Source: Aggregatilineales bacterium (GTDB lineage: Bacteria > Chloroflexota > Anaerolineae > Aggregatilineales > Phototrophicaceae). Taken from it: DNA of 64,000 nucleotides. Location of the stretch: positions 5,766 to 69,765 of the forward strand of contig JBBRTY010000001.1 in the NCBI GenBank assembly GCA_038248285.1, given 5' to 3'. Below, piece by piece: positions 1-64,000 of this stretch (positions are counted from its first letter, which is position 1; each line of letters begins with the position of its first letter). Under the pieces are notes generated by a model. It saw only the letters and a list, made by a program, of their open reading frames with translations, was not told the origin of the DNA and searched no databases. The translations under genes and the position numbers were made by a program.

Positions 1-2543
1 TAAATCGAAACATGTCCCCCTGTCGTCGCCACTGCCAACCGTGACCGATCCGGGCTTAACACCGCATTCGCTGGCGTAAAACCAAATTGACTCCGAAATT
101 CTTGGAGAACCAGTTCCAGATTCGGGCGCACTTCACCATCGAAGCGGACGGGCAAATTCGGGATACGCACCCGTGCGCCGTTCTCGCGGTTGATGGCATA
201 AATCACGCGACCATCCGGCGCACTCGCTTGACTCACCTGTTGCACCGAAACCGCATTGCCCACATTACTGACAGACCCCAAGCCCTCACACAGCAGAGAC
301 GCAAGGTTCTCGGTTTGTTCCTCAGTTAGCCCCAATGTCAAACGCCGCCAATCACGCGCAAACGCTAACGCTTGATCGGAATACCGTTCGGTTAAACATG
401 AAGGAACACCCGTGATTCGAGAAACCGAATTTGCAGCCTGTGGGATCGATGTCGGTCTCGGCGTCGGCGTATACAACTGCTCAACTGCCTCGGCAGACTC
501 GGCTTGGCAAACCGCCAATGCCAAGCGCGCCAAATCATCAGCGGGTTGATAATATGCCAACCGTTCCCATAACTGTGTCCAATCGTCTACTTGTGCCGGG
601 TATCGCTCCACAAGGCACTGGGGCACGCCCGATGGCGCATATGCCACCCCCACGACTCGATCTGGCACTGCACCGCCGCCATCCCCCACCGCATAGATGG
701 TCTCGGCATCCAACCAGCCGACATCACTTAAAAAGCCACTGCTTGACGGCAAGTCGGTGCCCGCCATATACCAGCGCAACCCTACGCCGACGGTATATAA
801 AGCAATTGCGCCACCGGGGGCATGTTGCGTGCCGGGTAAGGCGCTATACGTAACGATAAAATGTTCCCAATCGGCGCTAGGGATAAAATTCTGCAACGTC
901 ATATCGCTAGGGATGTCGAAATACAGACGCCGCCGTTCATCCTTGCCAATCTCGTATAACTCAACTCCCCGTACTGACTCGGTACTGACATCTAGCAAGA
1001 AACGGGTCGCATCGTCAGACACCGCGATGACCGGTCCCGAAAAGTCCAAGACCTCACGGCGAATCACTTGATCGGTTTCGATATCCCACACCCACCAATT
1101 ATTCCCCGAAACCGTCACCAGCCCGCGACTGTCGGGCGTGAAATAGGTACCGACACCCCCAAAGGTATTGCTGCTATAACCGGGGTTATAATCGAGGCGC
1201 TCATAAATAACCGCACCCGAATCGGCATCATACCGTTGATACCCGGCGACTAGTGCCTCTGCCGTTTCATTAAAGGCGAATAAATCATCCCCCTCGGCAT
1301 CTGTGAGCGTGGTGTCAAAACTCAAAATCGGCAGCCCACTATCGAAGTTATAAATCGTAACCGGCGAGGATTCGCCCATCTGTCGCAATGCCACCCGCCG
1401 CCCTTCGGCATCAATCGCCATCGGTGCCCCATTGCCCGGACGCACAAATTCGATAGTGCCCTGTCCCAATTCCTCATCAAACACATAAATGAGCAAGCCA
1501 ATATCATCGGCAAGCGCGGTTTTGGGGGTCAAAACATCCAGCAAGAAGATACTGAGCGGATGATAATTCCAATCGGCGCGATAATCGTAGCCAAACCATG
1601 CCACCAGCAAAGGATTGAGTTCTCGGCTCAGCGGTTCGCCGATCATGCGGGCATTGCCCCCCAACGGAAATTCGTCAAAATTCCGGAGCGAACGGGCACC
1701 CAACATCCGCCCCAAGGGAATTTCAAATAAGCGCTTGGTACTCGTATCGACCTGCATGATGGTGCCGGTATCGTTTTTGAAGACATACATCAACCCTGCC
1801 GAGTCGCTGAACCACAAAGTCACTGGGTCTTCCTCAAAACGATTGGTCTCAAACTCCGCCACGACGGGCAAGCCCGCCCCATTCACATCGATCACCTCAA
1901 ATTTTCCCGGTCGTGCCGCCAATAAGGTGTTGTTGGGACCAAGATACATGAAGCCCGTGCGATAGTCGAAGAAGGCGTAAGCGCTCACCCTGCCGGGCAA
2001 CCGTGAATCCGCAAGATCGCGCGCGGCATCCAAATCCCATAGCCACGGCAATAAGTCGGTATCATTTTCACTTCGGCGGGTTGCCTGCGACGCCGCCACC
2101 ACTGCGGTGAATAACAAATAACTGTCGTCGTCCGAAAACATCAGCGGACCCGTCACGCTGTTGGCACCGTCCGGTTCTATCGTCAACGACAAAACACCGG
2201 TTTGTGTGTCCCAAATCTCTAGCCGCCGATCAATCGCCAGCGCCAGCCACTGTCCATCATGACTAAAGTTGTAAGCGTTATATGTCCCAGTCTCATAGAG
2301 GACGCTGCGGGTGGTATACGTCGCTGCATCCACTAAAAGCAAGCGCCCGCCATTGGTCACAAGGGCAAATTGATCATAAAGAGGTTCATAACGGATATTG
2401 ACCGGCGCTGATGCCCCCAACTGTCGATAAAAGGTAAAACTCTCTACGATTGGGGTTTGCCCCAACACAGCGCTGGCGAACAGCGCCCCGCCCATCAGCG
2501 CCAGCACACTCAATAGCCATAATTGCACGCCTGTACGCCTCAC
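1..2543 (-). CDS. Secreted beta-propeller (WD40-like) repeat protein; 3' end lies outside the window
   Basis: Absent from the supplied ORF track because it has no stop in the window. Reading the reverse complement from GTG (2543..2541), preceded by GGAGGGGAG (rc of 2547-2555), the frame stays open to position 1. The N-terminus VRRTGVQLWLLSVLALMGGALFASAVLGQ looks like a signal peptide. Blocks such as SHDGQWLALAIDRRLEIWDTQTG, TPDSRGLVTVSGNNWWVWDIETDQV and SPDRSRLAVATTGGHVSI resemble propeller blades. Confidence 0.6.
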   Translation of the reverse strand, partial: MRRTGVQLWLLSVLALMGGALFASAVLGQTPIVESFTFYRQLGASAPVNIRYEPLYDQFALVTNGGRLLLVDAATYTTRSVLYETGTYNAYNFSHDGQWLALAIDRRLEIWDTQTGVLSLTIEPDGANSVTGPLMFSDDDSYLLFTAVVAASQATRRSENDTDLLPWLWDLDAARDLADSRLPGRVSAYAFFDYRTGFMYLGPNNTLLAARPGKFEVIDVNGAGLPVVAEFETNRFEEDPVTLWFSDSAGLMYVFKNDTGTIMQVDTSTKRLFEIPLGRMLGARSLRNFDEFPLGGNARMIGEPLSRELNPLLVAWFGYDYRADWNYHPLSIFLLDVLTPKTALADDIGLLIYVFDEELGQGTIEFVRPGNGAPMAIDAEGRRVALRQMGESSPVTIYNFDSGLPILSFDTTLTDAEGDDLFAFNETAEALVAGYQRYDADSGAVIYERLDYNPGYSSNTFGGVGTYFTPDSRGLVTVSGNNWWVWDIETDQVIRREVLDFSGPVIAVSDDATRFLLDVSTESVRGVELYEIGKDERRRLYFDIPSDMTLQNFIPSADWEHFIVTYSALPGTQHAPGGAIALYTVGVGLRWYMAGTDLPSSSGFLSDVGWLDAETIYAVGDGGGAVPDRVVGVAYAPSGVPQCLVERYPAQVDDWTQLWERLAYYQPADDLARLALAVCQAESAEAVEQLYTPTPRPTSIPQAANSVSRITGVPSCLTERYSDQALAFARDWRRLTLGLTEEQTENLASLLCEGLGSVSNVGNAVSVQQVSQASAPDGRVIYAINRENGARVRIPNLPVRFDGEVRPNLELVLQEFRSQFGFTPANAVLSPDRSRLAVATTGGHVSI

Positions 2544-2845
2544 GACTCCCCTCCTTTGCGCATCATTTTCGATAACGATTCAGAATCATTCAATAACTCC
2601 TTATGACACGTTGGCTTACACCCTGAGTATATGTCAGAACACATGACAATAGAGATCAACGACTACCCCACGACTACACGCCGTCCGCCCCACTACCCTA
2701 CATTGCCCTCTGTAGAGTGCTGCTATAGTGTACATAAGGTTATGCAGCTTCATTTATTTTTCTGTCGGCAGCGGGGCAATTTTGCGCCGCAATTTTTGGC
2801 GGCACAGCTTAAAAAGGGTCTATTTTCAGGGGAGCGCAACAAATT

Positions 2846-4525
2846 ATGAGGACAATGCTCAAGCGTGTATTCATCATACTGGGCGTCATGACGATCATCG
2901 GCGTACAAATAGCATCGGCACAAGGGAATGACTCCTGCCAAACGGGAGTCTTGCTATCTTTCGCGCGGACGGCTTCCGCCTGTGCGACTACCGCTTTAGA
3001 TGAAGCCTGTTTTGGCAGTGGGCAAATCAGTGGCATCACGTTCGACGGCGAAAACGCTTTCACGCAACCGGGCGAACAGTTCTCAGTAATGAACCTCCAA
3101 AATATCATCACCACCTCTAGTGACGAGACATGGAGTGTCGCTACTATCTCCTTACGCGCGTCTTTGGATCGCTCGGTGCGTCCTGCCATTACCTTCTTGG
3201 TCTTCGGAAATACTCAACTGACCAATGGCGTCCCGCCCATGCCCGAAATCACCGTGACGACTTCCGGTTCCGCCAATCTTCGCATCGACCCGCAAGAAAA
3301 TAGCGCTATCCTCGCCCAAGTTGGCGTCAATACCACGCTCATCGCCAATGGACGCACGGCAGATCAAGCATGGCTCCGTGTGTTCATCCCCAACATGAAC
3401 GCCATTGGGTGGGTCTCTCGTCAAGCGCTGAGCAATGCCGACCTCACCCCATTGGTGACTATTGACGGTACGCCCTATCTGCACCCGTTCCAAGTCCTCA
3501 ATTTTAGTGCCGATCCCAATACCCCCGCCTGTGATAGCACGCCTCCAAGCGGCATGATCATCCAAACACCCGATGTCACCACGCTGATCACCCTGCGTTT
3601 CCAACCCGATACCACGTTACAGCTAAGCGGCACCGCCTTCATTCAACAGGAAATTCAGGGCGGGTTGACGATTCAAGTTGTGGATGGGGTCGCCACCTTG
3701 CAAAGCGCCAACGCCGATGATCCCGTTCTCGTCCCCGCCGGCGCACGCGCCTCCTTCAATATCCAAACCAATGCCAGTAGCGCCACTTCTATCACTGCCG
3801 CCGAGCCATATACGCTGGAACAAGTGCGCACCCTGCCGATCAATAATCTCCCCTTCCGTTTGCGAGCATTGCCAGAACCCTTGACCTCAGCGGGCATCGC
3901 CGCCTTTATCGCAGATTCCCAACGCGCCCAAAATCCGCCTACTCCCGCCCCTGCCACCCCCGACACCACTTGCCGCCGCGTCGTGACCAGTGATAGTGAT
4001 TTGCGCGCCGGGGCGGGCACATTTTATGAGATCGTCGGTTCCATCCGCAGGGATACTCTTGTCCGCCCCATCATCCGCGCAACCGACCCTGATGGCGTCG
4101 ATTGGTGGCAAGTCGAAGGCAATCGCTGGGTACGCGCATCCGTTGTTGCCGAAACCGGTATCTGCCGCCCTGTGCCAGTTGTCAATAATGCCCCAGCGCC
4201 CACCACCAACACCCTCATCTTGGAAACCTGTTACCCGACCAATGGTCCCCTACGCCCCGGTCAACAAGTCACCTTGGAATTCACCCCGCCATCATGGGAG
4301 ACACGCGCCCAAGCAGAGAACGCCCCCCAAATTGACCCCGGTCGTATCCGCGTAGGATCGACTCGCTTACAGGTCAGGGCAGGGGATGTCCAGCAATTGA
4401 CCGCGAGCGCCTATGTCCGCACCTTTCGGGCAACATGGGCGGCAGAAGTCGGCAACCAAAGAATCACCGGATTTCGTTTAGGCTATACTGTGATTTGTGA
4501 TCTCACCATCGCTGCCGGGGGGTGA
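2846..4525 (+). CDS. Secreted protein with two SH3b-like domains
   Basis: 559-aa ORF with a signal-peptide-like N-terminus MRTMLKRVFIILGVMTIIGVQIASAQG. Two segments resemble bacterial SH3 domains: ANLRIDPQENSAILAQVGVNTTLIANGRTADQAWLRVF..GWVSRQAL and SDLRAGAGTFYEIVGSIRRDTLVRPIIRATDPDGVDWWQVEGNRWVRASVV. A GGGGAG lies about 12 nt upstream of the ATG. Confidence 0.6.
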   Translation: MRTMLKRVFIILGVMTIIGVQIASAQGNDSCQTGVLLSFARTASACATTALDEACFGSGQISGITFDGENAFTQPGEQFSVMNLQNIITTSSDETWSVATISLRASLDRSVRPAITFLVFGNTQLTNGVPPMPEITVTTSGSANLRIDPQENSAILAQVGVNTTLIANGRTADQAWLRVFIPNMNAIGWVSRQALSNADLTPLVTIDGTPYLHPFQVLNFSADPNTPACDSTPPSGMIIQTPDVTTLITLRFQPDTTLQLSGTAFIQQEIQGGLTIQVVDGVATLQSANADDPVLVPAGARASFNIQTNASSATSITAAEPYTLEQVRTLPINNLPFRLRALPEPLTSAGIAAFIADSQRAQNPPTPAPATPDTTCRRVVTSDSDLRAGAGTFYEIVGSIRRDTLVRPIIRATDPDGVDWWQVEGNRWVRASVVAETGICRPVPVVNNAPAPTTNTLILETCYPTNGPLRPGQQVTLEFTPPSWETRAQAENAPQIDPGRIRVGSTRLQVRAGDVQQLTASAYVRTFRATWAAEVGNQRITGFRLGYTVICDLTIAAGG

Positions 4526-4656
4526 TGTCACCAAAACCTTCGGACGATGCGATGCTTCACTATCGCCCCCATTGTGCGAGGGTTTTGATCTACCCAAAGC
4601 GAGCTTTTCATTTATGATTATCACGATATAACATCATCCTATCGGGACAAGAACGA

Positions 4657-4935
4657 ATGATTCACCTGAACTCGACCGTTATAGCCACTAATCAGCAACT
4701 TTCGACGGACATGGCAGACGAAACCGTCATCTTAAATATGCAAGACGGTATCTACTATGGATTAGATGAGGTAGGCACATTTATCTGGCAAAACATCCAA
4801 TCCCCGATCTCGGTGACGACCCTGATCCAGCTTTTGCTAGAAGCGTATGCCGTTGATAAAGCTACAGCCGAGCGGGATATCATGAGACTCTTGAACGATC
4901 TTCAGCAAAAACATCTCGTTAACACTATCACTTAA
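4657..4935 (+). CDS. PqqD-family RiPP recognition element (lasso B1-like peptide chaperone)
   Basis: 92 aa. The segment ETVILNMQDGIYYGLDEVGTFIWQNIQSPISVTTLIQLLLEAYAVDKATAERDIMRLLNDLQQKHLV matches the PqqD/RRE pattern (beta-strands followed by a winged-helix part, xxLNxxGxxIWxxl...t..el...l...y.v....a..D...fl..L). It lies immediately upstream of a peptide gene and next to a cyclase-like gene. Confidence 0.8.
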   Translation: MIHLNSTVIATNQQLSTDMADETVILNMQDGIYYGLDEVGTFIWQNIQSPISVTTLIQLLLEAYAVDKATAERDIMRLLNDLQQKHLVNTIT

Positions 4936-5021
4936 AATAGGTTTCACAGATTTTTTATCGAAGTTTAAGGGGAAACCGCATATGCGAAGTAATGAATTTT
5001 GTGAAGGTTTTCTAAAATACC

Positions 5022-5050
5022 GTGACAAAATTCAGGAATGCTAGTATACT
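5022..5050 (+). promoter_or_regulatory. Sigma-70-like promoter for the precursor peptide gene
   Basis: GTGACA (5022-5027), a 17-nt spacer, then TATACT (5045-5050). This is about 65 nt upstream of the ATG at 5115, which itself has a GGAGG 9 nt upstream. Confidence 0.35.
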
Positions 5051-5114
5051 GTCACAAGTGAGCTATCGCGCATGAATTTAACGTGTCGAATGACAATACT
5101 GGAGGATATGACAC

Positions 5115-5432
5115 ATGCAACAAATTGCACAGAAACTCTATGTTTCTCCCAATCTGACCACCTATGGTCGTTTGGAAAACCTGACGTTGATTTGGGACAA
5201 CCCCACCGCGGTGGATAATAACTGCCCTGGGGCTGTCGGCAGCGAAAACCTGAACTCCGGCGCATTTTGCCTATCGGGTAATAGTAATAATGGGGTCGTT
5301 ACACAAGGAACCGGTACCCAAGCAGGTGCAGCCGATACCAGTAGCGCTGGTAGCTCTTCGGTTGGCGAAATCGTCATCCCGCAAATTGTCTTGCCAGAAC
5401 TACCGGCTCAAGAACTTCTGGGCGGCGGCTAG
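5115..5432 (+). CDS. Candidate lasso-type RiPP precursor peptide (25-aa leader plus unusually long 80-aa core/follower)
   Basis: Strong SD (GGAGG, 9-nt spacing). Residues 9-25, YVSPNLTTYGRLENLTL, fit the lasso leader motif Y-x-x-P-x-L-x3-G-x5-T-x with Thr at -2. Next comes IWDNPTAVD, with Asp at core position 9 that could close a 9-residue macrolactam. The remainder is rich in G/S/N/T, has 2 Cys and a Ser-rich patch. Confidence 0.6.
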   Translation: MQQIAQKLYVSPNLTTYGRLENLTLIWDNPTAVDNNCPGAVGSENLNSGAFCLSGNSNNGVVTQGTGTQAGAADTSSAGSSSVGEIVIPQIVLPELPAQELLGGG

Positions 5433-5510
5433 GATTTAATAGTTCCAGCTAACTTACCGTCTGGGACGATACACTTTTTTGAGTTCGTCATTATCCTCCG
5501 GCAAAGACAT

Positions 5511-6485
5511 TTAGCTGTGTCGCATGGCAATCATGTGGCACAGCTTTTTTAGAGTATTGTGCCCTTGTTCTGAAATCAAACTGTACGCGGGAATATGCTT
5601 CACCAGCATACTGATGTCCTGAAATGCGACGGCATCGTTGTAAATAGTTGTGATATGACGGGTATAGACCTCACGCAACAATTTAAACAGGGCATCGCGT
5701 TCGGACATTGGCGTAATCACTATCGCATCGCTCCGCCCCTCTAAGAAATAGATTGCTGCCAATGGCAGTCCCAACGGACTGGCTTGGGCAGTTTTCCACT
5801 CCACAGCGTACTCCCGTTTATCAGCACGATGAGGCGAAACTTCATAAGGCACCATCTCCCCATATAAGGCTTGCGCTGCATCCGCCAACAAGCGAATACG
5901 TGGGGAACCGGGCGGGATCATCACACCCGTATCTGTGAACGTCAAGACGCATAAATCATCCGATAAAATCGGGTACCCCAATTGATCAAAGGCAGCCGCC
6001 AGCGTCGATTTCCCCGATCCGCTTGCCCCCACAAAAGCGACTGCTTGCCCCTCAATCGCAATCACGCTGGCGTGCAATGGGGTGATTCCGCGCAATCGCA
6101 ACACAATCCCCATCATCGGTCCCATCACATTAAATGCCCGCAACGGTTCATCAATGCTGGTCGACCATGACACCCACACGCGCGAACCATCCAACGCAAA
6201 AACGACTGTAATTTGACCTTCATAAGTCAATTCTAAATAGCCACCATCGCGCCATTCACGCAAATATTGCTGCGCAGCATTCGCTGGGGCATCTTCGGTA
6301 ACACGAAACTGGTGGGGGGCAACCCATTCTAGCGAGTCTGCCGCCAATTCAACCGGGATCGCCCCCGAATAAATAGTCACATCAGCCCGCTCACGAATGA
6401 CCGTATGGGTCAATCCGTAAATCGGCGCATTAATCTCAATTTGCAACCCATATAACACATAATCATACCAATCAGGCATGTTCAC
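5511..6485 (-). CDS. HPr-kinase-like P-loop kinase (lasso/RiPP tailoring kinase candidate)
   Basis: 324 aa with Walker A FVGASGSGKSTLAAAF followed by ILSDDLCVL, as in the C-terminal domain of HPr kinase/phosphorylase-related proteins. Sits 21 nt downstream of the cyclase-like gene on the same strand. Confidence 0.7.
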   Translation of the reverse strand: MNMPDWYDYVLYGLQIEINAPIYGLTHTVIRERADVTIYSGAIPVELAADSLEWVAPHQFRVTEDAPANAAQQYLREWRDGGYLELTYEGQITVVFALDGSRVWVSWSTSIDEPLRAFNVMGPMMGIVLRLRGITPLHASVIAIEGQAVAFVGASGSGKSTLAAAFDQLGYPILSDDLCVLTFTDTGVMIPPGSPRIRLLADAAQALYGEMVPYEVSPHRADKREYAVEWKTAQASPLGLPLAAIYFLEGRSDAIVITPMSERDALFKLLREVYTRHITTIYNDAVAFQDISMLVKHIPAYSLISEQGHNTLKKLCHMIAMRHS

Positions 6486-6506
6486 GTCCCTTTAAGCGCA
6501 ATGGCT

Positions 6507-8360
6507 TTAGGTAGATTTCTGATGAAATACTTCCGTCTCAAGCCATAATTCCAATGTCAGCGGGCGCAAATGGACAGCTTGTGAGGCATCAATTTGGGCA
6601 TGAGTTCCAGTCACAGGGGGCACCTTGTCCCGCACAACATACTGCTGCATGAACGCCATTGGTTGCCACGCATCAATCCATTGATTTTCGGGTTTTGCCA
6701 ACAGATACCCTGTGACATCGCCAAATATTTGTTTAGGTCGATGCACCACCGAGTCCGGCAGTATCCCGCTCATCGCCCGTCGCCCCAAATATTTCTTATA
6801 AAACCACGGCAAGGTGGGTAAGCTGGTCAGTAAATCGATGACGCGCAAATCGGCAAACGGATCGACCGTATCGACAGGGGTAAAATCGATGGCATCGCTT
6901 TCATCATGGGCATGAAAATCATAACCGGTATATAACTTTTGCAAATGAGCATTCAACATCAACGGGTTGGTTTTGTTTTTTTCTGCCCAATACCCCTGCC
7001 AGCGCTCCACCAATCCCTGCCGTTGGGCAAAGTCCGGCGCGATCCATGCTGGAAAAGGATAAGTTATTGACTCCGATCTCGCCACGCCACCGCGTGCCGA
7101 CGAAAAAATCCCCGACCCCAACGCCGGTCGTTTACCAAAAAATCGCCCTAACTCGGCATACATCTGGGCGAAGGCGATGGGATTCATCTGTCGGAGCGCC
7201 TGAGCAAGGGGCGCACGACTGGAGAGCGCATCGCCCAAATAGCCAAAAATCGCAACCTTACCGTGTGACGCCATAAAGCGTTGAAAATCCACCCAATTGC
7301 TCGGGGAGAAATTGGAGTGAATCGCATTGGCAATACCGGCATAAGGACGGAAAAACGGCGTTTGTTTCACCTCATAAAACACATGACGATCCTCAAATTG
7401 AAGTTTCGCGGCAATTTCGCGCGCATAGGCTTCTTCAGGATCAATAATCCCGCTGAAAACACTCGTCATCGCGACAGTTTGCGCGCTTACCTCGCCCGTA
7501 CTCACCAAATCAAACGCCAGCGCCGCCGTAGATGAGGAATCCATGCCCCCACTTACGGTGACGAGGACACGATCCGCCCCCATGCGATCTTTAACCGCTT
7601 CTCGCAGCGTGCTGCGATACTGCTCAATAATTTCACCCTCGCGCCGCACCCCCAAAGACAGCCACGCGCGTGCCGAAATATCCTTCATCGGCAACGTCCA
7701 ATAGCGCCGTACACGGTACCCATCGGGCGTCCATGTCAAGGTGTGGGCAGGTTCTAAACGCCGTATATGAAGGAAGGGCGTACTGCTCTTGTCGATCCAA
7801 AACCCTTCCCCTAGCATCAAAAAATCGCCGATATAGCGTTCATCCAAGGTGTCAGCGCTATGGGGGATCATTTTTAGCGGACGAAGTTCATTGCTGAAAG
7901 CAAATACCCCGCCCGCTTGGGTATAATAAAAATCGCGCTTGCCGATTTGATCGCGGGCACAAAACAAAGTTTTGACACGTGCGTCCCAAATGGCAAACGC
8001 AAAGTCGCCGATCAAATGATCGACACACGCCTGACCATAGCGCAAATAGGCGCGCAGAATCAACTCGGCATCTGGTAGCCGTTGATCTGTTTGAAGTTTG
8101 CTGCCTAGCTCCGCCCGCCCGTCAATCCGCGCATCACACACAATCGTGCAATCCGACAAAGTTAACGGTTGACGATGCGGCGCTGGTGCTACGGTCAAAT
8201 TGGCGAGCAAATTGAGCGTGTGAACCAAGCCGACATCAGCATCCTCAAACAATCCTTGACCATCACGCCCGCGATGCGCCAATGCTGTTTGCATCTGATC
8301 AAGCCATGCCCGCCGCGTCGTCACATCATGAAACTGGGTGATACCTGCGAATCCACTCAT
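6507..8360 (-). CDS. Asparagine-synthetase-like protein, probable lasso-peptide macrolactam cyclase (C protein)
   Basis: 617 aa with the PP-loop motif VTVSGGMDSSSTAALA (SGGxDS). The N-terminus MSGFAG has Ser where glutamine-hydrolysing AsnB enzymes have the catalytic Cys2. Size and context fit a lasso cyclase. Confidence 0.75.
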   Translation of the reverse strand: MSGFAGITQFHDVTTRRAWLDQMQTALAHRGRDGQGLFEDADVGLVHTLNLLANLTVAPAPHRQPLTLSDCTIVCDARIDGRAELGSKLQTDQRLPDAELILRAYLRYGQACVDHLIGDFAFAIWDARVKTLFCARDQIGKRDFYYTQAGGVFAFSNELRPLKMIPHSADTLDERYIGDFLMLGEGFWIDKSSTPFLHIRRLEPAHTLTWTPDGYRVRRYWTLPMKDISARAWLSLGVRREGEIIEQYRSTLREAVKDRMGADRVLVTVSGGMDSSSTAALAFDLVSTGEVSAQTVAMTSVFSGIIDPEEAYAREIAAKLQFEDRHVFYEVKQTPFFRPYAGIANAIHSNFSPSNWVDFQRFMASHGKVAIFGYLGDALSSRAPLAQALRQMNPIAFAQMYAELGRFFGKRPALGSGIFSSARGGVARSESITYPFPAWIAPDFAQRQGLVERWQGYWAEKNKTNPLMLNAHLQKLYTGYDFHAHDESDAIDFTPVDTVDPFADLRVIDLLTSLPTLPWFYKKYLGRRAMSGILPDSVVHRPKQIFGDVTGYLLAKPENQWIDAWQPMAFMQQYVVRDKVPPVTGTHAQIDASQAVHLRPLTLELWLETEVFHQKST

Positions 8361-8461
8361 ATTCTAAATTATTGCGCATTTGGGCATATAACGCCTATAG
8401 GCAATATTGACCTCAACGATTACAATATCAACTGAAATGTCTGAATAGGAGTAAGCGCCCA

Positions 8462-10216
8462 ATGGATCTCTCGACATATATTCGCTTAGCGCGAAAATGG
8501 GCGTGGCTGGTTGTACTAGCTGCGTTTATTGCTGGTGGCATTACCTTTATCCTCAATACCGGCACCCCCCCCACGTATCAAGCATCTGTCTTGCTTGCCA
8601 TTGGCAACGCCACAAATTCAGGCAATCCCAACGCCAGCGATATGCAAATAGCGGGGCAATTGGCGGAGAACTATATTCGATTGCTGCGCACCTATGAAGT
8701 TCAACAAAATATTGTCGCTGTTGTGCCCGGCTTAGAAGGTTTCCCTCCAGAATTTTTGGGTAGCATTATCTTTGCTAGCCCATTAGAGGGCACAACCTTT
8801 ATGACCATTACGGTCTCGTATATAGACCCCGTGATGACTGCCGCCATAGCCAATGAAGCCGCTACCCAACTCATCCTCCAAGCGCCGGGGTTAAGCGCTG
8901 GCGAGCAACAACGCCTTCAGTTCGCGAATGAACAGGTCAGCCAACTGACAGTGCAAAACGAAAACCTCCGCACCTTGCTTGATGAAACCAATCAACTCAT
9001 CCAAACCACCACCAATGAAGCAGCGCTCGTCACGCTCAACGAACGACGCACTGCGATCTTGTCCCAATTGGCTCAATTCACCAACACCATTGCCCAGTTT
9101 ACACAACAAAGCAACGACCTCGAACAACGCAGCAATAAGCTAGAAGTAAAAGAAGCGGCACGCATCCCCACCAACGCCCGTACCGTCAATCTCTTCAGCA
9201 CAACTATCGTCGGTGCCCTGATCGGTGCTGCCCTCGCATTGGTTGCAATCATTTCCATTGAATATCTGGATGATGTCATTCGTTCTAGCGAGATTGCCGT
9301 GCAAACCCTCGGCTTACCTGTCTTGGGGGCAATCATGCACATCGGCAAGCGGACGGATAAATACAACGACCGTCTTGTCTACAACTATCCCTCAATGTCC
9401 CCGGTTGCAGAAGGCTATCGCACCTTGCGTACTAACCTCCTGTTCTCGACCGACAATCAAAACAAGGGCGTCTACGTCATCACCAGCCCCAGCCCCGAAG
9501 AAGGCAAAAGCATGACCACCTCCAACCTTGCCATCACGATGGCATTGGCAGGATTGCAAGTGGTCTTGATCGACGCCGACTTGCGTCGTCCTAAATTGCA
9601 CGAGATTTTCCAACTGGAAAACAACGTCGGTTTAACCACGTTGCTCTTTGCAGAACCCGATGTCGTGGAAAATATCAGCGCCGCTGATAGTGATGAAGCA
9701 AAATTGCCAGCGAATCTACGCCAATGTTTGCAAAACACCTCCGTCCCTCGCTTGCGGGTGATCACAAGCGGGTTCATCCCATCCAATCCCACTGAAATCC
9801 TCGGTTCATCGCTGATGCAACGCTGGATCGCAACCTTTCGCAACTCTCCCGGCATCGATATTGTCCTTATCGATAGCCCGCCCACGTTGATGGTTGCCGA
9901 CTCGACCGTGCTGGCTGCCACTGCCAAAGCGGATGTACTGTTGGTCATTGATGCCGGTAAGACACGGCGCGGTGCTGGCATAAAAGCCAAAGAACGCTTC
10001 ACGCAATTGGGCTTGGAGGTCAAAGGGGTCATCCTCAATCGGCTTAACCCCCGTGATGAAACTTACGAGTATACCTATTCCTATGGGTACTATTACACGC
10101 CAACACCCAAAGCCAATCAACGTGGCAAAAACGGAGGCTCACGTCGTGATGCCAAGTCTGTTGAAAAACAGACCGAAGTCAATATAGGCACAACATCCCA
10201 ACCTGACAAAGAGTAG
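8462..10216 (+). CDS. Polysaccharide co-polymerase / tyrosine autokinase (Wzz domain plus CpsD/Wzc-like ATPase)
   Basis: N-terminal TM (WAWLVVLAAFIAGGITFIL), a coiled-coil periplasmic region, then a second TM. Walker A ITSPSPEEGKSMTTSNLA and Walker A' VVLIDADLRRP are present. A C-terminal Tyr cluster reads ETYEYTYSYGYYYT. AGGAG lies 10 nt upstream. Confidence 0.85.
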   Translation: MDLSTYIRLARKWAWLVVLAAFIAGGITFILNTGTPPTYQASVLLAIGNATNSGNPNASDMQIAGQLAENYIRLLRTYEVQQNIVAVVPGLEGFPPEFLGSIIFASPLEGTTFMTITVSYIDPVMTAAIANEAATQLILQAPGLSAGEQQRLQFANEQVSQLTVQNENLRTLLDETNQLIQTTTNEAALVTLNERRTAILSQLAQFTNTIAQFTQQSNDLEQRSNKLEVKEAARIPTNARTVNLFSTTIVGALIGAALALVAIISIEYLDDVIRSSEIAVQTLGLPVLGAIMHIGKRTDKYNDRLVYNYPSMSPVAEGYRTLRTNLLFSTDNQNKGVYVITSPSPEEGKSMTTSNLAITMALAGLQVVLIDADLRRPKLHEIFQLENNVGLTTLLFAEPDVVENISAADSDEAKLPANLRQCLQNTSVPRLRVITSGFIPSNPTEILGSSLMQRWIATFRNSPGIDIVLIDSPPTLMVADSTVLAATAKADVLLVIDAGKTRRGAGIKAKERFTQLGLEVKGVILNRLNPRDETYEYTYSYGYYYTPTPKANQRGKNGGSRRDAKSVEKQTEVNIGTTSQPDKE

Positions 10217-10458
10217 CCGTCATTCTACAGGGTGCGAGAAGGCTTAAGTTTGGAAAATGGTGCTATCCGTTTAATTTGTCCGGATAAATGGATATCTTGT
10301 TTTTCAAAATTTAAGCCTTCTTTTGTATAATGTAAGTGAAATCTGTGGATCTAGGCAATGCCCTAGCCTCACAATACAATAGACAACCTTTGCCATGAGG
10401 TTGTCCCACTGATGCCAAAACGCAGTCTAGTCTGCGCAATGTTATATGAGGACGATGA

Positions 10459-12420
10459 ATGCAAACAACAACCCCACGAGATGATAGGTCGCGGTTAATG
10501 CTTCGGCGTATCACAAGGATTGCCACTGGCGCACTCGTTGATGCCGCTGTGGTAGTCGCAAGCTACCTAATTACCATCGCCCTCCTCACTGTGAGTGATC
10601 CTGATTACGAATCGTTTAACGCTGATTTCGTACTCCTGCTGCTCATTGCCTTGTGCATGGTGGCTTCGTTGTATGCGTTTGGGGTTTATAAGCGCCTTTG
10701 GCATCGCACCAGTGGCTATGGTGTAACCATCATCATCAATGCCGTTGTTGTCGCAACAGTGGCGATCATCTTTGGCATCCTACTGCTTGCCCCCAATGCT
10801 CTGGCTATCCAACTCATTTTAATTGGCAATGGCTTTTCGATGGTGATCTTTGTCGCGCTTCGCTATCGCTCCCGGCTGATCAGCGGTTTAAGCTGGCGTT
10901 GGAATGCCGTCATACGGAGTGAATTCCCGCATTCAACCACGCACGTTTTAATTATCGGCGCAGGCGAATCGGGACAAGTCTTGGCGTTACGGCTCAAGCA
11001 TCGCTATAGAAGTGCCCATAATCGTTATAAAGTTGTCGGCTTCATTGACGATGATTTGAGCAAACAAGGCTTATATGTCGAAAGTTGTCCGATTATCGGT
11101 ACACGCCATGACATCGTAAAGCTTGCAGAAAAACACAAAATTGATTTGATCGTCGTCGCAATCCACAACATTAGCGGTCCCAGCTTTCGCGAAATCCTAA
11201 CTTATTGCGAAAAAACGAAAGCGCTCATCAAAGTTGTGCCTGACCTGCAAGAGATGGTCAACGCGCGACAGACGACCGATGTCCTCCGCGATGTCCAAGC
11301 TGAAGACTTGATCGGGCGCTCACCAGTTACCCGTTATGAGGGCGTAGACTTGTCCCCCGTGACAGAAAAAACCATCCTCATCACTGGTGCCGCCGGTTCT
11401 ATCGGTTCGGAACTCAGCCGCCAAATCATGGCGTATCGTCCCACGAAAGTCGTTATCCTCGACAATAATGAGAGCGGTCTGCACGATCTCTTTATCGAAC
11501 TGCAATCCAAGCATCCAGAGTTAAATATCTTCGCCGCCTTGGTCGATATCACTATTCGCCCGGTGTTACGCACGATCTTCGAAACCCATCAGCCGCAAAT
11601 CGTCTTTCACGCTGCGGCGTATAAGCATGTGCCGATGTTGGAAAACTATCCCCACGAGGCGATCCGTGTCAATGTGGTCGGCACACGTAATCTGGCTGAA
11701 CTTGCCCAAGAATACAATGTTGAACGCTTTGTGTTGATCTCCACCGATAAAGCGGTCAACCCATCCAGCGTGATGGGCGCAAGCAAACGCCTATGCGAGT
11801 TGATACTCCTTGCACTCTCCCAAAACAAGTCGAAAAACACGCGCTTCGCCGCAGTGCGGTTTGGAAACGTCCTCGGCAGCAGGGGCAGTGTGGTGCCCAC
11901 CTTTAATCGTCAGATTGACAGCGGCGGTCCAGTCACGGTGACGCATCAAGAGATGACGCGCTACTTTATGAGCATCCCCGAAGCCGTTAACCTGATTATC
12001 CATGCCGCCTGCATGACCAATGGACACGACATCTATGTCTTACAAATGGGCGAGGTGGTGCGCATTGTCGAACTCGCAGAACGCATGATCCGTCTTCGTG
12101 GGCTACGCCCCTATCAAGATATCGAAATCAAATTTACAGGGATTCGCCCCGGCGAAAAAATGCACGAAGAACTCTTCAACGAGATCGAAAAGCCCGGCGA
12201 AACACAGCACCCCAATATTATGAAAGTGGATAACGATAAAAGCTCAATGATGGTTGATCATTTCTGGTCAAAAATCGACACTTTGATTGAAGAATCTTTT
12301 GCAATGGGCAGCACAGCGCTTCATAAAATGACCGTCATTATTCAGGATGAACCATCGCCATCCTTGAATGGTCATCACGGCGAACCCATTCCGAGTGAAA
12401 TCCAATTCCGTACACCCTGA
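10459..12420 (+). CDS. CapD/PglF/WbpM-like membrane-anchored nucleotide-sugar 4,6-dehydratase/epimerase
   Basis: 653 aa with 4 N-terminal TM helices, a first Rossmann segment LIIGAGESGQ and an SDR motif ILITGAAGSIGSEL. Also FHAAAYKHVPMLE and STDKAVNPSSVMGASKR, typical of the polysaccharide biosynthesis CapD family. Confidence 0.85.
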   Translation: MQTTTPRDDRSRLMLRRITRIATGALVDAAVVVASYLITIALLTVSDPDYESFNADFVLLLLIALCMVASLYAFGVYKRLWHRTSGYGVTIIINAVVVATVAIIFGILLLAPNALAIQLILIGNGFSMVIFVALRYRSRLISGLSWRWNAVIRSEFPHSTTHVLIIGAGESGQVLALRLKHRYRSAHNRYKVVGFIDDDLSKQGLYVESCPIIGTRHDIVKLAEKHKIDLIVVAIHNISGPSFREILTYCEKTKALIKVVPDLQEMVNARQTTDVLRDVQAEDLIGRSPVTRYEGVDLSPVTEKTILITGAAGSIGSELSRQIMAYRPTKVVILDNNESGLHDLFIELQSKHPELNIFAALVDITIRPVLRTIFETHQPQIVFHAAAYKHVPMLENYPHEAIRVNVVGTRNLAELAQEYNVERFVLISTDKAVNPSSVMGASKRLCELILLALSQNKSKNTRFAAVRFGNVLGSRGSVVPTFNRQIDSGGPVTVTHQEMTRYFMSIPEAVNLIIHAACMTNGHDIYVLQMGEVVRIVELAERMIRLRGLRPYQDIEIKFTGIRPGEKMHEELFNEIEKPGETQHPNIMKVDNDKSSMMVDHFWSKIDTLIEESFAMGSTALHKMTVIIQDEPSPSLNGHHGEPIPSEIQFRTP

Positions 12421-12511
12421 TTTCCTAGTGGAGCAAGACGGCGTTGTTCGACTCTACACCACACTCTAAACTTGCGAATTCAATTCCAACAGACTCCTAT
12501 AAGGTTTTGAT

Positions 12512-14602
12512 ATGACTTTCACACCTGATCCACTATCCCCCAATGAGGGTGAACAATTGGCAGTTGTTGATGCCAATTCGCGCTATGTAGAAGCTGAACC
12601 TAGACGGCGTGTTCGGAGACGGCGGCGCAAAGGGGGTATTGTCCGGCAGATTATGAAACGCCTAGGTCTTCGCCGGCAGATCAACGGGGTTTTGATCGCT
12701 ATCGTGAGCCTGGTCGTGATCTCATTGATAGTCTTTATCGCCCTGATCGTAGACTCCTTTACAAAAATCAACGCTTCCATCAATGGCTTAGAACAGGTTT
12801 TGAATGCTGTCCAGAATCGCTCAGGTGCCAATATCTCCCTAAAAGATTTTGAAGATCTTCAATTAGGGGTGATTCAAGTCGGCAATCAATTGGAATTGGC
12901 GCAAAATCGGCTCAATATTATTCGCCCTTTCGCCACCGCCAATCCCGATATTGAACTCACCTTTCGCAGTTTGGACATTGCTCGAAGACTGACCGATGCC
13001 TCCGAAGCCATGTTGAGTGGCTTACAACCCGCTTTGTTTTACCTTGTTGCAGGGGAAGACGAAAACAGCAATTTGACGCAGATTTCGTCGGGCGACCGCC
13101 TTGTTGAACTTTTGGATGTCGGGCGTGAACAATTCCTCAAGGCGCAGGAACAACTCGCCGTAGCCCAAACCCTTTTGGCGGAACTCACTATCGATAACCC
13201 GCCCTTAGAACTCCTGCGCACGACCGAACGGATCATTAGTTTCAACGAGCAACTCACCAGCATCAATGATGTGCTCTTGAACTCCACAGATCTTCTCAAC
13301 GTGGTGTTAGGTCTCAATGGTCAGCGCACCTATTTGATCCTTGCGGTCAATAATGACGAAATTCGCCCATCGGGTGGGTTCCTCAGCACATGGGGGTGGT
13401 TTACTGTTCGCAACGGGCGCATGGTGGATTACGACTACAGTGCTTCGACCCGCACCAGTCCTACCCCGCCCGATACGAGCTTGGCAAACACTTTCAATAT
13501 CCCCTACTGGTGGATTCAATACCGTCAACCTATCTATGCCGCATGGGATGGCAGTTGGAGCGCCGATTTTCCATCTACTGCATCCAGAGCCATGTGGTAT
13601 TACAACGAAGGCGGAAACGAGCACGCCCCGATTGATGGTGTCCTGTCAGTGGATATCACCGCCTTTGAATATATTCTCGGAGTCTTGGGGGAAGTCGAAG
13701 TCGCCAATGAAACGGCGGATGAAGTCGTCACGGCGGCAAATTTCCGCGAAATCGTCTACGACATTCGCGCCTATAGCACCGGCGCAGAACCACACAAAGC
13801 CTTTGTCGCCGCCACCTATGCGGCAATTATGCAAGAATGGCAAACAGCCTCGCGCGATCCAGAACTTAATAGCCGGATTCTTGAAGCCCTGTTGCGCGCT
13901 GTTCAAGAAAAACACATGATGATCTACCTCGCCAACCCACAACTCGATAACGCCATTCAATTGTTAGGGTGGTCTGGCGACCAATATGAAGAAGCAAATA
14001 GCGACTATCTCATGGTTGTGGATAGTAACTTAGGCAATAAATCGAATAGCTCCGTCTTGCGCAACTTGACTTATGATGTCGATATTCAAGCCAACGATGT
14101 ACTCTCCAAACGCCTCACCATCGGCTATGAGTATCCGGCTTCATTGGCGGATCTTGACCCTGCCGTCGATGCTGAATTTCATGGACCGCTGGATTATTCG
14201 ACAATGGTGCAAGTATACGCCCCAGCCAATACCGAACTGGTCAGCAACAGCACCGATATCATGCTGCCGATTGTGGACGCACAAAGTGAACTTTGGTTGG
14301 CATCAACATCTTTCGTCGTTCCCTTCGATGACTCTCGCCGAGTCCAGTTCAGTTATACCTCGCCCAATCTTATCCCTCGTTTTGGGAATTATGGGCGTTA
14401 TAAGTTGTTGATTCAAAAGCAACCGGGGACAATCGGCGATACTGTCACTGTGCAAGTACTTCTACCGCCCAATTCCAAAGTTGTCGAGTCCAATCCAGCA
14501 CCCGTTGCCACTTTTGCCCTTGACCGTCCCATTGTCGAATATCAATTCACCTTGACGGTCGATCAAGAAATCGACCTAATTTTTGAATACAAACCGGATT
14601 AA
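12512..14602 (+). CDS. DUF4012-like membrane-anchored protein of polysaccharide loci
   Basis: 696 aa with a basic N-terminus, one TM (VLIAIVSLVVISLIVFIALIV) and the motif LILAVNNDEIRPSGGFLSTWGWFTVRNGRM, which matches the DUF4012 signature (NNxExRxxGGfxgs.g). Confidence 0.65.
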   Translation: MTFTPDPLSPNEGEQLAVVDANSRYVEAEPRRRVRRRRRKGGIVRQIMKRLGLRRQINGVLIAIVSLVVISLIVFIALIVDSFTKINASINGLEQVLNAVQNRSGANISLKDFEDLQLGVIQVGNQLELAQNRLNIIRPFATANPDIELTFRSLDIARRLTDASEAMLSGLQPALFYLVAGEDENSNLTQISSGDRLVELLDVGREQFLKAQEQLAVAQTLLAELTIDNPPLELLRTTERIISFNEQLTSINDVLLNSTDLLNVVLGLNGQRTYLILAVNNDEIRPSGGFLSTWGWFTVRNGRMVDYDYSASTRTSPTPPDTSLANTFNIPYWWIQYRQPIYAAWDGSWSADFPSTASRAMWYYNEGGNEHAPIDGVLSVDITAFEYILGVLGEVEVANETADEVVTAANFREIVYDIRAYSTGAEPHKAFVAATYAAIMQEWQTASRDPELNSRILEALLRAVQEKHMMIYLANPQLDNAIQLLGWSGDQYEEANSDYLMVVDSNLGNKSNSSVLRNLTYDVDIQANDVLSKRLTIGYEYPASLADLDPAVDAEFHGPLDYSTMVQVYAPANTELVSNSTDIMLPIVDAQSELWLASTSFVVPFDDSRRVQFSYTSPNLIPRFGNYGRYKLLIQKQPGTIGDTVTVQVLLPPNSKVVESNPAPVATFALDRPIVEYQFTLTVDQEIDLIFEYKPD

Positions 14603-14782
14603 CGAACTCAATCCGTCATTCACCTTTTCCAAATAATGCAGCACTGTGATGGACAAAATCATGAAAAGTGCCCATCACAGCGCTCATGGACATCCTAAGA
14701 TTAAGGATATTTTGCGTTAAGTTGGGATAAATTTGGGATAATCAGGGGATATTATCGCAAATCACACTCGAATCGAGGAATT

Positions 14783-15784
14783 ATGAAAGTGCTTGTCACA
14801 GGCGGTGCCGGGTATATCGGCAGCCATATGGTCAATGTCCTACTGGAACGCGGTTATGAAGTGGTCATCTATGATAGCCTCGTCACTGGGCATCGGGAGT
14901 CTGTTCCCGCCCAAGCAACATTGGTAGTCGGCGATCTGCTCGACCCTCAAGCCATCGAACAGTTGTTTAATAGCCATCAATTCGATGGTATCTTCCATTT
15001 TGCGTCCTACATCATTGTGCCCGAAAGTATGCAAAAACCCTTTAAGTATCTACGAGATAATGTCGTCGCTGCCTCCAATCTACTCGAAGCTGCCGCCGCC
15101 CATGGGGTTAAGCGTTTTATATTGTCTTCTACTGCTGCCCTGTTCGATAAACCTCAGCGCATTCCCATTGATGAAAAAGAACCCGTTATCCCCGGTAGCC
15201 CTTATGGGGAAAGTAAAGCGATGATCGAGCGCCTGCTCTACTGGATGGATAAAATTTATGGGCTAAAGTATTGCGCTCTACGCTACTTTAATGCTGCCGG
15301 TGCCCATCCGAACGGACAGATTGGCGAAGATCACGCGCCCGAAAGCCACCTCATCCCGATAGTGCTGCAAGTGGCTTTGGGGCAACGTGACTCGTTAACA
15401 ATTTACGGAGATGATTATTCGACGCCGGACGGTACTGCCGTGCGCGATTATATCCATGTGCTAGACCTTGCCGCTGCCCATATCCTTGCTTTCGAAGCCT
15501 TAGAACATGGCGAAAGCCGTGCCTATAATCTTGGCACCGGCACCGGTTACTCGGTCAAACAAGTGATCGAGTACGCCCGCGAACTGACAGGGCACCCTAT
15601 TCCGGTGGTCTATGGTCCGCGGCGTGGTGGGGATCTAGCAGCATTAGTCGCAGACTCGACCGCGATCAAGCAAGAGCTAGGATGGCAACCTGCCTACCCA
15701 GACCTACGACAAATCATCGAAACGGCGTGGAACTGGCATAGCAACCATCCAGCAGGTTACGCTTCGGCAAACAAACCCGGATAA
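14783..15784 (+). CDS. galE: UDP-glucose 4-epimerase
   Basis: [18 protein letters not shown]-binding motif, the SDR catalytic motif YGESK, and [18 protein letters not shown], typical of GalE. AGGA lies upstream. Confidence 0.9.
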
Positions 15785-16344
15785 GGCAGGTTTGCCGATT
15801 GCGAGCGTTCCAACCATTGCGCCAACGGTTGCGCCTTCGTATCACGTTCCGAAAGCACAGGTTCTTTGACGGGCCAATCAATGCCGATGTCGGGGTCATT
15901 CCACAATACCCCAGACTCGTTGACACCGTTATAGGAGCCTGTGCATAAATATTCCACTTCGGCATAGTCCGACAAAACACAATAACCGCGCGCAAACCCA
16001 GCGGGTGCCCACATCTGCTTGCGATTTTTGTCCGATAGTTTTTCGCCATGCCACTGACCGAGGGTAGGTGAACCTTTACGCACATCAACAGCGACGATGA
16101 AGGCTTCCCCCTGCGACACCCGCATCAGCTTCCCCATCGGCGGTTCCCACTGAAAATGTAATCCTCGCAGCACATTTTTCGCAGAACCCGCTAGATTTAA
16201 CTGCACAAAAGTGGTCGGCAAACCGACTTCCGCGTAAATATCATGGCGATACACTTCCATAAAAAACCCGCGGTGATCGTCAAAGTATTCGTGCGAGAAC
16301 ACTTTGACTGCGCCAAAATACACGCCTTCGACATGGATCTTCAT
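15757..16344 (-). CDS. rfbC: dTDP-4-dehydrorhamnose 3,5-epimerase (cupin)
   Basis: Motifs [47 protein letters not shown] and [11 protein letters not shown] match RmlC. The ORF-track start (16443) adds 33 residues with no counterpart in RmlC, so I place the start at MKIHVEG (16344). Start is uncertain. The stop overlaps the galE 3' end by 28 nt (convergent). Confidence 0.8.
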
Positions 16345-16573
16345 TCGATTAGAAATCTCTTCTGGATAGTTAAAATCAGCCAAAGTGTAGTCGTTTCCCA
16401 ACAGAAAGACAACGCATTGCTTAAAGACTATTTGTTTTTCCAAATCCTGTGCCGATTTCCCCGCGCACTTCTAATTGATAGGATATAATGTCAGGAATCA
16501 TGTCTCAATCCATGTAAAAAATTCCGTTGTAATCGCAGAAACTATGTCGGATTAGTCAATAGAGTATCGAACG

Positions 16574-17131
16574 ATGCAGCAAATCATCACCCACGATCAA
16601 TGCAAGCGTTGTCAAGAATGTTGCCGTTTTCGCGAGAATCGCCAATACTTTGCCCCTGTTTTCACCCCTGATGAGGTCGAAGCAGCGCGTACTGCCGCAC
16701 CCACCGTCAACGCCACCTTCAAACCTGTCGATGGCGATCTGTTTCAGATTCAACTCCAACCCGCCTTATATCCTGATGAAAATTATCAGTATGTCTGTCC
16801 CTTCCTTGATGAAGCTGGCTATGCTTGCACCATCTACGAGGTCCGTCCGTTTGATTGTCGAATCTGGCCCCTGATCATCCTAAAAATCCGTGAGACGGGC
16901 AAGATCATGCTGGCGCATTTTACGGGGGAAGTCTGTCTTGCCATGCGCGAGGTCAGCGAAGCGGAATTGCACACCTACACCACCGAATTCGCTCGCTATG
17001 TGCGCGGTGCTAAATTCATTGAATTTCTAAAACTGCACCCCGGCTTAATCTGGGAACATCATCCAGAAGGTGGCTACATCACGGTTTCCATCGATGACCT
17101 CACCGCGCTGTTTGCCGAGAAAACTTCATGA
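16574..17131 (+). CDS. YkgJ-family Cys-cluster (CxxCxxCC) zinc/iron-binding protein
   Basis: N-terminal CKRCQECC motif plus a later YVCPFL...CTIYEVRPFDCRIWP segment, as in the UPF0153/YkgJ family. Confidence 0.6.
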   Translation: MQQIITHDQCKRCQECCRFRENRQYFAPVFTPDEVEAARTAAPTVNATFKPVDGDLFQIQLQPALYPDENYQYVCPFLDEAGYACTIYEVRPFDCRIWPLIILKIRETGKIMLAHFTGEVCLAMREVSEAELHTYTTEFARYVRGAKFIEFLKLHPGLIWEHHPEGGYITVSIDDLTALFAEKTS

Positions 17132-18453
17132 TTACCAGACTCGCAGAGCGTTTCTTCAAAATCCGCCCCGATGAAATTGGCTTCGTACTCACAATGGGTG
17201 CCATCTTGTTTATGAACGCCCTAACATTGCAGATCACCAATGTGGTGTCGATCAGCGGCTTCCTCAATGAAGTCGGTGCCAATCTATTCATCATTTTGTG
17301 GATAGTCGAAATGATCGTGATCATTGGCACTACGGGGCTTCATAGCTTGATTGTGGACCGTTTTGATCGGCTCTCGCTGCTCAAACTGATCAGCTTGTTT
17401 TTTGCGGGCTTGTATCTCATCTTGACGTTCATGTTTCTGATCGGTTTGCCGGGGTGGTTGAATTATTCCCTGTTGTCACTTTTTGTCGATCAACAACTCT
17501 ACTTCTTCCCGATCATTTATTGGATTCTAGCAAACGACCTCACGCACCCCAGTCGATCAATTCGTCTATTTCCAGTCATCGCCAGCTTCGGCATTATGGG
17601 CGACATCGCCGGTTTAGGCATAAGCGCGGGAGCCCCTGGGGTACTGGCAGGACTGGCACTGCCCAATACCACTCTGCTCATCCTCGTAATCATCGCCTAC
17701 CTCGGCATTTTCGTCGTCTCATCGGGCTTAAACAAAATCCCACGCCGCGAAGTGCAACGGCAACACGAAACCGTTCGCGAAACGCTTAAAGAAGGACGTG
17801 GTTTTGTGCAGGATGTCCCCGCTTTTCGTTATTTGATGTTTTCGCTATTTATTATCGCCGCCGTGATGACAATTATCGAATATCATTTCTTAGCTTTAAG
17901 CGAGTCATCGTATCAGAGTATTGATCAATTTCAGACTTTTTACAGCGTTGTCTTTCTGATCCAAACGATTGTCGCTATCGTCGTTCAGTCCTTGCTGACC
18001 AGCCGCATCATCAATTGGTTAAATCTGAAAAACACATTCCTGCTAATGCCCGCCACTGCCCTATTCGTCACCATCGTTGGCATGATTTTCCCCGGCATTG
18101 TCAGTGCCACCTCAGGCTATTTAATGGCTAAGCTGGTATTGAACGGCATCGATGATACTTCGCGAAAATCATTGCAGGCTTTCGTTCCAGAAGAACGGCG
18201 CGGTCGGGTAAGCTTATTTATGGATAGCTACCTTTATGCCAGCGGCGTTATACTTGGGTCTATCATTCTTGGGTTCACGCTGATTGTCAGCGGGGGTATC
18301 GCGTCATCAACCTATATCATCATCGGCATTCTGCTTTCAGCACTCGCATTGAATTGGATATTACGAATGCGCCGCTCCTATGATGCCAGCTTATTTAACT
18401 GGCGCTTAAAACGTCGTCAACACATGTCCTCCATCCTTGATAAACTGGGCTAG
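17128..18453 (+). CDS. Polytopic membrane protein, MFS/nucleotide-transporter-like
   Basis: 441 aa with about 11-12 hydrophobic helices. The N-terminus RFFKIRPDEIGFVLTMGAILFMN resembles the start of AAA/Npt-type MFS carriers. Overlaps the previous gene by ATGA (translational coupling). Confidence 0.45.
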   Translation: MITRLAERFFKIRPDEIGFVLTMGAILFMNALTLQITNVVSISGFLNEVGANLFIILWIVEMIVIIGTTGLHSLIVDRFDRLSLLKLISLFFAGLYLILTFMFLIGLPGWLNYSLLSLFVDQQLYFFPIIYWILANDLTHPSRSIRLFPVIASFGIMGDIAGLGISAGAPGVLAGLALPNTTLLILVIIAYLGIFVVSSGLNKIPRREVQRQHETVRETLKEGRGFVQDVPAFRYLMFSLFIIAAVMTIIEYHFLALSESSYQSIDQFQTFYSVVFLIQTIVAIVVQSLLTSRIINWLNLKNTFLLMPATALFVTIVGMIFPGIVSATSGYLMAKLVLNGIDDTSRKSLQAFVPEERRGRVSLFMDSYLYASGVILGSIILGFTLIVSGGIASSTYIIIGILLSALALNWILRMRRSYDASLFNWRLKRRQHMSSILDKLG

Positions 18454-18629
18454 TTAAAATAATGAGTTGAAGAGTAAGTAATCGTCCCTAGAAATGTCCT
18501 ACCAGAACGATTTATCACGGAGCGGTTAACTTACCAATGGCACGCTATGCACCTGTTGCATCCGTGATTCGCTAAATTTGTCGTCGTTTCACGATCCCCC
18601 TATTTGGGAATAGTTTGGAGAACTGAAAA

Positions 18630-19769
18630 ATGACACCCGTTTCATCTGATGCGCAAGGTGCTAAAGCTAGGTTTATCTCTATTCGTATCAAGTTGGCTTT
18701 TGGCTTTGGTCTCGCCTTTACGCTCATTTTTGCGGCAATCTTCTACTGGTTCTATGGTTTTAGCATCAATGTCGCGCGCACGCAAATTGGGGAATCCCTT
18801 GTCGATGTCCTCACTGCCACAGCGCTTAAAATCGACGGTGATGTTATTGTGGATCTTTATAACAACTCCGAACCGACGCTCTATGATGATCGCAACGACG
18901 AGGACCCCGATAACGATGTTTATTTCACTGATGACCCTCGTTTTTGGGAAATTGCCCAGTTTCTCTATAGCGTTCGTGAGCTAAACCAACACGCATTTCA
19001 TTATATCTACGTTGCCAGCACAGACCCCGAAGACGAAAATGATTTCTACTACGTCATTGATGGCTTAGCCCTTGAAGACCCACTCCCAGAATGGATGGTC
19101 AGCTTCAAAGAAGGGGACGTGACAGACAGCGGCTTGATCCTGCGCGGGTTGGATGGCACAGTGACCGGTCTAAACAACCCCTACGAATGGCGCGATGAGT
19201 GGTGGGTTTCGGGCTATACACCGATTTATAATGCGCAAGGGCAAGTGGTCGCGGGTCTCGGTGTCGATTATCTAGCGGGCTACCTGCGCGAGGTTGAACG
19301 CAACATCCTCACCGTTGCCCTGCCGGTCGTTACGGTGACTTTTGCGGTCATGTCTGCGTTGGTCTTCTTCGTCTCCAGCTTTATCAGCGCGCCTTTGATC
19401 AGGCTTTCCGTCGTTGCCGAAGAATACGGTGAAGGGCATTACGATGCTGTACTCAATGCGGAACCCAACACCTCCTTCCCCGATGAAGTCACCACCCTGC
19501 AAACAAACTTGGTGCGCATGGCGGACAAGATCGCTCAGCGCGAAATTAAACTCAAGCAAGAAGTCGAAGAGTTGCGTATTCAGATCGACCATTCTCGCCG
19601 TGATGAACAAGTCAAAGAGATCGTTGACGATGATTTCTTCCAACAATTGCAATCACGCGCCGGACAACTCCGCGCGCGCCGCAAGAGCGAAGCAAATGAC
19701 GACTCTGCCAAAGGTATCTCCGGTATCTCCACGACCGATACTGCCAATACTGAGAAAGACCGCCTATGA
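18630..19769 (+). CDS. Membrane protein with Cache-like extracytoplasmic domain, HAMP-like linker and C-terminal coiled coil; no output domain
   Basis: TM1 is IKLAFGFGLAFTLIFAAIFYWF. An acidic extracytoplasmic domain of about 190 aa ends in WWVSGYTPIYNAQGQVVAGLGVDY (Cache-like). TM2 is followed by APLIRLSVVAEEYGEGHYD (HAMP-like), then the heptad-rich REIKLKQEVEELRIQIDHSRRDEQ. GGAG lies 9 nt upstream of the ATG. Confidence 0.5.
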   Translation: MTPVSSDAQGAKARFISIRIKLAFGFGLAFTLIFAAIFYWFYGFSINVARTQIGESLVDVLTATALKIDGDVIVDLYNNSEPTLYDDRNDEDPDNDVYFTDDPRFWEIAQFLYSVRELNQHAFHYIYVASTDPEDENDFYYVIDGLALEDPLPEWMVSFKEGDVTDSGLILRGLDGTVTGLNNPYEWRDEWWVSGYTPIYNAQGQVVAGLGVDYLAGYLREVERNILTVALPVVTVTFAVMSALVFFVSSFISAPLIRLSVVAEEYGEGHYDAVLNAEPNTSFPDEVTTLQTNLVRMADKIAQREIKLKQEVEELRIQIDHSRRDEQVKEIVDDDFFQQLQSRAGQLRARRKSEANDDSAKGISGISTTDTANTEKDRL

Positions 19770-21115
19770 CGCCACCTCATTCCCATGTCCCCATTGTAGC
19801 GATTTGCAATATCGCTGAAGCCTTTTATGATTTTCTGATTAGGGTGCCCGATTCAGACTCCCATCTCAAGGGCGAAGCCTATCGCGGGGATCGCGCTATC
19901 GTCTGGATCGGTGCCGCCAAACTGGTGATCACCAGTTTGGCGATCCCGCATGAGCCGTATCTCAAACAGCACGCGGGCTATACGGGCACGCGCTCGACCA
20001 GACCCGCCACCAATAGCCATCTGCTCTGCAAAGATATCGCCAACGATCCAGCGGTACTGGCTGAGATCGTCCAATTTGCCGGAGCAGGTGCTACCATTCA
20101 GGTGGCACCCTATGCTGCCACGCGCGAATTTTACGATCTGGTAGACCTGCTGCGTACCGACTATCACCTCACCGTGCTGTTGGCAGACACCAACGAGCGC
20201 GATCACATGTGGGTGCGCGATTACATCGACACCAAAGCCGGTTTTAGGGTTCTCACCGCACGCTGGTTGCCCAATGCCGAAGACTTGCTCTTAGAAGGCA
20301 TCGTCTGCCCCAACAAAGCCGAAGCCGCCCAAGTAGCCCATTGGTTTATCAATCGTGGTCAGGCGTGCATCGTCAAAAATGATATTGGGGAAAATGGCTT
20401 TGGCAATGTCATCATCCGCCCCTCTGAGTTTGCCGACAAAGCCGCTATTCTCGATCACCTCAATGCCTCCACCGTGTTGGGGGTGCCGCCACTCACAGTA
20501 GAAGCGCTCGTCGCAAATATCGGCACTAGTTCCCCATCCTTTGAGGCGTTTGTCCCGCCAATAGGGCAAGGCGCACCCTATTTGACCTACGTCTCGGATC
20601 AACTGTTTCACGGATTTGGCGATTTTTGCGGCGTGGTCATCGGTCATGAACTGACCGAGCGCGCATGGTACCCCACTTTGGTAGAGAGCGGTCTCCGCAT
20701 CGCCCAAGGCTTACAAAAGATGGGCTATGTCGGCTTTTTTGACCTAGACGCCATCTGCGACGCCGATGATCGGATTTATTTACTAGAGGTCAACACCCGC
20801 AGGACAGGGGGCACCCATACCCACGACTTCGCCCACTTCTTCTTTGGTGCCGATTACCTGAGCCGCGTCACCCTGTTAAGCGACGATACCTTGTCCAGCA
20901 GCGGCATCCAAGACGTAAACCTGCTCCACGAGGCAGCAAGTGCGTTACGCTATCCTATTGGCGATGAAGAACGCGGCATCTTCATTACCGGCACGTCCGC
21001 GCTCGAACGTGATGAATTCGGCGTGATCATTGTCGGGCGCGACACTGCCGATTGCGTCGCCCTACAAAGCACCCTCGTCGCAACAGTAGCGCGTTTCGCC
21101 AATACCCAAAAATAA
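19766..21115 (+). CDS. ATP-grasp fold ligase with pre-ATP-grasp N-domain (function unknown)
   Basis: 449 aa. GYVGFFDLDAICDADDRIYLLEVNTRRTGGTH carries the ATP-grasp Mg-binding E-x-N motif, with CIVKNDIGENGFG upstream. The start overlaps the stop of the Cache/HAMP gene (ATGA). Confidence 0.55.
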   Translation: MTPPHSHVPIVAICNIAEAFYDFLIRVPDSDSHLKGEAYRGDRAIVWIGAAKLVITSLAIPHEPYLKQHAGYTGTRSTRPATNSHLLCKDIANDPAVLAEIVQFAGAGATIQVAPYAATREFYDLVDLLRTDYHLTVLLADTNERDHMWVRDYIDTKAGFRVLTARWLPNAEDLLLEGIVCPNKAEAAQVAHWFINRGQACIVKNDIGENGFGNVIIRPSEFADKAAILDHLNASTVLGVPPLTVEALVANIGTSSPSFEAFVPPIGQGAPYLTYVSDQLFHGFGDFCGVVIGHELTERAWYPTLVESGLRIAQGLQKMGYVGFFDLDAICDADDRIYLLEVNTRRTGGTHTHDFAHFFFGADYLSRVTLLSDDTLSSSGIQDVNLLHEAASALRYPIGDEERGIFITGTSALERDEFGVIIVGRDTADCVALQSTLVATVARFANTQK

Positions 21116-21143
21116 ACCGGATACGTTTAAGGCGTATCCGGTT
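21115..21143. terminator. Hairpin between convergent genes (ATP-grasp + strand / ABC exporter - strand)
   Basis: AACCGGATACG (21115-21125), loop TTTAAGG, then CGTATCCGGTT (21133-21143). The 11-bp stem is perfect and flanked by A/T runs. Confidence 0.4.
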
Positions 21144-21201
21144 CCAAAAACGCTTCAGGGCACGGTCTTTCGTGTCCTCAAAGGAATCTTGCCACCTCTT
21201 A

Positions 21202-23010
21202 CTACACAGTTTCGCTGGTGGGCATGTCCTCTTCCGGTTCTTCCACAAATTGCCGGCGATAGAGCTGGGCATAGAGACCGTTGAGCGCCAACAATTCCTC
21301 GTGATTGCCCTGTTCCACGATCTCGCCCAAGCGCATCACCAAAATACGATCCACTTCGCGGATGGTGCTTAAACGGTGCGCAATCACAATACTGGTGCGC
21401 CCCTGCAAAATCCGATGTAAGCCCGTCTGAATCGCTTCTTCTGTTTCGGTATCAATATTACTGGTCGCCTCGTCCAGCACGAGGATGCTATGGGGGTGAT
21501 GCAGCAACGCCCGCGCCAGCGCAATGAGTTGCCGTTGCCCCTGCGACAAGTTCGCCCCGCCCGGCATCAGCATCGTATCGTATAACTGCGGTAAGCGCTC
21601 AATGAACCCATTAGCACACGCTGTTTTCGCCGCCTCGATCACTTTCGCACGCGGGATTGAGTCATCGAATAAGCTGATATTTTCGGCAATCGTGCCTGTG
21701 AAACAATAGGGATTCTGCGGCACCACCGTCACCGAATGGCGCAAATCATCATTCGACAGATCGCGCACATCAAAACCACCGATACGCACGCTCCCCTCGG
21801 TCACATCATAAAACCGCCCCACCAGCCCCGCCAAAGACGTTTTGCCCGCGCCTGTCGCCCCTACAACCGCGACACGTTGCCCCATCGGGATGACCAAATC
21901 CAAATCATGAATGACGGGATGCCCGTTCTCATACCCAAACGTCACTTCATCAAATTCCACCGTCAGCGTTTGCACTGTCGGCTTCACCGGGTGATTTGCT
22001 TGTACAACTTCCGGTTCGACATGCAGCATTCGCGCGATTCGTTCGCCCGCCGATAGCGCCGTCTGAATCTGCGCGATCTGTTCTGATAAGCTCACAATCG
22101 GCTCAAACATGCGTCGGGTATACTCGACAAACGAGATCAACATCCCCAACGTCGCCCATCCCATCAACACGCCTTGCCCGCCCCCATACAGCACAAAGGC
22201 TAAGCCAATGGTGGTCAAAATTTGTAGCACCGAGGCGTAACGAGTGTATTGGTCGCGCAGCAAAGTGTGGACTTCGCGGTATTCAAGATTCTTTTGGTTA
22301 AACCCTTCGCGGCTGATGGGCTGGCGGTTGAAAAGCTGCACGATCAACATGCCACCAAACTGCTCGTTGATGTATGACAGTGTTTCTGCCACGACCCGAT
22401 GATAACGCCCCGAAGACTCGCGTAGGCGCTTGCGGAAGTAAATCGTCATGTAAATCATCACAGGCAAAACGATAAAGCTGATCAACGCCAAACGCCAATT
22501 GATCAGCAGCATCGCCACGATAATGCCGACCAAAGTCATCATGTTGCTTGCCACCATCACGATACTGGTGGACATCAGTTCGGTCAGGGCTTCGATGTCA
22601 TTAGACATGCGCGCCACCAATTGACCGACAGGCGTCACGTTGAAGAAGCGCATATCTTGACGCATAATGTGCGCGAACAAGGTCCGCCGCAAATCCAGCA
22701 GCGCATTTTGTCCAACGGTCTGCAACAAATAGATATACCCAAAACGCAAGACGAAAATTGTGATCACCACCACAAAATAAGCGATACCAAACGGAATCAC
22801 CTGATTGATATCACCACTCGTGATCGGTCCATCCACGACCAACTGAATCAGATAAGGCAGCACGACAGACAATACCGAAACTGCCAGCAAGCCCACAAAG
22901 ACGATCCCGATCTGGAGTTTGTAGGGGGATAAAAATTGCCCCAACATGCGCAGTAGGTAGCGATCGGTGATAGATTCCTGTTGCAACTCAGTCGCAGTGA
23001 GTCGTTTCAT
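21202..23010 (-). CDS. ABC exporter, fused TMD-NBD half-transporter (MsbA/MdlB type), subunit 2
   Basis: Six TM helices, Walker A GATGAGKTS, signature LSQGQRQ and Walker B ILVLDEATS. The ATG at 23010 lies 4 nt after the upstream stop. The ORF-track TTG at 23040 would overlap the upstream gene. Confidence 0.9.
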   Translation of the reverse strand: MKRLTATELQQESITDRYLLRMLGQFLSPYKLQIGIVFVGLLAVSVLSVVLPYLIQLVVDGPITSGDINQVIPFGIAYFVVVITIFVLRFGYIYLLQTVGQNALLDLRRTLFAHIMRQDMRFFNVTPVGQLVARMSNDIEALTELMSTSIVMVASNMMTLVGIIVAMLLINWRLALISFIVLPVMIYMTIYFRKRLRESSGRYHRVVAETLSYINEQFGGMLIVQLFNRQPISREGFNQKNLEYREVHTLLRDQYTRYASVLQILTTIGLAFVLYGGGQGVLMGWATLGMLISFVEYTRRMFEPIVSLSEQIAQIQTALSAGERIARMLHVEPEVVQANHPVKPTVQTLTVEFDEVTFGYENGHPVIHDLDLVIPMGQRVAVVGATGAGKTSLAGLVGRFYDVTEGSVRIGGFDVRDLSNDDLRHSVTVVPQNPYCFTGTIAENISLFDDSIPRAKVIEAAKTACANGFIERLPQLYDTMLMPGGANLSQGQRQLIALARALLHHPHSILVLDEATSNIDTETEEAIQTGLHRILQGRTSIVIAHRLSTIREVDRILVMRLGEIVEQGNHEELLALNGLYAQLYRRQFVEEPEEDMPTSETV

Positions 23011-23014
23011 CCCA

Positions 23015-24862
23015 TTAACTTGAGGACCGGACGCGCTCAACTTCTTCCTCCATCACTGGCTCTGCTTCTGACACCGCAGCATCGACACGGCTATCCCCAC
23101 GTTCACGGGCTGCCATGTGCGCATAAACCCCTTGTTGAGCGATCAAAGCGGCATGGGTGCCTGATTCCACGATCTGCCCATCATCCATCACCAAAATCAA
23201 ATCACAATCTTTCACCGTCGAAATCCGGTGCGCGATGATCAAACTGGTACGCGCTTGCAAAACCGCACGCATATCATGCAGGATGTCAGCCGCAGTGCGC
23301 GTATCCACGCTCGATAGGGCATCATCCAAAACTAAAATCGCTGGGTCGCGCACAATCGCACGCGCGATAGCGACACGCTGCTTTTGCCCGCCGCTCAGCA
23401 TCACGCCTTTTTCGCCAACCAGCGTGTCCATGCCGTGTGGAAGCTGTGCCAAATCATTGCTCATGCGCGAGATATGCGCAGCACGAGACAATTCTTCGTC
23501 AGTAGCTTCGCGCTTGCCCATACGAATATTTTCGCTCAGCGGTGCGCTGAACAAAAAGGTCGATTGCGGTACATAAGCAATCGCCCGCCGCAAATCTTCT
23601 AAGTCCAGTGTCCGCACATCATGTCCATCGACCAAAACGCGCCCCTCGGATGGGTCAAGAACACGCGCGATCAAACTGACCAGTAGCGTCTTGCCGCAAC
23701 CAGTCGGACCAATGATGCCGACGACCGTCCCTGCGGGGATATCAAGGCTGACGTTGCTGAGCAAGGTCGTCCCTTCCATTTCGACGCTGACATGCTCAAA
23801 GCGCAAATCCCCGTGCGGCGCTGGCAATGGAACAGCATCAGGTAATGAAGCGACCTGTGTCGGTTGGATCAACACGGTTAACCTTGTCAGCGCCCCGCGT
23901 GTCTGTTGGTAGCGTTGATAGGTCATGCCAAGTTGCAACAGCGATTGGCTGATCCAACCAAGATAAAGCAAAAACTGGGTGAAATTGCCGAGCGTAAATG
24001 TCCCTTGCACCGCCAAAATCCCGCCAAACAAGACCACCACGCCCATCGTGGATTGGCTGATCATATTCGGCAACATGCCCACCGGTTCGTTGCGTCGTTT
24101 GAAGAATAACCAACGCCGTCGATATTCGATATTTTCGGCAGCGAAACGGGCGTTGATGCTATCTTCACGTCCGAAGGTCTTGATTGTTTGAACACCGCTG
24201 ATGGCATCTTGCACCAACGACGCCATTTTTCCCGCTTGATCTTGAACCTGCTCAAACATCGGTGTGAGCGCAGCCCCCGCCCGAATTTGAAACGTCGTCG
24301 ACACCAGCAGCACCACAAACACTAATGCCGTTAGAGGCAAGTTGACGAACGCCAACAGGACAAAGATTACTAATAGGTTGAAAGAGGCACTGAAGGCGCG
24401 ATTAAACCCAATCGCCAACAACCGCCAAATCATCTCAGTATCGCTGTGGATGCGTGAAATCAGATCGCCAATCGCTTGGCGTTGATAAAAACTATTGTCT
24501 AGTCTCAGCAAGTTTTCGTATAAGTCTCGGCGGATATCGTAATTGACCGCATAAGCGATGTTGCCGCTAAAGTGGCGCATCCCAAAAAACGCAACAATCG
24601 CTATGATAGCAATACCGATCATGAGCGCGATGTCGCCCCACATTTGATCAAAACGAACCCCTTGCTGAACATGATCGATGATCACACCGATGACAAAAGG
24701 TTCCGCAGCGGTCGCAATACCGCCCACCACACCTGTGAAGAACGCCCCCACCGCGTCCCATCGATGGCGCATAATATACGCCCACAACCATCTCATATCC
24801 GCAACCGGCACCTGAACTTCATTCGAAGCGCCAGACACCACAACCCCCGCGAGATCACTCAC
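23015..24862 (-). CDS. ABC exporter, fused TMD-NBD half-transporter, subunit 1
   Basis: Walker A GPTGCGKTL, signature LSGGQKQR and Walker B ILVLDDALS. I place the start at GTG 24862, preceded by AGGAGTGAGG (rc of 24869-24878). The ORF-track start at 24943 reads through a 30-bp palindrome and is unlikely. Confidence 0.9.
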   Translation of the reverse strand: MSDLAGVVVSGASNEVQVPVADMRWLWAYIMRHRWDAVGAFFTGVVGGIATAAEPFVIGVIIDHVQQGVRFDQMWGDIALMIGIAIIAIVAFFGMRHFSGNIAYAVNYDIRRDLYENLLRLDNSFYQRQAIGDLISRIHSDTEMIWRLLAIGFNRAFSASFNLLVIFVLLAFVNLPLTALVFVVLLVSTTFQIRAGAALTPMFEQVQDQAGKMASLVQDAISGVQTIKTFGREDSINARFAAENIEYRRRWLFFKRRNEPVGMLPNMISQSTMGVVVLFGGILAVQGTFTLGNFTQFLLYLGWISQSLLQLGMTYQRYQQTRGALTRLTVLIQPTQVASLPDAVPLPAPHGDLRFEHVSVEMEGTTLLSNVSLDIPAGTVVGIIGPTGCGKTLLVSLIARVLDPSEGRVLVDGHDVRTLDLEDLRRAIAYVPQSTFLFSAPLSENIRMGKREATDEELSRAAHISRMSNDLAQLPHGMDTLVGEKGVMLSGGQKQRVAIARAIVRDPAILVLDDALSSVDTRTAADILHDMRAVLQARTSLIIAHRISTVKDCDLILVMDDGQIVESGTHAALIAQQGVYAHMAARERGDSRVDAAVSEAEPVMEEEVERVRSSS

Positions 24863-24928
24863 GACAGACCTCACTCCTAAACTTACAATTTGCATTGAGA
24901 GAGTGTGAAGTGTACCCGAAAATCTAAG

Positions 24929-24958
24929 ACCATTACAGACCAATTGGTCTGTAATGGT
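24929..24958. promoter_or_regulatory. Perfect 30-bp palindrome upstream of the ABC exporter genes (operator or hairpin)
   Basis: ACCATTACAGACCAA|TTGGTCTGTAATGGT, perfectly self-complementary, 67-96 nt upstream of the GTG at 24862. On the minus strand it is followed by CTTAGATTTTCGG, so it could also act as an intrinsic terminator or attenuator. Confidence 0.4.
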
Positions 24959-25025
24959 TAATCAAAACATGCGAGTTTTTGGTGAGGGCAATAAACAGGA
25001 ATGGGATTCGACTGACAAGGATTGG

Positions 25026-25055
25026 GCAGGGGTGCCCTTAGGGAAGCACCCCTGC
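25026..25055 (-). terminator. GC-rich hairpin 15 nt downstream of the permuted ATP-grasp gene
   Basis: GCAGGGGTGCCC / GGG..GCACCCCTGC form a stem of about 10-13 bp. There is no clear U-tract, so function (terminator versus processing or stability element) is uncertain. Confidence 0.3.
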
Positions 25056-25069
25056 ATAGTGAAAAAAGC

Positions 25070-26425
25070 TTAAAAATCTTTCCGCTCAATCAAAAAAGCA
25101 GGCACCAACGAGCCGCCCCCTGCCGTGACATTCAAAAGCGATACCGACGACAAACGGGTCAAGCATCCATGCACCGTGCGGCCATAGAAGACATAAGGAT
25201 CGGCATCCACATGACGGGCGCTGATATCCAACTGCCCATCCACCCACGAGGGAAACTCGCGCGTGATCGACTCCACCCGTTCTTGCACCACAAAAGGTTC
25301 AGTCAACGCATGTTGTAGGGCGCTACTCCAGTTCTCTGCTTCACATTCCCACCCCAAAACCACGCCTTTACCGCCGTATTCGTCATTCGGCTTTAACACC
25401 AGTCGGTCGCGATGATCGGTCACAAAAGTGAGCAAATCCACCTGCTGCCCCTCATACTCGGTTTTGCGGTCGCTTACCAAACGTGTCCATGGGATATGCA
25501 GCGCAATTGCCTGCTGCTGTTCCGGCGTGAACAAATGCGCATTCCGCTCATCACTGATAAAGGCAAAACTGGCTTTCTTCGCCATCAGCTTGCAACTGAA
25601 CGAATTAGTTAAGAAAACGGCATGGTCACGATATGCCTGTACAATCGGGTTATCGACACCCATCCTGTGAATCAATTCACTGATGAGGACGCGCTTGTAG
25701 ATCACATCAATTTTCCGACTGCCTGCCCATAATGCGCCGTTCCGATATTCGACTGCCCGCGGATCAATCAGAAAAGACGAGGTACCCGCCCGCTCAAACG
25801 AAAATCGGCTGATCTCGTGTTCATTCAGCGTCGGCACATCTTGCCAATCCATGATGGCGATTTGCGGGTTGGCGGCAGTCCCGCCCCAATCGCGATACCC
25901 TTGCAACAACGCCTTTAATAGCTCCGCCAACAAGGGCATGGATTGAACATGGTAATTTGTCTCAAATCGCTTCATCGGTTCAAGTCCGTGAAACAGATCA
26001 TTGAGGACATCGCCATAGCCCATGCCAGCGGGCGTTTCGGCATTATATTCGACAAATTGGAGGATACCGTCATCAGCTCGAAAAAAAGAGTCGAGGCGCG
26101 AAGTCGTCCACGGGATGGCACCGCCGATATCGAGGCTAAATAACTGCTCTTCGTAAGCCTCCAACGATAACTGCTGACGCAGTTCTGGGCTATATAAACA
26201 TGCCTCGTGCGCACGGCTAAAAGCACCAAGCAAAATTTCTGTCTCTTGTTTCAGATATGCCCATTGATCGGTGAAATAGAAATGGGGACGCAACACGGTA
26301 CAGATCGGGCGGTTGCCAAAGTAGAGACCCAGCTTGTGCAGCATACTCCGCATTTCGCCATCAGTATCCGCCGCGATCTGATCATTCAGCAGTTCATGAT
26401 AAATCTCTATCGCCTCGCGCAGCAT
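25070..26425 (-). CDS. Circularly permuted type-2 ATP-grasp protein (COG2308-like)
   Basis: 451 aa. The C-terminal part LVLKPNDEYGGKGVVLGWE...PFVVQERV...RHVDADPYVFYG...CLTRLSS..LLNVTAGGGSLVPAFL follows the pattern of COG2308 proteins as I recall it (LKPv.gsGG.G...G....aQ......R.vDlRPf....v.v.pGGLTRva...s..vN.sqGGGsKDtwV). Confidence 0.65.
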   Translation of the reverse strand: MLREAIEIYHELLNDQIAADTDGEMRSMLHKLGLYFGNRPICTVLRPHFYFTDQWAYLKQETEILLGAFSRAHEACLYSPELRQQLSLEAYEEQLFSLDIGGAIPWTTSRLDSFFRADDGILQFVEYNAETPAGMGYGDVLNDLFHGLEPMKRFETNYHVQSMPLLAELLKALLQGYRDWGGTAANPQIAIMDWQDVPTLNEHEISRFSFERAGTSSFLIDPRAVEYRNGALWAGSRKIDVIYKRVLISELIHRMGVDNPIVQAYRDHAVFLTNSFSCKLMAKKASFAFISDERNAHLFTPEQQQAIALHIPWTRLVSDRKTEYEGQQVDLLTFVTDHRDRLVLKPNDEYGGKGVVLGWECEAENWSSALQHALTEPFVVQERVESITREFPSWVDGQLDISARHVDADPYVFYGRTVHGCLTRLSSVSLLNVTAGGGSLVPAFLIERKDF

Positions 26426-26437
26426 GAAGGTTCCCTT

Positions 26438-27427
26438 CTACTTGGTGTTTCCCTGTGAATCAAGCTCCTGCGCAAGCCGTCCCCACTCATACCGTGTCCG
26501 CGTTTGGGCGGCAGGTTCAAGGGCATAGCCGATACAAACATCCGCCATCGTCTTGACCATCCAATCGAAATGCCCGCGCCCCAACGAATGGGTATCCATA
26601 TCCGGCGCTGGATTCATGAAGTCAATGGCATAAGGCACACCACCCTTGATCGCAAATTCGACAGCATTCATATCGTACCCAAAAGCACGATTCAGCTTAA
26701 GGGTTGATTCGACCATCAAATTCACCAATGCCGGATCAAAATCATGCTCCGGCAAATAATTATTGCCGTACACCGGACGGGGGGTGTATTTCATGACATG
26801 GACATGTTGCTGCCCCAGCCCCATACAACGCCCATAATTGTCCCATTGAATGAACTCTTGCAAGATCATCGTCAGCAGTCCACTATCGTTGTACTTCTCA
26901 AAAAGCTCATCCCACGAATGGACGATATGCACCGCTTTCCACCCGCCGCCATGCGCATCCTTCAACACCAGCGGGAACCCTCCCAGATATTCGACGATAT
27001 CGCTCCATGGCACGGGATAAAGCAGGTTGCGCAAACTCTCTTCATGGACGATGCCGGGCACATATTCCTTATTGGGCAATACCACCGTCTTGGGGTGGGT
27101 AATCCCCATCTTGTCCAGCAAGGATGCCCCAAAATACTTATCGTCACTCGTCCACATAAACGGATCGTTGATGACCTTACAGCCTTGTAGCACCGCATTC
27201 TTGAGGTAACTGCGATAGTAGGGAACTTCGTGCGAAATCCGATCCACAATCACCCGATACGGCGTCGGTTCATTCATGCGCGTGCCGCCGATACTCACAT
27301 ATTCGGCAATCACCCCCGTGTCCTTCGTCCGACGGTTAACTTCATCAATAAAGGCGGGGGGCCACGACCATTCACGCCCGACAAACACGCCCACCCGCTT
27401 CAACCCTGTATCCACCTGATTTGTCAT
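26438..27427 (-). CDS. ATP-grasp ligase (RimK/GshB-sized), specificity unknown
   Basis: Motifs FPLVLKDAHGGGWKAVHIV, LLTMILQEFI and NAVEFAIKGGVPYAIDFMNPAPD fit the ATP-grasp fold. Start placed at MTNQV (27427), preceded by AAAGGAAG. The ORF-track start is 17 codons upstream. Confidence 0.6.
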   Translation of the reverse strand: MTNQVDTGLKRVGVFVGREWSWPPAFIDEVNRRTKDTGVIAEYVSIGGTRMNEPTPYRVIVDRISHEVPYYRSYLKNAVLQGCKVINDPFMWTSDDKYFGASLLDKMGITHPKTVVLPNKEYVPGIVHEESLRNLLYPVPWSDIVEYLGGFPLVLKDAHGGGWKAVHIVHSWDELFEKYNDSGLLTMILQEFIQWDNYGRCMGLGQQHVHVMKYTPRPVYGNNYLPEHDFDPALVNLMVESTLKLNRAFGYDMNAVEFAIKGGVPYAIDFMNPAPDMDTHSLGRGHFDWMVKTMADVCIGYALEPAAQTRTRYEWGRLAQELDSQGNTK

Positions 27428-27501
27428 GATGCTTCCTTTATCCATAAAGGCGCACAGGCGTACAACCTGTGCGCGCAAGCGCTCAATCGATCAAATAACC
27501 A

Positions 27502-28224
27502 TTAATCATGCCCGAAGATATACTTCGGCACTACGCGCTGCCAGTAGGGCCAATCATGAATCCAGCCGTCCCATTCTCGCAAAGCATTGCCGATTCCTTT
27601 ATTCCACAACATGCCGCTAAAGTCGCGTGTCCATTGCAATTGCGGATCACCCTTACCCGCCACAAGGATAATATCTTGCCGGCGCATCGCTTCTAGGCGA
27701 CCCCAATCATGTTCGTTCGGGACAAACTGCATGGGGTTGTACTGATAGACCATCTCGTCGCTGTACCCCCCCGTGAAGCTGCGAATATCATATAAACCGC
27801 AAATCCCAATCATGCGCTGAACCTCATGCGGGTAGCGGAGCGCAAAGCCAGCGGCATGGTACGCCCCAAACGAAGCGCCCATCGTCATCGTGAAGGGGTT
27901 CTGATTCTTCCAGCGCATAAAGGGCAATACTTCATTGTGCAGGTATTGAAAATACAAGTGATGCCGATACGCCCGTCCGCCCGGATGCGCCCACCAAGCG
28001 TACCAAGTTTCCTCGTCAATGGCGTCCACACAAAATGCTTGCAACCATCCCCGTTCCAGCGGTTCGCGCAGCGCATCCCACATCATGCTCCGGTCTTCCC
28101 ATTCGTAATAACGCCCTTTGGAAGTCGGGAAGATGATGACCTTCGCGCCAGCATGTCCAAAAACCAATAGCTGCATATCTCGGTTAAGCGTCGGGCTGTA
28201 CCAACGATGATGTTCTCGATTCAT
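27502..28224 (-). CDS. Esterase-family alpha/beta hydrolase (GxSxG)
   Basis: MNREHHRWYSPTLNRDMQLLVFGHAG...TMGASFGAYHAAGFALRYP contains a GASFG nucleophile elbow, typical of the putative esterase family. Starting at ATG 28224 avoids the 89-nt overlap with the S8 gene implied by the ORF track. Confidence 0.65.
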   Translation of the reverse strand: MNREHHRWYSPTLNRDMQLLVFGHAGAKVIIFPTSKGRYYEWEDRSMMWDALREPLERGWLQAFCVDAIDEETWYAWWAHPGGRAYRHHLYFQYLHNEVLPFMRWKNQNPFTMTMGASFGAYHAAGFALRYPHEVQRMIGICGLYDIRSFTGGYSDEMVYQYNPMQFVPNEHDWGRLEAMRRQDIILVAGKGDPQLQWTRDFSGMLWNKGIGNALREWDGWIHDWPYWQRVVPKYIFGHD

Positions 28225-28243
28225 GTTGACCTTTGACCTTTGT

Positions 28244-29398
28244 TTATGCGCCAATTTTGGCGGCACGCAAGGCGGCATCGACTGCCGCAGTGGGGTGAAT
28301 AGCGCCAGCCCCCTGTTGATGACGTGGGACATTCGACAATGGGGTGGCAGTCGCCATTAAGATGGAACGAATCTCAGTCGGCGTCAAACTGGGATTCGCC
28401 TCGATAAGTTGCGCGACGACCGACGTCACGATTGCCGCCGCGACCGAAGTGCCATCCACATGTTGGTGTCGCGCATCGATCAATTTGTGTCCATTAATGC
28501 GTGCTTGCAGGGTGGCATACAAACGAGCATCAGGACGTTGCGTTTGTTCGCGCGGCAACCCCAAATCGCCATAACCGCTCATCAGTAATTTCTTGAGCGC
28601 CCGCTCGCCTTCCGTTTCCAACAAGGGGCCAAGCCAATACGCCTCACGATCTACCGAAGAACCGGGCAAGATCGGCGAAGCGATCCACCGTGCTGGGGCG
28701 ACCACATCTGGTTTCTCGCTACCGTCTGTGGCGCATCCATAATTGCTATGAAAACCCATCCAGCGCGACCGGTCGGCGGTGTTGCCATCGTCATAGCCCC
28801 CCACCGTAATCGCCTCGGCAGCACTGGCAGGGGGCAGTATCTCGCCCACCCCACGATTGCCCGATGCGGCGATCACCGTCATACCCATCGCCGTCAAACG
28901 AGCGACAGCTTTGTGCAAAGGGTGTTCGGGATCGGTGCTGACGTAATCACCGCCGACCGACAAATTGACGACACGCACGCCGAAACGTCGCCCCGCATCC
29001 ATCAACCAGCGCAACCCCCGCAAAATATCTCGCTCTTTGACGTGACCGCGAGGCGTACTCACCTTGATCAACACGACCGACGCCGCCGACGCAATACTCC
29101 GATAACGCCCGCCCGACACCGCGCCATCCCCACACGCGATTACACTGGTCATCTGCCCATGCCAACTCAGATCGTCCACTTCCTGCACAGTCGGTTGCTC
29201 CACCACATGCTGCGTCGAAGCATCGACATGTATGAGAATGCGCCCCTTGAGATCAGGGTGCATATAAAAACCAGAGTCGACAAAGGCGACCACCACGCCG
29301 CGTCCCGCATAATTCGGCAGTGCCCCCAACCGTTCCGGCGTGGAAAGGAGCGTCGGCGCAACAAAATCATCGTGTGGAAAATTTGAGTGAAAGATCAT
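28244..29398 (-). CDS. S8 family subtilisin-like serine peptidase, no signal peptide visible
   Basis: Catalytic triad contexts are VVAFVDSGF (Asp), HGQMTSVIACG (His) and DGTSVAAAIVTSVVAQL (Ser). The N-terminus MIFHSNFPHDDFVAPT is not hydrophobic, which suggests a cytoplasmic location. Confidence 0.85.
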   Translation of the reverse strand: MIFHSNFPHDDFVAPTLLSTPERLGALPNYAGRGVVVAFVDSGFYMHPDLKGRILIHVDASTQHVVEQPTVQEVDDLSWHGQMTSVIACGDGAVSGGRYRSIASAASVVLIKVSTPRGHVKERDILRGLRWLMDAGRRFGVRVVNLSVGGDYVSTDPEHPLHKAVARLTAMGMTVIAASGNRGVGEILPPASAAEAITVGGYDDGNTADRSRWMGFHSNYGCATDGSEKPDVVAPARWIASPILPGSSVDREAYWLGPLLETEGERALKKLLMSGYGDLGLPREQTQRPDARLYATLQARINGHKLIDARHQHVDGTSVAAAIVTSVVAQLIEANPSLTPTEIRSILMATATPLSNVPRHQQGAGAIHPTAAVDAALRAAKIGA

Positions 29399-29452
29399 GA
29401 CGATACGGTACTCGATGCTGAAGTCTCAGCCATAAAAACCACGAAAACAGAT

Positions 29453-30667
29453 TTAGCCCGTTTGCCCCGTGCGGGTCGCGCCCATCGCCGCAACCGATGT
29501 CGAAAAATCCTGAACGAATCGTTCTACATATTGTCCCACCAATGCCTCAACCCGTGCCGCATCGGGCGACACCACCACCAAGACCGCATGGTAGGGTTTA
29601 TCGACACGCCAGACAACTTCGGGGTCGTTGTACGCCGACAGATCCGGGTATTGTTGTTTTGCCAAAGTCACCAAAATACCACCGTAATCCCCCCGCACCT
29701 CCGGCAACACATACGCTTGTCCCCGTAATTTGCCGATCTCTAAGCGCGCCCATTCCCGCCACAAATTGATATTCGTCGCTTGCTCAATCATATCGCTGAG
29801 GAATGCCCCCCCCACGCGCGCGGCGATCTCCAAGAAATAATATTGCCCGTCCTCGTGCGCCTTGATGAATTCGGCATGAGTCACGCCATCCACTAAGCCG
29901 AGCGCTTTGATCACCCGCTTGTTTTCGGCGATCAAGGCGACGGTATCTGCCGAGTCATGCGGCAAAATCCGCGAGTTGAACACCCCACCCCCTTGATAGA
30001 CATGCAAGGGGGGTGCGCCATATTTTTGCACGCTATTAAAAATTATTTCGCCATTGACGGTCAAGGCATCGACATGAAACACATCACCGGGGACAAATTT
30101 TTCCAGCAAATAATACGACTGCTGATCCCCCAGTTCATCCAACGCCCGCCACACCTGCTCGCTATCCGCCGTCTTGCGGATGCCCATCGATCCGGCTTCC
30201 ATACGCGGCTTCAGCACCCATGGCGCGTCCACTTGTTCCATGTAGTCCCGCAGTTGATTATAATTTTTGACCCCGATGAAGGGCGGCACCAAAATCCCGG
30301 CGGCTTGTGTCATTTGTCGCATGGTTAATTTATCGCGAAACGCCCGTGTTGCTGTGACCCCAACTCCGAGTAGGCGCAAATGCTCGCGCAAAAGCGCCGT
30401 CAACTCCACTTCAAATTCATCCAATGGCAAAATATAATCGATCACCTGCCCACGACACATCCAACTGACGGTGTGGATGACATCTTGATAGCGCCGTAAA
30501 TCGGGCACCAATTGAAGTTCATCAATACTCTCGTGGGGCCATGGTTCGTCCCGCAGGTTTTCTTGGATCAACAGAATGACTTTGCAACCGAGCGCTTTCG
30601 CGGTCTGAAGCATGACATCACCCTTGTAGGCGCTCGAAAGAAATAAAATTGTCAGGGGTTGGCTCAT
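29453..30667 (-). CDS. ATP-grasp carboxylate-amine ligase (L-amino-acid-ligase-like)
   Basis: 404 aa. Motifs PWVLKPRMEAGSMGIRK, YYLLEKFVPGDVFHVDAL and GVTHAEFIKAHEDGQYYFLEIAARVGGAFLSDM show Ddl/LAL-like ATP-grasp architecture. AAGGTGA lies about 10 nt upstream. Confidence 0.75.
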   Translation of the reverse strand: MSQPLTILFLSSAYKGDVMLQTAKALGCKVILLIQENLRDEPWPHESIDELQLVPDLRRYQDVIHTVSWMCRGQVIDYILPLDEFEVELTALLREHLRLLGVGVTATRAFRDKLTMRQMTQAAGILVPPFIGVKNYNQLRDYMEQVDAPWVLKPRMEAGSMGIRKTADSEQVWRALDELGDQQSYYLLEKFVPGDVFHVDALTVNGEIIFNSVQKYGAPPLHVYQGGGVFNSRILPHDSADTVALIAENKRVIKALGLVDGVTHAEFIKAHEDGQYYFLEIAARVGGAFLSDMIEQATNINLWREWARLEIGKLRGQAYVLPEVRGDYGGILVTLAKQQYPDLSAYNDPEVVWRVDKPYHAVLVVVSPDAARVEALVGQYVERFVQDFSTSVAAMGATRTGQTG

Positions 30668-31037
30668 CGTTATTACATCACCTTACGCTCGTGGCGAATC
30701 TCCTTAAGAATATATCAAGAAATGTCCCTCTTGCCTAATTCAAATGACATTCATTCTCCTTATTTAGAGGCATTAACGTCTAGCGTTCCAAGCAGAGTTC
30801 CGTTATAGTAGACATGTTGCCGATTTTTCATTCAATAAGCTATCCATAATCTGCACATGATCAGCCCTAAAGTTTTCTCATTATTTTACGTCGCCGTCAT
30901 TTGCGCCGTTGTAATGCGCTACTTTCGTCGCTTACTAGCCCTCATAAAATCCCAACCAATATCCATCTACTCAAATCGACAAAGCAGACTACACTTCTGA
31001 AACACACATCCGCTCAACAATCGTTAAGGACTCCACT

Positions 31038-31493
31038 GTGAACCGCGCTCAACAATTTGTGCTGGCACAATTCGCACTTTTCGCGCTTTTTGGCATCGGC
31101 TTTATCCTGTTGCCCTTCACTCTCGGCGGCGATCTCCGCTGGATGGGTGGTGTGCTGATCGTCATCGGCGGGGTGATCTTGGCACTCGCCATTTACGAAC
31201 ACAATGTCCGCAATCAAGCCTTGCCCAACATCGAACCCACCCCCAATCAAAAAGTCGCGTTGATCGACTCTGGTCTTTATAGCCAGATTCGCCACCCCAT
31301 CTATACCGCCGTCTTGACCGTCGCCTTCGGCATTGCGCTATTTCACGGGCATATCGCGTTACTCGCGCTGGCGTGCGGCATGGTCATTTTCTTCACCTAC
31401 AAGTCGATGTATGAGGAAACTTTATTGACCCAAGCGTATAGCAAGTATGAAGAATATGTGAAACATACTGGGCGGTTCTTGCCATTTCTATAG
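31038..31493 (+). CDS. Isoprenylcysteine carboxyl methyltransferase (ICMT/PEMT) family membrane protein
   Basis: 151 aa with 4 TM helices. The motif LIDSGLYSQIRHPIYTAVL and the C-terminal E..L...Y..Y matches the ICMT/phospholipid methyltransferase signature. GTG start with AAGGA 7 nt upstream. Confidence 0.7.
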   Translation: MNRAQQFVLAQFALFALFGIGFILLPFTLGGDLRWMGGVLIVIGGVILALAIYEHNVRNQALPNIEPTPNQKVALIDSGLYSQIRHPIYTAVLTVAFGIALFHGHIALLALACGMVIFFTYKSMYEETLLTQAYSKYEEYVKHTGRFLPFL

Positions 31494-31854
31494 ATTTGCG
31501 GTGTAATCTGTATGGGGGTGGTTTCTCATCAGCAGCATCCACCCTTTCACTCTTAATATTGGTGACTACTCAGGTATAGAAACAGAATAAAATAAATAGG
31601 GAGGCATGAAGACGTGAAGAAAAACAGGAAAATACCCCTCGAAACGTGGATGTAGGAGTGGATTAGGCGCTTGTCAATCGTTCGTTAACATGAAGGTTTG
31701 TGCGCCGATCCCACCCATTTACCGCCAATGGTCATTTCTTCCTTTATTACCGACCGTTTTTCAGCCTGAGCAGTTACTAATATTGTTTCATTTTTCTGAA
31801 TCCAATTCTCATCAACCCAAGTTTTTATCCAATCATCTTAAGGAGCAACTCATC

Positions 31855-32931
31855 ATGAATGTGCCCACACTTCCGGGAATCACAGCCCAAACTGTGACGA
31901 CTTCTCGTTTGACGACGCGCGTGCTGTTCAGCGGGCAAAACGACGCCACAGCTGTGCTGTTCTTGCATGGTAACGCCTCGTCTGCCACCTATTGGGAAGA
32001 GACCATGCTGGCATTGCCCAATGGCTATCGCGCCATCGCTCCCGACCACCGCAATTACGGCGATGCCGACCCATCCGTGAAAATCGATGCGACGCGCGGC
32101 ATGGGCGATATCGCCGACGATGCGATTGCGCTTCTTGATCATCTCGACATCGCTCGTGTTCATGTCGTCGGGCATTCTATGGGTGGATCGATTGTTTGGC
32201 GATTGTTGATGGATCACCCCACACGCTTCATCAGCGCCACCGTCGCGGCACCCGGTTCCCCTTATGGCTATGGCGGCACCAAAGACCTCGCAGGTACCCT
32301 TAATTTTGACGACGCCGCTGGCTCTGGCGGTGGAATCGTTAACCGCGACTTTGCCGCACGTATTGCTGCTGGCGATACCAGCAACGACAACCCCGGCAGT
32401 GCCCCGCGTGTGGTCATGAACCAATTTTATTGGAAACCCCCCTTTGTGCCTGCGCGTGAGGAAGACCTGTTGCTCTCGCTGTTATCCACCCACATTGGCG
32501 ACCAAAATTATCCCGGCGATAGCGTCGCTTCTCCCAATTGGCCCTTTGCCGCCCCTGGCGTCTTTGGTCCCTCCAATGCTTTATCGCCCAAATATGCGGG
32601 GGATGTGACCCGCCTCTTTGCCATTGATCCCAAGCCGCCGATTTTGTGGGTACGCGGTGCGGACGATCAAATCGTCGGTGACATGTCCTTATTCGATGTC
32701 GGCACGCTCGGCGCACTCGGCTATATGCCCATTCCCGGCTATCCCGGCACCGATGTCTTCCCGTCCCAGCCGATGGTTGGGCAAACGCGCGCCGTGTTGG
32801 AGCAATACAAAGTGAGCGGCGGACACTATACTGAAGTTGTGTTCGAAAATTGTGGACACACTCCTTACTTAGAGCGGTTCGAGGAGTTCAATAGTCTCCT
32901 CGCTCAGTTCATCGGGGGAAATCGTGGGTAA
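31855..32931 (+). CDS. Alpha/beta-fold hydrolase
   Basis: LFLHGNASSATYWE (oxyanion HG), VVGHSMGGS (GxSxG nucleophile) and a C-terminal CGHTPYLE (His). Start moved to ATG 31855, with AAGGAG 9 nt upstream. The ORF-track start at 31690 adds 55 non-homologous residues. Confidence 0.75.
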   Translation: MNVPTLPGITAQTVTTSRLTTRVLFSGQNDATAVLFLHGNASSATYWEETMLALPNGYRAIAPDHRNYGDADPSVKIDATRGMGDIADDAIALLDHLDIARVHVVGHSMGGSIVWRLLMDHPTRFISATVAAPGSPYGYGGTKDLAGTLNFDDAAGSGGGIVNRDFAARIAAGDTSNDNPGSAPRVVMNQFYWKPPFVPAREEDLLLSLLSTHIGDQNYPGDSVASPNWPFAAPGVFGPSNALSPKYAGDVTRLFAIDPKPPILWVRGADDQIVGDMSLFDVGTLGALGYMPIPGYPGTDVFPSQPMVGQTRAVLEQYKVSGGHYTEVVFENCGHTPYLERFEEFNSLLAQFIGGNRG

Positions 32932-33003
32932 TCCGGGGCATGATATCCCCGTTAGCGTTACCATTTAGTGAATTTTTCACTGCTACCTTTTAGGAGTTTT
33001 TTC

Positions 33004-34281
33004 ATGATGAAGAAAATGGTTTTACTTGCCCTCGTGGTTATCCTCGTGATGGGCGCAGGGTTGGCGGGGGCGCAAGACGATACCCTCAAAATTGGTCTCT
33101 TGACCGACGAATCCGGACCACTGACAATTTATGGATTTGAGCTGGAATATGGCTTCAAACTAGGGCTGCTGTATGCTGCCGGGATTGACCCGATGGAATA
33201 CGACAGCATTGATGCCGCGCTTGCCGATGTCGTCATTGGCGGGCGTCCTGTCGAAGTCTTGGTGCGCGACAACGCCAGCGACCCCGACACCGGTGCCAGC
33301 CAAGCGCGCGAACTGATCGAAAATGAAGGCGTCGAAATCTTAGTGGGCGCGCCCAGCAGCGGTGTGACCACCGGTTTGCAGCAAGTCGCCCTCGATTACT
33401 CGGTCGTCTTGTTCGCCGCCCCCGGCGCTTCGCCCGCCATTACCGGCGCAAATTTCAATGTCAACACCTTCCGCGTCTGCCGCAATACCTTCCAAGACTT
33501 CTTGGCGTTCGTGCCTTATGCCCAAAGTGAACTTGGCACCGACTTCGTAATTTTGGCGGCGGACTATGAATTCGGTCGTGCCTCGGCAGCCGCAGCCGAA
33601 ACCGTCCTGGGTGGTGGTGGCATTAATTTCGTCGTCCCGACGATTTACGCCCCGCTGGAAACAACCGACTTCACCCCCTACCTCCAACAAGTTTTGGACA
33701 GCGGCGCAAATGCCGTCCTCCCCATTTGGGCGGGCGATACCAGCGTGGCATTGTTCCAGCAAATCGAAGAACTCGGTGTGAAGGATGAGATGGCGGTCGT
33801 GGCGGCATTCAACTCCAACGACATCGTTGCCGTCAGCGACCCCAGCAATATCGGCAACTCGTCGTGGATCGTCTATCACTACACCCTGCCGCAAAACGAA
33901 ATCAATGACTGGCTCGTGGAACAACACATCGCCGCTTATGACGATGTGCCTGACCTGTTCACCGAATGCGGTTTCGCCACTGCCCAAGCGTTGGTTGCCG
34001 CCGTCACCGCCACCGAAGGCGATACCCTGCCCGACTCCTTGATCCCTGCCCTCGAAGGCTTGACCTTTGATGGTCCCAAAGGCGAATACATCATCCGCCC
34101 CGGCGACCATCAGGCGCTCGTGACTATGTACATCGTGCAGTTGGATAACCTTGATGACCCGGATCAGAAGTTCTATAGCCTGCTTCAGGAAGTCGCCCCG
34201 CTGGACAGCGCCCCCCCGTGTCAAGCGCCAGAGGATCGTTGTGCCATGAACGAAGAGTTTATGGCGTCCATGGGGTCGTAA
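33004..34281 (+). CDS. ABC transporter substrate-binding protein, branched-chain amino-acid (LivJ/PBP1) family
   Basis: Signal peptide MMKKMVLLALVVILVMGAGLAGAQ, then LKIGLLTDESGPLTIYG..., typical of Leu/Ile/Val-binding type-1 PBPs. TAGGAG lies 7 nt upstream of ATG 33004. Confidence 0.8.
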   Translation: MMKKMVLLALVVILVMGAGLAGAQDDTLKIGLLTDESGPLTIYGFELEYGFKLGLLYAAGIDPMEYDSIDAALADVVIGGRPVEVLVRDNASDPDTGASQARELIENEGVEILVGAPSSGVTTGLQQVALDYSVVLFAAPGASPAITGANFNVNTFRVCRNTFQDFLAFVPYAQSELGTDFVILAADYEFGRASAAAAETVLGGGGINFVVPTIYAPLETTDFTPYLQQVLDSGANAVLPIWAGDTSVALFQQIEELGVKDEMAVVAAFNSNDIVAVSDPSNIGNSSWIVYHYTLPQNEINDWLVEQHIAAYDDVPDLFTECGFATAQALVAAVTATEGDTLPDSLIPALEGLTFDGPKGEYIIRPGDHQALVTMYIVQLDNLDDPDQKFYSLLQEVAPLDSAPPCQAPEDRCAMNEEFMASMGS

Positions 34282-34307
34282 CACCCCCTCTTTGTTGTTT
34301 TAACGCT

Positions 34308-34339
34308 CCCCGCCGAACCAATAAGACGGTTTGGCGGGG
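34308..34339 (+). other. Intercistronic stem-loop after the binding-protein gene
   Basis: CCCCGCCGAACC (34308-34319), loop AATAAGAC, then GGTTTGGCGGGG (34328-34339). The stem is 12 bp with one G-U pair and no U-tract. It fits the mRNA-stabilising hairpins often seen after SBP genes. Confidence 0.4.
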
Positions 34340-34404
34340 GGCAAGGGTCGCTGATAACGAAACACCCCTTATCAAACACAGCACATAAAGAAAAATCACG
34401 CCTT

Positions 34405-35205
34405 ATGTCTCAAAAAACTATCCTTCTGGAAACTCAAGACTTACGCAAGTCATTTGGTGGGTTGGTCGCGGTGGATGGCGTCACACTACAGGTGGAGCGC
34501 GGCAGTCTGCATTCGATCATCGGACCCAATGGAGCTGGCAAAACCACCTTTTTCAATTTACTCACGGGGAATCACCTCCCCACCAGCGGCACGGTTCGCT
34601 TTCGCGGACAAGACATCACGAACACCCCATTGCATCGCCGTGCCCATCTGGGCATGGGGCGTTCTTTTCAAATTACCAATATCTTCCCCAACCTGACAGT
34701 TCTTGAAAATGTCCGCCTTGCCGCCCAAGCGCTTGGCAAAGACAATTTCACCCTGTTTCGCCGTGCCGACTCGTTCAAGCCTTATATTGATCGAACGCTG
34801 GCAGTCTTGGAATTGGTCGGCTTACGGGATCAAGCCCTCTCGCCTGCCAATGTCCTTCCACATGGCGGCAAACGTAAGCTAGAACTCGCCATCCTGCTCG
34901 CGCCCAATCCCGAACTCCTCTTGTTGGATGAACCCACAGCGGGCATGGCGTCGGAACAAGTGCCCGAACTCATCGCCACCATTGACACGATCCGTCGTGA
35001 GGGCGGCAAAACAATTATCATGGTTGAACACAATATGGGCGTCGTCATGGGGGTGAGCGACCGCATCACGGTCATGAGCCAAGGACGAGTGCTGGCAGAA
35101 GGCATCCCCAGCGAAATTGCCGCCAACAAAACAGTGCAAAATGTCTATTTGGGTGACTTATACGGTGATCTGAACGAAGCAGCAAGGACAGGTCATGGTG
35201 GATAA
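34405..35205 (+). CDS. livG: Branched-chain amino-acid ABC transporter ATP-binding protein (LivG-like)
   Basis: Walker A GPNGAGKTT, signature-like GGKRKLELA and Walker B LLLLDEPTAGM, plus the LivG-type N-terminus LLETQDLRKSFGGLVAVDGV. Confidence 0.8.
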   Translation: MSQKTILLETQDLRKSFGGLVAVDGVTLQVERGSLHSIIGPNGAGKTTFFNLLTGNHLPTSGTVRFRGQDITNTPLHRRAHLGMGRSFQITNIFPNLTVLENVRLAAQALGKDNFTLFRRADSFKPYIDRTLAVLELVGLRDQALSPANVLPHGGKRKLELAILLAPNPELLLLDEPTAGMASEQVPELIATIDTIRREGGKTIIMVEHNMGVVMGVSDRITVMSQGRVLAEGIPSEIAANKTVQNVYLGDLYGDLNEAARTGHGG

Positions 35206-35902
35206 CCTCCTTGAAGTCCGTAATATCGAGACTTTTATCGGGCAGTTTCACATTCTCGAAGGCGTCTCCGTCAGCGTGCCGCGCGGCAGCATCAGCGTGC
35301 TGCTAGGTCGCAACGGCGCGGGCAAAACCACCACCCTCCGCAGCATCATGGGCATCACCCCACCCCGAAGCGGCGATGTGCTCTTTGAAGGCAAACGCCT
35401 TAACGGGATGCGCCCTTTTGCGATTGCCAAATTGGGCATCGGCTATGTGCCCGAACACCGTGCTATCTTCAAAGGCATGAGCGTGCGCGAAAACCTGCAA
35501 ATCGCTGAACGCAAAGCCGGCGATCTCGCCCGCAAAGAAGCGTTTATTTACGACTTATTTCCCGACTTGGAACGCTTAATCCAGCTTGCAGGCGGCAATC
35601 TCAGCGGCGGACAGCAACAAATGTTGGCGATTGCGCGCGCCTTGGTGCCCGACAATCGTCTGCTCTTGATCGACGAACCGAGCGAGGGACTAGCACCCGT
35701 CATCATCGAACAACTGATGACCGCGATCCGGCGCTTGTCCGGGCAGACAACCGTTCTTTTGGTGGAGCAAAACTTTCGCATGGCAAGCCAACTTGCTGAC
35801 CGCTTCACCATTATCGAAGAAGGGCGCAGCGCCGTAGACGGGCAAATGTCAGTGCTGAAAACCGATAGCGCTTTAATTCAGAAATATCTCGGCGTCGCAT
35901 AG
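35195..35902 (+). CDS. livF: Branched-chain amino-acid ABC transporter ATP-binding protein (LivF-like)
   Basis: Walker A GRNGAGKTT, signature LSGGQQQMLAIARAL and Walker B LLLIDEPSEGLAP. Overlaps livG by 11 nt. Confidence 0.8.
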   Translation: MVDNLLEVRNIETFIGQFHILEGVSVSVPRGSISVLLGRNGAGKTTTLRSIMGITPPRSGDVLFEGKRLNGMRPFAIAKLGIGYVPEHRAIFKGMSVRENLQIAERKAGDLARKEAFIYDLFPDLERLIQLAGGNLSGGQQQMLAIARALVPDNRLLLIDEPSEGLAPVIIEQLMTAIRRLSGQTTVLLVEQNFRMASQLADRFTIIEEGRSAVDGQMSVLKTDSALIQKYLGVA

Positions 35903-35965
35903 CCATCACGTAGCAACACACCGACTCGTGAAAATGACCAGACCGTACATTTTGAAAGAAATTCA

Positions 35966-36952
35966 ATGAGACCCAATGCCTTAATCGCCGGACTAATCGC
36001 CATCGGGCTATTGGTTTTCGGCTTTCTGACCACACCCGATCTCGGCAGTTTCGGCATCACCGTGATGTCCGGCTTGTTTCAAGGGATGCTCCTCTTTTTG
36101 GTAGCATCCGGGCTATCCATTGTTTTCGGCTTGATGGATGTCCTCAATTTCGCACAAGGTTCCTATTTCATGGTGGGCGCTTATGTCAGCTATGCCATTC
36201 ATCATGATCCGAGCGTCACCGCCGCTATCCCCAATGCCGACCTACGCTTTATAATCGCCGTTCTCAGTGCGACCGTCATCGGCGCGATTTTAGGGGTATT
36301 TTTAGAGCGCGTGCTGCTGCGTCCGCTCTATTCCCGTCCGATCTTCCAAATCGTTTTGACCTTCGGCGTCGCCATTGTCATGACCGAAGCGGTCAAGTTT
36401 GTCTGGAGTACCACCCCCTACAGTTGGACGAGTTTATTCACCTTGCGAGAAGGCTTCTTTGAGCTTTTCGGACAACGTTTTGCCGTCTACCGCCTGTTTG
36501 TGATCGCCATCGGCTTTATTTTGATCATCGCCATTGGTCTCTTGCTTCAACGCACGCGCATTGGCATTATCATCCGCGCCGGTGTCGAAGATCGGGAGAT
36601 GGTCGAAGCGCTAGGCATCAATGTGCGGCTGGTGTTCACACTTGTGTTCACAATGGGCTGCGCGGTCGCTGCCTTTGGGGGTGCCATCGCCGCGCCCTTT
36701 CTAGGGGCATCCATCGGCTTAGCCAACGCCTTCCTGCTCTCCGCTATCGCCGTCGTGGTCTTAGGCGGTCTAGGTTCCTACGGAGGCACTGCCATCGGCA
36801 GCTTACTCGTTGGCTTAGCGGTCGCCGTCGTCGCCAATTTCGCCAGTTCCCCCAGTATTGGTTTGCCTGTGTTGTCCAGCATGACCCCCATGCTGCTCAT
36901 GATACTGGTCTTGCTGGTGCGCCCTAGCGGTTTATTTGGCAAGGGAGGCTAA
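35966..36952 (+). CDS. livH: Branched-chain amino-acid ABC transporter permease (LivH-like)
   Basis: 328-aa polytopic protein. The motif LNFAQGSYFMVGAY and position in the operon fit LivH. Confidence 0.75.
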   Translation: MRPNALIAGLIAIGLLVFGFLTTPDLGSFGITVMSGLFQGMLLFLVASGLSIVFGLMDVLNFAQGSYFMVGAYVSYAIHHDPSVTAAIPNADLRFIIAVLSATVIGAILGVFLERVLLRPLYSRPIFQIVLTFGVAIVMTEAVKFVWSTTPYSWTSLFTLREGFFELFGQRFAVYRLFVIAIGFILIIAIGLLLQRTRIGIIIRAGVEDREMVEALGINVRLVFTLVFTMGCAVAAFGGAIAAPFLGASIGLANAFLLSAIAVVVLGGLGSYGGTAIGSLLVGLAVAVVANFASSPSIGLPVLSSMTPMLLMILVLLVRPSGLFGKGG

Positions 36953-36956
36953 ACCC

Positions 36957-37994
36957 ATGCTCCGTCGCACATTAAACTCCAATTGGTTTTACATCCTGCT
37001 CTGTGGCTTTTTGATCCTCTTGCCGCATCTCATCGGCTGGCTCACGGGGGACAGCCCATTAGGGGTGCGTGGTCGTCCTGTGGGGCAATCCATCTATTGG
37101 CAAGGCATCTTCATCGAAGTCTTCATCTTGGCGGTCCTAGCGATGAGCTATAACCTCATCTTTGGGTTTACTGGGGTGATCTCATTCGGGCATGCACTCT
37201 TCTTCGGCATTGGCGGCTACATCCTCGGTCTGTCATTGGAATATACCGATATGACCGCCGAGACGGGGTTGCTGGTCGGCATCGTGATTACCCTAATTGT
37301 CAGCACTCTTCTGGGCTTGGGGATCGGGCTGGTCTCGCTGCGGCTCAAAGGCGTCTATTTTGCCATGTTTACGCTGGCGGTTGCCGAAATGTTCTTCATT
37401 TTCTTTGGTCGGTTCGCCCTCACCCGCGCCGAAGATGGTTTCTCCCTCACCGAACTCCCAGAGTGGATCGATCCCACGCGCAATCGGTTGGTCTTCTATT
37501 ACATCGCGATGACGCTCTTCGTGTTGACCTTTATGTTCATCCGGCGCTTGATCTTCTCGCCAACGGGGGCTGTCCTGTTGGCAATTCGCGAAAACGAAGA
37601 CCGCGCGAAAACCATTGGCTTCAATACCCTCGCCTTCAAGCTGCTGGCGATCACTTTGGCAGGGGTCATTGCCTCCCTTGCCGGCATCTTACAGGTCATC
37701 TTCAATAAAAAGGTCGGTCCTGAACTGCTGAATGTCAGTTATACGATTGACCCCCTCTTGATGACGATCATCGGCGGCACCGGCACCCTCACCGGACCCA
37801 TCGTCGGGGCAGCGGGTCTGCACCTCAGCGACCGATTGCTGCGCGATCTAGTGGTCACCGTGGGTGACACCAGCATCGATATTGGCGCAAACTGGACGCT
37901 CATCTTGGGCATCATTTTTATCGTGGTGGTGCTTATCTTCCCTTATGGCATTGTCGGCACGGTTAACCGCTGGCGCGCCAAGCGACGTGCCTAA
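36957..37994 (+). CDS. livM: Branched-chain amino-acid ABC transporter permease (LivM-like)
   Basis: Polytopic protein with the motif GVISFGHALFFGIGGY, typical of LivM. Start placed at ATG 36957 (GGGAGG 7 nt upstream) rather than the ORF-track 36936. Confidence 0.75.
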   Translation: MLRRTLNSNWFYILLCGFLILLPHLIGWLTGDSPLGVRGRPVGQSIYWQGIFIEVFILAVLAMSYNLIFGFTGVISFGHALFFGIGGYILGLSLEYTDMTAETGLLVGIVITLIVSTLLGLGIGLVSLRLKGVYFAMFTLAVAEMFFIFFGRFALTRAEDGFSLTELPEWIDPTRNRLVFYYIAMTLFVLTFMFIRRLIFSPTGAVLLAIRENEDRAKTIGFNTLAFKLLAITLAGVIASLAGILQVIFNKKVGPELLNVSYTIDPLLMTIIGGTGTLTGPIVGAAGLHLSDRLLRDLVVTVGDTSIDIGANWTLILGIIFIVVVLIFPYGIVGTVNRWRAKRRA

Positions 37995-38051
37995 GCTGTT
38001 ATACCCATTCTCGGATGCAATAGACCCATAAAAATAACGGGAGCGTCGATC

Positions 38052-38483
38052 ATGAATATCACGAACGAACAAAAACACCTCGTTCAAAAGACATTTGGCG
38101 AAATCGCGGATACCGAACGCCTTGCCACTCGCCTCTATGAACGCTTATTTGAAATCGACCCAACGACGCAAACCCTCTTTATGCGAAATATGGCAGAACA
38201 ACGCACCATGCTCCTTCTGGCAATTTCCACAGTGGTCTACGGTATCAACGATATCCCCGCTATCTCCCCTGCCATCCAACATCTCAGCAAGCGACACGTC
38301 GGCTATGGCGTCACGCTTCAACACTGGCATAATATGAGTCCAGCTTTGATGGGGGCGCTCGAAGATATGTTAGGCACAAGCTTCACGCCCGAAGTCCGCG
38401 ATGCTTGGCTGGCTGCCTATGGGGTGATTACCCAAATCGTTATCGACACCGCCTATCCTCATGTCGGAAACACGTCCATGTGA
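38052..38483 (+). CDS. Single-domain globin (globin-sensor-like fold without output domain)
   Basis: 143 aa. The sequence QKHLVQKTFGEI.....ATRLYERLFEIDPTTQTLF...LSKRHVGYGVTLQHW carries a proximal-His context (RH..YGV) and the overall helix pattern of bacterial globins. Confidence 0.7.
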   Translation: MNITNEQKHLVQKTFGEIADTERLATRLYERLFEIDPTTQTLFMRNMAEQRTMLLLAISTVVYGINDIPAISPAIQHLSKRHVGYGVTLQHWHNMSPALMGALEDMLGTSFTPEVRDAWLAAYGVITQIVIDTAYPHVGNTSM

Positions 38484-38771
38484 GCATCTTCGCATCCTGT
38501 TATGCCAGTGCCTCACGGCAGAATCCGCTTCTTCACATCCTCAGTGGAAGTACATCTCATCCGTACTTCCACGTTCATTTCCCCACCAGTAAACGCTATA
38601 TCGTTTTCCAAATCAACCTTATTGATATTAGGTATCATCACATGAATTTGGTTAAGCATTAACATCATCTTACTAATAATTTTAATCCTCACTAGATACC
38701 ATGAATTTTGGATACCGTTCGAGGTATTCAAATCTGTTCATAAAGTCCATGTTCTTTAGAGGAGTTCCCAT

Positions 38772-40580
38772 ATGAATTTCGCACGCTTCTTTATGCGTCG
38801 CAGCAGCTTGGCGTTGGTCATCATCGCTGTCCTGTTGCCGTTCGCATCGGTTACCGCGCAAGATGCGGTGCCGGTTCTGATTTTGCCAGTGGATCAAGCC
38901 AATTTCCTGCCCGGCGCCCTGTTTGATTTCCGTGTAGAAATCCACACCGACGCGATGCCCGAAGATGTCACTGTCACTGTCAATGGCACCGATGCCAGCG
39001 AACTATTTGGCGCTGAAGCTACTGTCGAAAGCTGGTCGTTCGGTTCTGAAGAGAACCCCACCCCCGCTCAATCGATGATTTGGCGCGATTTGACCGCCCC
39101 CGAAGCTGGCGAATACGTCATTGAAGTCACCACGGGTGGCAACACCACCAGCGTCACATGGACTGTGCGCGAAGCTAGTACCGAACGTGTCGCCCAAAAC
39201 GTTATCCTCTTCGTTGCTGACGGCATGACCGTACAAATGCTCACCGCCGCGCGCTTGGCGCGTGGTACGGTGCAAGGTCTGCCCACCAATCCCTTGATGG
39301 TGGACTCGGCTCCCTTTATCGGTTTGTCGCACACGAGCAGCATCGATAGCCCGATGTCAGACAGCGCCAACACCGCCAGCGCCTTGAACACCGGTCATAT
39401 CGGCAGCATCAACGCCACCGGCAGCTATTCTGACACTTCGCCGGATAGCCTTGATGACCCCCGCGTCGAAACCTTCGCGTCTATGGTCAGCCGCGTCTAT
39501 GGCATGTCCGTCGGCGTCGTCACCACCGCCGATTTTAGCGATGCTACCCCCGCCGCTGTGTGGGCATCGGGTCGTAATCGTGGCAACGGCAACCGCAACG
39601 CTTACCTCGTACAAGCTTTGGAAGCTGGCTATATCGACGTTCTGATGGGTGGCGGCGCACGCCGCTTGATCCCGATGGCGACCGAAGGCTCGCGTCGTGA
39701 AGACGAACGCAACCTGTTTGACGAATACGCTGCCGCTGGTTACACCATCGTCACCACGGCTACTGAGCTGGACGCCGCCGCTGACGCCGAACGCCTGTTG
39801 GGTGTCTTCAACCCCAATGATATGAACGTTTGGTTGGATCGCAACGTCTACACCAATAACCTCGGTGACTTCACTGACCAACCCGGTCTGGTGCAAATGA
39901 CGTTGGCTGCCTTGAATACCCTCAACCAAAACGAAAATGGCTTCTATCTTTCGGTCGAAGCCGCCAGTGTTGACAAACAAATGCACCCCTTGGATCAAGA
40001 ACGTGCCCTCAGCGATTTGATTGAATTCGATCAAGCACTCGCCGCCGCCGCCGCTTGGGTTGCTGAAAACGCTCCCGACACCTTGATTGTCGTCACCGCC
40101 GACCACGCGCATGGCTATGAAGTCTTCGGTACCGTTGATGTCACTGCCTTCAACGCCGCCGCCGATGATGCCGGTCGCCGTGATGCCATCAACACTTATG
40201 CCGACGCCGAATACCCCAATTACCCCGATGCCAATGGCGACGGTTTCCCTGAATGGGCGGATGCCACGATTGTTTTGGCGGGCAACGTCAATAATGGTCC
40301 CGACCGCACCGAGAACTTCCAAGTGAGCGAAACCCCGCGCGTGCCCGCTATCAGCGTTGACGGTATCTATGTCGACAATCCCGAAGATGACTAGAACTGT
40401 ATTTTCGTCTCCGGCAATTTGCCTTTGGGTAGCGGTTCCAGTGGCGTCCACACCTTGGCAGATAACCCGATCTTCGCATGGGGACCCGGTGCCGAAGGCG
40501 TCAGTGGCGTCTATCACCAACGTGAAGTCTTCTTCATCATGGCGAACGCTTTGGGTCTCAACCCGGCTGCCGCTGAATAA
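38772..40580 (+). pseudogene. phoA: PhoA-family alkaline phosphatase interrupted by one in-frame TAG (40392-40394)
   Basis: Signal peptide MNFARFFMRRSSLALVIIAVLLPFASVTAQ. Metal and nucleophile motifs are ILFVADGMT, MSDSANTASALNTGH and VVTADHAHG. After the TAG the same frame continues for 61 codons and encodes the conserved C-terminal block SSGVHTLADNPIFAWGPGAEGVSGVYHQREVFFIMANALGL, ending at TAA 40578-40580. A hairpin follows at 40599-40626. Confidence 0.75.
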
Positions 40581-40598
40581 CCATCCAAGGTAAACTAT

Positions 40599-40626
40599 CC
40601 GGTGCCCTTCTCATTAAGGGGCACCG
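40599..40626 (+). terminator. Hairpin downstream of the full-length phosphatase reading frame
   Basis: CCGGTGCCC (40599-40607), loop, then GGGCACCGG (40618-40626), 19 nt after the TAA at 40580. No strong U-tract. Confidence 0.4.
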
Positions 40627-40704
40627 GGTTCCTCCCCCCAAAAATAGATTTACGAACATAATTCTTGATACCCGTCCAACTCCAAAATTATCGAGGTCTG
40701 TGCA

Positions 40705-41382
40705 ATGCCTATACGATTTTTTGCCCTAGTCGCCATCAGTCTGCTGGCAGCCTGTTCACCCGCCAACAATAGTCTACAACCTGTGACCCCTCTACCGACC
40801 AGCAACGCGGAAGCCACGATTGCCCCTACCGTTGAATCAGCGTTGCCGACATCCACCCAAATGCCAACGGATGGGGCAGCAATAGGGGCAGCCACCAGCA
40901 CCCCGCTCACCATTAATTTGAGCATGGGCGAAGCGCGCGCTATCGCCGCCGCCACCGACGCCGCCCTGCAACCCACACCGCGCCAACCGATACTCTTTGA
41001 CTCCGAGCCGGTCAGCATCCAATTTGATGAATTCTACGATGGTTACAACATGCGCACGGGTTTAGTCTTGTCTGACAAATTGGTCTCGCTCGACGGCAGA
41101 ACGGCGATCCTTGAAGGCTATATGGCTCCTCCTCTGAAAGCCGAGCTTGATTATTTTGTTGTGACGCGCATTCAATTATCATTTTGCCCATTTTGCAGCA
41201 CCGCCGCCGATTGGCCCGATGACATCGCTCTCGTTTATATGCCCGAAGGGCAAGGTGCCCTCGCTACAGATCGCCCCGTCCGTATCATCGGACGCATGGA
41301 AATCGGTCGGTCGGTCGATCATGAAACCGGCATGGTCAGTCTTGTGCGTCTGTTCGCTGACCGGGTGGAGATCATCGGTTGA
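40705..41382 (+). CDS. Lipoprotein, DUF3299-like
   Basis: Lipobox FFALVAISLLAAC|S. The C-terminal segment DGRTAILEGYMAPPLKAELDYFVVTRIQLSFCPFCSTAADWPDDIALVYM resembles DUF3299 proteins that accompany FtsX-type ABC systems. Confidence 0.45.
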   Translation: MPIRFFALVAISLLAACSPANNSLQPVTPLPTSNAEATIAPTVESALPTSTQMPTDGAAIGAATSTPLTINLSMGEARAIAAATDAALQPTPRQPILFDSEPVSIQFDEFYDGYNMRTGLVLSDKLVSLDGRTAILEGYMAPPLKAELDYFVVTRIQLSFCPFCSTAADWPDDIALVYMPEGQGALATDRPVRIIGRMEIGRSVDHETGMVSLVRLFADRVEIIG

Positions 41383-42089
41383 TCCTGCGCCTCGAAAACC
41401 TTACCCATACCTATAAAACAACGGGGCTAGAGGCACGTACCGTCCTCGACATTGGCATGTGGTCACTCGGCGAGGGTATTCAACTCTTGGTGCGCGGTGT
41501 CAGCGGCAGCGGCAAAACTACCTTGTTCAACATCATCGCTGGGCTGTTACGCCCAACAACAGGGGAAGTTTATCTTGGAGAGCAAGCCCTCTATAGGCTG
41601 CCCGAAGCTGTTCGGGATGGCGCACGTGCCCAAAAGATTGGCTATATTTTCCAAACTCATCATTTGCTACCCGCCTTCACTGCCCTCGAAAACGTCATCA
41701 TGCCCTTGCAATTCGCAGGCACCTTGCCTGCGTCTCATCGGGCAGAGTGGGCAAAGCAGCTCCTCGTTCAGGTTGGTTTAGGTGACTACCTCCATCATCG
41801 TCCTAGCCAACTCAGCACCGGACAGCGTTTGCGAGTTGCGGTCGCACGGGGACTCGCCAATCAGCCGTCGCTCATCCTCGCCGATGAACCTACCGCCGCG
41901 CTTGATCCCGATAACGGCGCGGTGATCATGGATTTATTGCAGACCGCGTGCCGCCAAACCAACGCCACCCTCATCGTCGCCAGCCATGACCCCGCACTTG
42001 CCGACCGTTTTGACCAGCAAATCAACCTGCACGCCGGCAAGATCACCGCCATGCCACCGATTGGGGAGAGAAAACTTCATGCGCTATGA
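41379..42089 (+). CDS. ABC transporter ATP-binding protein (MacB/LolD/FtsE type)
   Basis: Walker A GVSGSGKTT, signature LSTGQRLRVAVARGL and Walker B LILADEPTAALD. The TTG start overlaps the upstream stop (TTGA). Confidence 0.85.
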   Translation: MILRLENLTHTYKTTGLEARTVLDIGMWSLGEGIQLLVRGVSGSGKTTLFNIIAGLLRPTTGEVYLGEQALYRLPEAVRDGARAQKIGYIFQTHHLLPAFTALENVIMPLQFAGTLPASHRAEWAKQLLVQVGLGDYLHHRPSQLSTGQRLRVAVARGLANQPSLILADEPTAALDPDNGAVIMDLLQTACRQTNATLIVASHDPALADRFDQQINLHAGKITAMPPIGERKLHAL

Positions 42090-43329
42090 TTTTTTCCTGG
42101 CATGGCGCGGCTTACGTGCCCGTCCAGTACAAACCCTGATCACCATCCTGATTATCGGGCTGGCGGTCGGCTTACCATTAGCGGTACTCAGCTTGGGCGA
42201 TGGCGCACGTCAAGGCATCATCCGCGCCAGCGACCCATTCGGGGTTTTGGTGGTGGGTGCCAAAGGCAGCGGACAACAACTCGTCCTTAGTACCATCTTG
42301 TTACAAGGCAATCCCGTTGGCAATATCCCCTTCACCGTCTACACCGACCTGCAAGCCGATCCACGCGCGGCGCTCACCGTCCCTATCGCGCTAGGCGACA
42401 ATATTGGCGGGGCGCGTATCATCGGTACTTCTGTCGATTTGCTTGAACTGCGCCCCACTGTCAACGACCCACCTACATTTCGCATCGCCGCTGGGCGGTT
42501 TTTTACAAGTGACTTTGAAGCCGTCCTTGGCAGCAGTGTCGCGCGCACGCTGGGCTTACAGCTAGGCGACACCTTTTACGCAGCGCATGGCACCGGACGC
42601 GGTTTAGCCACGGATCTCCACGATGAAGCCGCCTATAGCGTCGTTGGCATCTTTGAAAATACGACCAGCCCCTTTGATAATGCCGTCTTCACCTCTGTCG
42701 CCAGCGTATGGGAAGTTCATGAAGAGGAAGAAGGGGCACCGCCATCTTTGCTCGACAATTTAGAGATTGGCGCAGCCGCCGAAACCGACCAAATCACAGC
42801 GATTTTGGTCAAACCGATTGGCTTCATTGAAGCCAATCAATTATGGCAAACTTTCGCAACCGGTACGGTTGCCCAAGCCGCCTTCCCCGGTCAAGAGTTA
42901 GGTGCATTGTTTGATCTTTTAGGACAAGGGGAGCGCATTTTGACCGCCGTCGGCATCCTCGTCATGGTCATCGCCGGCTTGACGGTCTTCCTGTCGATGT
43001 ATAGCGCCATTGCCGCCCGCCAACAAACCATCGCCATCATGCGCGGTCTAGGCGGCAACCGTATCACAATCTTTCGCGTCGTCATTATCGAGTCACTCCT
43101 CGTCATGCTGATCGGCACCTTGTTTGGGCGCGTCGTTGGCTATGGTGCGGCATTCATTGTGGCAGCAGCCTTGTCTCAACAATCGGCTATCCCTATCCCG
43201 CTCCGTTTCCTGCCTTCTTTGGAACCCCTATTGTGGCTATTGCCGCTTAGTCTCGGTCTATTCGCCAGTCTAATCCCCGCCTATCAAGCCTATCGTGTCG
43301 ATGTCGTTGAGCATTTATTCCCGTCATGA
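42079..43329 (+). CDS. ABC transporter permease, FtsX/MacB-like
   Basis: Starts MRYDFFLAWRGLRARPVQTL (typical FtsX-family start), followed by a large extracytoplasmic loop and a C-terminal 3-TM FtsX domain. GGGGAGAG lies upstream of ATG 42079. The ORF-track start at 41986 is inside the ATPase gene. Confidence 0.8.
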   Translation: MRYDFFLAWRGLRARPVQTLITILIIGLAVGLPLAVLSLGDGARQGIIRASDPFGVLVVGAKGSGQQLVLSTILLQGNPVGNIPFTVYTDLQADPRAALTVPIALGDNIGGARIIGTSVDLLELRPTVNDPPTFRIAAGRFFTSDFEAVLGSSVARTLGLQLGDTFYAAHGTGRGLATDLHDEAAYSVVGIFENTTSPFDNAVFTSVASVWEVHEEEEGAPPSLLDNLEIGAAAETDQITAILVKPIGFIEANQLWQTFATGTVAQAAFPGQELGALFDLLGQGERILTAVGILVMVIAGLTVFLSMYSAIAARQQTIAIMRGLGGNRITIFRVVIIESLLVMLIGTLFGRVVGYGAAFIVAAALSQQSAIPIPLRFLPSLEPLLWLLPLSLGLFASLIPAYQAYRVDVVEHLFPS

Positions 43330-43871
43330 CTGCCCTCCTAGCGCTGGCATGGCGTTGGTTGATCCTAATCGTGTGGGGGATCGCGCTGTCTGGTTGCGCC
43401 CCCTCCCCACCGCCTGATCTCGCCGCACCGACCGCCACCGAAGCCCCGTTTTATGCCCCAGACTTTACCCTCATGACCTCAGACGGGGAGCCTGTGACGC
43501 TCTCCGATCAACGTGGTCGCTGGGTCATGTTGAACTTTTGGGCGACATGGTGCGTCCCCTGTGTGGCAGAAATGCCCATCCTGCAAACCCTTGCCGATGA
43601 ACGTGCGGATCAGATCGCCTTATTCGGGATCAATGTCCGCGAAGATAGGTCCCAAGTCGCGGACTTCATCGCTGCCCATAATCTCACCTTTCCCATCCTG
43701 CTCAACCCGCCGGATAGCGTCCTCTCAGATTATCTGGTCATGGGGTTGCCCCAAACCCTCGTGATCGACCCCAATGGCGAAATCCTCTGGCGACAATTCG
43801 GACCGCTCGACCTTTCAGCATTTGGGGAACTGCTCGACTCGCTCATCGCCTCACGACGCTCAAATCCCTAG
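43326..43871 (+). CDS. TlpA/ResA-family thiol-disulfide oxidoreductase (membrane-anchored thioredoxin fold)
   Basis: N-terminal TM followed by the FWATWCVPCVAEMP (CxxC) motif. ATGA overlap with the permease gene. Confidence 0.8.
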   Translation: MTALLALAWRWLILIVWGIALSGCAPSPPPDLAAPTATEAPFYAPDFTLMTSDGEPVTLSDQRGRWVMLNFWATWCVPCVAEMPILQTLADERADQIALFGINVREDRSQVADFIAAHNLTFPILLNPPDSVLSDYLVMGLPQTLVIDPNGEILWRQFGPLDLSAFGELLDSLIASRRSNP

Positions 43872-44014
43872 CCCCCCCCTTATTATTTTTTCGCATCCGT
43901 GTTAAGTTCATTAAAATTGGCGCGTGATACCTCTGTCTTTAGACATGGGGAGGGATAGCGCCTTTTTCCTTTCAAGTCCTTGATATTTCCAAACGAATGT
44001 ATTACACTTCGGCT

Positions 44015-44923
44015 ATGAAACTAACTGCGATTGTGAAATTGTTGCCGACCGACGAACAACGGCAAACCCTGCGCCAAACGCTTGAGCGTGCCAATGCCGC
44101 TTGCAATTGGATTAGCTTGCAAGCGTGGGACACGAAAACGTTCAACAACGTGGCACTGCATCACTTGACCTACTATCCGGTGCGTGAACAGTTCGCGTTG
44201 TCGGCGCAAGTGGTGGTGCACTGCATCGGCAAGGTGAGCGATGCGTACAAACTGGATAAGAAGGTGCAACGCACGTTCAAACCGCACGGGGCGATTGCCT
44301 TCGACAGCCGCATCCTCACATGGCACATTGAGCAGCGAACGGTTTCCATCTGGACGCTTGACGGTCGCGCCGTGATTACCTTCCAAGCGGGTGAAAGTCA
44401 CATCGAACTGTTGAAGTTTCAACAGGGTGAGAGCGACCTGGTGTATTGCAAGGGCGCGTTCTATTTGTATGCAACGTGCGATATTCCCGATGCAACGCCG
44501 ATTGACCCTGAAGGCTTTCTGGGCGCGGACATGGGCATTAAAAATATCCTTGCCGATAGCGATGGCACCATCTACAGCGCCAAACATTTGCTCAACGTGC
44601 GTCACCGCCACCGCCGTTTGTGCAAGAAACTGCATAGCTGGTCGTTCGCACAGTTGAGGGCAACCATCGGCTACAAAGCCGCAGGCGCTGGCGTTAGATC
44701 TGTCGCCGTCGACGCCCGCTATACCTCTCAACAATGTTCGTGCTGTGGTCATACGTCTCGCTCCAATCGTCCTAATCAAGCTACTTTTTCCTGTGTCGCG
44801 TGTGGTTTCGCTTGCCACGCCGACCTGAATGCGGCTCGTGTCATTGCGAGTCGGGCGGCAGTCAATCCGCCGTACGCAGTGTGTATCTTGGGCTTCGCGC
44901 CCGTCACAACTGCAAGCCCCTAG
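44015..44923 (+). CDS. tnpB: TnpB/InsQ-like (IS200/IS605 accessory, RNA-guided nuclease family) protein with internal in-frame deletion
   Basis: Typical N-terminus MKLTAIVKLLPTDEQRQTL. RuvC-I FLGADMGIKN, the zinc finger CSCCGH...CVACGF and RuvC-III HADLNAA are present. However ...RHRHRRLCKKLH joins directly to SWSFAQLRATIGYKA, so the roughly 65-75 residue segment that normally carries the RuvC-II Glu (..ALEDL..) is missing. No tnpA lies nearby. Confidence 0.75.
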   Translation: MKLTAIVKLLPTDEQRQTLRQTLERANAACNWISLQAWDTKTFNNVALHHLTYYPVREQFALSAQVVVHCIGKVSDAYKLDKKVQRTFKPHGAIAFDSRILTWHIEQRTVSIWTLDGRAVITFQAGESHIELLKFQQGESDLVYCKGAFYLYATCDIPDATPIDPEGFLGADMGIKNILADSDGTIYSAKHLLNVRHRHRRLCKKLHSWSFAQLRATIGYKAAGAGVRSVAVDARYTSQQCSCCGHTSRSNRPNQATFSCVACGFACHADLNAARVIASRAAVNPPYAVCILGFAPVTTASP

Positions 44924-44932
44924 CTTTAGCTA

Positions 44933-45079
44933 CAGGGCTGTTGCAAAGTCGAAAGAGGACAAATTCAATGAATAGCAGATTTGATAATCCCCACCCCGTC
45001 CGACCGAAGGTCAGACGGGGTGGGGATATGCTTTGTGATCCACTGAAATTGTTTCACACAAGACTTTGCAACAGCCCTG
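44933..45079. mobile_element. 147-bp MITE-like element with 18-bp perfect terminal inverted repeats and 9-bp direct flanking duplication
   Basis: The TIRs are CAGGGCTGTTGCAAAGTC (44933-44950) and GACTTTGCAACAGCCCTG (45062-45079). They are flanked by CTTTAGCTA at 44924-44932 and 45080-45088. An internal GC hairpin spans 44989-45025 (CCCCACCCCGTC...GACGGGGTGGGG). Confidence 0.6.
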
Positions 45080-45142
45080 CTTTAGCTATGGGGTCGTTGA
45101 CAGTCAGCAGTCTGGACTAGCCACCTTCGGAAAGATAACATC

Positions 45143-46114
45143 ATGCCGTTATTTGATCTGCCCTTAGAACAACTTCAAACCTATCTGCCCCCCCGTGATG
45201 AACCCTCAGACTTTGATAGTTTTTGGGCAACCACCCTCGAACAAGCGCGTGCCTTTCCCTTAAACACCCGCTTTGATCTGATTGATCAAGGCATCCGCCA
45301 ATTTGATACCTATGATGTCACCTTTAATGGCTATGGCGGTCAGCCGATCAAAGCCTGGTTCATCCTACCCAAGAACACCACTACGCCGTTGCCCTGCGTC
45401 GTCGAGTATCTCGGTTATGGCGGGGGGCGGGCTTTCAGCTTTAACCATTTGCACTTTCCCGCCGCCGGCTACGCCACCCTCTTGATGGATACCCGCGGTC
45501 AAGGCAGTGTATGGTCCAATGGCGATACCCCCGACAATGTGCCTGATGGCGGTAATCCTTTCTATCCCGGCTTCATGACTCAAGGCATTCTCGACAAAAA
45601 CAGCTACTACTATCGCCGCGTCATGACCGACGCTGTACGCGCGATTGAAGCTGCCCGTTCGCATGATTTGGTGGACGCCTCCAAGATCGCCGTCGCTGGC
45701 GTCAGTCAAGGCGGGGGGTTAACACTCGCCGCCGCTGGGCTGATGCCTGATGTCGCGCTGGCAATGCCTGATGTCCCGTTCTTATGTGGCTATCGTCGGG
45801 CAACGACTATCATCGGCAGCGCCCCCTACAGCGAAATTAGCAATTTTCTGAAAACGCATCGCGATAAAATTGAAACCATATACACCACCCTTAGCTATTT
45901 TGACGGCATCAACTTTGCGGTGCGGGCACAAGCAAAAGCGCTCTTCTCGGTGGGCTTGATGGATGAAATCTGCCCACCCTCCACCGTTTATGCCGCCTAC
46001 AACTACTACGCAGGCGCAAAAGAAATACATGTCTATCCCTTTAACAATCACGAAGGCGGCGGTTCCTATCAACGCTTGGAACACTATCGCTTCTTGCAAC
46101 AGGCATGGGGCTAA
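45143..46114 (+). CDS. Acetylxylan esterase / cephalosporin-C deacetylase (CE7 family)
   Basis: MPLFDLPLEQLQTYLPP...DFDSFW, GYGGG, the nucleophile elbow GVSQGGG and a C-terminal NHEGGG (His) match CE7 AXE1 enzymes. Confidence 0.85.
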   Translation: MPLFDLPLEQLQTYLPPRDEPSDFDSFWATTLEQARAFPLNTRFDLIDQGIRQFDTYDVTFNGYGGQPIKAWFILPKNTTTPLPCVVEYLGYGGGRAFSFNHLHFPAAGYATLLMDTRGQGSVWSNGDTPDNVPDGGNPFYPGFMTQGILDKNSYYYRRVMTDAVRAIEAARSHDLVDASKIAVAGVSQGGGLTLAAAGLMPDVALAMPDVPFLCGYRRATTIIGSAPYSEISNFLKTHRDKIETIYTTLSYFDGINFAVRAQAKALFSVGLMDEICPPSTVYAAYNYYAGAKEIHVYPFNNHEGGGSYQRLEHYRFLQQAWG

Positions 46115-46238
46115 ACAAAAGTGCGATGGGTTCACCTATTAAGAAATAGGTTTTCAGGCTTTGCGGTATAGTCTCGAATTTTGGTGCCATAGGCGGTATG
46201 ATCACCGCAAGACCCTCAGACTTATTGGGAAAAATTCG

Positions 46239-49037
46239 ATGACGTTTTGGAACGATTTCACCGGTCCCAATGCAGCTTATGTGATTGAGCTGTATGATCG
46301 GTATCTCAAAGACCCGACTTCGGTCGATGAGGCGACGCGCCGCGCCTTCGAGGGATCAACCCAGCCCACGCCGGACGACTCTGCCGTCTCATCCTATTCA
46401 TCAGCACCCGCCACCGCCATCGCGTCGGTGGACATGCGCAAAATCGCCGGTGCCGTCGCCTATGCCGCTGCCATCCGCGAATACGGTCACGCTGCCAGCG
46501 CGCTTGACCCGCTAGGCACGCCACCCCCCGGCGACCCAGCCCTTGATCTGGCTTTTCAAGGCATCACCGAAGACGACCTGCACGCGCTTCCGGCATCGCT
46601 CGTCGGCGGCAAAGGCGTATCCGCCTATGATGCTTGCGAAGTCCTAAAATCTATCTATTGTGCGACCACAGGTTATGACTTTGACCACATCCGCAATCCA
46701 TCCGAACGCGATTGGTTGCGTGCGGCGGTCGAATCGGGCGATTATGCGTCCGCCAGCAACCCAGTAGACGACGTGGCGGTCTTGACCCGCCTCACCGAGG
46801 TGGAAAGTTTTGAGCTTTTCATCCATCGCCGTTTCCCCGGCAAACATCGCTTCTCGATTGAGGGGTTAGATGTCCTTGTACCCATGATGGATATGGTCAT
46901 CACCGAACTGGCAAATCGCCGTGAGCGCAATATTTTGATCGGCATGGCGCATCGTGGGCGCTTAAATGTGTTGGCGCACATCCTCAACAAGCCTTATCGC
47001 CAAATTCTCGCAGAATTCAAAGACCCGGTGCGGCGCGAACCAGGGCGGGATTATTTTGGTTGGACGGGCGATGTGAAGTATCACATGGGGGGCGAGCGGC
47101 GCGTGACCGATGTTCAAGTCGATCTCGACATCAAACTAGCACCCAACCCCAGCCATCTGGAATTCGTCAATCCGGTAGTCGAAGGCATGGCACGCGCCGC
47201 TGGTACCGATGTTAGTCGTCCGGGCGCGCCCACTTTTGATGCCGGTGTCACTCAACCCATCCTCATTCATGGCGATGCGGCGTTCCCCGGTCAAGGTGTC
47301 GTCTCGGAAACGTTCAATCTTTTCAATCTGCCCGGCTATACTACCGGTGGCACGCTCCACATCATCACCAACAATCAACTCGGCTTCACGACCGACCCCA
47401 TCGATTCGCGTAGTACCCTTTATGCCAGCGATCTCGCCAAAGGCTTCAAACTGCCGATTGTCCACGTCAATGCGGATGATCCTCATGCGTGTTTGGCGGT
47501 GGCGCGGTTAGCAGTGGCATTTTTGACTGAGTTCCAGCGGGACTTTGTGATCGACCTCATCGGCTATCGTCGTTGGGGGCACAATGAAGGCGATGATCCG
47601 GGCTTCACCCAGCCGCTCATGTATCAAAAAGTCACTCAGCACGAGACCGTGCGCCGTCTGTGGGCGAACGCGCTCATTGCGCGCGGCGTGATCACCGAAG
47701 CGGATGCCAGTGCCCTCGTCGATCAAAAGATGAATGCCCTGCAAGCCGAACTTGAATCGCTCGATCCTGAAAAAGACGCGCCCGATCACCGCCCGCGTCT
47801 GCCGGAACCGGGGATCGCCCGCCGCTCCAAAACGGCTACCTCGGCAGAACGTTTGCGTAACCTCAATCGCGGCTTACTCACCTTCCCCGATGGTTTCGAG
47901 CAGCACCCCAAATTGGCAAAGGCAGTTGCCGCCCGTTTGGAAAGCCTCAATGATGCCGACGCCCCCACCATCCAATGGGCAACCGCCGAAGAATTGGCAT
48001 TCGCCAGCCTGCTTGAAGAAGGTGTCCCCATTCGCTTGACAGGGCAAGATGTCGAACGAGGCACTTATAACCAACGCCATGCCGTTTTCCACGACTACAA
48101 AACCGGCGCGCGCTTCACCCCCTTACAAGCGCTGCCCCAAGCCACCGCCGCCTATGAAATTCATAACAGCCCACTCTCCGAAATGGCGGCACTGGGCTTT
48201 GAATACGGCTATAACGTGCAAGAACCATGCCGTTTTGTCTTGTGGGAGGCGCAGTATGGTGATTTCTTCAACAGTGCTCAGGTGATCATCGACGAATTCA
48301 TCGTCTCCGCCCGTGACAAATTCGGCTTAACGCCATCGTTGGTGCTGCTGTTGCCGCACGGCTATGAAGGCGCGGGACCCGACCACTCCAGTGCGCGAGT
48401 GGAACGTTTCCTGCAATCCGCCGCCAACCTCAATATGCGTATTGCCAACCCGACGACCGCGGCGAATTATTTCCACCTGCTGCGCCGACAGGCTTTGCTC
48501 CTAGAGACCGATCCGCTCCCGTTGGTGGTGTTGACCCCCAAGAGCTTACTGCGGAACCCGCTGGTCGCCTCCAGCTTGAACGATCTCGCCAATGGCACAT
48601 GGCAAGCGGTGATCGATGATGTGCGCGCCGTGCCCGAAACCACCCGCCGCTTGATCTTGTGCAACGGCAAGATATACATCGACTTGGTGAGCAACCCCCT
48701 GCGCGAAACCAGCACAGCGATTGCCATCGCCCGACTAGAGCAGTTATACCCCTTCCCCACTCAAGACCTACAAGCACTCCTTGACCGCTATACACAGCTC
48801 GAAGAAGTGATTTGGGTACAAGAAGAACCTGAAAATATGGGGGCATGGGAATTCGTCCGCCCGCTCTTGCAAACCATGATCGACGGGCGGGTGCCCCTGC
48901 GTTATATCGGTCGCGGGCGTATGTCCAGCCCGGCGGAAGGTTCTGCCGCTCTCCATCAGCAAAATCAAGCGGCGTTGGTCGCGGGCGCGTTAAGCCGCGA
49001 TTTGGTCGTATCGGCACAGGATATTGTGATCAAATAA
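46239..49037 (+). CDS. sucA: 2-oxoglutarate dehydrogenase E1 component
   Basis: Starts [26 protein letters not shown]. Motifs [38 protein letters not shown] and [12 protein letters not shown] are hallmark SucA blocks. The ORF-track start at 46161 adds 26 unrelated residues. Confidence 0.9.
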
Positions 49038-49066
49038 GGTCTTACACAAGCGAAGGAATGAACCAC

Positions 49067-50314
49067 ATGGCGATTAACATCATCGTGCCAGACTTGGGCG
49101 AATCCGTCATCGAAGCGACGGTCGCACGCTGGCTGAAAAAAGAAGGCGACATGGTAAACGTAGGTGAGCCAGTGGTCGTGTTGGAAACCGACAAGGTTGA
49201 TCTCGAAGTCGGGGCTGATCGCGGTGGCGTGTTGGCGAAAATTGACCAACCTGCTGGTGCCGATGTCAAAATCGGCGATGTCTTGGGCAGCATTGAGGAG
49301 TCGGCGGGGACAGCCCCCGCGGCGGGCGCAAGCGCCGCCCCAAGCGCCCCGGCACCCGTCAGCAAACCAGCGCCAGCCCCTGCAAGTGCGCCCGCCGCCG
49401 CTCCGGTTGCTGCCAGCGCTACCCCCGTAGCGCGGCGCGTCGCCGAAGATCAGCAGGTCGATCTGGGGCGTGTTGAAGCCAGTTCCGGCGGGCGGGTGAC
49501 CAAAGCCGATGTCGAACGCTTTGTCGAAGGGCAAAAAGCCACCCCTGCCGCGCTTACCGCTGCCCCAACACCGATGGCGGCACCTGCGACCGTCCCCATC
49601 AGCAATGTCCATGGTCGTGCCGAAGAGCGTGTCAAGATGTCGCGCCGCCGCCGTACCATCGCCCAACGCTTAGTCGAAGCACAGCACACCGCCGCCATGT
49701 TGACCACCTTCAATGAAATCGACATGACGGGTGTCCAACAGATTCGCGAGAAGCACAAAGAACGCTTTAAGACCGAATACGGTATCGGTTTGGGCTTGTC
49801 GTCATTTTTCGTCAAAGCGGTGATTGGCGCGCTCAAGACGCAACCACGTTTGAATTCCGAACTGCAAGGGGATGAAGTTGTCCTCAAGCACTACTATGAC
49901 ATTGGCATGGCGATTGGCGCGGAAGAAGGGCTGGTCGTGCCCGTGATACGGGACGCCGACAAACTCTCGTTTGGGGACATTGAAAAAGCCATCAAGAAAT
50001 TTGCCGCCCAAGCCAATGACGGCTCGTTGTCGCTGGACTCGCTGCGGGGTGGCACCTTCACCATCACCAATGGCGGCGTCTTCGGTTCCTTGATGAGTAC
50101 CCCCATCTTGAATCCGCCCCAAGTCGCGATCTTGGGGTTGCACAAAATTCAACAGCGTCCGGTAGCGGTCAATGGCGAAGTCGTCATCCGCCCCATGATG
50201 TATACCGCCCTCAGTTATGATCACCGCGTGGTCGATGGGCGCGAAGCCGTGCAATTCCTCGTCCGTGTAAAAGACTTGCTGGAAGACCCAGAACGCCTCT
50301 TGATCGAAGGCTAA
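49067..50314 (+). CDS. sucB: Dihydrolipoyllysine-residue succinyltransferase (E2 of 2-oxoglutarate dehydrogenase)
   Basis: Lipoyl domain [41 protein letters not shown], an Ala/Pro linker, and a catalytic domain ending [20 protein letters not shown] lies 9 nt upstream of ATG 49067. The long ORF-track extension overlaps sucA. Confidence 0.9.
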
Positions 50315-50383
50315 GGCGTTTATCTGATTACAGGATACGGGCATGATCACTCATGCCCGCATACCCTTTATAGAGCGCACCTA

Positions 50384-50785
50384 CTAAGCAGCTGCCTCAG
50401 CATCCGTCTCAGGAGCCATCTCACTATAAAAAGCGAACGCATTGCCTTCGGTATCCCCAAAAATGATAAAATCTCCCGCGCCACCCATCGACTCTTTGGG
50501 CGCAATCACCTTGCCCCCAGCAGCGATCACCCGTTCGGTATAGACCGCCAAATCCTCGCTGGCATTATAATAGACCAATTGCCCCTTCGCCGTCGGCTCA
50601 AAATTCGCGGTCTGATTTAGACTGATCCCCGGAATCTGCGAATCCTCTTCAGAAAACAGAACCGCCACGCGGCGCACATCATCCACATAGGGCGTCACGG
50701 TCGCTAAACCAAAAACATCTTGATAAAACTTCACGGCACGGTCAAGATCAAGGACGGGGATTTCGATAAAACCAGCATGAATCAT
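50384..50785 (-). CDS. VOC (glyoxalase/bleomycin-resistance/dioxygenase) family protein
   Basis: MIHAGFIEIPVLDLDRAVKFYQDVFGL is a typical VOC N-terminus. CAGGAG lies upstream of ATG 50785. Confidence 0.7.
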   Translation of the reverse strand: MIHAGFIEIPVLDLDRAVKFYQDVFGLATVTPYVDDVRRVAVLFSEEDSQIPGISLNQTANFEPTAKGQLVYYNASEDLAVYTERVIAAGGKVIAPKESMGGAGDFIIFGDTEGNAFAFYSEMAPETDAEAAA

Positions 50786-50856
50786 GAGACACTCCTGTGA
50801 CGAAAGAAGAACAAAATTTCTCATTCATCTTACGCTCATTTGTGCGCATTGTCAAC

Positions 50857-51723
50857 CTACCCGAAGATCACCGACTTGTTGTTGTAGATCAAAATTTGAC
50901 GGCGCAGATGGTGCCAAATCGCCCGCGACAACACCAATTTTTCGATATCGCGCCCCTTGCGGATCATGTCTTCGACCGAGTCTTTGTGATTCACACGGGT
51001 GATATCCTGTTCGATGATCGGACCGGCATCTAAATCACCGGTCACATAATGGCTGGTCGCGCCGATGATCTTCACGCCCCGCGCAAAGGCGGCATGATAG
51101 GGCTTGGCACCCACAAAGGCGGGCAAGAACGAGTGATGAATATTGATGATCTGGTTCGGGAACGCCTCGACAAAAGACGGCGACAAAATCTGCATATAGC
51201 GCGCCAACACCACAAAGTCGATCTTATATTCCCTCAACAGGGCAATCTGCGCTTGCTCTTGCTCGGCTTTATTGTCTTTGGTCATGGTGAACAATTTGAA
51301 GTCGATGCCAAAGGTGTGCGCCACCGCTTCAAAATCGGGATGGTTGCCAATGATCACGGGGATATCAACATTCCATTCGCCCGATTGATAGCGCGCGAGG
51401 ATATCGTACAGGCAGTGCCCATACTTGGAGACAAAAATCGCCATCCGTTGGTTGCGATCCGAAAAGTGTAATGACCACCGCATCCGAAACTGTTGCCCAA
51501 TCTCGCCGAACACCGCATCGACCGACTCGCGCGGGATCGCAAACCCTTCCATGCTCCATTCCACGCGCATGAAAAAGACATTTTCTTGGGCATCCACATG
51601 TTGGTCAAGATGTAGGATATTGCCATTATTGCGAAAAATAAAGTCGGTGATAGCTGCGACGATTCCCCGCTGATCGGGGCACGCAATCAGCAACGTCGCC
51701 GAAGGATAGGCTGATAAAGTCAA
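50857..51723 (-). CDS. purU: Formyltetrahydrofolate deformylase
   Basis: An N-terminal ACT-like domain (LLIACPDQRGIVAAITDFI) plus a formyltransferase core (INIHHSFLPAFVGAKPYHAAF, ATSHYVTGDLDAGPII). TTG start with GGGAGA 7 nt upstream. Confidence 0.9.
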   Translation of the reverse strand: MTLSAYPSATLLIACPDQRGIVAAITDFIFRNNGNILHLDQHVDAQENVFFMRVEWSMEGFAIPRESVDAVFGEIGQQFRMRWSLHFSDRNQRMAIFVSKYGHCLYDILARYQSGEWNVDIPVIIGNHPDFEAVAHTFGIDFKLFTMTKDNKAEQEQAQIALLREYKIDFVVLARYMQILSPSFVEAFPNQIINIHHSFLPAFVGAKPYHAAFARGVKIIGATSHYVTGDLDAGPIIEQDITRVNHKDSVEDMIRKGRDIEKLVLSRAIWHHLRRQILIYNNKSVIFG

Positions 51724-51770
51724 AAGAATTTCTCCCGAAGATGACTGCGAACACGGGCTTGCATCGCGTG

Positions 51771-51798
51771 ATTATAGCGGGGCGTGCAAGGCGATCAA
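51771..51798 (-). promoter_or_regulatory. Sigma-70-like promoter for purU
   Basis: On the minus strand: TTGATC (rc of 51793-51798), a 16-nt spacer, then TATAAT (rc of 51771-51776), about 45 nt upstream of the purU start. Confidence 0.45.
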
Positions 51799-51802
51799 CA
51801 TG

Positions 51803-51837
51803 AAAACGCGCCCGCACGAATTTGATCGTGGGGCGCG
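51803..51837 (-). terminator. Rho-independent terminator after recD2
   Basis: On the minus strand: CGCGCCCCACGA, loop TCAAAT, TCGTGCGGGCGCG, then TTTT. The stem is 12 bp with one bulge. Confidence 0.5.
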
Positions 51838-51883
51838 CTAGATGTGCGCTAACGAGGCAGCACTCCCGCGGTCACTAGCGCGG

Positions 51884-54100
51884 TCACTCCCCCCGGTACG
51901 CCCGCGCTTGCAACCGCCCCCGTAAGCCACTAAAGCGCTCCGTCACACGGTCATTGCCCACCGCCATGCCCACCGCCTTGCGCGTGCCCACCAACACCAC
52001 TATCTGTTTAGCGCGCGTCACCGCTGTATACAACAAATTGCGCTGAAGCATCATGTAATGCTGCGTCAACACCGGCATGATCACCACTGGATATTCCGAC
52101 CCCTGACTGCGATGCGTGCTGATGCAATAGGCATGGATCAGTTGCTCAGCTTGGGCATAATCGTAATAAACCGTCTCACCCTCAAACTCCACGCCAATCG
52201 TCGCGCTTTCGCGATCCACATCCACCAGCACGCCAATATCGCCATTGAACACATCCAAATCATAATTATTTTTCGTCTGCATCACCTTATCGCCCACGCG
52301 CAATAATTTTCCCCCTGCGCGGTGTTCGGGCACACCACTTGCGGGATTCAGCGCCGCTTGCAACGCCAAATTCAGCGCATCCACCCCCGCCGCTCCGCGA
52401 TACATCGGCGCGATCACCTGAATCTCGCGGCGCGGATCGATCCCAAACTTGCTCGGCAGCCGTCGCAAAACAATATCGACCACCAAGTCTGTCACATCAT
52501 TGGGGTCTTCCACACCAAAAAAGTAAAAGTCATTGCTGCTGTTGTCCAACAACGGCATCTCGCCCTCGTTGATTAAGTGGGCATTGCTGATAATTTGGCT
52601 GCCCTCCTCTTGGCGAAAGATCGTCTTCAAACGGGTGACATGCGCCACCCCGCTGTCGATCACATCGCGCAGGACATTGCCCGCCCCCACGCTCGGCAAT
52701 TGATCGACATCGCCCACCAGCATCAGATGCGTTTCTGGCTTGAGCGCCCGTACCACCGCATCAAACAACATCAAATCCAGCATTGAGGTCTCGTCCAAGA
52801 CCAGCATATCGACATCAAGCGGGTTGGTCTCGTCATACAAAAAATCACCCGTTTCGGGCATAAAGCCGAGCAAGCGATGGATCGTGACCGCTGGGTGCCC
52901 CGTCGCCTCTGCCAAGCGCTTGGACGCCCTGCCTGTAGGCGACGCCAGCGCGAAGTCCACCTCTAGCTCCACCAACATGTGGATCACCGTGCGCAAGGTC
53001 GTGGTCTTACCCGTGCCCGGTCCGCCCGTCAACACCGAGACTTTATTGGTCAAAGCGGCGGCAGTGGCGTCCCGCTGTTGGGGCGAAAGCGTCAGTTTAT
53101 TCTGGCGTATCACCGTTTCCAGCATCCCCTCGCTCAGGACATCATTGGCTTTGTCCGAAAATGCCGAGTCATTTCGGATCATGCGCGTCATTAAGATGGA
53201 GGCGTTGGTCTCCGCTTCGTAATACTCTGGGGTATAAATCGGTGTCGTCTCGTGCGAACGTCCGTCACTTTCGGCAACAATGTGTTCTTGGATGATCTCA
53301 TGCTCAATCAGTGTCTCCACCAACGTTGAGTCGGTCACGCCCAGCGCCTTCATCGCTTGTTCGACGAGCATCTGGCGCGGCAAAAACACATGCCCGTCAA
53401 AGGCAGCTTGATTGAGGGTATAGCGCAAACCGGCACGGATACGGTTGGGATCATCCAGTTCCACCCCCAAGTTACGAGCGACGCTATCCGCCCGCTGAAA
53501 GCCATACCCAAACACCTCATCCGCCAACGTATACGGGTTTGCCCGGACGGTCTTGGCGGCTTCGCCACCCATATATTTGACGATCCGCGCCGACATCACG
53601 CCGCTGATCCCAAATTCTTGTAAATCGATCATCGCCCGCCGATTATCCTGCCCAGAACGCCACGCCATGATCAACCGTTCGGCAAGCTCACGCTTCAAAC
53701 CCGGCACATCAAAAACCTTATCCGGGTTTTTATCCAGCACTTGGATCGCATCTTTGCCGAGAAAGCGCACGATCTTTTCCGCCGTCTTTTGCCCCAAGCC
53801 CTTGACCAAGCCGCCGCCCAGATAGCTGATCAACCCATCGCGGGAACTAGGCGCGACGGGGATACAAGTGAGCGCCTTAAACTGACGCCCATACTTAGGC
53901 GTCTCCACCCACTCGCCGGTAAACTCAAGGTCTTCACCGGGACTCACATCTGGCATCCCGCCGACCACCGTCACATTGCCAGAAACTTTCGGCACCGACC
54001 CCGTCGCATCCGCCTTCAGCACCAACACGGTGTACCCGTTTTGGGCATTACTAAAGGTGATCCGCTCGACTTGCCCTTTCAGTGTCGCCATGTGTCGCAT
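51884..54100 (-). CDS. recD2: RecD2-type SF1B ATP-dependent DNA helicase
   Basis: N-terminus LKGQVERITFSNAQNGYTVL, Walker A LTGGPGTGKTT, Walker B MLVLDETSM, then VGDVDQLPSVGAG and a C-terminal LLYTAVTRAKQIVVLVG. An alternative start lies 3 codons downstream. Confidence 0.9.
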   Translation of the reverse strand: MRHMATLKGQVERITFSNAQNGYTVLVLKADATGSVPKVSGNVTVVGGMPDVSPGEDLEFTGEWVETPKYGRQFKALTCIPVAPSSRDGLISYLGGGLVKGLGQKTAEKIVRFLGKDAIQVLDKNPDKVFDVPGLKRELAERLIMAWRSGQDNRRAMIDLQEFGISGVMSARIVKYMGGEAAKTVRANPYTLADEVFGYGFQRADSVARNLGVELDDPNRIRAGLRYTLNQAAFDGHVFLPRQMLVEQAMKALGVTDSTLVETLIEHEIIQEHIVAESDGRSHETTPIYTPEYYEAETNASILMTRMIRNDSAFSDKANDVLSEGMLETVIRQNKLTLSPQQRDATAAALTNKVSVLTGGPGTGKTTTLRTVIHMLVELEVDFALASPTGRASKRLAEATGHPAVTIHRLLGFMPETGDFLYDETNPLDVDMLVLDETSMLDLMLFDAVVRALKPETHLMLVGDVDQLPSVGAGNVLRDVIDSGVAHVTRLKTIFRQEEGSQIISNAHLINEGEMPLLDNSSNDFYFFGVEDPNDVTDLVVDIVLRRLPSKFGIDPRREIQVIAPMYRGAAGVDALNLALQAALNPASGVPEHRAGGKLLRVGDKVMQTKNNYDLDVFNGDIGVLVDVDRESATIGVEFEGETVYYDYAQAEQLIHAYCISTHRSQGSEYPVVIMPVLTQHYMMLQRNLLYTAVTRAKQIVVLVGTRKAVGMAVGNDRVTERFSGLRGRLQARAYRGE

Positions 54101-54214
54101 TGCCCCACATTTTCCAGTTTGACCAAAGTGAAGGAAACTATAGCATATCCCCTAGTCCCTGTGATATGTTTTCTCTAGTTTTGTAGAGATGTTTCCTTGA
54201 AAGGATTTATACTC

Positions 54215-55726
54215 ATGACCTTGTTTCCCCGCGCCAGCGGAATTTTGTTCCACCCCACCTCATTACCGGGTCGTTACGGCATCGGTGATTTGGGGGAATG
54301 GGCGTATCGCTTCGTCGATTGGCTGCACGCCGCCAAGCAATCCATTTGGCAAGTGCTGCCTTTGGGGCCCACCAGTTACGGTGACTCGCCCTATCAAGCC
54401 TTGTCCGCAATGGCGGGCAACCCCTTTCTCATCAGCCTCGACCGATTGGTCACGGCGGGTTGGCTCAGCACTACAGATTTGCAGGATGTCCCCAACTTCC
54501 CGACTGATCATGTCGATTTCGGTTGGATCATCCCTTACCATAACGAAAAATTGCGTTTGGCATACGATGGTTTTGCTGCCCGCGCCACCCCTGCCGAAGT
54601 GACCGCCTTCCGCGCTTGGGAACACGAAAATATCTATTGGCTAGAAGATTATGCCCTGTTCATGGCGCTGAAAGAAGCCCACAACGGCGAACCATGGGGA
54701 CACTGGGAGCCAGCGCTATCCCTACGCAAGCCCGAAGCCCTGCGCGCCGCCACTGCCCAATATGCGAAGGAACTCGATCAATACCGCTTCACCCAATGGG
54801 TCTTCGCGCAACAGTGGAACGACTTGCGCGCCTATGCTGCTAGTCGTGGGATTCGTTTCATCGGCGACCTGCCCATTTTCGTCGCCCACGATAGCAGCGA
54901 TGTGTGGGCAAATCCGCATCTCTACAAATTGGATGCGCAAGGCAATCCCATCACCGTCGCGGGGGTGCCGCCCGATTTTTTCAGCGCCACCGGTCAATTG
55001 TGGGGCAATCCGCATTACCGTTGGGAGGTCATGGCAAAAGACAATTACAACTGGTGGGTTCAACGCTTCAAAGCGGTGTTGGCACAGGTGGACATCATTC
55101 GCATTGATCACTTTCGCGGCTTTGAAGCCTCGTGGGAAATCCCTGGCGACGACAAAACCGCCGAGCGTGGGGTATGGGTCAAAGGACCAGAACTCCCCTT
55201 CTTCCGTGCGATGGAAGCCGCTCTCGGCAACTTACCCATCATTGCCGAAGACTTGGGGGTCATCACCCCGCCCGTCGATGCCATGCGTAAAACGCTGCAA
55301 TTGCCCGGCATGAAAGTGTTGCAATTCGCCTTTGGCGGTGGCTTCAGCGAATCAAAATACCTGCCCCACAACTATAGCGAAAATTACATTGTCTATACCG
55401 GCACCCATGACAATGACACGACCGTCGGCTGGTTCAACAGTGAGCAAAGCGGCGATATCGCCCGTGACCATATGCTGCACTACCTGAACCGTGATTATCG
55501 CACTGTCGAACCCCATTGGGATTTGATCCGGTTGGGCATGAGTTCCGTCGCTCACACCTGTGTGGTGCCGTTGCAAGACGTTTTGGGCTTGGGGTCTGCC
55601 GCCCGCATGAACACGCCGGGCATCGCGTCTGGCAACTGGCAATGGCGCTTCACCCCCCAAATGTTAGAAGGTCCTGCCCGCAGTCGCTTGGCAACGATCA
55701 CTGAGATGTACGGACGCGCTCCCTAA
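54215..55726 (+). CDS. malQ: 4-alpha-glucanotransferase (amylomaltase, GH77)
   Basis: RASGILFHPTSLPGRYGIGDLG, SPYQALSAMAGNPFLISL, IRIDHFRGF, IIAEDLGVIT and YTGTHDNDT are hallmark MalQ blocks. Start placed at ATG 54215 after AAAGGA. Confidence 0.9.
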   Translation: MTLFPRASGILFHPTSLPGRYGIGDLGEWAYRFVDWLHAAKQSIWQVLPLGPTSYGDSPYQALSAMAGNPFLISLDRLVTAGWLSTTDLQDVPNFPTDHVDFGWIIPYHNEKLRLAYDGFAARATPAEVTAFRAWEHENIYWLEDYALFMALKEAHNGEPWGHWEPALSLRKPEALRAATAQYAKELDQYRFTQWVFAQQWNDLRAYAASRGIRFIGDLPIFVAHDSSDVWANPHLYKLDAQGNPITVAGVPPDFFSATGQLWGNPHYRWEVMAKDNYNWWVQRFKAVLAQVDIIRIDHFRGFEASWEIPGDDKTAERGVWVKGPELPFFRAMEAALGNLPIIAEDLGVITPPVDAMRKTLQLPGMKVLQFAFGGGFSESKYLPHNYSENYIVYTGTHDNDTTVGWFNSEQSGDIARDHMLHYLNRDYRTVEPHWDLIRLGMSSVAHTCVVPLQDVLGLGSAARMNTPGIASGNWQWRFTPQMLEGPARSRLATITEMYGRAP

Positions 55727-55761
55727 GCCCATTTTCACCCAAGATATCGGGCTATCCCCTA

Positions 55762-55804
55762 GCGCACATCACTTCTTTCCCCCCGTGATGTGCGCTTCTT
55801 TTAT
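55762..55804 (+). terminator. Rho-independent terminator of malQ
   Basis: GCGCACATCAC (55762-55772), a 12-nt loop, GTGATGTGCGC (55785-55795), followed by TTCTTTTAT. Confidence 0.65.
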
Positions 55805-55908
55805 AATTCTAACGTCCTCTTATAGGGCTTTTACAGAACATCGATATTGCTCTTATATGCCTGATCTATCCTTTAGTCAGCAGCAGCAACACACCCCCTT
55901 TGTAACAG

Positions 55909-55946
55909 CCTCCGCCTCGCCTCACCGAGACGGAGGCTTTTTTATT
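55909..55946 (+). terminator. Second, orphan rho-independent terminator between malQ and menA
   Basis: CCTCCGCCTCG (55909-55919), loop CCTCAC, CGAGACGGAGG (55926-55936, one mismatch), followed by CTTTTTTATT. Confidence 0.5.
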
Positions 55947-55981
55947 GTCGTCACTCTCCAATCCCTACCCCCTGATTTATA

Positions 55982-56935
55982 ATGACGGTCTTTGCTAACG
56001 ATGATGGTTCAAAACGTATGGCATCTTCACAACCTTCCATTTTCAACGCATGGTATCGGGCGGCACGTCCGCGCACCCTCACGGCGACCTATGTGCCCTT
56101 GGGCGCGGCAGCAGCGCTGGCAATTCAGAATCGCGTCTTCAATGTGCCGTTATTCGTCCTCTCCTTGATCGCCGCCTTGTTGCTGCAAATTGCTGCCAAT
56201 TTGATCAACGAGTATTTTGACTTTCGGCGCGGTGCCGAAGACCTCAAACAAGCGGGGCAAGGCATGATCCTCAAACAAGGCTTGCTCACCCCCCGCCAAG
56301 TCTTGATCGGTGCCGTCGTGACCCTCGTGGCGGGGTCGCTCATCGGCTTATTCTTGCTCACCCAAAGTGGTCCGCTCTTGTTATGGATCGGCTTGGGGGG
56401 CGTCTTGGTCGTCATCGCCTACACCGCCGGCCCGTTCCCACTGGCATACAATGGCTTAGGTGAGGTCGCAGTGTTCATCTTCATGGGTCCTCTGATGGTC
56501 TTGGGTGCCTATTATGTGATGGCGGGTGCCTTTGACCCGCAACCCTTGATTGTGGGCGTGCCTATCGGCTTCATGGTCGCGGCGATCTTGCACGCCAACA
56601 ACGTCCGTGACATCGACGCTGACCGTGCCGTCAACAAACGCACCCTAGCCGTCTTGCTCGGTTTGCGCGCGGCACGCATCGAGTATCAGCTTTTGGTGGG
56701 CGGGGCATATGTCATGGTGGCGCTTCTCATCCTCGGCGGGGTCATGCCCATCACGACCTTAGTGGTCTTGCTCACCGTACCCGAAGCGCTCAAGCTGGTG
56801 GCGATCATCAACACCAGCCGCGATCAACAACTGTTGCACCAAGCACAGGGGCGTACCGCCAAGTTGCATGGCGAATTCGGGTTTTGGCTGGTGATCGGAT
56901 GGGCGGCGTGGCTGGCGCTCGATTTGTTTATTTAA
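55982..56935 (+). CDS. menA: 1,4-dihydroxy-2-naphthoate polyprenyltransferase (UbiA superfamily)
   Basis: WYRAARPRTLTATYVPLGAAAAL, NLINEYFDFRRG (the NxxxD/DxxxD-like first Asp-rich motif) and NNVRDIDADR (second motif). Start ambiguous (55982 or ATG 56018). Confidence 0.8.
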   Translation: MTVFANDDGSKRMASSQPSIFNAWYRAARPRTLTATYVPLGAAAALAIQNRVFNVPLFVLSLIAALLLQIAANLINEYFDFRRGAEDLKQAGQGMILKQGLLTPRQVLIGAVVTLVAGSLIGLFLLTQSGPLLLWIGLGGVLVVIAYTAGPFPLAYNGLGEVAVFIFMGPLMVLGAYYVMAGAFDPQPLIVGVPIGFMVAAILHANNVRDIDADRAVNKRTLAVLLGLRAARIEYQLLVGGAYVMVALLILGGVMPITTLVVLLTVPEALKLVAIINTSRDQQLLHQAQGRTAKLHGEFGFWLVIGWAAWLALDLFI

Positions 56936-56963
56936 CGGTGACACCCTATCTCTGAAGCAAAAT

Positions 56964-57004
56964 CAAAACGGCACAAGGGAAATTTCCCTTGTGCCGTTTT
57001 ATTC
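56964..57004. terminator. Bidirectional rho-independent terminator between menA (+) and the M20 amidohydrolase (-)
   Basis: Perfect 30-nt palindrome ACGGCACAAGGGAAA|TTTCCCTTGTGCCGT (56968-56997), flanked by AAAA on the left and TTTTATT on the right. Confidence 0.75.
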
Positions 57005-57031
57005 CGTTTTTTATCTTTTCTATCTTTGTCT

Positions 57032-58204
57032 TTAGCGCGTCAGCAACCGCAGTGCAGTTTCGGCAAGCAGCGCCGCGCCATCTTTGAAGACACCCTCTGC
57101 CAAATCAAAATGGGGGTTGTGATGGGGGCGATTGGTATCATCCAGCTTGGCACCCAACATAAACATCATGCCGGGGGCGCGTTGCAACATATAGCTAAAA
57201 TCTTCCCCGCCCATGCTAGGGGACTGCTGCACCACACGATCCGCGCCAAACAACTCAATCGCTGTCTCGCGCACAATCTCGGTGATCGTCGGGTCGTTAT
57301 AGCTCGACAGGCAGCCCTTCTTTAGCACAAACTTGTAATCGCCGCCAAACGCCCGCGCCACTGCAAAGGCATTTTCGACCTCTGTCCACAACCGTTCGCG
57401 CGTCGCGCCATCATAACTGCGGATGGTACCGCTCATCGTCACCTCGTCGGCGATGATGTTCTCTGCCGTGCCGCCATGAAGCCGCCCAATCGTGACCACC
57501 GCCGGCTGAATCGGGTCAATACGACGGGCAACCACCCCTTGAATCGCGTTGATGACCTGCGCCGCAATGAAAATGGCGTCCACCCCTGTATCGGGATGTG
57601 CGCCATGAGTCGCCCTGCCGATAATTGTGCCAAAAAAGTTATCAGCGGCTGCGGTGGTAAAGCCCGCTTTAATGTCGATCTTGCCCGCCTCTAGTTCGCT
57701 GTCGACGTGCAGCGCGATCACATGATCGACGCCCTCCAAAACGCCTTCCTCGACCATCCGCTTGGCACCGCTCTTGCCTTCAGCGTCTTCGGTCTCTTCG
57801 CACGGTTGGAAGAAAAAACGAATCTGTCCGGGCGGACGATTCGGCATCTCGGTCAGCATTCGCGCTACGCCCAACAAGATGGCGGTATGCGAATCATGTC
57901 CGCAAGCGTGCATCACACCGGCGTTCTGAGACGCATACCCCACCGCGTTGGCTTCAAGGATCGGCAGCGCATCCATATCAGCACGAATGCCAATCACCCG
58001 CTCGCCCTCTCCCAAAATACCGACCACCCCCGTTTTGCCAACACCGGTCATCACCTCTAAGCCCATCGCCGTCAGTTCTTTGGCGACGACCCCCGCCGTA
58101 CGAAATTCTTGAAATCCAAGTTCTGGGTGCTGATGAAAATCTCGTCGCCACGCGATAATATTTTCTTCCAGCTCAGCGGCACGCTCAATGGTATTAAAGG
58201 TCAT
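57032..58204 (-). CDS. M20-family amidohydrolase (N-acyl-L-amino-acid amidohydrolase / hippurate-hydrolase-like)
   Basis: WRRDFHQHPELGFQE, IRADMDALP, HACGHDSH, FQPCEE and a C-terminal HHNPHFD match the Ama/HipO/HyuC subgroup. Confidence 0.85.
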   Translation of the reverse strand: MTFNTIERAAELEENIIAWRRDFHQHPELGFQEFRTAGVVAKELTAMGLEVMTGVGKTGVVGILGEGERVIGIRADMDALPILEANAVGYASQNAGVMHACGHDSHTAILLGVARMLTEMPNRPPGQIRFFFQPCEETEDAEGKSGAKRMVEEGVLEGVDHVIALHVDSELEAGKIDIKAGFTTAAADNFFGTIIGRATHGAHPDTGVDAIFIAAQVINAIQGVVARRIDPIQPAVVTIGRLHGGTAENIIADEVTMSGTIRSYDGATRERLWTEVENAFAVARAFGGDYKFVLKKGCLSSYNDPTITEIVRETAIELFGADRVVQQSPSMGGEDFSYMLQRAPGMMFMLGAKLDDTNRPHHNPHFDLAEGVFKDGAALLAETALRLLTR

Positions 58205-58278
58205 GGCTCTTCTATCCTTTGGTACTAGAGACTTGTGCTAAAATTCCCGCCATTATAGAGTGTCGAGTGAGATAAATC

Positions 58279-59418
58279 ATGGTTGACCTGATTGTGATCG
58301 GGGCGGGTGCCATCGGTAGCGCCACCGCGTTTCAAGCCGCCCGCGCGGGTGCCAGCGTTTTACTGTTAGAACAATATGCAATTGATCACCAACGGGGAAG
58401 TTCTCACGGCGGATCGCGTATCATCCGCTATGTCTATGACCACCCCATTTATGTCCGTCTGGCGCGCGCTTCGTTCGCGGCTTGGCGGGATCTTGAAGCT
58501 GAAACCGGCGAGACTTTCTACATTCGCACGGGCGGTATCGATTTTGCCCCGCCGGATGAACCCCTCTTTACCCTGATGCGCCAAACGCTGACGGCGACCG
58601 GCATCCCCCATGAACTCTGGTCGAGCGCCGAAACCATGCAGCGCTTCCCACAGTTTCACCTTGAGCAGGACACCCAAGTATTGTATCAGGCAGATACCGG
58701 CATCCTACGCGCTTCCAAAGCGGTGCGGGCATTCGTGCGCTTGGCACAAACTGGCGGCGTAATGGTCAAGGAAAATAGCCCTGTAACCAATATTGCCGTC
58801 CATCCCGACTCGGTCACTGTCACCGCCGGGGGCGAACAATTCGAGGGCGCACGGTTGGTCTTGGCGGCGGGTGGCTGGATGTCGCAGTGGCTAGAGCCGA
58901 TGGGCATCAGCCTCCCGCTCCAACCCGTCGCTGCCCAAGAAAACTATTTTGACGTGAAGTCGTCCGAAGCCTTCACGCCGGAACGTTTCCCAGTCTGGAT
59001 GGGGCACCTGCAACACCACTATGGAGAAATCCTCTACGGAATGCCAGACATCGACGGCTATGGCATCAAAATTGGACGACATGGCGGACCCCCGATGGAT
59101 CCCGACAGTTCCGACCGTACCCCCGACGCCCAGTTGATGGCAACGTTGAACGCATTCGCCGATCAGTATTTTCCGGGTGCCCAAGCCACCCCCAAGTCTT
59201 CACGCGCCTGCATTTATACCAACACGCCCGACGGACATTTTGTGATCGACACCCATCCCGAACATGCCCATGTGACCATTACCTCCTGTTGTTCAGGGCA
59301 CGGCTTCAAATTTAGTCCGGCATTGGGGCAAATCATTAGCAATCTTGCCCTCACCGGAAAGCACGATCCCGATAACAAATTATTCCGCATGGATCGCTTC
59401 TCAACAGCTATTTTGTAG
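58279..59418 (+). CDS. Monomeric sarcosine oxidase / N-methyl-L-tryptophan oxidase-like flavoprotein
   Basis: FAD dinucleotide fold DLIVIGAGAIGSATAFQAARAG, and CCSGHGFKF near the C-terminus (the covalent-FAD Cys context of the MSOX/SolA family). Confidence 0.8.
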   Translation: MVDLIVIGAGAIGSATAFQAARAGASVLLLEQYAIDHQRGSSHGGSRIIRYVYDHPIYVRLARASFAAWRDLEAETGETFYIRTGGIDFAPPDEPLFTLMRQTLTATGIPHELWSSAETMQRFPQFHLEQDTQVLYQADTGILRASKAVRAFVRLAQTGGVMVKENSPVTNIAVHPDSVTVTAGGEQFEGARLVLAAGGWMSQWLEPMGISLPLQPVAAQENYFDVKSSEAFTPERFPVWMGHLQHHYGEILYGMPDIDGYGIKIGRHGGPPMDPDSSDRTPDAQLMATLNAFADQYFPGAQATPKSSRACIYTNTPDGHFVIDTHPEHAHVTITSCCSGHGFKFSPALGQIISNLALTGKHDPDNKLFRMDRFSTAIL

Positions 59419-59498
59419 GGGGATGCGCCCCATTGAAATCATCCGTATTCCTCAATCTCTGATTTTTTCCTAGCGCCTGATCCCTAAAAGGAGCCTTC

Positions 59499-60656
59499 AT
59501 GACTTTTCTACCCAACGATCCCGCCAGTCTGCGCTCATACTATCTGCTTGACCCCGCCGTCACCTTTCTCAATCACGGTTCCTTTGGAGCCTGCCCCATC
59601 CCCGTTTTTCAAACCTATCAGCAATGGCAACTGGAGCTAGAGCGCCAGCCCGTACAATTCATGAAATATCGCATTAATCCCTTGCTCGCCGAAGCCCGCG
59701 ATCTCGTTGCCGCTTACGTCAACGCGCCCAGCGAAGATTGCGTTTTCGTGCCCAACGCCACCGCTGGCGTCCATATCGCCTCCCATTCCCTGTCCCATAT
59801 CTTGCAACCGGGGGATGAAGTCCTGACCAGCACGCACGAATACGGCGTCTGCTTGACCATTTGGCAAGATGTCTGTGATCGCGTCGGCGCACGGCTGGTG
59901 CGCGTCACGCCCGAACTGCCTTACGTGTCGGACGAAACCTTCATCGAAGCCTTTTGGGAGCATGTCACCCCGCGCACTAAAGTGATCTTCTTGAGCCATA
60001 TCACATCAGCCACAGCGCTCACCTTCCCAGTCCAAGCCATTTGCGCCCGTGCCCGCGCCGAAGGCATCCTCACGCTGATCGATGGTGCCCACGCCCCCGG
60101 TCAAATCCCGCTCGACATCACCGCCATTGATCCTGATTATTATGGCGGCAATTGTCATAAGTGGATGTGTGCCCCCAAAGGCTCAGGCTTCTTGTACGTC
60201 CGCAAAGATCGCCAAACCAACATTCGTCCGCTCTACCTCTCATGGGGTTGGCGTGACGACGCAGATTTCACGACCCGCTTTCATGAACAAGGCACCCGTG
60301 ACCCTGCCTCGTTCTTAAGCATTCCGGCAGCCCTCACCTTCATGCGCGAACACGACTGGGCAGTCGTCCAAGCCCGCAGCCACGCTTTGGCGCAAGCCAC
60401 CCGTCAGAAGATTCATGACATTTTCGGGATGACGGCGATCACCCCATCGACCATGCCCGGTCAGATGACCTCGATCAGCCTGCCTAATAAAATGGGTGCC
60501 GAGAAGCTGAAAGAAGTCCTCTACGATACCTGCCAGATCGAAATCCCCGTACTCGAATTTGAAGGGCAACTCTACGCGCGGGTGTCGATTCAAGGCTATA
60601 ACACCGAAGAAGATGCTCAAAAGCTGGTGGATGCGCTGGAGGAAATTCTTGCCTGA
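59499..60656 (+). CDS. Class-V-fold PLP-dependent enzyme (isopenicillin-N-epimerase / cysteine-desulfurase-like)
   Basis: FLNHGSFGACP, IDGAHAPGQIPLD and GNCHKWMCAPKGSGFLYV (PLP-Lys context). Confidence 0.75.
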   Translation: MTFLPNDPASLRSYYLLDPAVTFLNHGSFGACPIPVFQTYQQWQLELERQPVQFMKYRINPLLAEARDLVAAYVNAPSEDCVFVPNATAGVHIASHSLSHILQPGDEVLTSTHEYGVCLTIWQDVCDRVGARLVRVTPELPYVSDETFIEAFWEHVTPRTKVIFLSHITSATALTFPVQAICARARAEGILTLIDGAHAPGQIPLDITAIDPDYYGGNCHKWMCAPKGSGFLYVRKDRQTNIRPLYLSWGWRDDADFTTRFHEQGTRDPASFLSIPAALTFMREHDWAVVQARSHALAQATRQKIHDIFGMTAITPSTMPGQMTSISLPNKMGAEKLKEVLYDTCQIEIPVLEFEGQLYARVSIQGYNTEEDAQKLVDALEEILA

Positions 60657-60657
60657 T

Positions 60658-61836
60658 ATGCTCGCTATCGTTGAGATCATTGCCCGTATTCTGATCTTCC
60701 TGATCGGCAGTTATATCATTGTCGAGGTCGTCAGCGCGGCGATTCGCACCTTCGTCTTGCCACGCAGTGTCTTCGTCGCCTTGACGGGTGTCGTCTTTCG
60801 CTTGACGTATGCCCTATTTCGATTTCGCGCCAGCAAGAAAGCATCTTATGAAGAGCGCGACGCGATCATGGCATTATTCGCGCCTATTGCGCTGCTGATG
60901 CAACCGGTCGTGTGGATAGTCTTGATCATCATCGGCTATACTTTGATTTTCTGGGCGACCACCACCATCTCATTGTATGACGCCTTTAGTCTCAGCGGTT
61001 CATCGCTGCTGACACTCGGCTTCACCAAATCTGAAGGGGTCGGGTCGTTGATCGTCGAGTTCTCGGCATCTGTGTTGGGGTTGACGATGGTCGCGTTGCT
61101 CATTGCCTATCTGCCCACCATGTATGCCGCTTTCTCCAAGCGGGAAACACTGGTCACCATGCTGGAAACGCGCGCGGGTTCCCCACCCTCTCCCGTAGAC
61201 ATGTTCATTCGGGTCAACGATATTCGCGGATTAGAGGCGATCAATGCCATGTGGGAACCGTGGGAAGTTTGGTTTGCCGAGGTTGATGAAACCCATACCT
61301 CGCTGGTGGCGTTGGTCTTTTTTCGCTCGCCCGACCCCCACCGCTCGTGGATCACCGCTGGCGGGGTCATGCTCGACACGGCCTCACTCATGATTTCGGC
61401 AGTGGATGTCGAAGTTTCACCCAATGCCCAGCTCATGATTCGTGCGGGCTACATCGCCTTGCGCCATATCGCAGATTATTTCTCGATTGACTATGATGCC
61501 AATCCCAAGTCTGATGACCCGATCAGCATCTCAAAATTTGAATTTCATGAAGCCTTAAATCAACTGGCAGCCGCCGGGGTGCCTCTCAAAGCTGATCGCG
61601 AACAGGCATGGCGTGATTACTCCGGGTGGCGCGTCAATTATGATCGCCCCTTGTTAGCATTGGCAGCCCTTACGATGGCACCCTATGCCCCGTGGGTCAG
61701 CGACCGTTCCCTACCCCATATCTTTCAGGTCGAGACCCCAAACGCAGCCGGCATCACCAGTTCGCTGGTGCGCCGCGTACTCCGCCGTAAGCAAGCCCTG
61801 CCCCAAGGCAATAGCGACAACCGCCGCAAACTATAA
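60658..61836 (+). CDS. Membrane protein of unknown function (4-5 N-terminal TM helices plus soluble C-domain)
   Basis: Start placed at ATG 60658 (MLAIVEIIARILIFLIGSYIIVEV), 1 nt after the upstream TGA. The ORF-track start lies inside the preceding gene. I recognise no family motif. Confidence 0.5.
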   Translation: MLAIVEIIARILIFLIGSYIIVEVVSAAIRTFVLPRSVFVALTGVVFRLTYALFRFRASKKASYEERDAIMALFAPIALLMQPVVWIVLIIIGYTLIFWATTTISLYDAFSLSGSSLLTLGFTKSEGVGSLIVEFSASVLGLTMVALLIAYLPTMYAAFSKRETLVTMLETRAGSPPSPVDMFIRVNDIRGLEAINAMWEPWEVWFAEVDETHTSLVALVFFRSPDPHRSWITAGGVMLDTASLMISAVDVEVSPNAQLMIRAGYIALRHIADYFSIDYDANPKSDDPISISKFEFHEALNQLAAAGVPLKADREQAWRDYSGWRVNYDRPLLALAALTMAPYAPWVSDRSLPHIFQVETPNAAGITSSLVRRVLRRKQALPQGNSDNRRKL

Positions 61837-61874
61837 AAGCAACACGGACTCCAATGTGGAGTCCGTGTTGCTTT
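61836..61874. terminator. Bidirectional terminator between convergent genes
   Basis: AAAGCAACACGGACTCC (61836-61852), loop AATGT, GGAGTCCGTGTTGCTTT (61858-61874). The 17-bp stem is perfect and includes the A/T arms. Confidence 0.7.
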
Positions 61875-61925
61875 GGGATATCAATCAGAGGGATACGCAC
61901 CAGTGCGTATCCGCCACAATCATGT

Positions 61926-64000
61926 TTATTGCAAGTTCTGATCCAGCGCCACGAACACACTGGTCGAGCGTCCGGGGATCGTGAAGGTGCCAGTGGCGGG
62001 GTCAAATGACGACCCGCGCACCCGTTCATCTGCTGATATCACCTGTACTTGATGCAAGCCCAACGGGAAGCCCACAAGATCATCTACGGTGTAAGTCACG
62101 CTATCAGGTGACGCATTGAACAATACCAAGACAACCGAATAAATGGGGTCAATGCTGGCACCGACAGTATCGTTCAATTCCATCACGATCAAGCCGGGGA
62201 TTTGATCCACCCCCGTGTTGTGGAAACGAACCACTTGCGACACCTGCTCCGCCGTTTGTAAACGGAACAAGAGCGAACTTCGGCGAATGGTCAACATTTC
62301 CTCGAAGTGTGCGATTGATCCTTCAATATCCGCTTGCGACGGGCTAAGGTCGGGATTTGCCAGCAAGGGCGACCACAGAGTCCAGTTATCGCGATTCTTG
62401 TCGGCAATCGGCAACCCACGCCCCCACCCATTATCTTGATAGCTGAAGTCCAAGAAATTGAACCAGTCGCCGCTGTTATAGCTGTCTTTATCGCCCGACT
62501 TCGAGCGCAACATGTCCATGCCCGCGTGGAAGAAGGGCACACCTTGCGAAAGCGCCGTCAAACTGACGCCCAGATTGTGCATACGGATTCGCTCAGAGAG
62601 CGGCAAGTCCGTCGGGGCTTTCGTCTGTATAACATCGAAGAAGGTTTCATTGTCGTGCGCTTCGATATAGACAATGTGTTCCTGCGGATCCAGCGTGTAG
62701 CCGGTCGGCGCGCCGTTGTACTCAATGTCGGCCCCTGTCACCGTATCCCCGTACTGATTGACGAGCGCATAATCGCGCAGGTTGCCCGCCAATGCGACTC
62801 GAATTTGATCGGTCATCAAGAGCAAGCGTTCCAATTGTTCCGCCGGAGTGCGGGTTTCCACTTCGTTAGGCTGAACATACAACCCTGTCGCGAAGCCTTG
62901 TTCTTGCAAACCACCAAACGGATTGCCGCCGCGCACCGCATCACGCACACGGTCGTTAAAGGTGCCGATACCGGTACCGCCCATATTCAGTTGGGTGGCA
63001 TTGATACCGCGAGCGTTATCAGCAACCTCACCAAAGTTCCAGCCTTCGCCATAGACATAAATTTGCGAACCATCCACGCCATCGGCATCCACCGTCAAGC
63101 CATCCAACAGCGCCCGTACTGCTTCCATATCCGAAAGCATGTGGTGCCCCATCAAGTCGAAACGGAAACCATCGATCTTATAGGCGGTCGCCCATGTCCG
63201 CAGCGAGTCGAGCATCAAGCGCCCCATCATTGCATGTTCGGTGGCGGTGTTAGAACAGCATGTGCTGGTCTCCACCCGCCCATCCAAGTTCAGACGGTGA
63301 TAGTATCCGGGGACGATCCGATCCAATACTGATTTTTCGTTCTGTCCGCTGGCGTTAGTATGGTTGTACACCACATCCATCACCACGCGCAAACCATTTT
63401 CATTGAGCGCTTGCACCATCTGACGGAATTCGACAATGCGATTGGCGGCATAAGGCGCGGTGCTGTAACTGCCTTCAGGCACCGTATAATGCAGCGGGTC
63501 ATAGCCCCAATTGAAGCCATCACGATCCCGCACACTGTTGACCAACTCTTGTTGTTCGGTGCCATCCGGCGCAAATAGCGCCATCGCAGCGGGCGCAATC
63601 GCGGTACGATCCGCTGGGTCTTCTTGGATCGTCGCGATATCAAATACGGGCAACAAATGGATATGTGTCAAACCGGCTTCTGCCAAATTCCGCAAATGGG
63701 TCATGCCATTGGAAGTCGTATCCGTGAACGCCAAATAGGTGCCGCGATGTTCGGCAGGGACCGACGCATCATGAATGCTGAAATCGCGCACATGCAGTTC
63801 ATACAACACAATATCTTCGGGCGCTGCCAATGCGGGTTTGGTGACGCTTGCCCAGCCTTCGGGCATCGTCGCCGCGTCATTCAAATCGATGATCAAGCTC
63901 CGTTGGCTATCGACCGCCAGCCCAAAGGAGTAGGGATCCGTCACCATGTTCGTGACCACCTGTCCGACAGACGGCGCATACACGGTCACTTCAAACAGAT
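61926..64000 (-). CDS. pulA: Pullulanase-type alpha-1,6-glucosidase (GH13), 5' end outside the window
   Basis: GH13 blocks are [30 protein letters not shown] and [13 protein letters not shown]. The frame remains open upstream of the ORF-track start (..[10 protein letters not shown]) through position 64000. Confidence 0.85.

Follow-up and report, generated by a model that had tools for sequence, protein, structure and literature searches.

Four tightly packed ORFs were found at positions 4657-8360 of the window, the 64-kb stretch of DNA from an Anaerolineae-like Chloroflexi genome that was analysed here. They encode a lasso-B1-type PqqD RRE, a 105-aa precursor peptide, an HprK/PEPCK-fold P-loop kinase and an AsnB-like cyclase homologue, and the cassette looks like a kinase-decorated lasso-peptide pathway. 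A preliminary description of this DNA had proposed a four-gene lasso-like cassette with no exporter; Pfam, NCBIfam and AF2 upheld all four ORFs and the identities of their components, and no exporter was present within the cassette.

The first gene (4657-4935, plus strand) encodes the 92-aa RRE. It is PqqD-type, as had been proposed (PF05402, 68 bits, E=8e-19), and its nearest solved structures in the PDB are the lasso B1 proteins 9x90_B (E=1e-12) and TbiB1 5v1u (E=4.5e-11). Its top NCBIfam match, lasso_PqqD_Bac, reached 77.2 bits against a cutoff of 80, and its orthologues in L001-L004 were 46-58% identical. Upstream lies a gene for a secreted 559-aa SH3_3-domain protein (2846-4525, plus strand; SH3_3 E=2e-8), which is transcribed in the same direction as the genes for the RRE and the peptide and shows synteny across all type-1 loci; its orthologues, 35-46% identical, adjoin the cassette in L001-L004 and L089.

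Cyclase homologue, kinase and exopolysaccharide neighbours

The last gene (6507-8360, minus strand) encodes a 617-aa protein with GATase_7 and Asn_synthase domains (Pfam). Both features claimed for this Asn-synthetase homologue were seen, as the PP-loop is intact (VSGGMDSS) and the protein starts MSGFAG, with Ser2 replacing the glutaminase Cys2. Its top NCBIfam match was lass_lactam_cya, at 265.6 bits against a cutoff of 525, and the lasso-cyclase model (266 bits) outscored the AsnB (173 bits) and XrtA amidotransferase (145 bits) models. In a tree with a Cys2-bearing EPS-type AsnB (L006 922-2745) as the outgroup, the protein nested in the Ser2 cyclase family, among homologues located in PqqD-B2-cyclase-precursor clusters, and not with the Cys2 AsnB; a grouping with AsnB or exosortase-type amidotransferases had been raised as a challenge to the lasso reading. 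Glutamine-dependent AsnB and XrtA/PEP-CTERM amidotransferases have the same two domains, a PP-loop and EPS gene neighbours, but their nucleophilic Cys2 is Ser in the window protein. Members of its own clade were 41-52% identical to it, and its length and motifs are the same as in canonical relatives.

The kinase gene (5511-6485, minus strand, 324 aa) lies exactly 21 nt downstream of the cyclase gene, as described before. An alternative start is the ATG at 6479, as in the 322-aa, 99%-identical homologue P0128. Sequence matches of the kinase were weak (NCBIfam HprK_rel_A, E=1e-11, below cutoff; Pfam Hpr_kinase_C, E=0.009), and its homologues carry PF07475/PF27840. The P-loop reads GASGSGKST, and H138, G153, G158, K159, S160 and D177 are invariant. 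The AF2 model (pLDDT 89) showed a PEPCK/HprK fold (PEPCK match, E=2e-8) with no peptidase domain. A terminator-like hairpin (5513-5545, plus strand; 15 bp stem then a T-run), a consensus match only, lies between the convergent genes and overlaps the final codons of the kinase gene.

An exopolysaccharide locus (8462-16443) follows, with genes for a Wzc-like tyrosine autokinase, divergent from the cyclase gene, a CapD-like dehydratase, DUF4012, GalE and RmlC. These neighbours recur in L001-L004 and L089, and 31 of 92 family loci have EPS markers no more than 10 kb away. Since the cassette directly adjoins the Wzc, CapD, GalE and RmlC genes and all family-model scores are under trusted cutoffs, it might be taken for an EPS-associated amidotransferase and a kinase beside a spurious small ORF, or for a decaying remnant. 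This non-RiPP reading is already disfavoured and we regard it as very improbable: the catalytic Cys2 is missing, the lasso-cyclase model scores best, the nearest solved relatives of the RRE are lasso B1 proteins, the small ORF with its lasso leader is conserved in every relative, and nine loci that have diverged by about 50% keep every ORF intact.

Precursor peptide

The 105-aa peptide gene (5115-5432, plus strand) is kept in nine type-1 relatives. It had been described as having its own promoter and Shine-Dalgarno sequence. The latter was confirmed, since GGAGGA (5101-5106, plus strand) can be read 8 nt before the ATG at 5115. The promoter part held less well: GTGACA-17-TATACT (5022-5050, plus strand) is a 10/12 consensus match only, and promoter-like sites in the region were not enriched over shuffles.

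The predicted leader (aa 1-25, 5115-5189, plus strand; Y9-V-S-P12-N-L14, G18, T24-L25) carries the canonical lasso leader motif YxxPxLx3Gx5T-x. It is followed by a predicted core head (aa 26-52, 5190-5270, plus strand; I26, D34, C37, C52) and a long C-terminal extension (aa 53-105, 5271-5429, plus strand) made of a G/S/T/A-rich linker and the conserved terminal motif IVLPELPAQELLGGG. When 1.84 billion representatives were searched exhaustively with phmmer, the peptide had just five true relatives. In the alignment of type-1 precursors, Y9, P12, L14, T15, G18, E21, T24, N29, D34, C37, S43, C52, P94 and L96 were invariant. Leader motif and spacing are identical in the 45-60-aa precursors of B2-containing relatives, and about 90 relatives in PqqD-B2-cyclase-precursor-kinase clusters match the window leader in sequence and spacing. 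Thr at position -2 was found in 96 of 98 family precursors. Asp34 lies exactly 9 residues past the predicted cut, and Asp occupies core position 9 in 9/9 type-1, 2/2 type-2 and 60/87 distant precursors; D34 is the predicted ring acceptor. Two cysteines, Cys12 of the core (C37) and a second one (C52), are both invariant in the alignment, and from the sequence they may form a tail-tail disulfide.

Other features of the peptide are atypical. Type-1 precursors are unusually long (89-105 aa), the window peptide being about twice the length of those of B2-containing relatives, and they have in common a terminal motif, [LI]x[LI]VxPxLAxEL[TS]G, that is not present in the approximately 20-aa cores of those relatives. 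Core plus tail amounts to 62-80 aa, which far exceeds any characterised lasso peptide that we know of. Core position 1, usually Gly, Ala, Ser or Cys in lasso peptides, is Ile, Leu, Phe, Val or Thr here. Comparison with paeninodin-type clusters had been proposed earlier; the HprK-like kinase bears it out, but the C-terminal Ser acceptor does not, because the window peptide ends GGG, with no C-terminal Ser/Thr.

Distribution of the cassette and search for a leader peptidase

In lasso pathways, the B1 RRE presents the leader to B2, which normally frees the peptide for ring closure. The B2 gene had been reported as absent from the cassette, and this could be extended to the whole window. B2 was not detected in the window by tblastn with three B2 proteins, nor, even at E<10, with a local HMM made from some 67 B2s. 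Of the 49 non-overlapping window ORFs with 100 aa or more, 48 were scanned with Pfam, as was the 92-aa PqqD ORF, and none matched B2 (PF13471); the remaining ORF (GalE-like, 14783-15784) was covered by tblastn and the HMM. Nor was B2 found just outside equivalent cassettes, a possibility considered in the preliminary description, when about 10 kb was covered in eight relatives with syntenic or paralogous loci. The window has an S8 subtilase gene (28244-29398) and L088 a retropepsin-like gene, neither of them common to other loci.

The same arrangement was found again in L001-L004, L089 and L091, and L088 and L090 have a paralogous version of it, so it is not due to chance. The B2-less cassettes form one monophyletic clade of Anaerolineae/Chloroflexi cyclases with two paralogous cassette types, both found in one MAG. 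B2 was present in 0/9 clade loci versus 55/61 distant loci with full flanks; the latter 55 and the clade's sister locus have the order PqqD-B2-cyclase-precursor-kinase. The RRE is kept in six of the nine clade loci (window, L001-L004 and L091) and absent from type-2 loci L088 and L090 and type-1 locus L089. With no nearby leader-protease gene across the lineage, the precursor must be cut by other means or by a protease encoded elsewhere in the genome.

We consider it probable that this is a working kinase-associated, paeninodin-like lasso-type cassette from an Anaerolineae lineage whose locus no longer includes the B2 leader-peptidase gene. Two readings are sub-cases of this explanation. The first, to which we give somewhat less than an even chance, is a split cluster in which a canonical B2 (PF13471) elsewhere in the genome, possibly that of another lasso cluster, serves the cassette in trans. 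Thr(-2), a known B2 recognition residue (PMC10368454), is strictly conserved, and the B1 RRE is mostly kept. An RRE-less type-2 cassette coexists with a type-1 RRE in one MAG, indicating that some components are already supplied in trans. In L073 a single B2 accompanies two clusters, B2 is displaced within the locus in L035, L077, L082 and L086, and Um et al. (2026), by its title, reports a lasso system with a 'split biosynthetic operon'. However, B2 is missing from every clade locus, from the 64 kb of the window and from both paralogous cassettes of one MAG, and a weak search found no Chloroflexi B2. If the cluster is split, the biochemistry would be entirely standard and the gene arrangement alone unusual.

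The second sub-case, a B2-independent pathway, appears rather unlikely. Here, the leader would be removed by a different protease class, as yet unrecognised and either dedicated or housekeeping, like the SpI-type LppS of linear polyphosphorylated peptides (LPP). The kinase and the extended C-terminus may belong to such an altered logic, with phosphorylation licensing cleavage, for example. The tree places the loss of B2 as ancestral to the whole clade, which then diversified and duplicated, and the RRE is also dispensable in some members. In LPP there are precedents for both a non-B2 peptidase guided by an RRE and a cleavage at core Ser3-Asn4 that depends on phosphorylation. Type-1 cores have Ser (five relatives) or Asp/Glu (four sequences, including that of the window) at position 3, with one exception, followed by invariant Asn4, and precursor length is LPP-like. 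Against this, the cassettes have no conserved peptidase gene beside them, no S26/SpI peptidase was found by Pfam in the window or in precomputed annotations of the relatives, and the subtilase and retropepsin-like genes are not shared among loci.

Lack of B2, and of the RRE in some loci, could also mean that a repurposed cyclase homologue acts without leader cleavage. The product of about 100 aa would stay linear or branched, and Asp34 might be amidated or joined to a side chain, an EPS amino sugar or another protein. Precursors twice the usual length, their conserved C-terminal motif and the constant adjacency of EPS genes and genes for secreted SH3/beta-propeller proteins agree with this, but we judge it improbable. 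The exact Thr(-2)...Asp(+9) spacing, kept in 11/11 clade precursors, makes sense only if a new N-terminus forms at that junction. Furthermore, neither Lys nor any other internal amine of the core is conserved in the type-1 alignment, cyclase length and motifs are unchanged, and type-2 cores (Cys1...Asp9) resemble class I lasso cores.

Proposed pathway and comparison with known systems

In the lasso-type pathway that we favour, homology suggests that the PqqD RRE would bind the Y9xxP12xL14 leader motif of the precursor. By analogy with PadeK, PsmK and LppK, the HprK-like kinase would use ATP to phosphorylate Ser/Thr of the still-linear precursor, with the Ser/Thr-rich tail or core position 3 as candidate acceptors. 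A peptidase whose gene is not in the cassette, whether a B2 from elsewhere or a protease of another class, would then remove the leader by cutting behind Thr24-Leu25. The AsnB-like enzyme, which lacks the glutaminase Cys, would adenylate the Asp34 side chain and close it onto the new Ile26 amine, giving a predicted 9-residue macrolactam. A Cys37-Cys52 disulfide may lock the tail, and the product would have an unusually long tail of about 50 aa unless trimmed. An out-of-locus peptidase is plausible because B2 is displaced in some relatives' loci and L073 pairs two clusters with one B2, because an RRE-guided non-B2 (SpI-type) leader peptidase has been demonstrated experimentally in the LPP sister family (PMC13381572), and because a lasso cyclase works without leader or B protein if supplied with free core (PMC6993621). 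Counting against the lasso reading are the missing RRE in L088, L090 and L089, since a canonical pathway should need one, the below-cutoff cyclase and RRE scores, the lack of any leader peptidase in the window and within about 10 kb in eight relatives, and the 62-80-aa core plus tail with its atypical position 1 and no C-terminal Ser/Thr.

The cassette resembles the paeninodin/pseudomycoidin type of Bacillota (PadeK, ThcoK, PsmK) in its discrete PqqD RRE, AsnB-like cyclase and HprK-like kinase; in that type the kinase acts on the linear precursor and clusters often lie near polysaccharide loci (PMC9266682, PMC13381572). Those clusters, however, encode B2 and usually an NTP transferase and an ABC exporter, none of which is in the window cassette; they make short precursors whose last residue is the acceptor Ser, and the xxP motif residue is W, not Y. 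The closest sequence relatives outside the clade (30-37% cyclase identity) are uncharacterised PqqD-B2-cyclase-precursor-HprK-(PrmA methyltransferase)-(NTP_transf_5) clusters of Acidobacteriota, Cyanobacteria and others, with cyclases near NCBIfam NF033535 lass_lactam_cya. They have in common with the window the leader motif and spacing, Asp9, the kinase and the cyclase Ser2, but their cores of about 20 aa end in [KR]-T, and their frequent PrmA-like methyltransferase and NTP_transf_5 genes are not found in the window's clade. LPP (PMC13381572) likewise combine an RRE and HprK-like kinase with a capsule/EPS setting and no B2 requirement; their precursors are long like that of the window (35-200 aa), keep a YxxP leader and vary towards the C-terminus, and their Ser3-Asn4 phospho-site has a possible parallel in type-1 cores. 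The window differs in having a cyclase. The predicted 9-residue ring on Asp9 is like that of class IV (pandonodin, LP2006) and class I lasso peptides (definitions in PMC13352647). The pair of tail cysteines in type 1 recalls the tail-tail disulfide of class IV, and type-2 paralogues have Cys1...Asp9 as in class I, although the tail is about 70 aa here versus less than 20 in those classes, and topology here is deduced from sequence.

Absence of B2 is a trait conserved throughout one monophyletic lineage of Anaerolineae and not a one-off. That the cassette is intact in nine loci at 41-52% cyclase identity and duplicated in one MAG argues for function, and its constant position beside an EPS locus leads us to speculate that it may have a cell-surface or biofilm role.

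The enzymes of the cassette

The four open reading frames that the preliminary description assigned to the cassette at 4657–8360 were all present. The first (4657–4935, plus strand) encodes a PqqD-family RRE of 92 aa, which matched PF05402 with 68 bits, above the cutoff. The closest NCBIfam model was lasso_PqqD_Bac (77.2 bits, just under the cutoff of 80), and the nearest PDB relatives were the lasso B1 proteins 9x90_B and TbiB1 (5v1u), with E-values of 1e-12 and 4.5e-11, respectively. The protein is thus an RRE of the kind found in lasso gene clusters, as had been claimed. The second gene (5115–5432, plus strand) encodes the 105-aa precursor peptide. It had been said to carry its own promoter and SD sequence; the SD sequence was found (GGAGGA, 8 nt upstream), and the promoter amounts to a promoter-like site at 5022–5050 with a 10/12 match, which, like the terminator-like hairpin at 5513–5545, is a consensus match only. 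There was no match to Rfam families anywhere in the window.

Convergent to these two genes, a 617-aa AsnB-like cyclase homologue with GATase_7 and Asn_synthase domains is encoded from 8360 down to 6507 on the minus strand. Its N-terminus, MSGFAG, has Ser at the position of the nucleophilic Cys of AsnB, and VSGGMDSS is retained, so both the PP-loop and the Cys replacement were read as described, and the protein is an AsnB-like synthetase without the glutaminase Cys, as in lasso clusters. Against NCBIfam, it scored 265.6, 172.8 and 145 bits with the models for lasso cyclase (NF033535), AsnB (TIGR01536) and XrtA amidotransferase (TIGR03108), respectively, all under the trusted cutoffs of 525, 267 and 817. 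A neighbour-joining tree built from 100 homologues nested the window cyclase among the cyclases of B1–B2–C clusters, in which B1 is the PqqD-like RRE, B2 the transglutaminase-like Cys leader protease (PF13471) and C the cyclase. The outgroup was a Cys2-bearing EPS-type AsnB (locus L006, 922–2745). The tree placement and the order of the NCBIfam scores indicate that the 617-aa protein belongs among the lasso-type cyclases and not among glutamine-dependent or exosortase-linked amidotransferases, the comparison on which the earlier assignment was to be judged. Identity as a glutamine-dependent AsnB or XrtA amidotransferase was rejected on account of Ser2, the scores below cutoff and the outgroup position of the Cys2 AsnB. 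Met-Ser-Gly was found at the N-terminus of every full-length family member displayed, except for three with irregular extracted ORF starts.

A P-loop HprK-like protein of 324 aa is encoded from 6485 down to 5511 on the minus strand, 21 nt after the AsnB-like gene, where an HPr-kinase-like protein had been placed. Sequence matches were weak and below cutoffs (HprK_rel_A, E=1e-11; Hpr_kinase_C, E=0.009), and its homologues are annotated PF07475/PF27840. H138, G153, G158, K159, S160 and D177 were invariant in an alignment of 43 sequences; among them are the presumed counterparts of the catalytic His and Asp of HPrK/P and of its Lys-Ser pair in the P-loop. The AF2 model (pLDDT 89, pTM 0.89) matched ATP-dependent PEP carboxykinases in both domains (E ~2e-8), and the catalytic domain of HprK/P has the PEP carboxykinase fold. 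The cassette therefore carries an HprK-like kinase, as do the clusters of paeninodin-type phosphorylated lasso peptides. Membership in the HPr-rel-A or SynChlorMet systems was not found, with scores of 44.3 against 200 for HprK_rel_A, 19 against 125 for ScmC and 22 against 100 for ScmD.

The precursor peptide

The N-terminal 25 residues of the precursor, KLYVSPNLTTYGRLENLTL, carry the motif and spacing of the short-precursor leaders of B2-containing relatives, for example kkpYSTPALTIYGTVQELTQ followed directly by the core. The peptide has a YxxPxL leader, Thr at position -2 and Asp at core position 9, within the range 7–9 in which a lasso precursor is expected to have Asp/Glu, and its layout is that of 87 precursors of B2-containing relatives. 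Thr was found at -2 in 96 of 98 precursor candidates of the family, and Asp at core position 9 in 9/9 precursors of type 1 (window-like cassettes with a long precursor), 2/2 of type 2 (paralogous cassettes at L088 and L090) and 60/87 of distant relatives. Y9, P12, L14, T24 and D34 (core position 9) were invariant in the type-1 alignment. By homology, then, the cassette has an RRE, a leader motif, a P-loop kinase with intact catalytic residues and a predicted adenylating AsnB-type enzyme that would be incapable of using glutamine.

The part following the leader is unusually long: core and tail together span 62–80 aa in type 1 versus a median of 20 aa in relatives. The type-1 core follows the pattern x-[WFYT]-[SDE]-N-...-D9-x-x-C12, with a second Cys about 15 residues on (NSGAFC), and continues into a variable linker rich in G/S/T/P that leads to a conserved end motif, [LI]x[LI]VxPxLAxEL[TS]G. 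Type-2 cores start with Cys1 and have Asp9 (CFGAATSHD and CTGGSPFND), in which they resemble class I lasso peptides; a GPDSQIC end is also conserved in type-2 precursors. An exhaustive phmmer search with the 105-aa peptide against 1.84 billion representative proteins yielded only five true relatives, indicating that the long-precursor family is rare and narrow. Two further matches, P0248 (5975 aa, 49 matching stretches) and P0254 (672 aa, 4 stretches), were repeat-protein artefacts and not multi-core precursors.

A C-terminal Ser acceptor, as in paeninodin, was not found in the window peptide, which ends in QELLGGG. Its relatives end in GSGGS, GSSGS, SSGE or STSGGG, with a terminal Ser in only some, while 73/87 distant precursors end in [KR]-T. 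Five type-1 precursors have Ser at core position 3 and four have Asp/Glu, among them the window peptide (Asp28, codon 5196–5198); the residue after it is always Asn. The phosphorylation site mapped for LppK, the kinase of linear polyphosphorylated peptides (LPPs), is core Ser3-Asn4 (PMC13381572). Core position 3 may thus be a phospho-site with acidic mimics, a lead from the alignment rather than a result.

On this basis, the RRE would bind the leader and the kinase would phosphorylate the linear precursor, as PadeK, ThcoK and PsmK do at the C-terminal Ser (PMC9266682) and LppK at core Ser3 (PMC13381572). The leader would then be removed after Thr24-Leu25 and the cyclase would link Ile26 to Asp34, and Cys37–Cys52 may form a tail disulfide like that of class IV lasso peptides (as defined in PMC13352647).

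The missing leader peptidase

Neither B2 nor an exporter had been seen in the cassette, and neither was found here. B2 was absent from the cassette, the 64-kb window and eight related loci by tblastn, HMM and Pfam. In the window, tblastn with the B2 proteins of three related clusters and a local HMM built from ~67 B2 sequences gave no B2 (E<10 for the HMM), and Pfam gave no PF13471 or signal-peptidase-type match in the 92-aa PqqD ORF or in 48 of the 49 non-overlapping window ORFs that reach 100 aa (all except the GalE-like ORF at 14783–15784). These searches rule out a B2 hidden nearby. Fusion of B2 or another protease domain to the kinase, cyclase or RRE was rejected as well, since their lengths are those of B2-containing relatives and homology is full-length; the AF2 model of the kinase shows a PEPCK/HprK-type two-domain fold only, with no peptidase domain inside it. 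The only ABC exporters of the window (21202–24943) lie 13 kb from the cassette, within an operon-like run that also encodes ATP-grasp ligases and an S8 subtilase. They are unlikely to be the missing exporter, as their 32–34% identity to cluster-linked ABC exporters is generic and they belong to that separate run. NTP_transf_5 was absent from the window and the clade loci, and the NTP transferase and ABC exporter of paeninodin were not found with the cassette.

The closest cyclase homologues (41–52% identity) came from Anaerolineae/Chloroflexi MAGs and metagenomes. Five loci (L001–L004 and L091) are syntenic with the window and carry, in its orientation, a beta-propeller gene (reverse), an SH3 protein, PqqD, a precursor of 94–100 aa, the kinase (reverse) and the cyclase (reverse), followed beyond the cyclase by a Wzc-like kinase, CapD, DUF4012, GalE and RmlC. 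No B2 was found within ±10 kb in any of the five. A further locus, L089, keeps the synteny, and PqqD is also missing there. The type-2 cassettes consist of cyclase, kinase and a convergent precursor of 55–61 aa, with neither PqqD nor B2. L090 and L091 are from one MAG (GCA_016789005.1), and a single genome thus holds both B2-less cassette types, with an RRE in only one. Types 1 and 2 formed one clade in the neighbour-joining tree, with L087, an ABC–PqqD–B2–cyclase–kinase locus, as its sister. A scan of the metagenomes with the precursor alignment gave no match, and none of the matches listed from a scan with the clade cyclase alignment was a new member of the clade. Among those listed from a scan of the genome collection with the cyclase, only distant relatives (30–35% identity) were found.

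Distant homologues (30–37% identity) occurred in Acidobacteriota, Cyanobacteria, Deltaproteobacteria and others, usually in the order PqqD–B2–cyclase–precursor(s)–kinase; frequently, genes for a PrmA-like methyltransferase, an ABC transporter and NTP_transf_5 come next. When only loci flanked by 5 kb or more on each side are counted, B2 was carried by 47/53 distant loci of the genome set and 8/8 of the metagenome set, versus 0/7 in the window's clade; the clade cyclase scan had added at least eight full-flank distant loci, and the 8/8 refers to those listed. Distant canonical-type clusters with full flanks and no B2 within ~10 kb were L022, L042, L047, L054, L060 and L075; with shorter flanks, B2 was also not seen at L014, L039, L048 and L084. 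These loci represent several independent lineages, and L047, L054, L060 and L075 lie on megabase contigs, so absence of B2 from the locus is recurrent in the kinase-associated family (6/61 full-flank loci).

The strongest argument on processing is the fixed distance from Thr(-2) to Asp(+9) in 11/11 clade precursors, which indicates that a new N-terminus is still made at that junction. A repurposed ligase acting on a peptide that keeps its leader is accordingly the least likely explanation, because this spacing is conserved and the enzyme architecture is unchanged. That a B2 encoded elsewhere in the genome acts in trans is quite conceivable, somewhat short of an even chance. Conservation covers both Thr(-2) and the B1 partner, and paralogous cassettes already share the RRE in trans. 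Several relatives have a displaced B2, and L073 holds two clusters on one contig and a single B2; a published lasso system reportedly stems from a 'split biosynthetic operon'. A homology search with the B2 of L087, a weak search, returned 7 matches, none from Chloroflexi. Removal of the leader by a different protease class is unlikely but has precedents. The LPP sister family uses an RRE-guided signal-peptidase type (SpI) peptidase instead of B2, and its cleavage needs prior phosphorylation (PMC13381572); in addition, a lasso cyclase supplied with a free core can form product when neither leader nor B protein is present (PMC6993621).

Genomic surroundings and significance

A beta-propeller gene of ~1,250–1,290 aa extends past the left end of the window and accounts for the ORF-free look of 1–2800, or more narrowly 1–2543. 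Both cassette types (window 1–4525; L001–L004 and L088–L091) adjoin secreted SH3_3-domain and beta-propeller (PD40/Tricorn-like) proteins. There was no support for these neighbours being parts of one duplicated module, as types 1 and 2 share generic SH3 similarity only, with no detectable orthology. The operon-like run at 19766–30667, mostly on the minus strand, encodes up to four ATP-grasp-type ligases (29453–30667; 25070–26425, CP_ATPgrasp_2; 26438–27478 and 19766–21115, weak matches), an S8 subtilase (28244–29398), an esterase-like hydrolase (27502–28332) and two MsbA-type ABC exporters (21202–24943), and may constitute a second system for modifying and exporting peptides. The stretch from RmlC to the ABC pair (16574–21115, plus strand) holds four genes: one for a CxxCxxCC-domain protein, two whose best match, if any, is a weak one to HAMP, and one with weak ATP-grasp matches. 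In L001–L003, RmlC abuts the ABC genes and these four genes are missing at this position, so this stretch appears to be a lineage-specific insertion. A 308-aa TnpB-like ORF (43997–44923, plus strand; Cas12f1-like/TnpB TNB domain, E=9e-20) probably represents all or part of a TnpB-type transposon-associated nuclease.

Compared with kinase-associated lasso pathways, the window cassette has the precursor, RRE, cyclase and kinase but, as far as tested, lacks B2; unlike paeninodin, it has no C-terminal Ser, NTP transferase or exporter. In contrast to LPP clusters, which have an SpI-type (SipW-like) leader peptidase and no cyclase, it has a cyclase homologue, and Pfam gave no S26/SpI match among the window ORFs scanned; it is therefore not an LPP cluster. 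The preliminary observation was confirmed and its interpretation as a lasso-like system supported. A more far-reaching reading, which we consider rather unlikely, is a lasso/LPP hybrid: a lasso-type lineage working without B2, and sometimes without the RRE, in which the core would be freed by an unrecognised peptidase or by LPP-like phosphorylation-licensed cleavage, and the cyclase would give a ~70–80-aa peptide, whose long tail has a conserved C-terminal motif, a head in lasso or macrolactam form. The product would act at the cell surface with the adjacent EPS machinery.

The literature searched contained no account of kinase-associated lasso cassettes without B2 or of lasso-type precursors of ~100 aa. 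To our knowledge, no characterised lasso pathway dispenses with the B2 cysteine protease, and common genome-mining rules require it as well, so cassettes like that of the window have probably been overlooked. The significance would be high if these genomes truly lack B2 and modest if they merely encode it elsewhere, in which case the finding would come down to an atypically long precursor in an unusual split cluster. The conserved, duplicated B2-less lineage would allow a test of whether leader removal can go to a trans-acting B2 or another protease, and of how long a substrate a lasso cyclase tolerates.

EPS markers (a Wzc-like tyrosine kinase, CapD, a glycosyltransferase or Bac_transf) were found within 10 kb of the cyclase at 31/92 family loci in Chloroflexota, Acidobacteriota and others; in the window they lie at 8462–16443. 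We know of earlier reports of kinase-type lasso/LPP systems beside capsule/EPS loci only in Bacillota, and the association is here extended to Chloroflexota and Acidobacteriota. It parallels the capsule-locus association of the Bacillota paeninodin/LPP clusters (PMC13381572). The extended association points away from an antibiotic function and towards a physiological one related to the cell surface.

Follow-up and report, generated by a model that had tools for sequence, protein, structure and literature searches.

Lasso peptides are valued as very stable scaffolds, and to our knowledge natural lasso cores comprise about 15 to 26 residues and none beyond. The locus described here lies in a window of 64,000 nucleotides (the whole stretch of DNA that was analysed) and raises the question of whether lasso-type machinery acts on a precursor whose core, with 80 residues, falls outside that range. 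The precursor gene (5115-5432, plus strand) runs from an ATG at 5115 to a TAG at 5430-5432, encodes 105 amino acids and is preceded by a Shine-Dalgarno (SD) sequence. It thus has the start, stop and length given in a preliminary description of this DNA. The relevant features are:

5101-5106, plus strand: Shine-Dalgarno sequence GGAGGA, 8 nt 5' of the ATG; CCGGAGGA is kept in seven orthologous loci
5115-5189, plus strand: leader peptide, residues 1-25, with Y9, P12, L14, G18 and T24 corresponding to Y-17, P-14, L-12, G-8 and T-2
5190-5270, plus strand: conserved core head, core residues 1-27; putative ring Ile1-Asp9 at 5190-5216, Cys12 at 5223-5225, Cys27 at 5268-5270
5271-5360, plus strand: variable linker rich in G/S/N/T/A/P, residues 53-82, including a Ser-rich patch
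5361-5432, plus strand: conserved acidic C-terminal motif SVGEIVIPQIVLPELPAQELLGGG and stop, residues 83-105, a follower-like element

Residues 9-25 (YVSPNLTTYGRLENLTL) follow the leader pattern Y..P.L...G.....T. in the register claimed for them, the lasso leader motif of the literature being Y-17, P-14, L-12 and T-2 (PMC12070363). The codon of Ile26 begins at nucleotide 5190, and the core starting there (IWDNPTAVD) has its Asp at core position 9, a further 71 residues C-terminal to this Asp and two Cys at core positions 12 and 27, all of which had been predicted. The Ser-rich patch DTSSAGSSSVGE, the richness in G/S/N/T/A (54% of the core composition) and the GGG end (C-terminus LLGGG) were likewise described correctly; K, R and H are completely missing from the core. 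In the six-frame translation of the 64-kb window the strict leader pattern occurs once, as compared to a mean of 0.1 in mononucleotide shuffles. Since 19 of 200 shuffles also contain at least one match, the motif alone is only mildly unlikely, and by itself it is weak evidence. It is the genomic context that makes the precursor solid: the distance from a PqqD gene to the start of the ORF is 180 nt, a lasso-type cyclase adjoins, and of the window's 1235 six-frame segments the precursor ORF scores best with a profile made from 84 leaders that were taken from related loci. Frameshifts or a lack of conservation in syntenic loci had been named as grounds for doubting the gene. What we found is that the ORF is kept without frameshifts in such loci, whose cyclases are 42-52% identical. 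The precursor gene is real and conserved.

The precursor (A) is part of a four-gene cassette together with a PqqD-family protein (B1), an HprK-like kinase (K) and an Asn-synthetase-like lasso cyclase (C), and two genes for secreted proteins lie to its left:

4657-4935, plus strand: PqqD-family RRE chaperone (lasso B1), 92 aa; Pfam PqqD E=7.8e-19, 68 bits
5511-6485, minus strand: putative lasso-type peptide kinase, an HprK-like P-loop protein of 324 aa; matches NCBIfam HprK_rel_A in the P-loop region with E=1.2e-11
6507-8360, minus strand: Asn-synthetase-like lasso cyclase, 617 aa, full length with a GATase-like N-terminal domain; Pfam GATase_7 and Asn_synthase
3-2543, minus strand: 1293-aa secreted beta-propeller protein, 5' two-thirds of the gene, the rest lying beyond the left end of the window
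2846-4525, plus strand: secreted SH3_3 protein, 559 aa, upstream of the PqqD gene

The closest solved relatives of the PqqD protein are lasso B1 proteins, namely 9x90_B (1e-12), TbiB1 5v1u (4.5e-11) and TfuB1 6jx3. With NCBIfam lasso_PqqD_Bac it scores 77.2 bits, below the cutoff of 80. The best NCBIfam model for the cyclase, lass_lactam_cya, gives 265.6 bits vs a cutoff of 525, with good alignment confined to the N-terminal half. While these scores, both below the trusted cutoffs, speak against a lasso-type pathway, the solved relatives of B1 and the intact PP-loop of the cyclase speak for it. This loop (S270-G-G-x-D274-S275), plus 40 residues in all, is invariant across the cyclases of the subclade and of the canonical loci described below, the few near-fixed differences between the two groups being found mostly around residues 173-186. 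For the kinase-like protein, the matches, which include weak ones to Pfam Hpr_kinase_C and ScmC, are centred on the P-loop. Homologues of it were detected by tblastn in 76 of the 83 loci compared, mostly just 3' of the cyclase, and all eight subclade loci that were fetched contain the HprK-like gene. A PqqD gene is present in six of these eight and missing from L089 and L090.

The kinase and cyclase genes are convergent on the precursor, and beyond them lie genes for exopolysaccharide (EPS) synthesis (Wzz/tyrosine kinase, CapD, DUF4012, GalE and RmlC), while secreted SH3, beta-propeller and TPR proteins are encoded on the opposite flank. A block of SH3/propeller, TPR and SBP_bac_5 genes is conserved in Anaerolineae, including L094, which has no lasso cassette. 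A functional tie of the cassette to the SH3 protein or the 1293-aa beta-propeller protein was rejected: in L094 the same SH3/propeller/TPR block is found with GlmS replacing the cassette, and for the SH3 and propeller genes that L089 has, no homology to those of the window was detectable. Because the block occurs without the cassette, the functional unit is best drawn as B1, A, K and C. For L090, a PqqD-SH3 fusion was also rejected, the extra length being a Pro/Thr linker and PqqD being absent there. Elsewhere in the window, a run of ATP-grasp genes (25070-30667, minus strand) comprises a CP_ATPgrasp_2 gene (25070-26425), an ATP-grasp gene (29453-30667) and a very weak ATP-grasp_3 match (26438-27478, E=0.09). 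Within it lie genes for a subtilase (28244-29398) and an esterase-like protein (27502-28332), and two ABC exporters are encoded at 21202-24943. This run may be a separate peptide-modification cluster.

A scan with the cyclase, covering one genome per species, returned 80 loci at 30-35% identity, mostly from Acidobacteriota and also from cyanobacteria and others. In these canonical loci the usual order is PqqD, a transglutaminase-like B2 of 150-190 aa, cyclase, short precursor and HprK-like protein (B1-B2-C-A-K), and a short precursor stands beside the cyclase in nearly all of the 80. Every one of the 84 short precursors collected carries KKPYxxPxLxxYGxxxELTx. The core measures 15-25 residues in 83 of them (mode 20), the Asp is core residue 9 in 61 and core residue 10 in 17, and a Thr is among the last four residues in 77. 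Judged by these sequences, the canonical loci are ordinary predicted kinase-associated lasso clusters, and the window precursor has exactly their leader and Asp9 register. Position 1 of the 84 short cores is T, A, N, K, H, S, M or another residue, so that the earlier view of a first residue other than Gly/Ala/Ser/Cys as rare does not hold in this family. After the kinase, many short-core loci encode a protein of about 380 aa starting MYSISGYGSMIADKGRMDAYVKALRQ (e.g. L008:11039-12181, L009:11156-12304 and L016:11567-12709), which by eye, from its start, looks like a methyltransferase; this protein is absent from the window.

In a protein search with the window cyclase, a separate group stands out at 42-52% identity, everything else being at 37% or below. 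Those members of this long-precursor subclade that bear a taxon name are labelled Chloroflexi or Anaerolineae. Of the eight fetched contigs, six share full synteny with the window, and a seventh, L090, departs from it only by the missing PqqD gene. At the precursor position the syntenic contigs have a called gene of 90-100 aa, the long precursors measuring 89-105 aa overall; the homologous small ORFs that the preliminary description had proposed to look for beside homologous RRE and cyclase genes are thus found in related genomes. The nearest outgroup cyclases (36% identity) are again accompanied by B1, B2 and a 19-residue core. Among 1.84 billion representative proteins, searched exhaustively with phmmer, there were only five true clusters (89-105 aa); the family is hence small, with about ten distinct sequences. 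A metagenome scan with the precursor alignment returned one locus only, which is identical to L085. The top phmmer match, P0123 (5975 aa, E=1e-71, 49 matched stretches), was judged spurious, as it sums weak repeat matches, and so was P0128 (672 aa), which looks like translated repeat DNA. P0123 consists of about 49 near-identical repeats of about 120 aa containing DLSAYGQVENGEFVWNTPT, and the repeat units of both proteins weakly resemble LTTYGRLEN..W.NPT. In the literature on lasso peptides in Anaerolineae/Chloroflexi and on C-terminally extended lasso precursors we found nothing describing the long-precursor family, which is an undescribed variant of the lasso class.

An alignment of ten sequences shows M1, Y9, P12, L14, G18, E21, T24, N29, D34, C37, C52, P94 and L96 to be invariant and N35, G42, S43, S48 and G49 to be near-invariant. 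The leader motif, Asp9 and both Cys, whose conservation had been put forward as a check, are hence kept in all ten. Asp9 falls within the range of core positions (7-9) at which lasso precursors have their Asp or Glu acceptor. The tail had been regarded as uniformly of low complexity; instead, C-terminal to the leader (residues 1-25), a head of 27 conserved residues and an acidic motif kept at the C-terminus flank a linker that varies. The head has the consensus [LIF][WF]xNPTxxD-N-x-C...GS...NSGxxC, in which core Asn4 is invariant, and the C-terminal motif reads [DE]LxL[IV]xP[ED]LAxE[LMI][ST]G before a short G/S/E end. Between them, the linker differs in length and sequence even between orthologues with 86% overall identity. 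The long tail is genuine rather than the annotation artefact that had been considered, its last 20 or so residues being the conserved motif. The cores of the family (L089 left out) comprise 62-80 residues, the window marking the upper end, and contain 7-10 acidic and almost no basic residues. L089 (L089:5521-8662) is a reduced case which consists only of cyclase, kinase and a 61-aa precursor, with neither PqqD nor EPS genes. Its core (CFGAATSHD..., 36 residues) has Asp9 and a C-terminal end, FIGPDSQICDLRVRG, similar to the motif of the long family. A gene for a retropepsin-like aspartic protease (2185-2982) lies near this cassette.

The DNA around the precursor gene contains three further elements:

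5022-5050, plus strand: promoter-like site GTGACA-17-TATACT, 10 of 12 consensus matches, putatively serving the precursor's own transcript
5494-5501, plus strand: 3'UTR element TCCTCCGG, complementary to the precursor SD region and kept in orthologous loci
5513-5545, plus strand: terminator-like hairpin with 15 pairs and a T run; shares sequence with the final codons of the convergent kinase gene

The promoter-like block CGTGACAAA-N17-TGTATACT is conserved at the nucleotide level in orthologous loci. The same applies to the intergenic DNA (4925-5114) in L084-L091, where the encoded proteins are only about 45% identical. Here, the conserved order is CATGAATCTTGTAA, the promoter-like block and, in the 5'UTR, GTGAG(T/C)TATC(A/G)CGCATGAAT. 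A repeated CATGAAT upstream of the precursor may be a regulator-binding site. The pairing partner of the 3'UTR element in the SD region (5099-5106) is CTGGAGGA in the window and CCGGAGGA in the orthologues, and in the window the complementarity reaches about 14 nt. Partition-function folding of the transcript of about 500 nt from eight loci predicts this pairing with a probability of about 1.0 in four transcripts (window, L085, L087 and L090), of 0.56-0.73 in L084 and L091, and of 0 in L086 and L088. SD and 3'UTR element are both invariant among the orthologues, leaving no covariation signal to read. The predicted pairing hints at translational control of the precursor. The hairpin at 5513-5545 looks like a dual-use, bidirectional terminator, since both its sequence and the C-terminal end of the kinase that it encodes (LKKLC....RHS*) are conserved in the orthologues. 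A small minus-strand ORF behind a CCGGAGG element (20 aa in the window) was discarded as not conserved, and an Rfam search of the 64-kb window gave no hits.

In view of these data we lean, cautiously, towards reading the gene as a lasso-type precursor with an Ile1-Asp9 ring, a Cys12-Cys27 staple, a follower-like C-terminal motif and a peptidase encoded elsewhere. In the pathway that we infer, from leader cleavage to the fate of the tail and the substrate of the kinase, PqqD/B1 would bind the leader through Y9, P12 and L14, and a peptidase, most likely a B2 encoded outside the locus, would cleave after Leu25, which places Thr24 at -2. The cyclase would adenylate the side chain of Asp34 (core Asp9) and join it to the new amine of Ile26 to yield a 9-residue macrolactam, and a disulfide would form in the tail between Cys37 and Cys52, the invariant pair at core positions 12 and 27. 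The variable acidic linker would act as a spacer. The C-terminal motif (..L.P-E-L-A-x-E-L-x-G..) would, by analogy, probably act like a follower that docks on the cyclase or the HprK-like kinase, and would probably be trimmed afterwards, as is the case in triculamin. Apart from B1 and the PP-loop, the exact leader register and the invariance of the leader, N4, D9, C12, C27 and the C-terminal P-x-L in a distinct syntenic subclade support this pathway. Against it stand the core of 62-80 residues vs 15-25 in the relatives, the lack of B2 in 13 subclade loci with L089 and L090 also lacking B1, and the C-terminal motif of the window peptide, which has neither the Ser/Thr of most relatives nor a terminal Ser.

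The last point concerns the kinase and the tail. The Ser-rich patch, which had been suggested as a kinase target, turns out to be a poor candidate, as it is located in the variable linker and is not conserved. In most homologues a Ser/Thr is present inside the EL[ST]G motif, where the window peptide and P0002 have Leu. Characterised lasso kinases phosphorylate a C-terminal Ser (PMC8498205); this rule misfits the family, because only four of the ten homologues end in Ser and the window peptide ends in GGG. L089, with only cyclase and kinase, retains a similar precursor C-terminus, which suggests that one of these two enzymes may read the motif. Several signals that the C-terminal GGG or the motif might represent by eye (double-glycine/PCAT, sortase LPXTG, PEP-CTERM or ubiquitin-like GG) were rejected: the spacings misfit, no transmembrane segment follows the motif, and the ends vary (GS, GE, GGG). 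The C-terminal h-x-x-P-x-L resembles the Y-x-x-P-x-L of the leader, and the idea of a second RRE site concerns a match too short for testing. AlphaFold2, run with a seven-sequence alignment, returned a mean pLDDT of 44, no secondary structure and a disordered linker, and such predicted disorder is consistent with a flexible substrate.

Instead of being trimmed, the whole core of 80 residues could be the mature product, a mini-protein with a lasso head whose tail motif acts in the final molecule, e.g. in partner binding or export. For this the C-terminal motif, conserved as strongly as the head, can be cited, as can the fact that a trimming protease is not encoded in the locus. In addition, engineered lasso fusion proteins carry a long C-terminal polypeptide, an extension which the machinery tolerates according to the work of Zong and Link (2016) as cited in PMC8498205; those fusions are artificial, whereas the family here is natural, conserved across several genomes and equipped with its own C-terminal motif. 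Nevertheless, a mature mini-protein appears unlikely to us: the linker is freely variable in length and sequence and predicted to be disordered, the one known case, triculamin, has its follower removed (10.64898/2026.07.03.736388), and the cassette lacks a specifically linked partner, the SH3/propeller block also occurring alone.

A difficulty for the lasso-type pathway is the leader peptidase, whose absence from the window locus is a point missed by the preliminary description. We built a B2 profile (PF13471-type) from the canonical loci and iterated it once. This two-round profile detects B2 in 64 of the 80 canonical loci and finds none in the 64-kb window (best E about 1) and none in the 12 other subclade loci (L001-L003, L084-L091 and L093). 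With all 13 subclade loci, window included, lacking B2, a long precursor and a missing B2 coincide in this subclade. The subtilase at 28244-29398 and alpha/beta hydrolases of the window were rejected as the missing peptidase, as they lie about 23 kb away in the ATP-grasp cluster and have no link to the cassette. About nine short-core loci with complete flanks and ordinary lasso-like cores also have no B2 within 8 kb, so that its absence in cis does not prove that cleavage has been abandoned. In L018, L036, L045, L051, L063 and L074, cyclase, short precursor and kinase are found and B2 is missing within this distance, as is B1 in several of them. The cyclase family may thus often rely on B proteins that act in trans or are dispensable. 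The invariant T-2 argues that cleavage at the Leu25/Ile26 site is kept, with the peptidase probably encoded elsewhere in the genome.

The loss of B2 could also mean that the cassette now serves another purpose than making a lasso. Under this explanation the leader would be retained and the peptide, at full length, would receive other modifications from the Asn-synthetase-like enzyme and from the kinase, possibly amidation or cross-linking of Asp34 or phosphorylation, and the product may relate to the adjacent cell-envelope/EPS genes. Besides the missing B2, it could account for a core without Lys and far beyond any known lasso core length, and it would fit the position of the cyclase, which is divergent from the Wzz/tyrosine-kinase EPS operon in seven of the eight fetched loci, as in the window. 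However, L089 retains C, K and A without EPS genes, the 80 canonical loci have no Wzz neighbour, and the B2-less short-core relatives deprive the absence in cis of diagnostic value. The invariant register of Thr-2 and Asp9 is sensible only if cleavage and cyclisation from the N-terminus to Asp9 are kept. We accordingly regard a repurposed cassette as improbable. That the locus is a decaying remnant, in which B2 was lost, the precursor drifted and lengthened and processing is gone, as the missing B2 and the loss of the Ser/Thr of the C-terminal motif in the window peptide might indicate, is hardly credible, given that ORF, start, promoter region, SD and 13 residues are invariant among loci with cyclases just 42-52% identical, the cyclase PP-loop is intact and there are zero frameshifts in any locus.

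Taking up again the lasso-type reading that we prefer, the closest known systems are the kinase-associated lasso clusters (paeninodin/ThcoK and SyanK; PMC8498205), which share the leader motif, Asp9, a PqqD B1, a full-length cyclase and an HprK-like gene with the window locus. The predicted B1-B2-C-A-K cassettes of Acidobacteriota and cyanobacteria likewise share leader, Asp9, B1, cyclase and kinase gene. In contrast to the kinase-associated clusters, the core measures 62-80 rather than 15-25 residues and is acidic where theirs are rich in K/R/H; a Cys pair, the linker and the C-terminal motif are added, and B2 and the C-terminal Ser are missing. By its sequence features the window peptide would thus group functionally with these clusters, while lacking two of the features tested, namely a cluster-encoded B2 and a normal core length.

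A second point of comparison is triculamin, whose follower is required and has been modelled as docking on the cyclase (10.64898/2026.07.03.736388; PMC12070363). The family here resembles it in that its precursors are extended at the C-terminus by a conserved stretch in which Leu and acidic residues are kept, and in that the cluster encodes no leader peptidase. However, triculamin-like precursors have no leader, no B1/B2 and an N-terminally truncated cyclase (PMC12070363; 10.64898/2026.07.03.736388), whereas a canonical leader, B1 and a full-length cyclase of 617 aa are present here. Triculamin cores are cationic with a PGDG motif. The tail motif of the present family is unrelated in sequence to that of triculamin and is not predicted as a helix by AlphaFold2. 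With regard to the Cys pair, the class IV lasso peptide LP2006 has a disulfide between two tail cysteines. Both conserved Cys of the present family are also located in the tail, downstream of the ring-forming Asp; unlike in LP2006, the predicted Cys-Cys loop would span 16 residues and be followed by about 50 more.

Taken together, these comparisons allow a more specific proposal, which we offer tentatively and as a possibility that is rather doubtful in its entirety: a lasso pathway with dual recognition, in which the leader would be read by B1 and an independently evolved follower by the cyclase or kinase, without a cluster-encoded B2. Trimming would leave a lasso of about 27 residues stapled by a disulfide; otherwise the pathway would make a natural acidic mini-protein of 62-80 residues with a lasso head. 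The authors of the triculamin studies state that they could detect neither follower-type lasso clusters beyond the triculamin family nor non-canonical clusters with another kind of precursor (PMC12070363; 10.64898/2026.07.03.736388); if dual recognition is true, the present family would be the first such system outside it, and in a different phylum. Genome-mining tools which require B2 or a short core would probably overlook clusters of this kind. A natural family of this design would show either that long C-terminal cargo is handled by lasso machinery in nature or that recognition of the follower type has arisen repeatedly; both outcomes bear on substrate recognition and folding by the cyclase and would inform the design of lasso-fusion proteins.

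Follow-up and report, generated by a model that had tools for sequence, protein, structure and literature searches.

A conserved cassette of ATP-grasp ligases and serine hydrolases in an Aggregatilineales bacterium, a candidate uncharacterised amide-ligation system

Genes and features of the locus

The window analysed here is a stretch of 64,000 nucleotides from an Aggregatilineales bacterium (GCA_038248285.1 JBBRTY010000001.1:5766-69765). Five adjacent minus-strand ORFs, 30667-25070, encode in order LAL, S8, Est, RimKl and CPAG; S8 and Est are serine hydrolases, and the other three are ATP-dependent ligases that form amide bonds. Two hairpins and a pair of ABC exporter halves follow. In a preliminary description of this DNA, the genes had been positioned and assigned to superfamilies; all ORFs were recovered there on the minus strand, and the family assignments hold.

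29453..30667, minus strand: LAL, an L-amino-acid-ligase-like ATP-grasp of 404 aa, the operon's first gene
28244..29398, minus strand: S8, a cytoplasmic subtilase of 384 aa, without signal peptide or prodomain
27502..28224, minus strand: Est, an alpha/beta hydrolase of 240 aa, probably from the PF00756 esterase family, core component
26438..27427, minus strand: RimKl, a 329-aa ATP-grasp ligase from a large family without a Pfam model, core component
25070..26425, minus strand: CPAG, a circularly permuted type-2 ATP-grasp of 451 aa, 12 nt past RimKl, core component
25026..25055, minus strand: GC-rich 12-bp hairpin right after the CPAG stop codon, without a T-tail, unique in the window
24929..24958, minus strand: 13-bp perfect hairpin followed by CTTAGATTTT, top match of the terminator scan, unique in the window
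23015..24895, minus strand: ABC_A, a half-transporter exporter (TMD-NBD), with an alternative GTG start at 24862 after AGGAG
21202..23040, minus strand: ABC_B, a second half-transporter, overlapping ABC_A by 26 nt

LAL matches Pfam ATP-grasp_4 (1.2e-10), and its closest solved relatives are the L-amino-acid ligases 4wd3 (E 2.8e-21), which we take to be RizA of rhizocticin, and 3vot (1e-11). It scores below all curated equivalog cut-offs (BacD 33.8 against 850 bits, DdaF 31.4 against 840, Ddl 41 against 243-246), and it alone scores with the cyanophycin synthetase models TIGR02068 and NF010623, at 24.8 and 25.2 bits against 850 and 877. S8 matches Peptidase_S8 at 6.4e-37 (127.9 bits against a cut-off of 21.8), with the triad D41/H80/S318 and N181 invariant in 26 orthologues; its N-terminus shows no hydrophobic signal-like stretch, in agreement with the earlier view of a subtilase lacking a signal peptide. 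Among the PADLOC defence models, S8 received a generic subtilase match, while none was obtained for the ligases or Est. Est, whose start is the same in an independent gene call on identical metagenome contigs, is a putative GxSxG esterase as previously proposed, with a GASFG nucleophile elbow containing S118, as well as D193 and H223, all invariant in 32 orthologues. Its family profile finds the PDB esterases 5vol (4e-10) and 6vh9 (1e-6), the latter presumably FphF. The window protein lies just under the PF00756 cut-off (20.6 against 22), and a Cryomorpha orthologue, 37% identical, lies above it (36.3).

RimKl has no Pfam match, and its family comprises more than 8000 clusters at 90% identity, none of them named; 266 representatives reach E<=1e-30. 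Modelled with AlphaFold2 (pLDDT 88), RimKl adopts an ATP-grasp fold whose near neighbours are Ddl, ArgX/LysX and RimK, with Foldseek E values of 1e-14 to 1e-12 to Ddl, ArgX and RimK at TM ~0.6 and identity of at most 18%, and PsnB stands behind these at rank 32 (TM 0.54). Residues K156, E191, D252 and N272 are invariant; the predicted fold and the conserved ATP- and Mg-binding residues place RimKl in the ATP-grasp superfamily. Its weak named matches are all glutamate ligases, namely RimK, LysX, CofF and MptN, and it stays under the curated family cut-offs (TIGR00768 29 against 143.4 bits, LysX 22.7 against 275.6). Moreover, many Bacteroidota homologues carry AT-hook repeats, KAP-rich H1-like tails or helix-hairpin-helix (HhH_5) domains, which suggests a nucleic-acid-associated macromolecular target; the window RimKl has no DNA-binding tail.

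CPAG passes the cut-off of Pfam PF14403 CP_ATPgrasp_2 (43.3 bits against 32), and its homologues are precomputed to the same family. No variation is seen in the motifs VEYNAETP and LKPNDEYGG or in a glycine-rich loop. The sole PDB sequence relative is 3n6x, a solved COG2308-type protein, which matches residues 322-437. The AlphaFold2 model, of moderate confidence (pLDDT 79), has as Foldseek neighbours the eukaryotic glutathione and homoglutathione synthetases, trypanothione and glutathionylspermidine synthetases, YgiC, and Cp1B, the ATP-grasp of the E-64 pathway (PMC12568646). With eukaryotic-type glutathione synthetase it shares the permuted fold (Foldseek E 4e-12, TM ~0.6) at 13% identity, and no Pfam or NCBIfam glutathione-synthetase model is matched, apart from one that gives 16 bits where 408 are required. 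CPAG relatives are encoded in 594 species, and CPAG is at most 25% identical to plasmid-borne members of its family. Judging from its sequence, CPAG represents a divergent subfamily of the COG2308-type ATP-grasps.

The two structured elements noticed earlier between CPAG and ABC_A are both real, and the region folds at z = -4.7 relative to shuffles. The hairpin at 24929..24958, for which Rfam gave no match, separates the ligase operon from ABC_A and is terminator-like, although it may instead be an operator. Both ABC proteins have ABC_membrane and ABC_tran domains and no N-terminal C39 peptidase domain, the mark of peptidase-containing bacteriocin exporters (PCATs); the bacteriocin_ABC and NHLM models scored below their cut-offs, and ABC_B has a partial score of 394 bits with a cyanophycin-associated ABC family, for which the cut-off is 880. 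ABC_A lies downstream of CPAG only in loci L001-L003 and L005 of the synteny set, with 1.3-5.6 kb of inserted DNA in three. The exporter pair had been counted as part of the operon, a view that is not borne out, since it lies past the terminator-like hairpin and only the closest relatives have it next to the operon; ABC_A and ABC_B are lineage-specific neighbours outside the conserved cassette.

The surrounding window is ordinary chromosome, with genes for 2-oxoglutarate dehydrogenase, RecD2, sugar-nucleotide enzymes and a Liv-type importer. Because a convergent 449-aa protein is a PGM1/BesA-like ATP-grasp, there are indeed four ATP-grasp genes within ~11 kb, as first counted; the fourth, however, belongs to a separate convergent operon (g441-HAMP-AG449) and not to the cassette.

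Conservation and variants of the cassette

A set of 80 related loci was used for synteny. The order LAL-S8-Est-RimKl-CPAG is found in 29 of them, whereas the flanking genes of the window are common to three loci at most, and dozens of Chloroflexota have the five-gene operon, of which other bacterial phyla carry modified versions. Along these loci, the median intergenic gaps are 77, -2, 77 and 6.5 nt, which fit a predicted single operon spanning 30667-25070. Adjacency and order are kept across at least four phyla while the flanks change, and cassette identity across phyla is 50-80%. The arrangement is therefore not attributable to chance, since the gene order recurs across many species with differing flanks. 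Although ordinary chromosomal surroundings might suit a fortuitous juxtaposition of unrelated housekeeping genes, conserved order, operon-like spacing and the failure of any gene to reach a housekeeping cut-off leave that explanation next to no credence, and the synteny data refute it.

The components are not equally constant. Est occurs in 59 of the 80 loci and also in Bacteroidota loci, S8 in 43 of the 80 and LAL in 37. The conserved core is Est and RimKl, usually with CPAG, while LAL is an accessory ligase, dispensable in many versions, and S8 an accessory hydrolase. In Gemmatimonadota and Bacteroidota, LAL and S8 are replaced beside the core by a YbdK-type carboxylate-amine ligase and a C26/GATase hydrolase. 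This GCS2 ligase scores 522-537 bits with NF010039 (cut-off 371), and the C26 protein has its best named match in the gamma-glutamyl-GABA hydrolase family. By these comparisons, the Chloroflexota operon is a lineage variant of a multi-phylum cassette. The context had been called novel, which holds in that it is uncharacterised but not in the sense of unique.

COG2308 permuted ATP-grasps usually share operons with COG2307 (alpha-E), COG1305 (transglutaminase-like) and Anbu (PMC3235984). As first reported for alpha-E and transglutaminase, such partners are missing: none of the three was found in the Pfam-scanned ORFs of the window (12.5-37 kb contiguous, plus scattered ORFs elsewhere) or among the conserved neighbour clusters of the 80 loci. 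The two systems are alike in that CPAG passes PF14403 and both are uncharacterised combinations of ligase and hydrolases (PMC3235984), but the partners of CPAG are Est, RimKl, and LAL or GCS2.

The proposal of an uncharacterised conserved amide-ligation system is thus upheld by a gene order kept in many relatives and by ATP-grasps that all stay below curated housekeeping cut-offs (RimK 29 against 143 bits, Ddl 41 against 243-246, CphA 25 against 850, GshB-like 16 against 408). The cassette matches no characterised pathway. A literature search found no publication on it, and an earlier in-silico account of a related neighbourhood may exist.

Possible functions of the cassette

Generally, ATP-grasp enzymes activate a carboxylate as an acyl-phosphate, which is then joined to an amine. 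From their conserved ATP- and Mg-binding motifs, each ligase of the cassette would form an amide in this way. The reading tentatively favoured here, though somewhat short of probable, is that the cassette builds, step by step and without the ribosome, a short peptide or peptide-amine conjugate, perhaps with glutamate in it, and that dedicated hydrolases trim it or turn it over. A dipeptide may first be made by LAL, or a gamma-glutamyl amide by the YbdK-type GCS2 ligase in other phyla; CPAG may then add an amino acid or polyamine to the free carboxylate, as glutathione synthetase and GspS would suggest, and RimKl, by comparison with its nearest named relatives, may add one or more residues, possibly glutamate. 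This would yield, in the cytoplasm, a short non-ribosomal peptide or peptide-amine conjugate, which the serine hydrolases Est and S8, and elsewhere C26/GATase, could trim, mature or recycle. In several distinct arrangements (L001-5, L007-16, L021, L057 and L075), a heterodimeric ABC exporter is encoded close to the cassette, and export through the neighbouring pair is possible, outside the conserved design. Of the oligopeptide assembly with export first suggested, assembly is accordingly the part retained, and export is not kept as a conserved part.

Several observations argue for peptide assembly: the recurrence of the order in 29 loci with operon-like gaps, the invariant active-site residues in S8, Est, RimKl and CPAG, the small-molecule precedents among CPAG's structural neighbours, the dipeptide-forming LALs 4wd3 and 3vot and the YbdK-type/C26 partners, the glutamate ligases that make up all the weak named matches of RimKl, and the lack of a ribosomal precursor among the 80 loci. 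On the other hand, specificities are assigned by remote similarity, at no more than 18% identity to solved structures; RimKl is equally close to the protein-modifying RimK, LysX and ArgX and to Ddl; and subtilases normally cleave polypeptides rather than tri- or tetrapeptides.

The glutathione, trypanothione and glutathionylspermidine pathways, which use GshA or GCS2, glutathione synthetase and GspS/TryS, resemble such an assembly in that successive ATP-dependent carboxylate-amine ligations yield a small peptide or peptide-polyamine. The best superpositions of the CPAG model are with eukaryotic-type permuted glutathione synthetases, GspS, TryS and YgiC, and CPAG of other phyla adjoins a GCS2-family ligase and a gamma-glutamyl-type hydrolase; GspS likewise couples a synthetase with a hydrolase. 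However, identity is ~13%, the window has LAL and S8 instead of GCS2 and C26, the cassette has the extra ligase RimKl and constant esterase-family hydrolases, and there is no thiol evidence. L-amino-acid-ligase dipeptide pathways, such as those of RizA (rhizocticin), BacD (bacilysin) and BL00235, are also comparable, for the first gene is an LAL-type ATP-grasp, the ligation would be ribosome-free and an exporter is nearby in some lineages. Nevertheless, LAL lies below the BacD and DdaF cut-offs, the cassette is without genes for unusual warhead amino acids, and antibiotic clusters are strain-specific, whereas the cassette is conserved across phyla with LAL often dispensable.

Glutamates that RimK attaches to ribosomal protein S6 are cut back by the protease RimB. 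The main alternative to peptide assembly, judged somewhat unlikely, is a comparable reversible protein modification, in which a target protein, possibly ribosome- or nucleoid-associated, would receive amino-acid tails or branches from RimKl and CPAG, and S8, Est or C26 would shorten these or take them off. Equal numbers of hydrolases and ligases fit such a cycle too, RimKl has the fold of RimK, LysX and ArgX, which act on protein C-termini, and an intact cytoplasmic subtilase is conserved alongside, with a median gap at which its stop codon overlaps the start of Est. The AT-hook, H1-like and HhH_5 tails of Bacteroidota RimKl homologues also speak for a modified macromolecule and against peptide assembly, although the window RimKl lacks one. 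An operon of ATP-grasp ligase and potentially limiting protease is a documented design, known from RimK-RimB (and RimA) (PMC10092738), and transglutaminase-like proteins and Anbu, a proteasome homologue, are operon partners of canonical COG2308 ATP-grasps (PMC3235984). Yet RimKl scores far below the RimK-family cut-off, the protease is a subtilase rather than RimB, the cassette has two or three further ligases, and no S6 link is seen. Moreover, no candidate target gene is conserved beside the cassette, the Gemmatimonadota and Bacteroidota versions do without S8, and precedents for the CPAG, LAL, GCS2, C26 and PF00756 families are mainly small-molecule.

Synthesis and mobilisation of a poly-amino-acid like cyanophycin or poly-glutamate, with RimKl making the backbone, CPAG the side-branches and the hydrolases depolymerising it, is improbable. 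Glutamate polymerisation is possible for RimK-type enzymes (PMC10375531), ligases and hydrolases are co-encoded as in cyanophycin metabolism, and the partial ABC_B score points the same way. Against this, the cyanophycin synthetase models reach 25 bits against a cut-off of 850, neither a Mur-ligase-like domain nor an S51 cyanophycinase is present, CPAG's nearest structural relatives add one residue, and the sequences give no sign of processivity.

A graspetide-like RiPP system had also been suggested, with macrocyclisation of a ribosomal precursor by the ATP-grasps, S8 as leader peptidase and Est for editing or immunity; the ABC pair would then be the exporter. As with graspetides of the microviridin and plesiocin type, RimK-like-fold ATP-grasps lie near a protease and an exporter, and PsnB appears among the RimKl neighbours. 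This reading is unsupported because there is no conserved precursor ORF, and it is very improbable. The earlier failure to find a convincing precursor is confirmed by syntenic comparison: no small ORF of 20-110 aa is conserved in or beside the cassette in the 80 loci, nor is one of 8-90 aa in the 20 loci whose regions upstream of LAL were compared, and a tiny ORF, MSFELGKRDIS, with an AGGAG site upstream of LAL is missing even in the closest relatives, L001-L003. RimKl is no nearer to graspetide ligases than to Ddl, a leader-binding specialisation is not evident, one ligase is permuted and glutathione-synthetase-like, and no NCBIfam graspetide model was matched. The ABC proteins lack the C39 domain and are not conserved partners, and sequence conservation across phyla is far above that usual in RiPP clusters.

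Implications

Returning to peptide assembly, the cassette is shared by Chloroflexota, Gemmatimonadota, Bacteroidota and others, and the combination of Est, RimKl and a CPAG-type ligase with either GCS2 and C26 or LAL and S8 might, as an unlikely but specific proposal, constitute an undescribed pathway for a small glutamyl-peptide or peptide-polyamine. If so, the product would represent a new metabolite class, which may act as a redox, stress or osmotic buffer in the manner of glutathione or glutathionylspermidine, and the pathway would include hydrolases for recycling it and, in some lineages, an export route dedicated to it.

Gene content and catalytic residues

Seven co-directional minus-strand ORFs were called from 30667 to 21202, and their coordinates match those of the preliminary description. 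Gene calls on metagenome contigs with an identical CPAG give the same starts for Est and RimKl as well. The domains of the seven ORFs were identified by Pfam and NCBIfam scans, as follows.

29453-30667, minus: LAL, 404 aa, ATP-grasp of the L-amino-acid-ligase/Ddl type
28244-29398, minus: S8, 384 aa, Peptidase_S8 subtilase (6e-37)
27502-28224, minus: Est, 240 aa, esterase-family protein with a weak PF00756/alpha-beta hydrolase score
26438-27427, minus: RimKl, 329 aa, RimK/Ddl-like ATP-grasp without a Pfam match (RimK family, 29 bits against a cut-off of 143)
25070-26425, minus: CPAG, circularly permuted type-2 ATP-grasp (PF14403, 43 bits against a cut-off of 32)
23015-24895 (or start 24862), minus: ABC_A, TMD-NBD ABC half-transporter
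21202-23040, minus: ABC_B, TMD-NBD ABC half-transporter

The superfamilies first proposed for the window genes are supported by Pfam/NCBIfam, PDB profile and Foldseek matches, and every ATP-grasp stays below the curated NCBIfam cut-offs of the housekeeping families, covering RimK, LysX, Ddl, PurK, CphA, GshB and biotin carboxylase. The N-terminus of S8 (MIFHSNFPHDDF) has no hydrophobic signal-like segment, and its triad Asp41/His80/Ser318 together with Asn181 is invariant in 26 orthologues. Also invariant are the GASFG elbow (Ser118), Asp193 and His223 of Est, the ATP-/Mg-binding residues K156, E191, D252 and N272 of RimKl, and the motifs VEYNAETP, LKPNDEYGG and a glycine-rich C-terminal loop of CPAG, which are the counterparts of the Mg/acyl-phosphate and lid elements in glutathione synthetase (hGS).

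Among characterized proteins, LAL is related to the L-amino-acid ligases 4wd3 (RizA; 2.8e-21) and BL00235 (3vot, 1e-11), and the Est family profile matched PF00756-type esterases in the PDB (5vol, ferulic acid esterases and 6vh9, FphF). The AlphaFold2 model of RimKl is a classical ATP-grasp (pLDDT 88, pTM 0.88), to which Ddl, ArgX/LysX and RimK are about equally near by Foldseek (TM 0.55-0.66, identity at most 18%); a profile search against the PDB had the same outcome. The CPAG model (pLDDT 79) matches several small-molecule carboxylate-amine ligases by Foldseek, including eukaryotic-type glutathione and homoglutathione synthetases, which are classic permuted ATP-grasps. Further matches are trypanothione and glutathionylspermidine synthetases, E. 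coli YgiC and YjfC, and Cp1B, the ATP-grasp of the fungal E-64 pathway (PMC12568646). The sole sequence relative of CPAG in the PDB is 3n6x, a structural-genomics protein.

Conservation and variants across phyla

Homologues of CPAG number in the thousands; the best 120, without exception from Chloroflexota metagenomes or MAGs, share at least 60% identity. In a scan with one genome for each GTDB species, CPAG relatives turned up in 594 species. Eighty loci were retrieved and compared by tblastn with the window proteins and by independent all-against-all ORF clustering. RimKl lies immediately 5' of CPAG in 71 of these 80 loci, and Est, S8 and LAL are present in 59, 43 and 37, respectively, many of the remaining loci being truncated contigs. 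The gene order LAL-S8-Est-RimKl-CPAG, on whose recurrence the proposal of an operon depended, is complete in 29 loci, among which CPAG identity falls as low as ~54%. Flanking genes of the window are common to no more than three loci, namely L001 (g413 and g437) and L002 and L003 (the HAMP-AG449 pair). The median gaps of 77 nt (LAL to S8), -2 nt (S8 to Est), 77 nt (Est to RimKl) and 6.5 nt (RimKl to CPAG) indicate operon-like coupling, so tight that RimKl-CPAG, Est-RimKl and S8-Est complexes are predicted. Chance juxtaposition of the cassette genes is excluded.

According to record titles, the loci belong to Anaerolineae, Aggregatilineales, Ktedonobacteria, Thermomicrobiales, Gemmatimonadaceae, Longimicrobiaceae, Rubricoccaceae, a Pleurocapsa MAG and a planctomycete. 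Identity between phyla is 50-60% for the core ligases RimKl and CPAG, as would suit a reaction under constraint and of physiological importance more than a strain-specific antibiotic. A search of annotated plasmids found no RimKl homologue and only CPAG relatives of at most 25% identity. One locus (L044; CP146239.1, 145537-166880) has the whole LAL-S8-Est-RimKl-CPAG cassette, at ~151-157 kb, on a 252-kb plasmid of Aggregatilineales bacterium SYSU G02658, a strain that is presumably cultured, since its complete-sequence record carries no MAG label. This plasmid copy is a convenient starting material for experimental work. In five Aggregatilineales loci (L008, L009, L012, L013 and L016, ~11360-11705), about 300 bp 3' of the CPAG stop are conserved and were seen as clusters of minus-strand shadow ORFs; this region, which has no counterpart in the window, may be a conserved non-coding element.

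Other lineages carry additional genes. A YbdK-type GCS2 carboxylate-amine ligase (NF010039, 522-537 bits against a cut-off of 371) is immediately 3' of CPAG in 19 loci, a peptidase C26, whose best named match is the gamma-glutamyl-GABA hydrolase family below its cut-off, is close by in 12, and 7 Gemmatimonadota-type loci encode a canonical PF00756 esterase (Est2) as a second one. The GCS2 and C26 genes are absent from the window. The following architectures were found, in addition to one planctomycete locus with CPAG-GCS2 and no RimKl.

(A) Est2-Est-RimKl-CPAG-GCS2-C26
(B) S8-Est-RimKl-CPAG-GCS2-LAL
(C) LAL-S8-Est-RimKl-CPAG, the window type
(D) C26-S8-Est-RimKl-CPAG
(E) RimKl-CPAG alone

Loci of type (E) (L039 5748-13551; also L040, L045 and L031) have an arginase/agmatinase-family gene, an NMO-like oxidoreductase and an ABC ATPase on the 5' side, and a PLP-dependent (PALP) enzyme and a methyltransferase on the 3' side; such neighbours possibly hint at amino-acid or polyamine substrates.

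The families of the two core ligases are unnamed and very large, that of RimKl having no Pfam model and over 8000 clusters at 90% identity. In a full-library HMMER search with RimKl, 1525 representatives passed E<=1e-3, of which 266 also passed E<=1e-30, and a branch 42-45% identical to RimKl leads into Bacteroidota. Three of five sampled Bacteroidota contexts, including that of cultured Cryomorpha ignava, whose Est shares 37% identity with the window Est, read Est2(-) | Est-RimKl-GCS2-GATase-X, where GATase is a hydrolase and X is a last gene of ~400 aa. X resembles the C-terminal half of CPAG weakly (hhalign E 0.014-0.025) and the acid-amine ligase YgiC at a PDB profile E of 0.35, so that its homology to CPAG is suggestive only. 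Many Bacteroidota RimKl homologues of this branch (including P0252, P0260, P0264 and P0282) have long, low-complexity C-terminal tails, in which Pfam fusion domains were not found. These tails consist of tandem AT-hook repeats (PKRRGRPAK), a KAP-rich H1-like segment, or an acidic linker with HhH_5 (H3TH-like), and suggest nucleic-acid association; the window RimKl has none of the three.

As parts are shared across phyla, the window cassette is one lineage's version of a multi-phylum cassette. What stays constant is Est and RimKl, mostly accompanied by a CPAG-type ligase; what varies is whether the fourth ligase is LAL or GCS2 and whether the second hydrolase is S8 or C26/GATase.

Exporter genes and flanking regions

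The gap between CPAG and ABC_A (125-200 nt) contains two strong hairpins, the second of which is followed by a T-rich tail and ranks first among terminator-like matches in the region. Rfam gave no match in the window at gathering thresholds and none at E<=1 in 24700-25200. The ABC pair was initially counted as part of the operon, which is not upheld: it lies beyond the terminator-like hairpin, and the only loci where it comes after CPAG are L001-L003 and L005, three of which have 1.3-5.6 kb of DNA inserted. ABC_A and ABC_B carry no C39 peptidase domain. A different ABC pair (~37% identical) with a MarR gene is divergently upstream in L007 and L009-L016, and a similar pair is co-directional upstream in L075, convergent downstream in L057 and upstream in L021. 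These several arrangements hint at a functional link to export, which they do not establish. The second hairpin corresponds to the following element.

24929-24958: perfect 13-bp palindrome (ACCATTACAGACC/GGTCTGTAATGGT) upstream of ABC_A

This palindrome could be an operator, instead of or besides a terminator. An imperfect GACCAT...ATGGTC palindrome is in the same place in L001 (11439-11470), and none recurs upstream of ABC_A in L002, L003 or L005.

On the other side of the exporter genes lies a separate convergent operon.

17128-21115, plus: g441 (no Pfam match), a HAMP-domain protein (379 aa) and AG449, a 449-aa ATP-grasp (19766-21115)

The HAMP and AG449 genes overlap by 4 nt, and AG449 is nearest to the ATP-grasp peptide ligases 8ynd, PGM1 and BesA. 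With AG449 included, the count of four ATP-grasp genes in about 11 kb is correct. The module is kept only in L002, L003 and partly L022, and does not accompany the cassette generally.

Upstream of LAL, the following divergent genes were observed.

31038-31493, plus: small PEMT/ICMT-type membrane methyltransferase, adjoining the cassette
31690-38000, plus: alpha/beta hydrolase (413 aa; weak, sub-threshold S33 aminopeptidase-like match), then a Liv-type branched-chain amino-acid ABC importer (binding protein, two ATPases, permeases)

The methyltransferase also adjoins the cassette in L001 (4110-4403), and a PEMT/ICMT-family protein (L087 1572-2321) is ~5 kb from the Cryomorpha cassette; this proximity may be coincidence. 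The hydrolase and Liv importer are syntenic only with L001. In that locus, the closest relative, two ORF fragments between methyltransferase and LAL (4612-5740, minus) resemble, by eye from their translations, a disrupted FabH-type ketosynthase; the window has nothing of the kind, so the upstream flank is not conserved.

Possible products and significance

Ribosomal precursors were sought in 20 loci among RBS-preceded ORFs of 8-90 aa upstream of LAL, and in 81 loci among ORFs of 20-110 aa outside large genes, clustered by blastp-short. No conserved small ORF was found upstream of LAL, between cassette genes or elsewhere in 80 loci; the clusters were only antisense shadows of MarR and other genes. 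Between RimKl and CPAG there is no small gene, the gaps being mostly <100 nt and the few longer ones sharing nothing. One short ORF lies near LAL in the window.

30715-30750, minus: 11-codon ORF MSFELGKRDIS with an AAGGAG site, ~50 nt upstream of LAL

This ORF is missing from the closest relatives (L001-L003), is not conserved in other loci either, and is probably not a gene, or at most a leader peptide.

The best-supported reading, held tentatively, is a ribosome-independent assembly line, whose ligases would join residues stepwise into a short peptide or peptide-amine conjugate and whose hydrolases would trim, mature or recycle the product, like the GspS amidase domain. This reading draws on the mainly small-molecule precedents in five of seven enzyme families (LAL, GCS2, GS/GspS-like CPAG, C26 and PF00756), on the absence of a precursor gene and on the pairing of GCS2 with the GS-like CPAG, which repeats the two-step logic by which glutathione is made. 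The faint named relatives of RimKl are glutamate ligases throughout, glutamate is what GCS2 enzymes activate, and gamma-glutamyl amides are what C26 enzymes cleave; we infer, rather than demonstrate, a recurring glutamate theme.

Reversible protein modification, for which RimK/RimB provides a precedent (PMC10092738), is the main alternative and is less probable. The conserved cytoplasmic subtilase S8 would suit it, as would the equal similarity of RimKl to RimK, LysX and ArgX and to Ddl, and the unexpected AT-hook, H1-like and HhH_5 tails of many Bacteroidota homologues would place its site of action at nucleic acids. Polymer synthesis is improbable, and a graspetide RiPP very improbable, given that no conserved precursor ORF was found in the 80 loci, in agreement with the preliminary description, which had seen none. 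A defence system was rejected, PADLOC returning only a generic subtilase match.

The usual context of COG2308 consists of alpha-E, transglutaminase and Anbu (PMC3235984). The window cassette differs in its partners: as first noted for alpha-E and transglutaminase, neither these nor Anbu occur in the Pfam-scanned window ORFs or among the conserved neighbours. No literature on this cassette was found, and amidoligase surveys may hold an earlier in-silico mention of a related neighbourhood. The cassette belongs among the ATP-grasp/amidoligase operons, and is real, widespread and testable in cultured carriers, namely Cryomorpha ignava and the presumably cultured Aggregatilineales SYSU G02658 (plasmid CP146239.1). 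With its product identified, thousands of genes now labelled 'hypothetical' would gain a function in groups that dominate their environments (wastewater and sediment Anaerolineae, soil Gemmatimonadota, and aquatic Saprospiraceae and Flavobacteriia). Moreover, the cassette would enlarge the toolbox of ribosome-independent peptide ligases and could illuminate the long-orphan permuted ATP-grasp family COG2308/PF14403.
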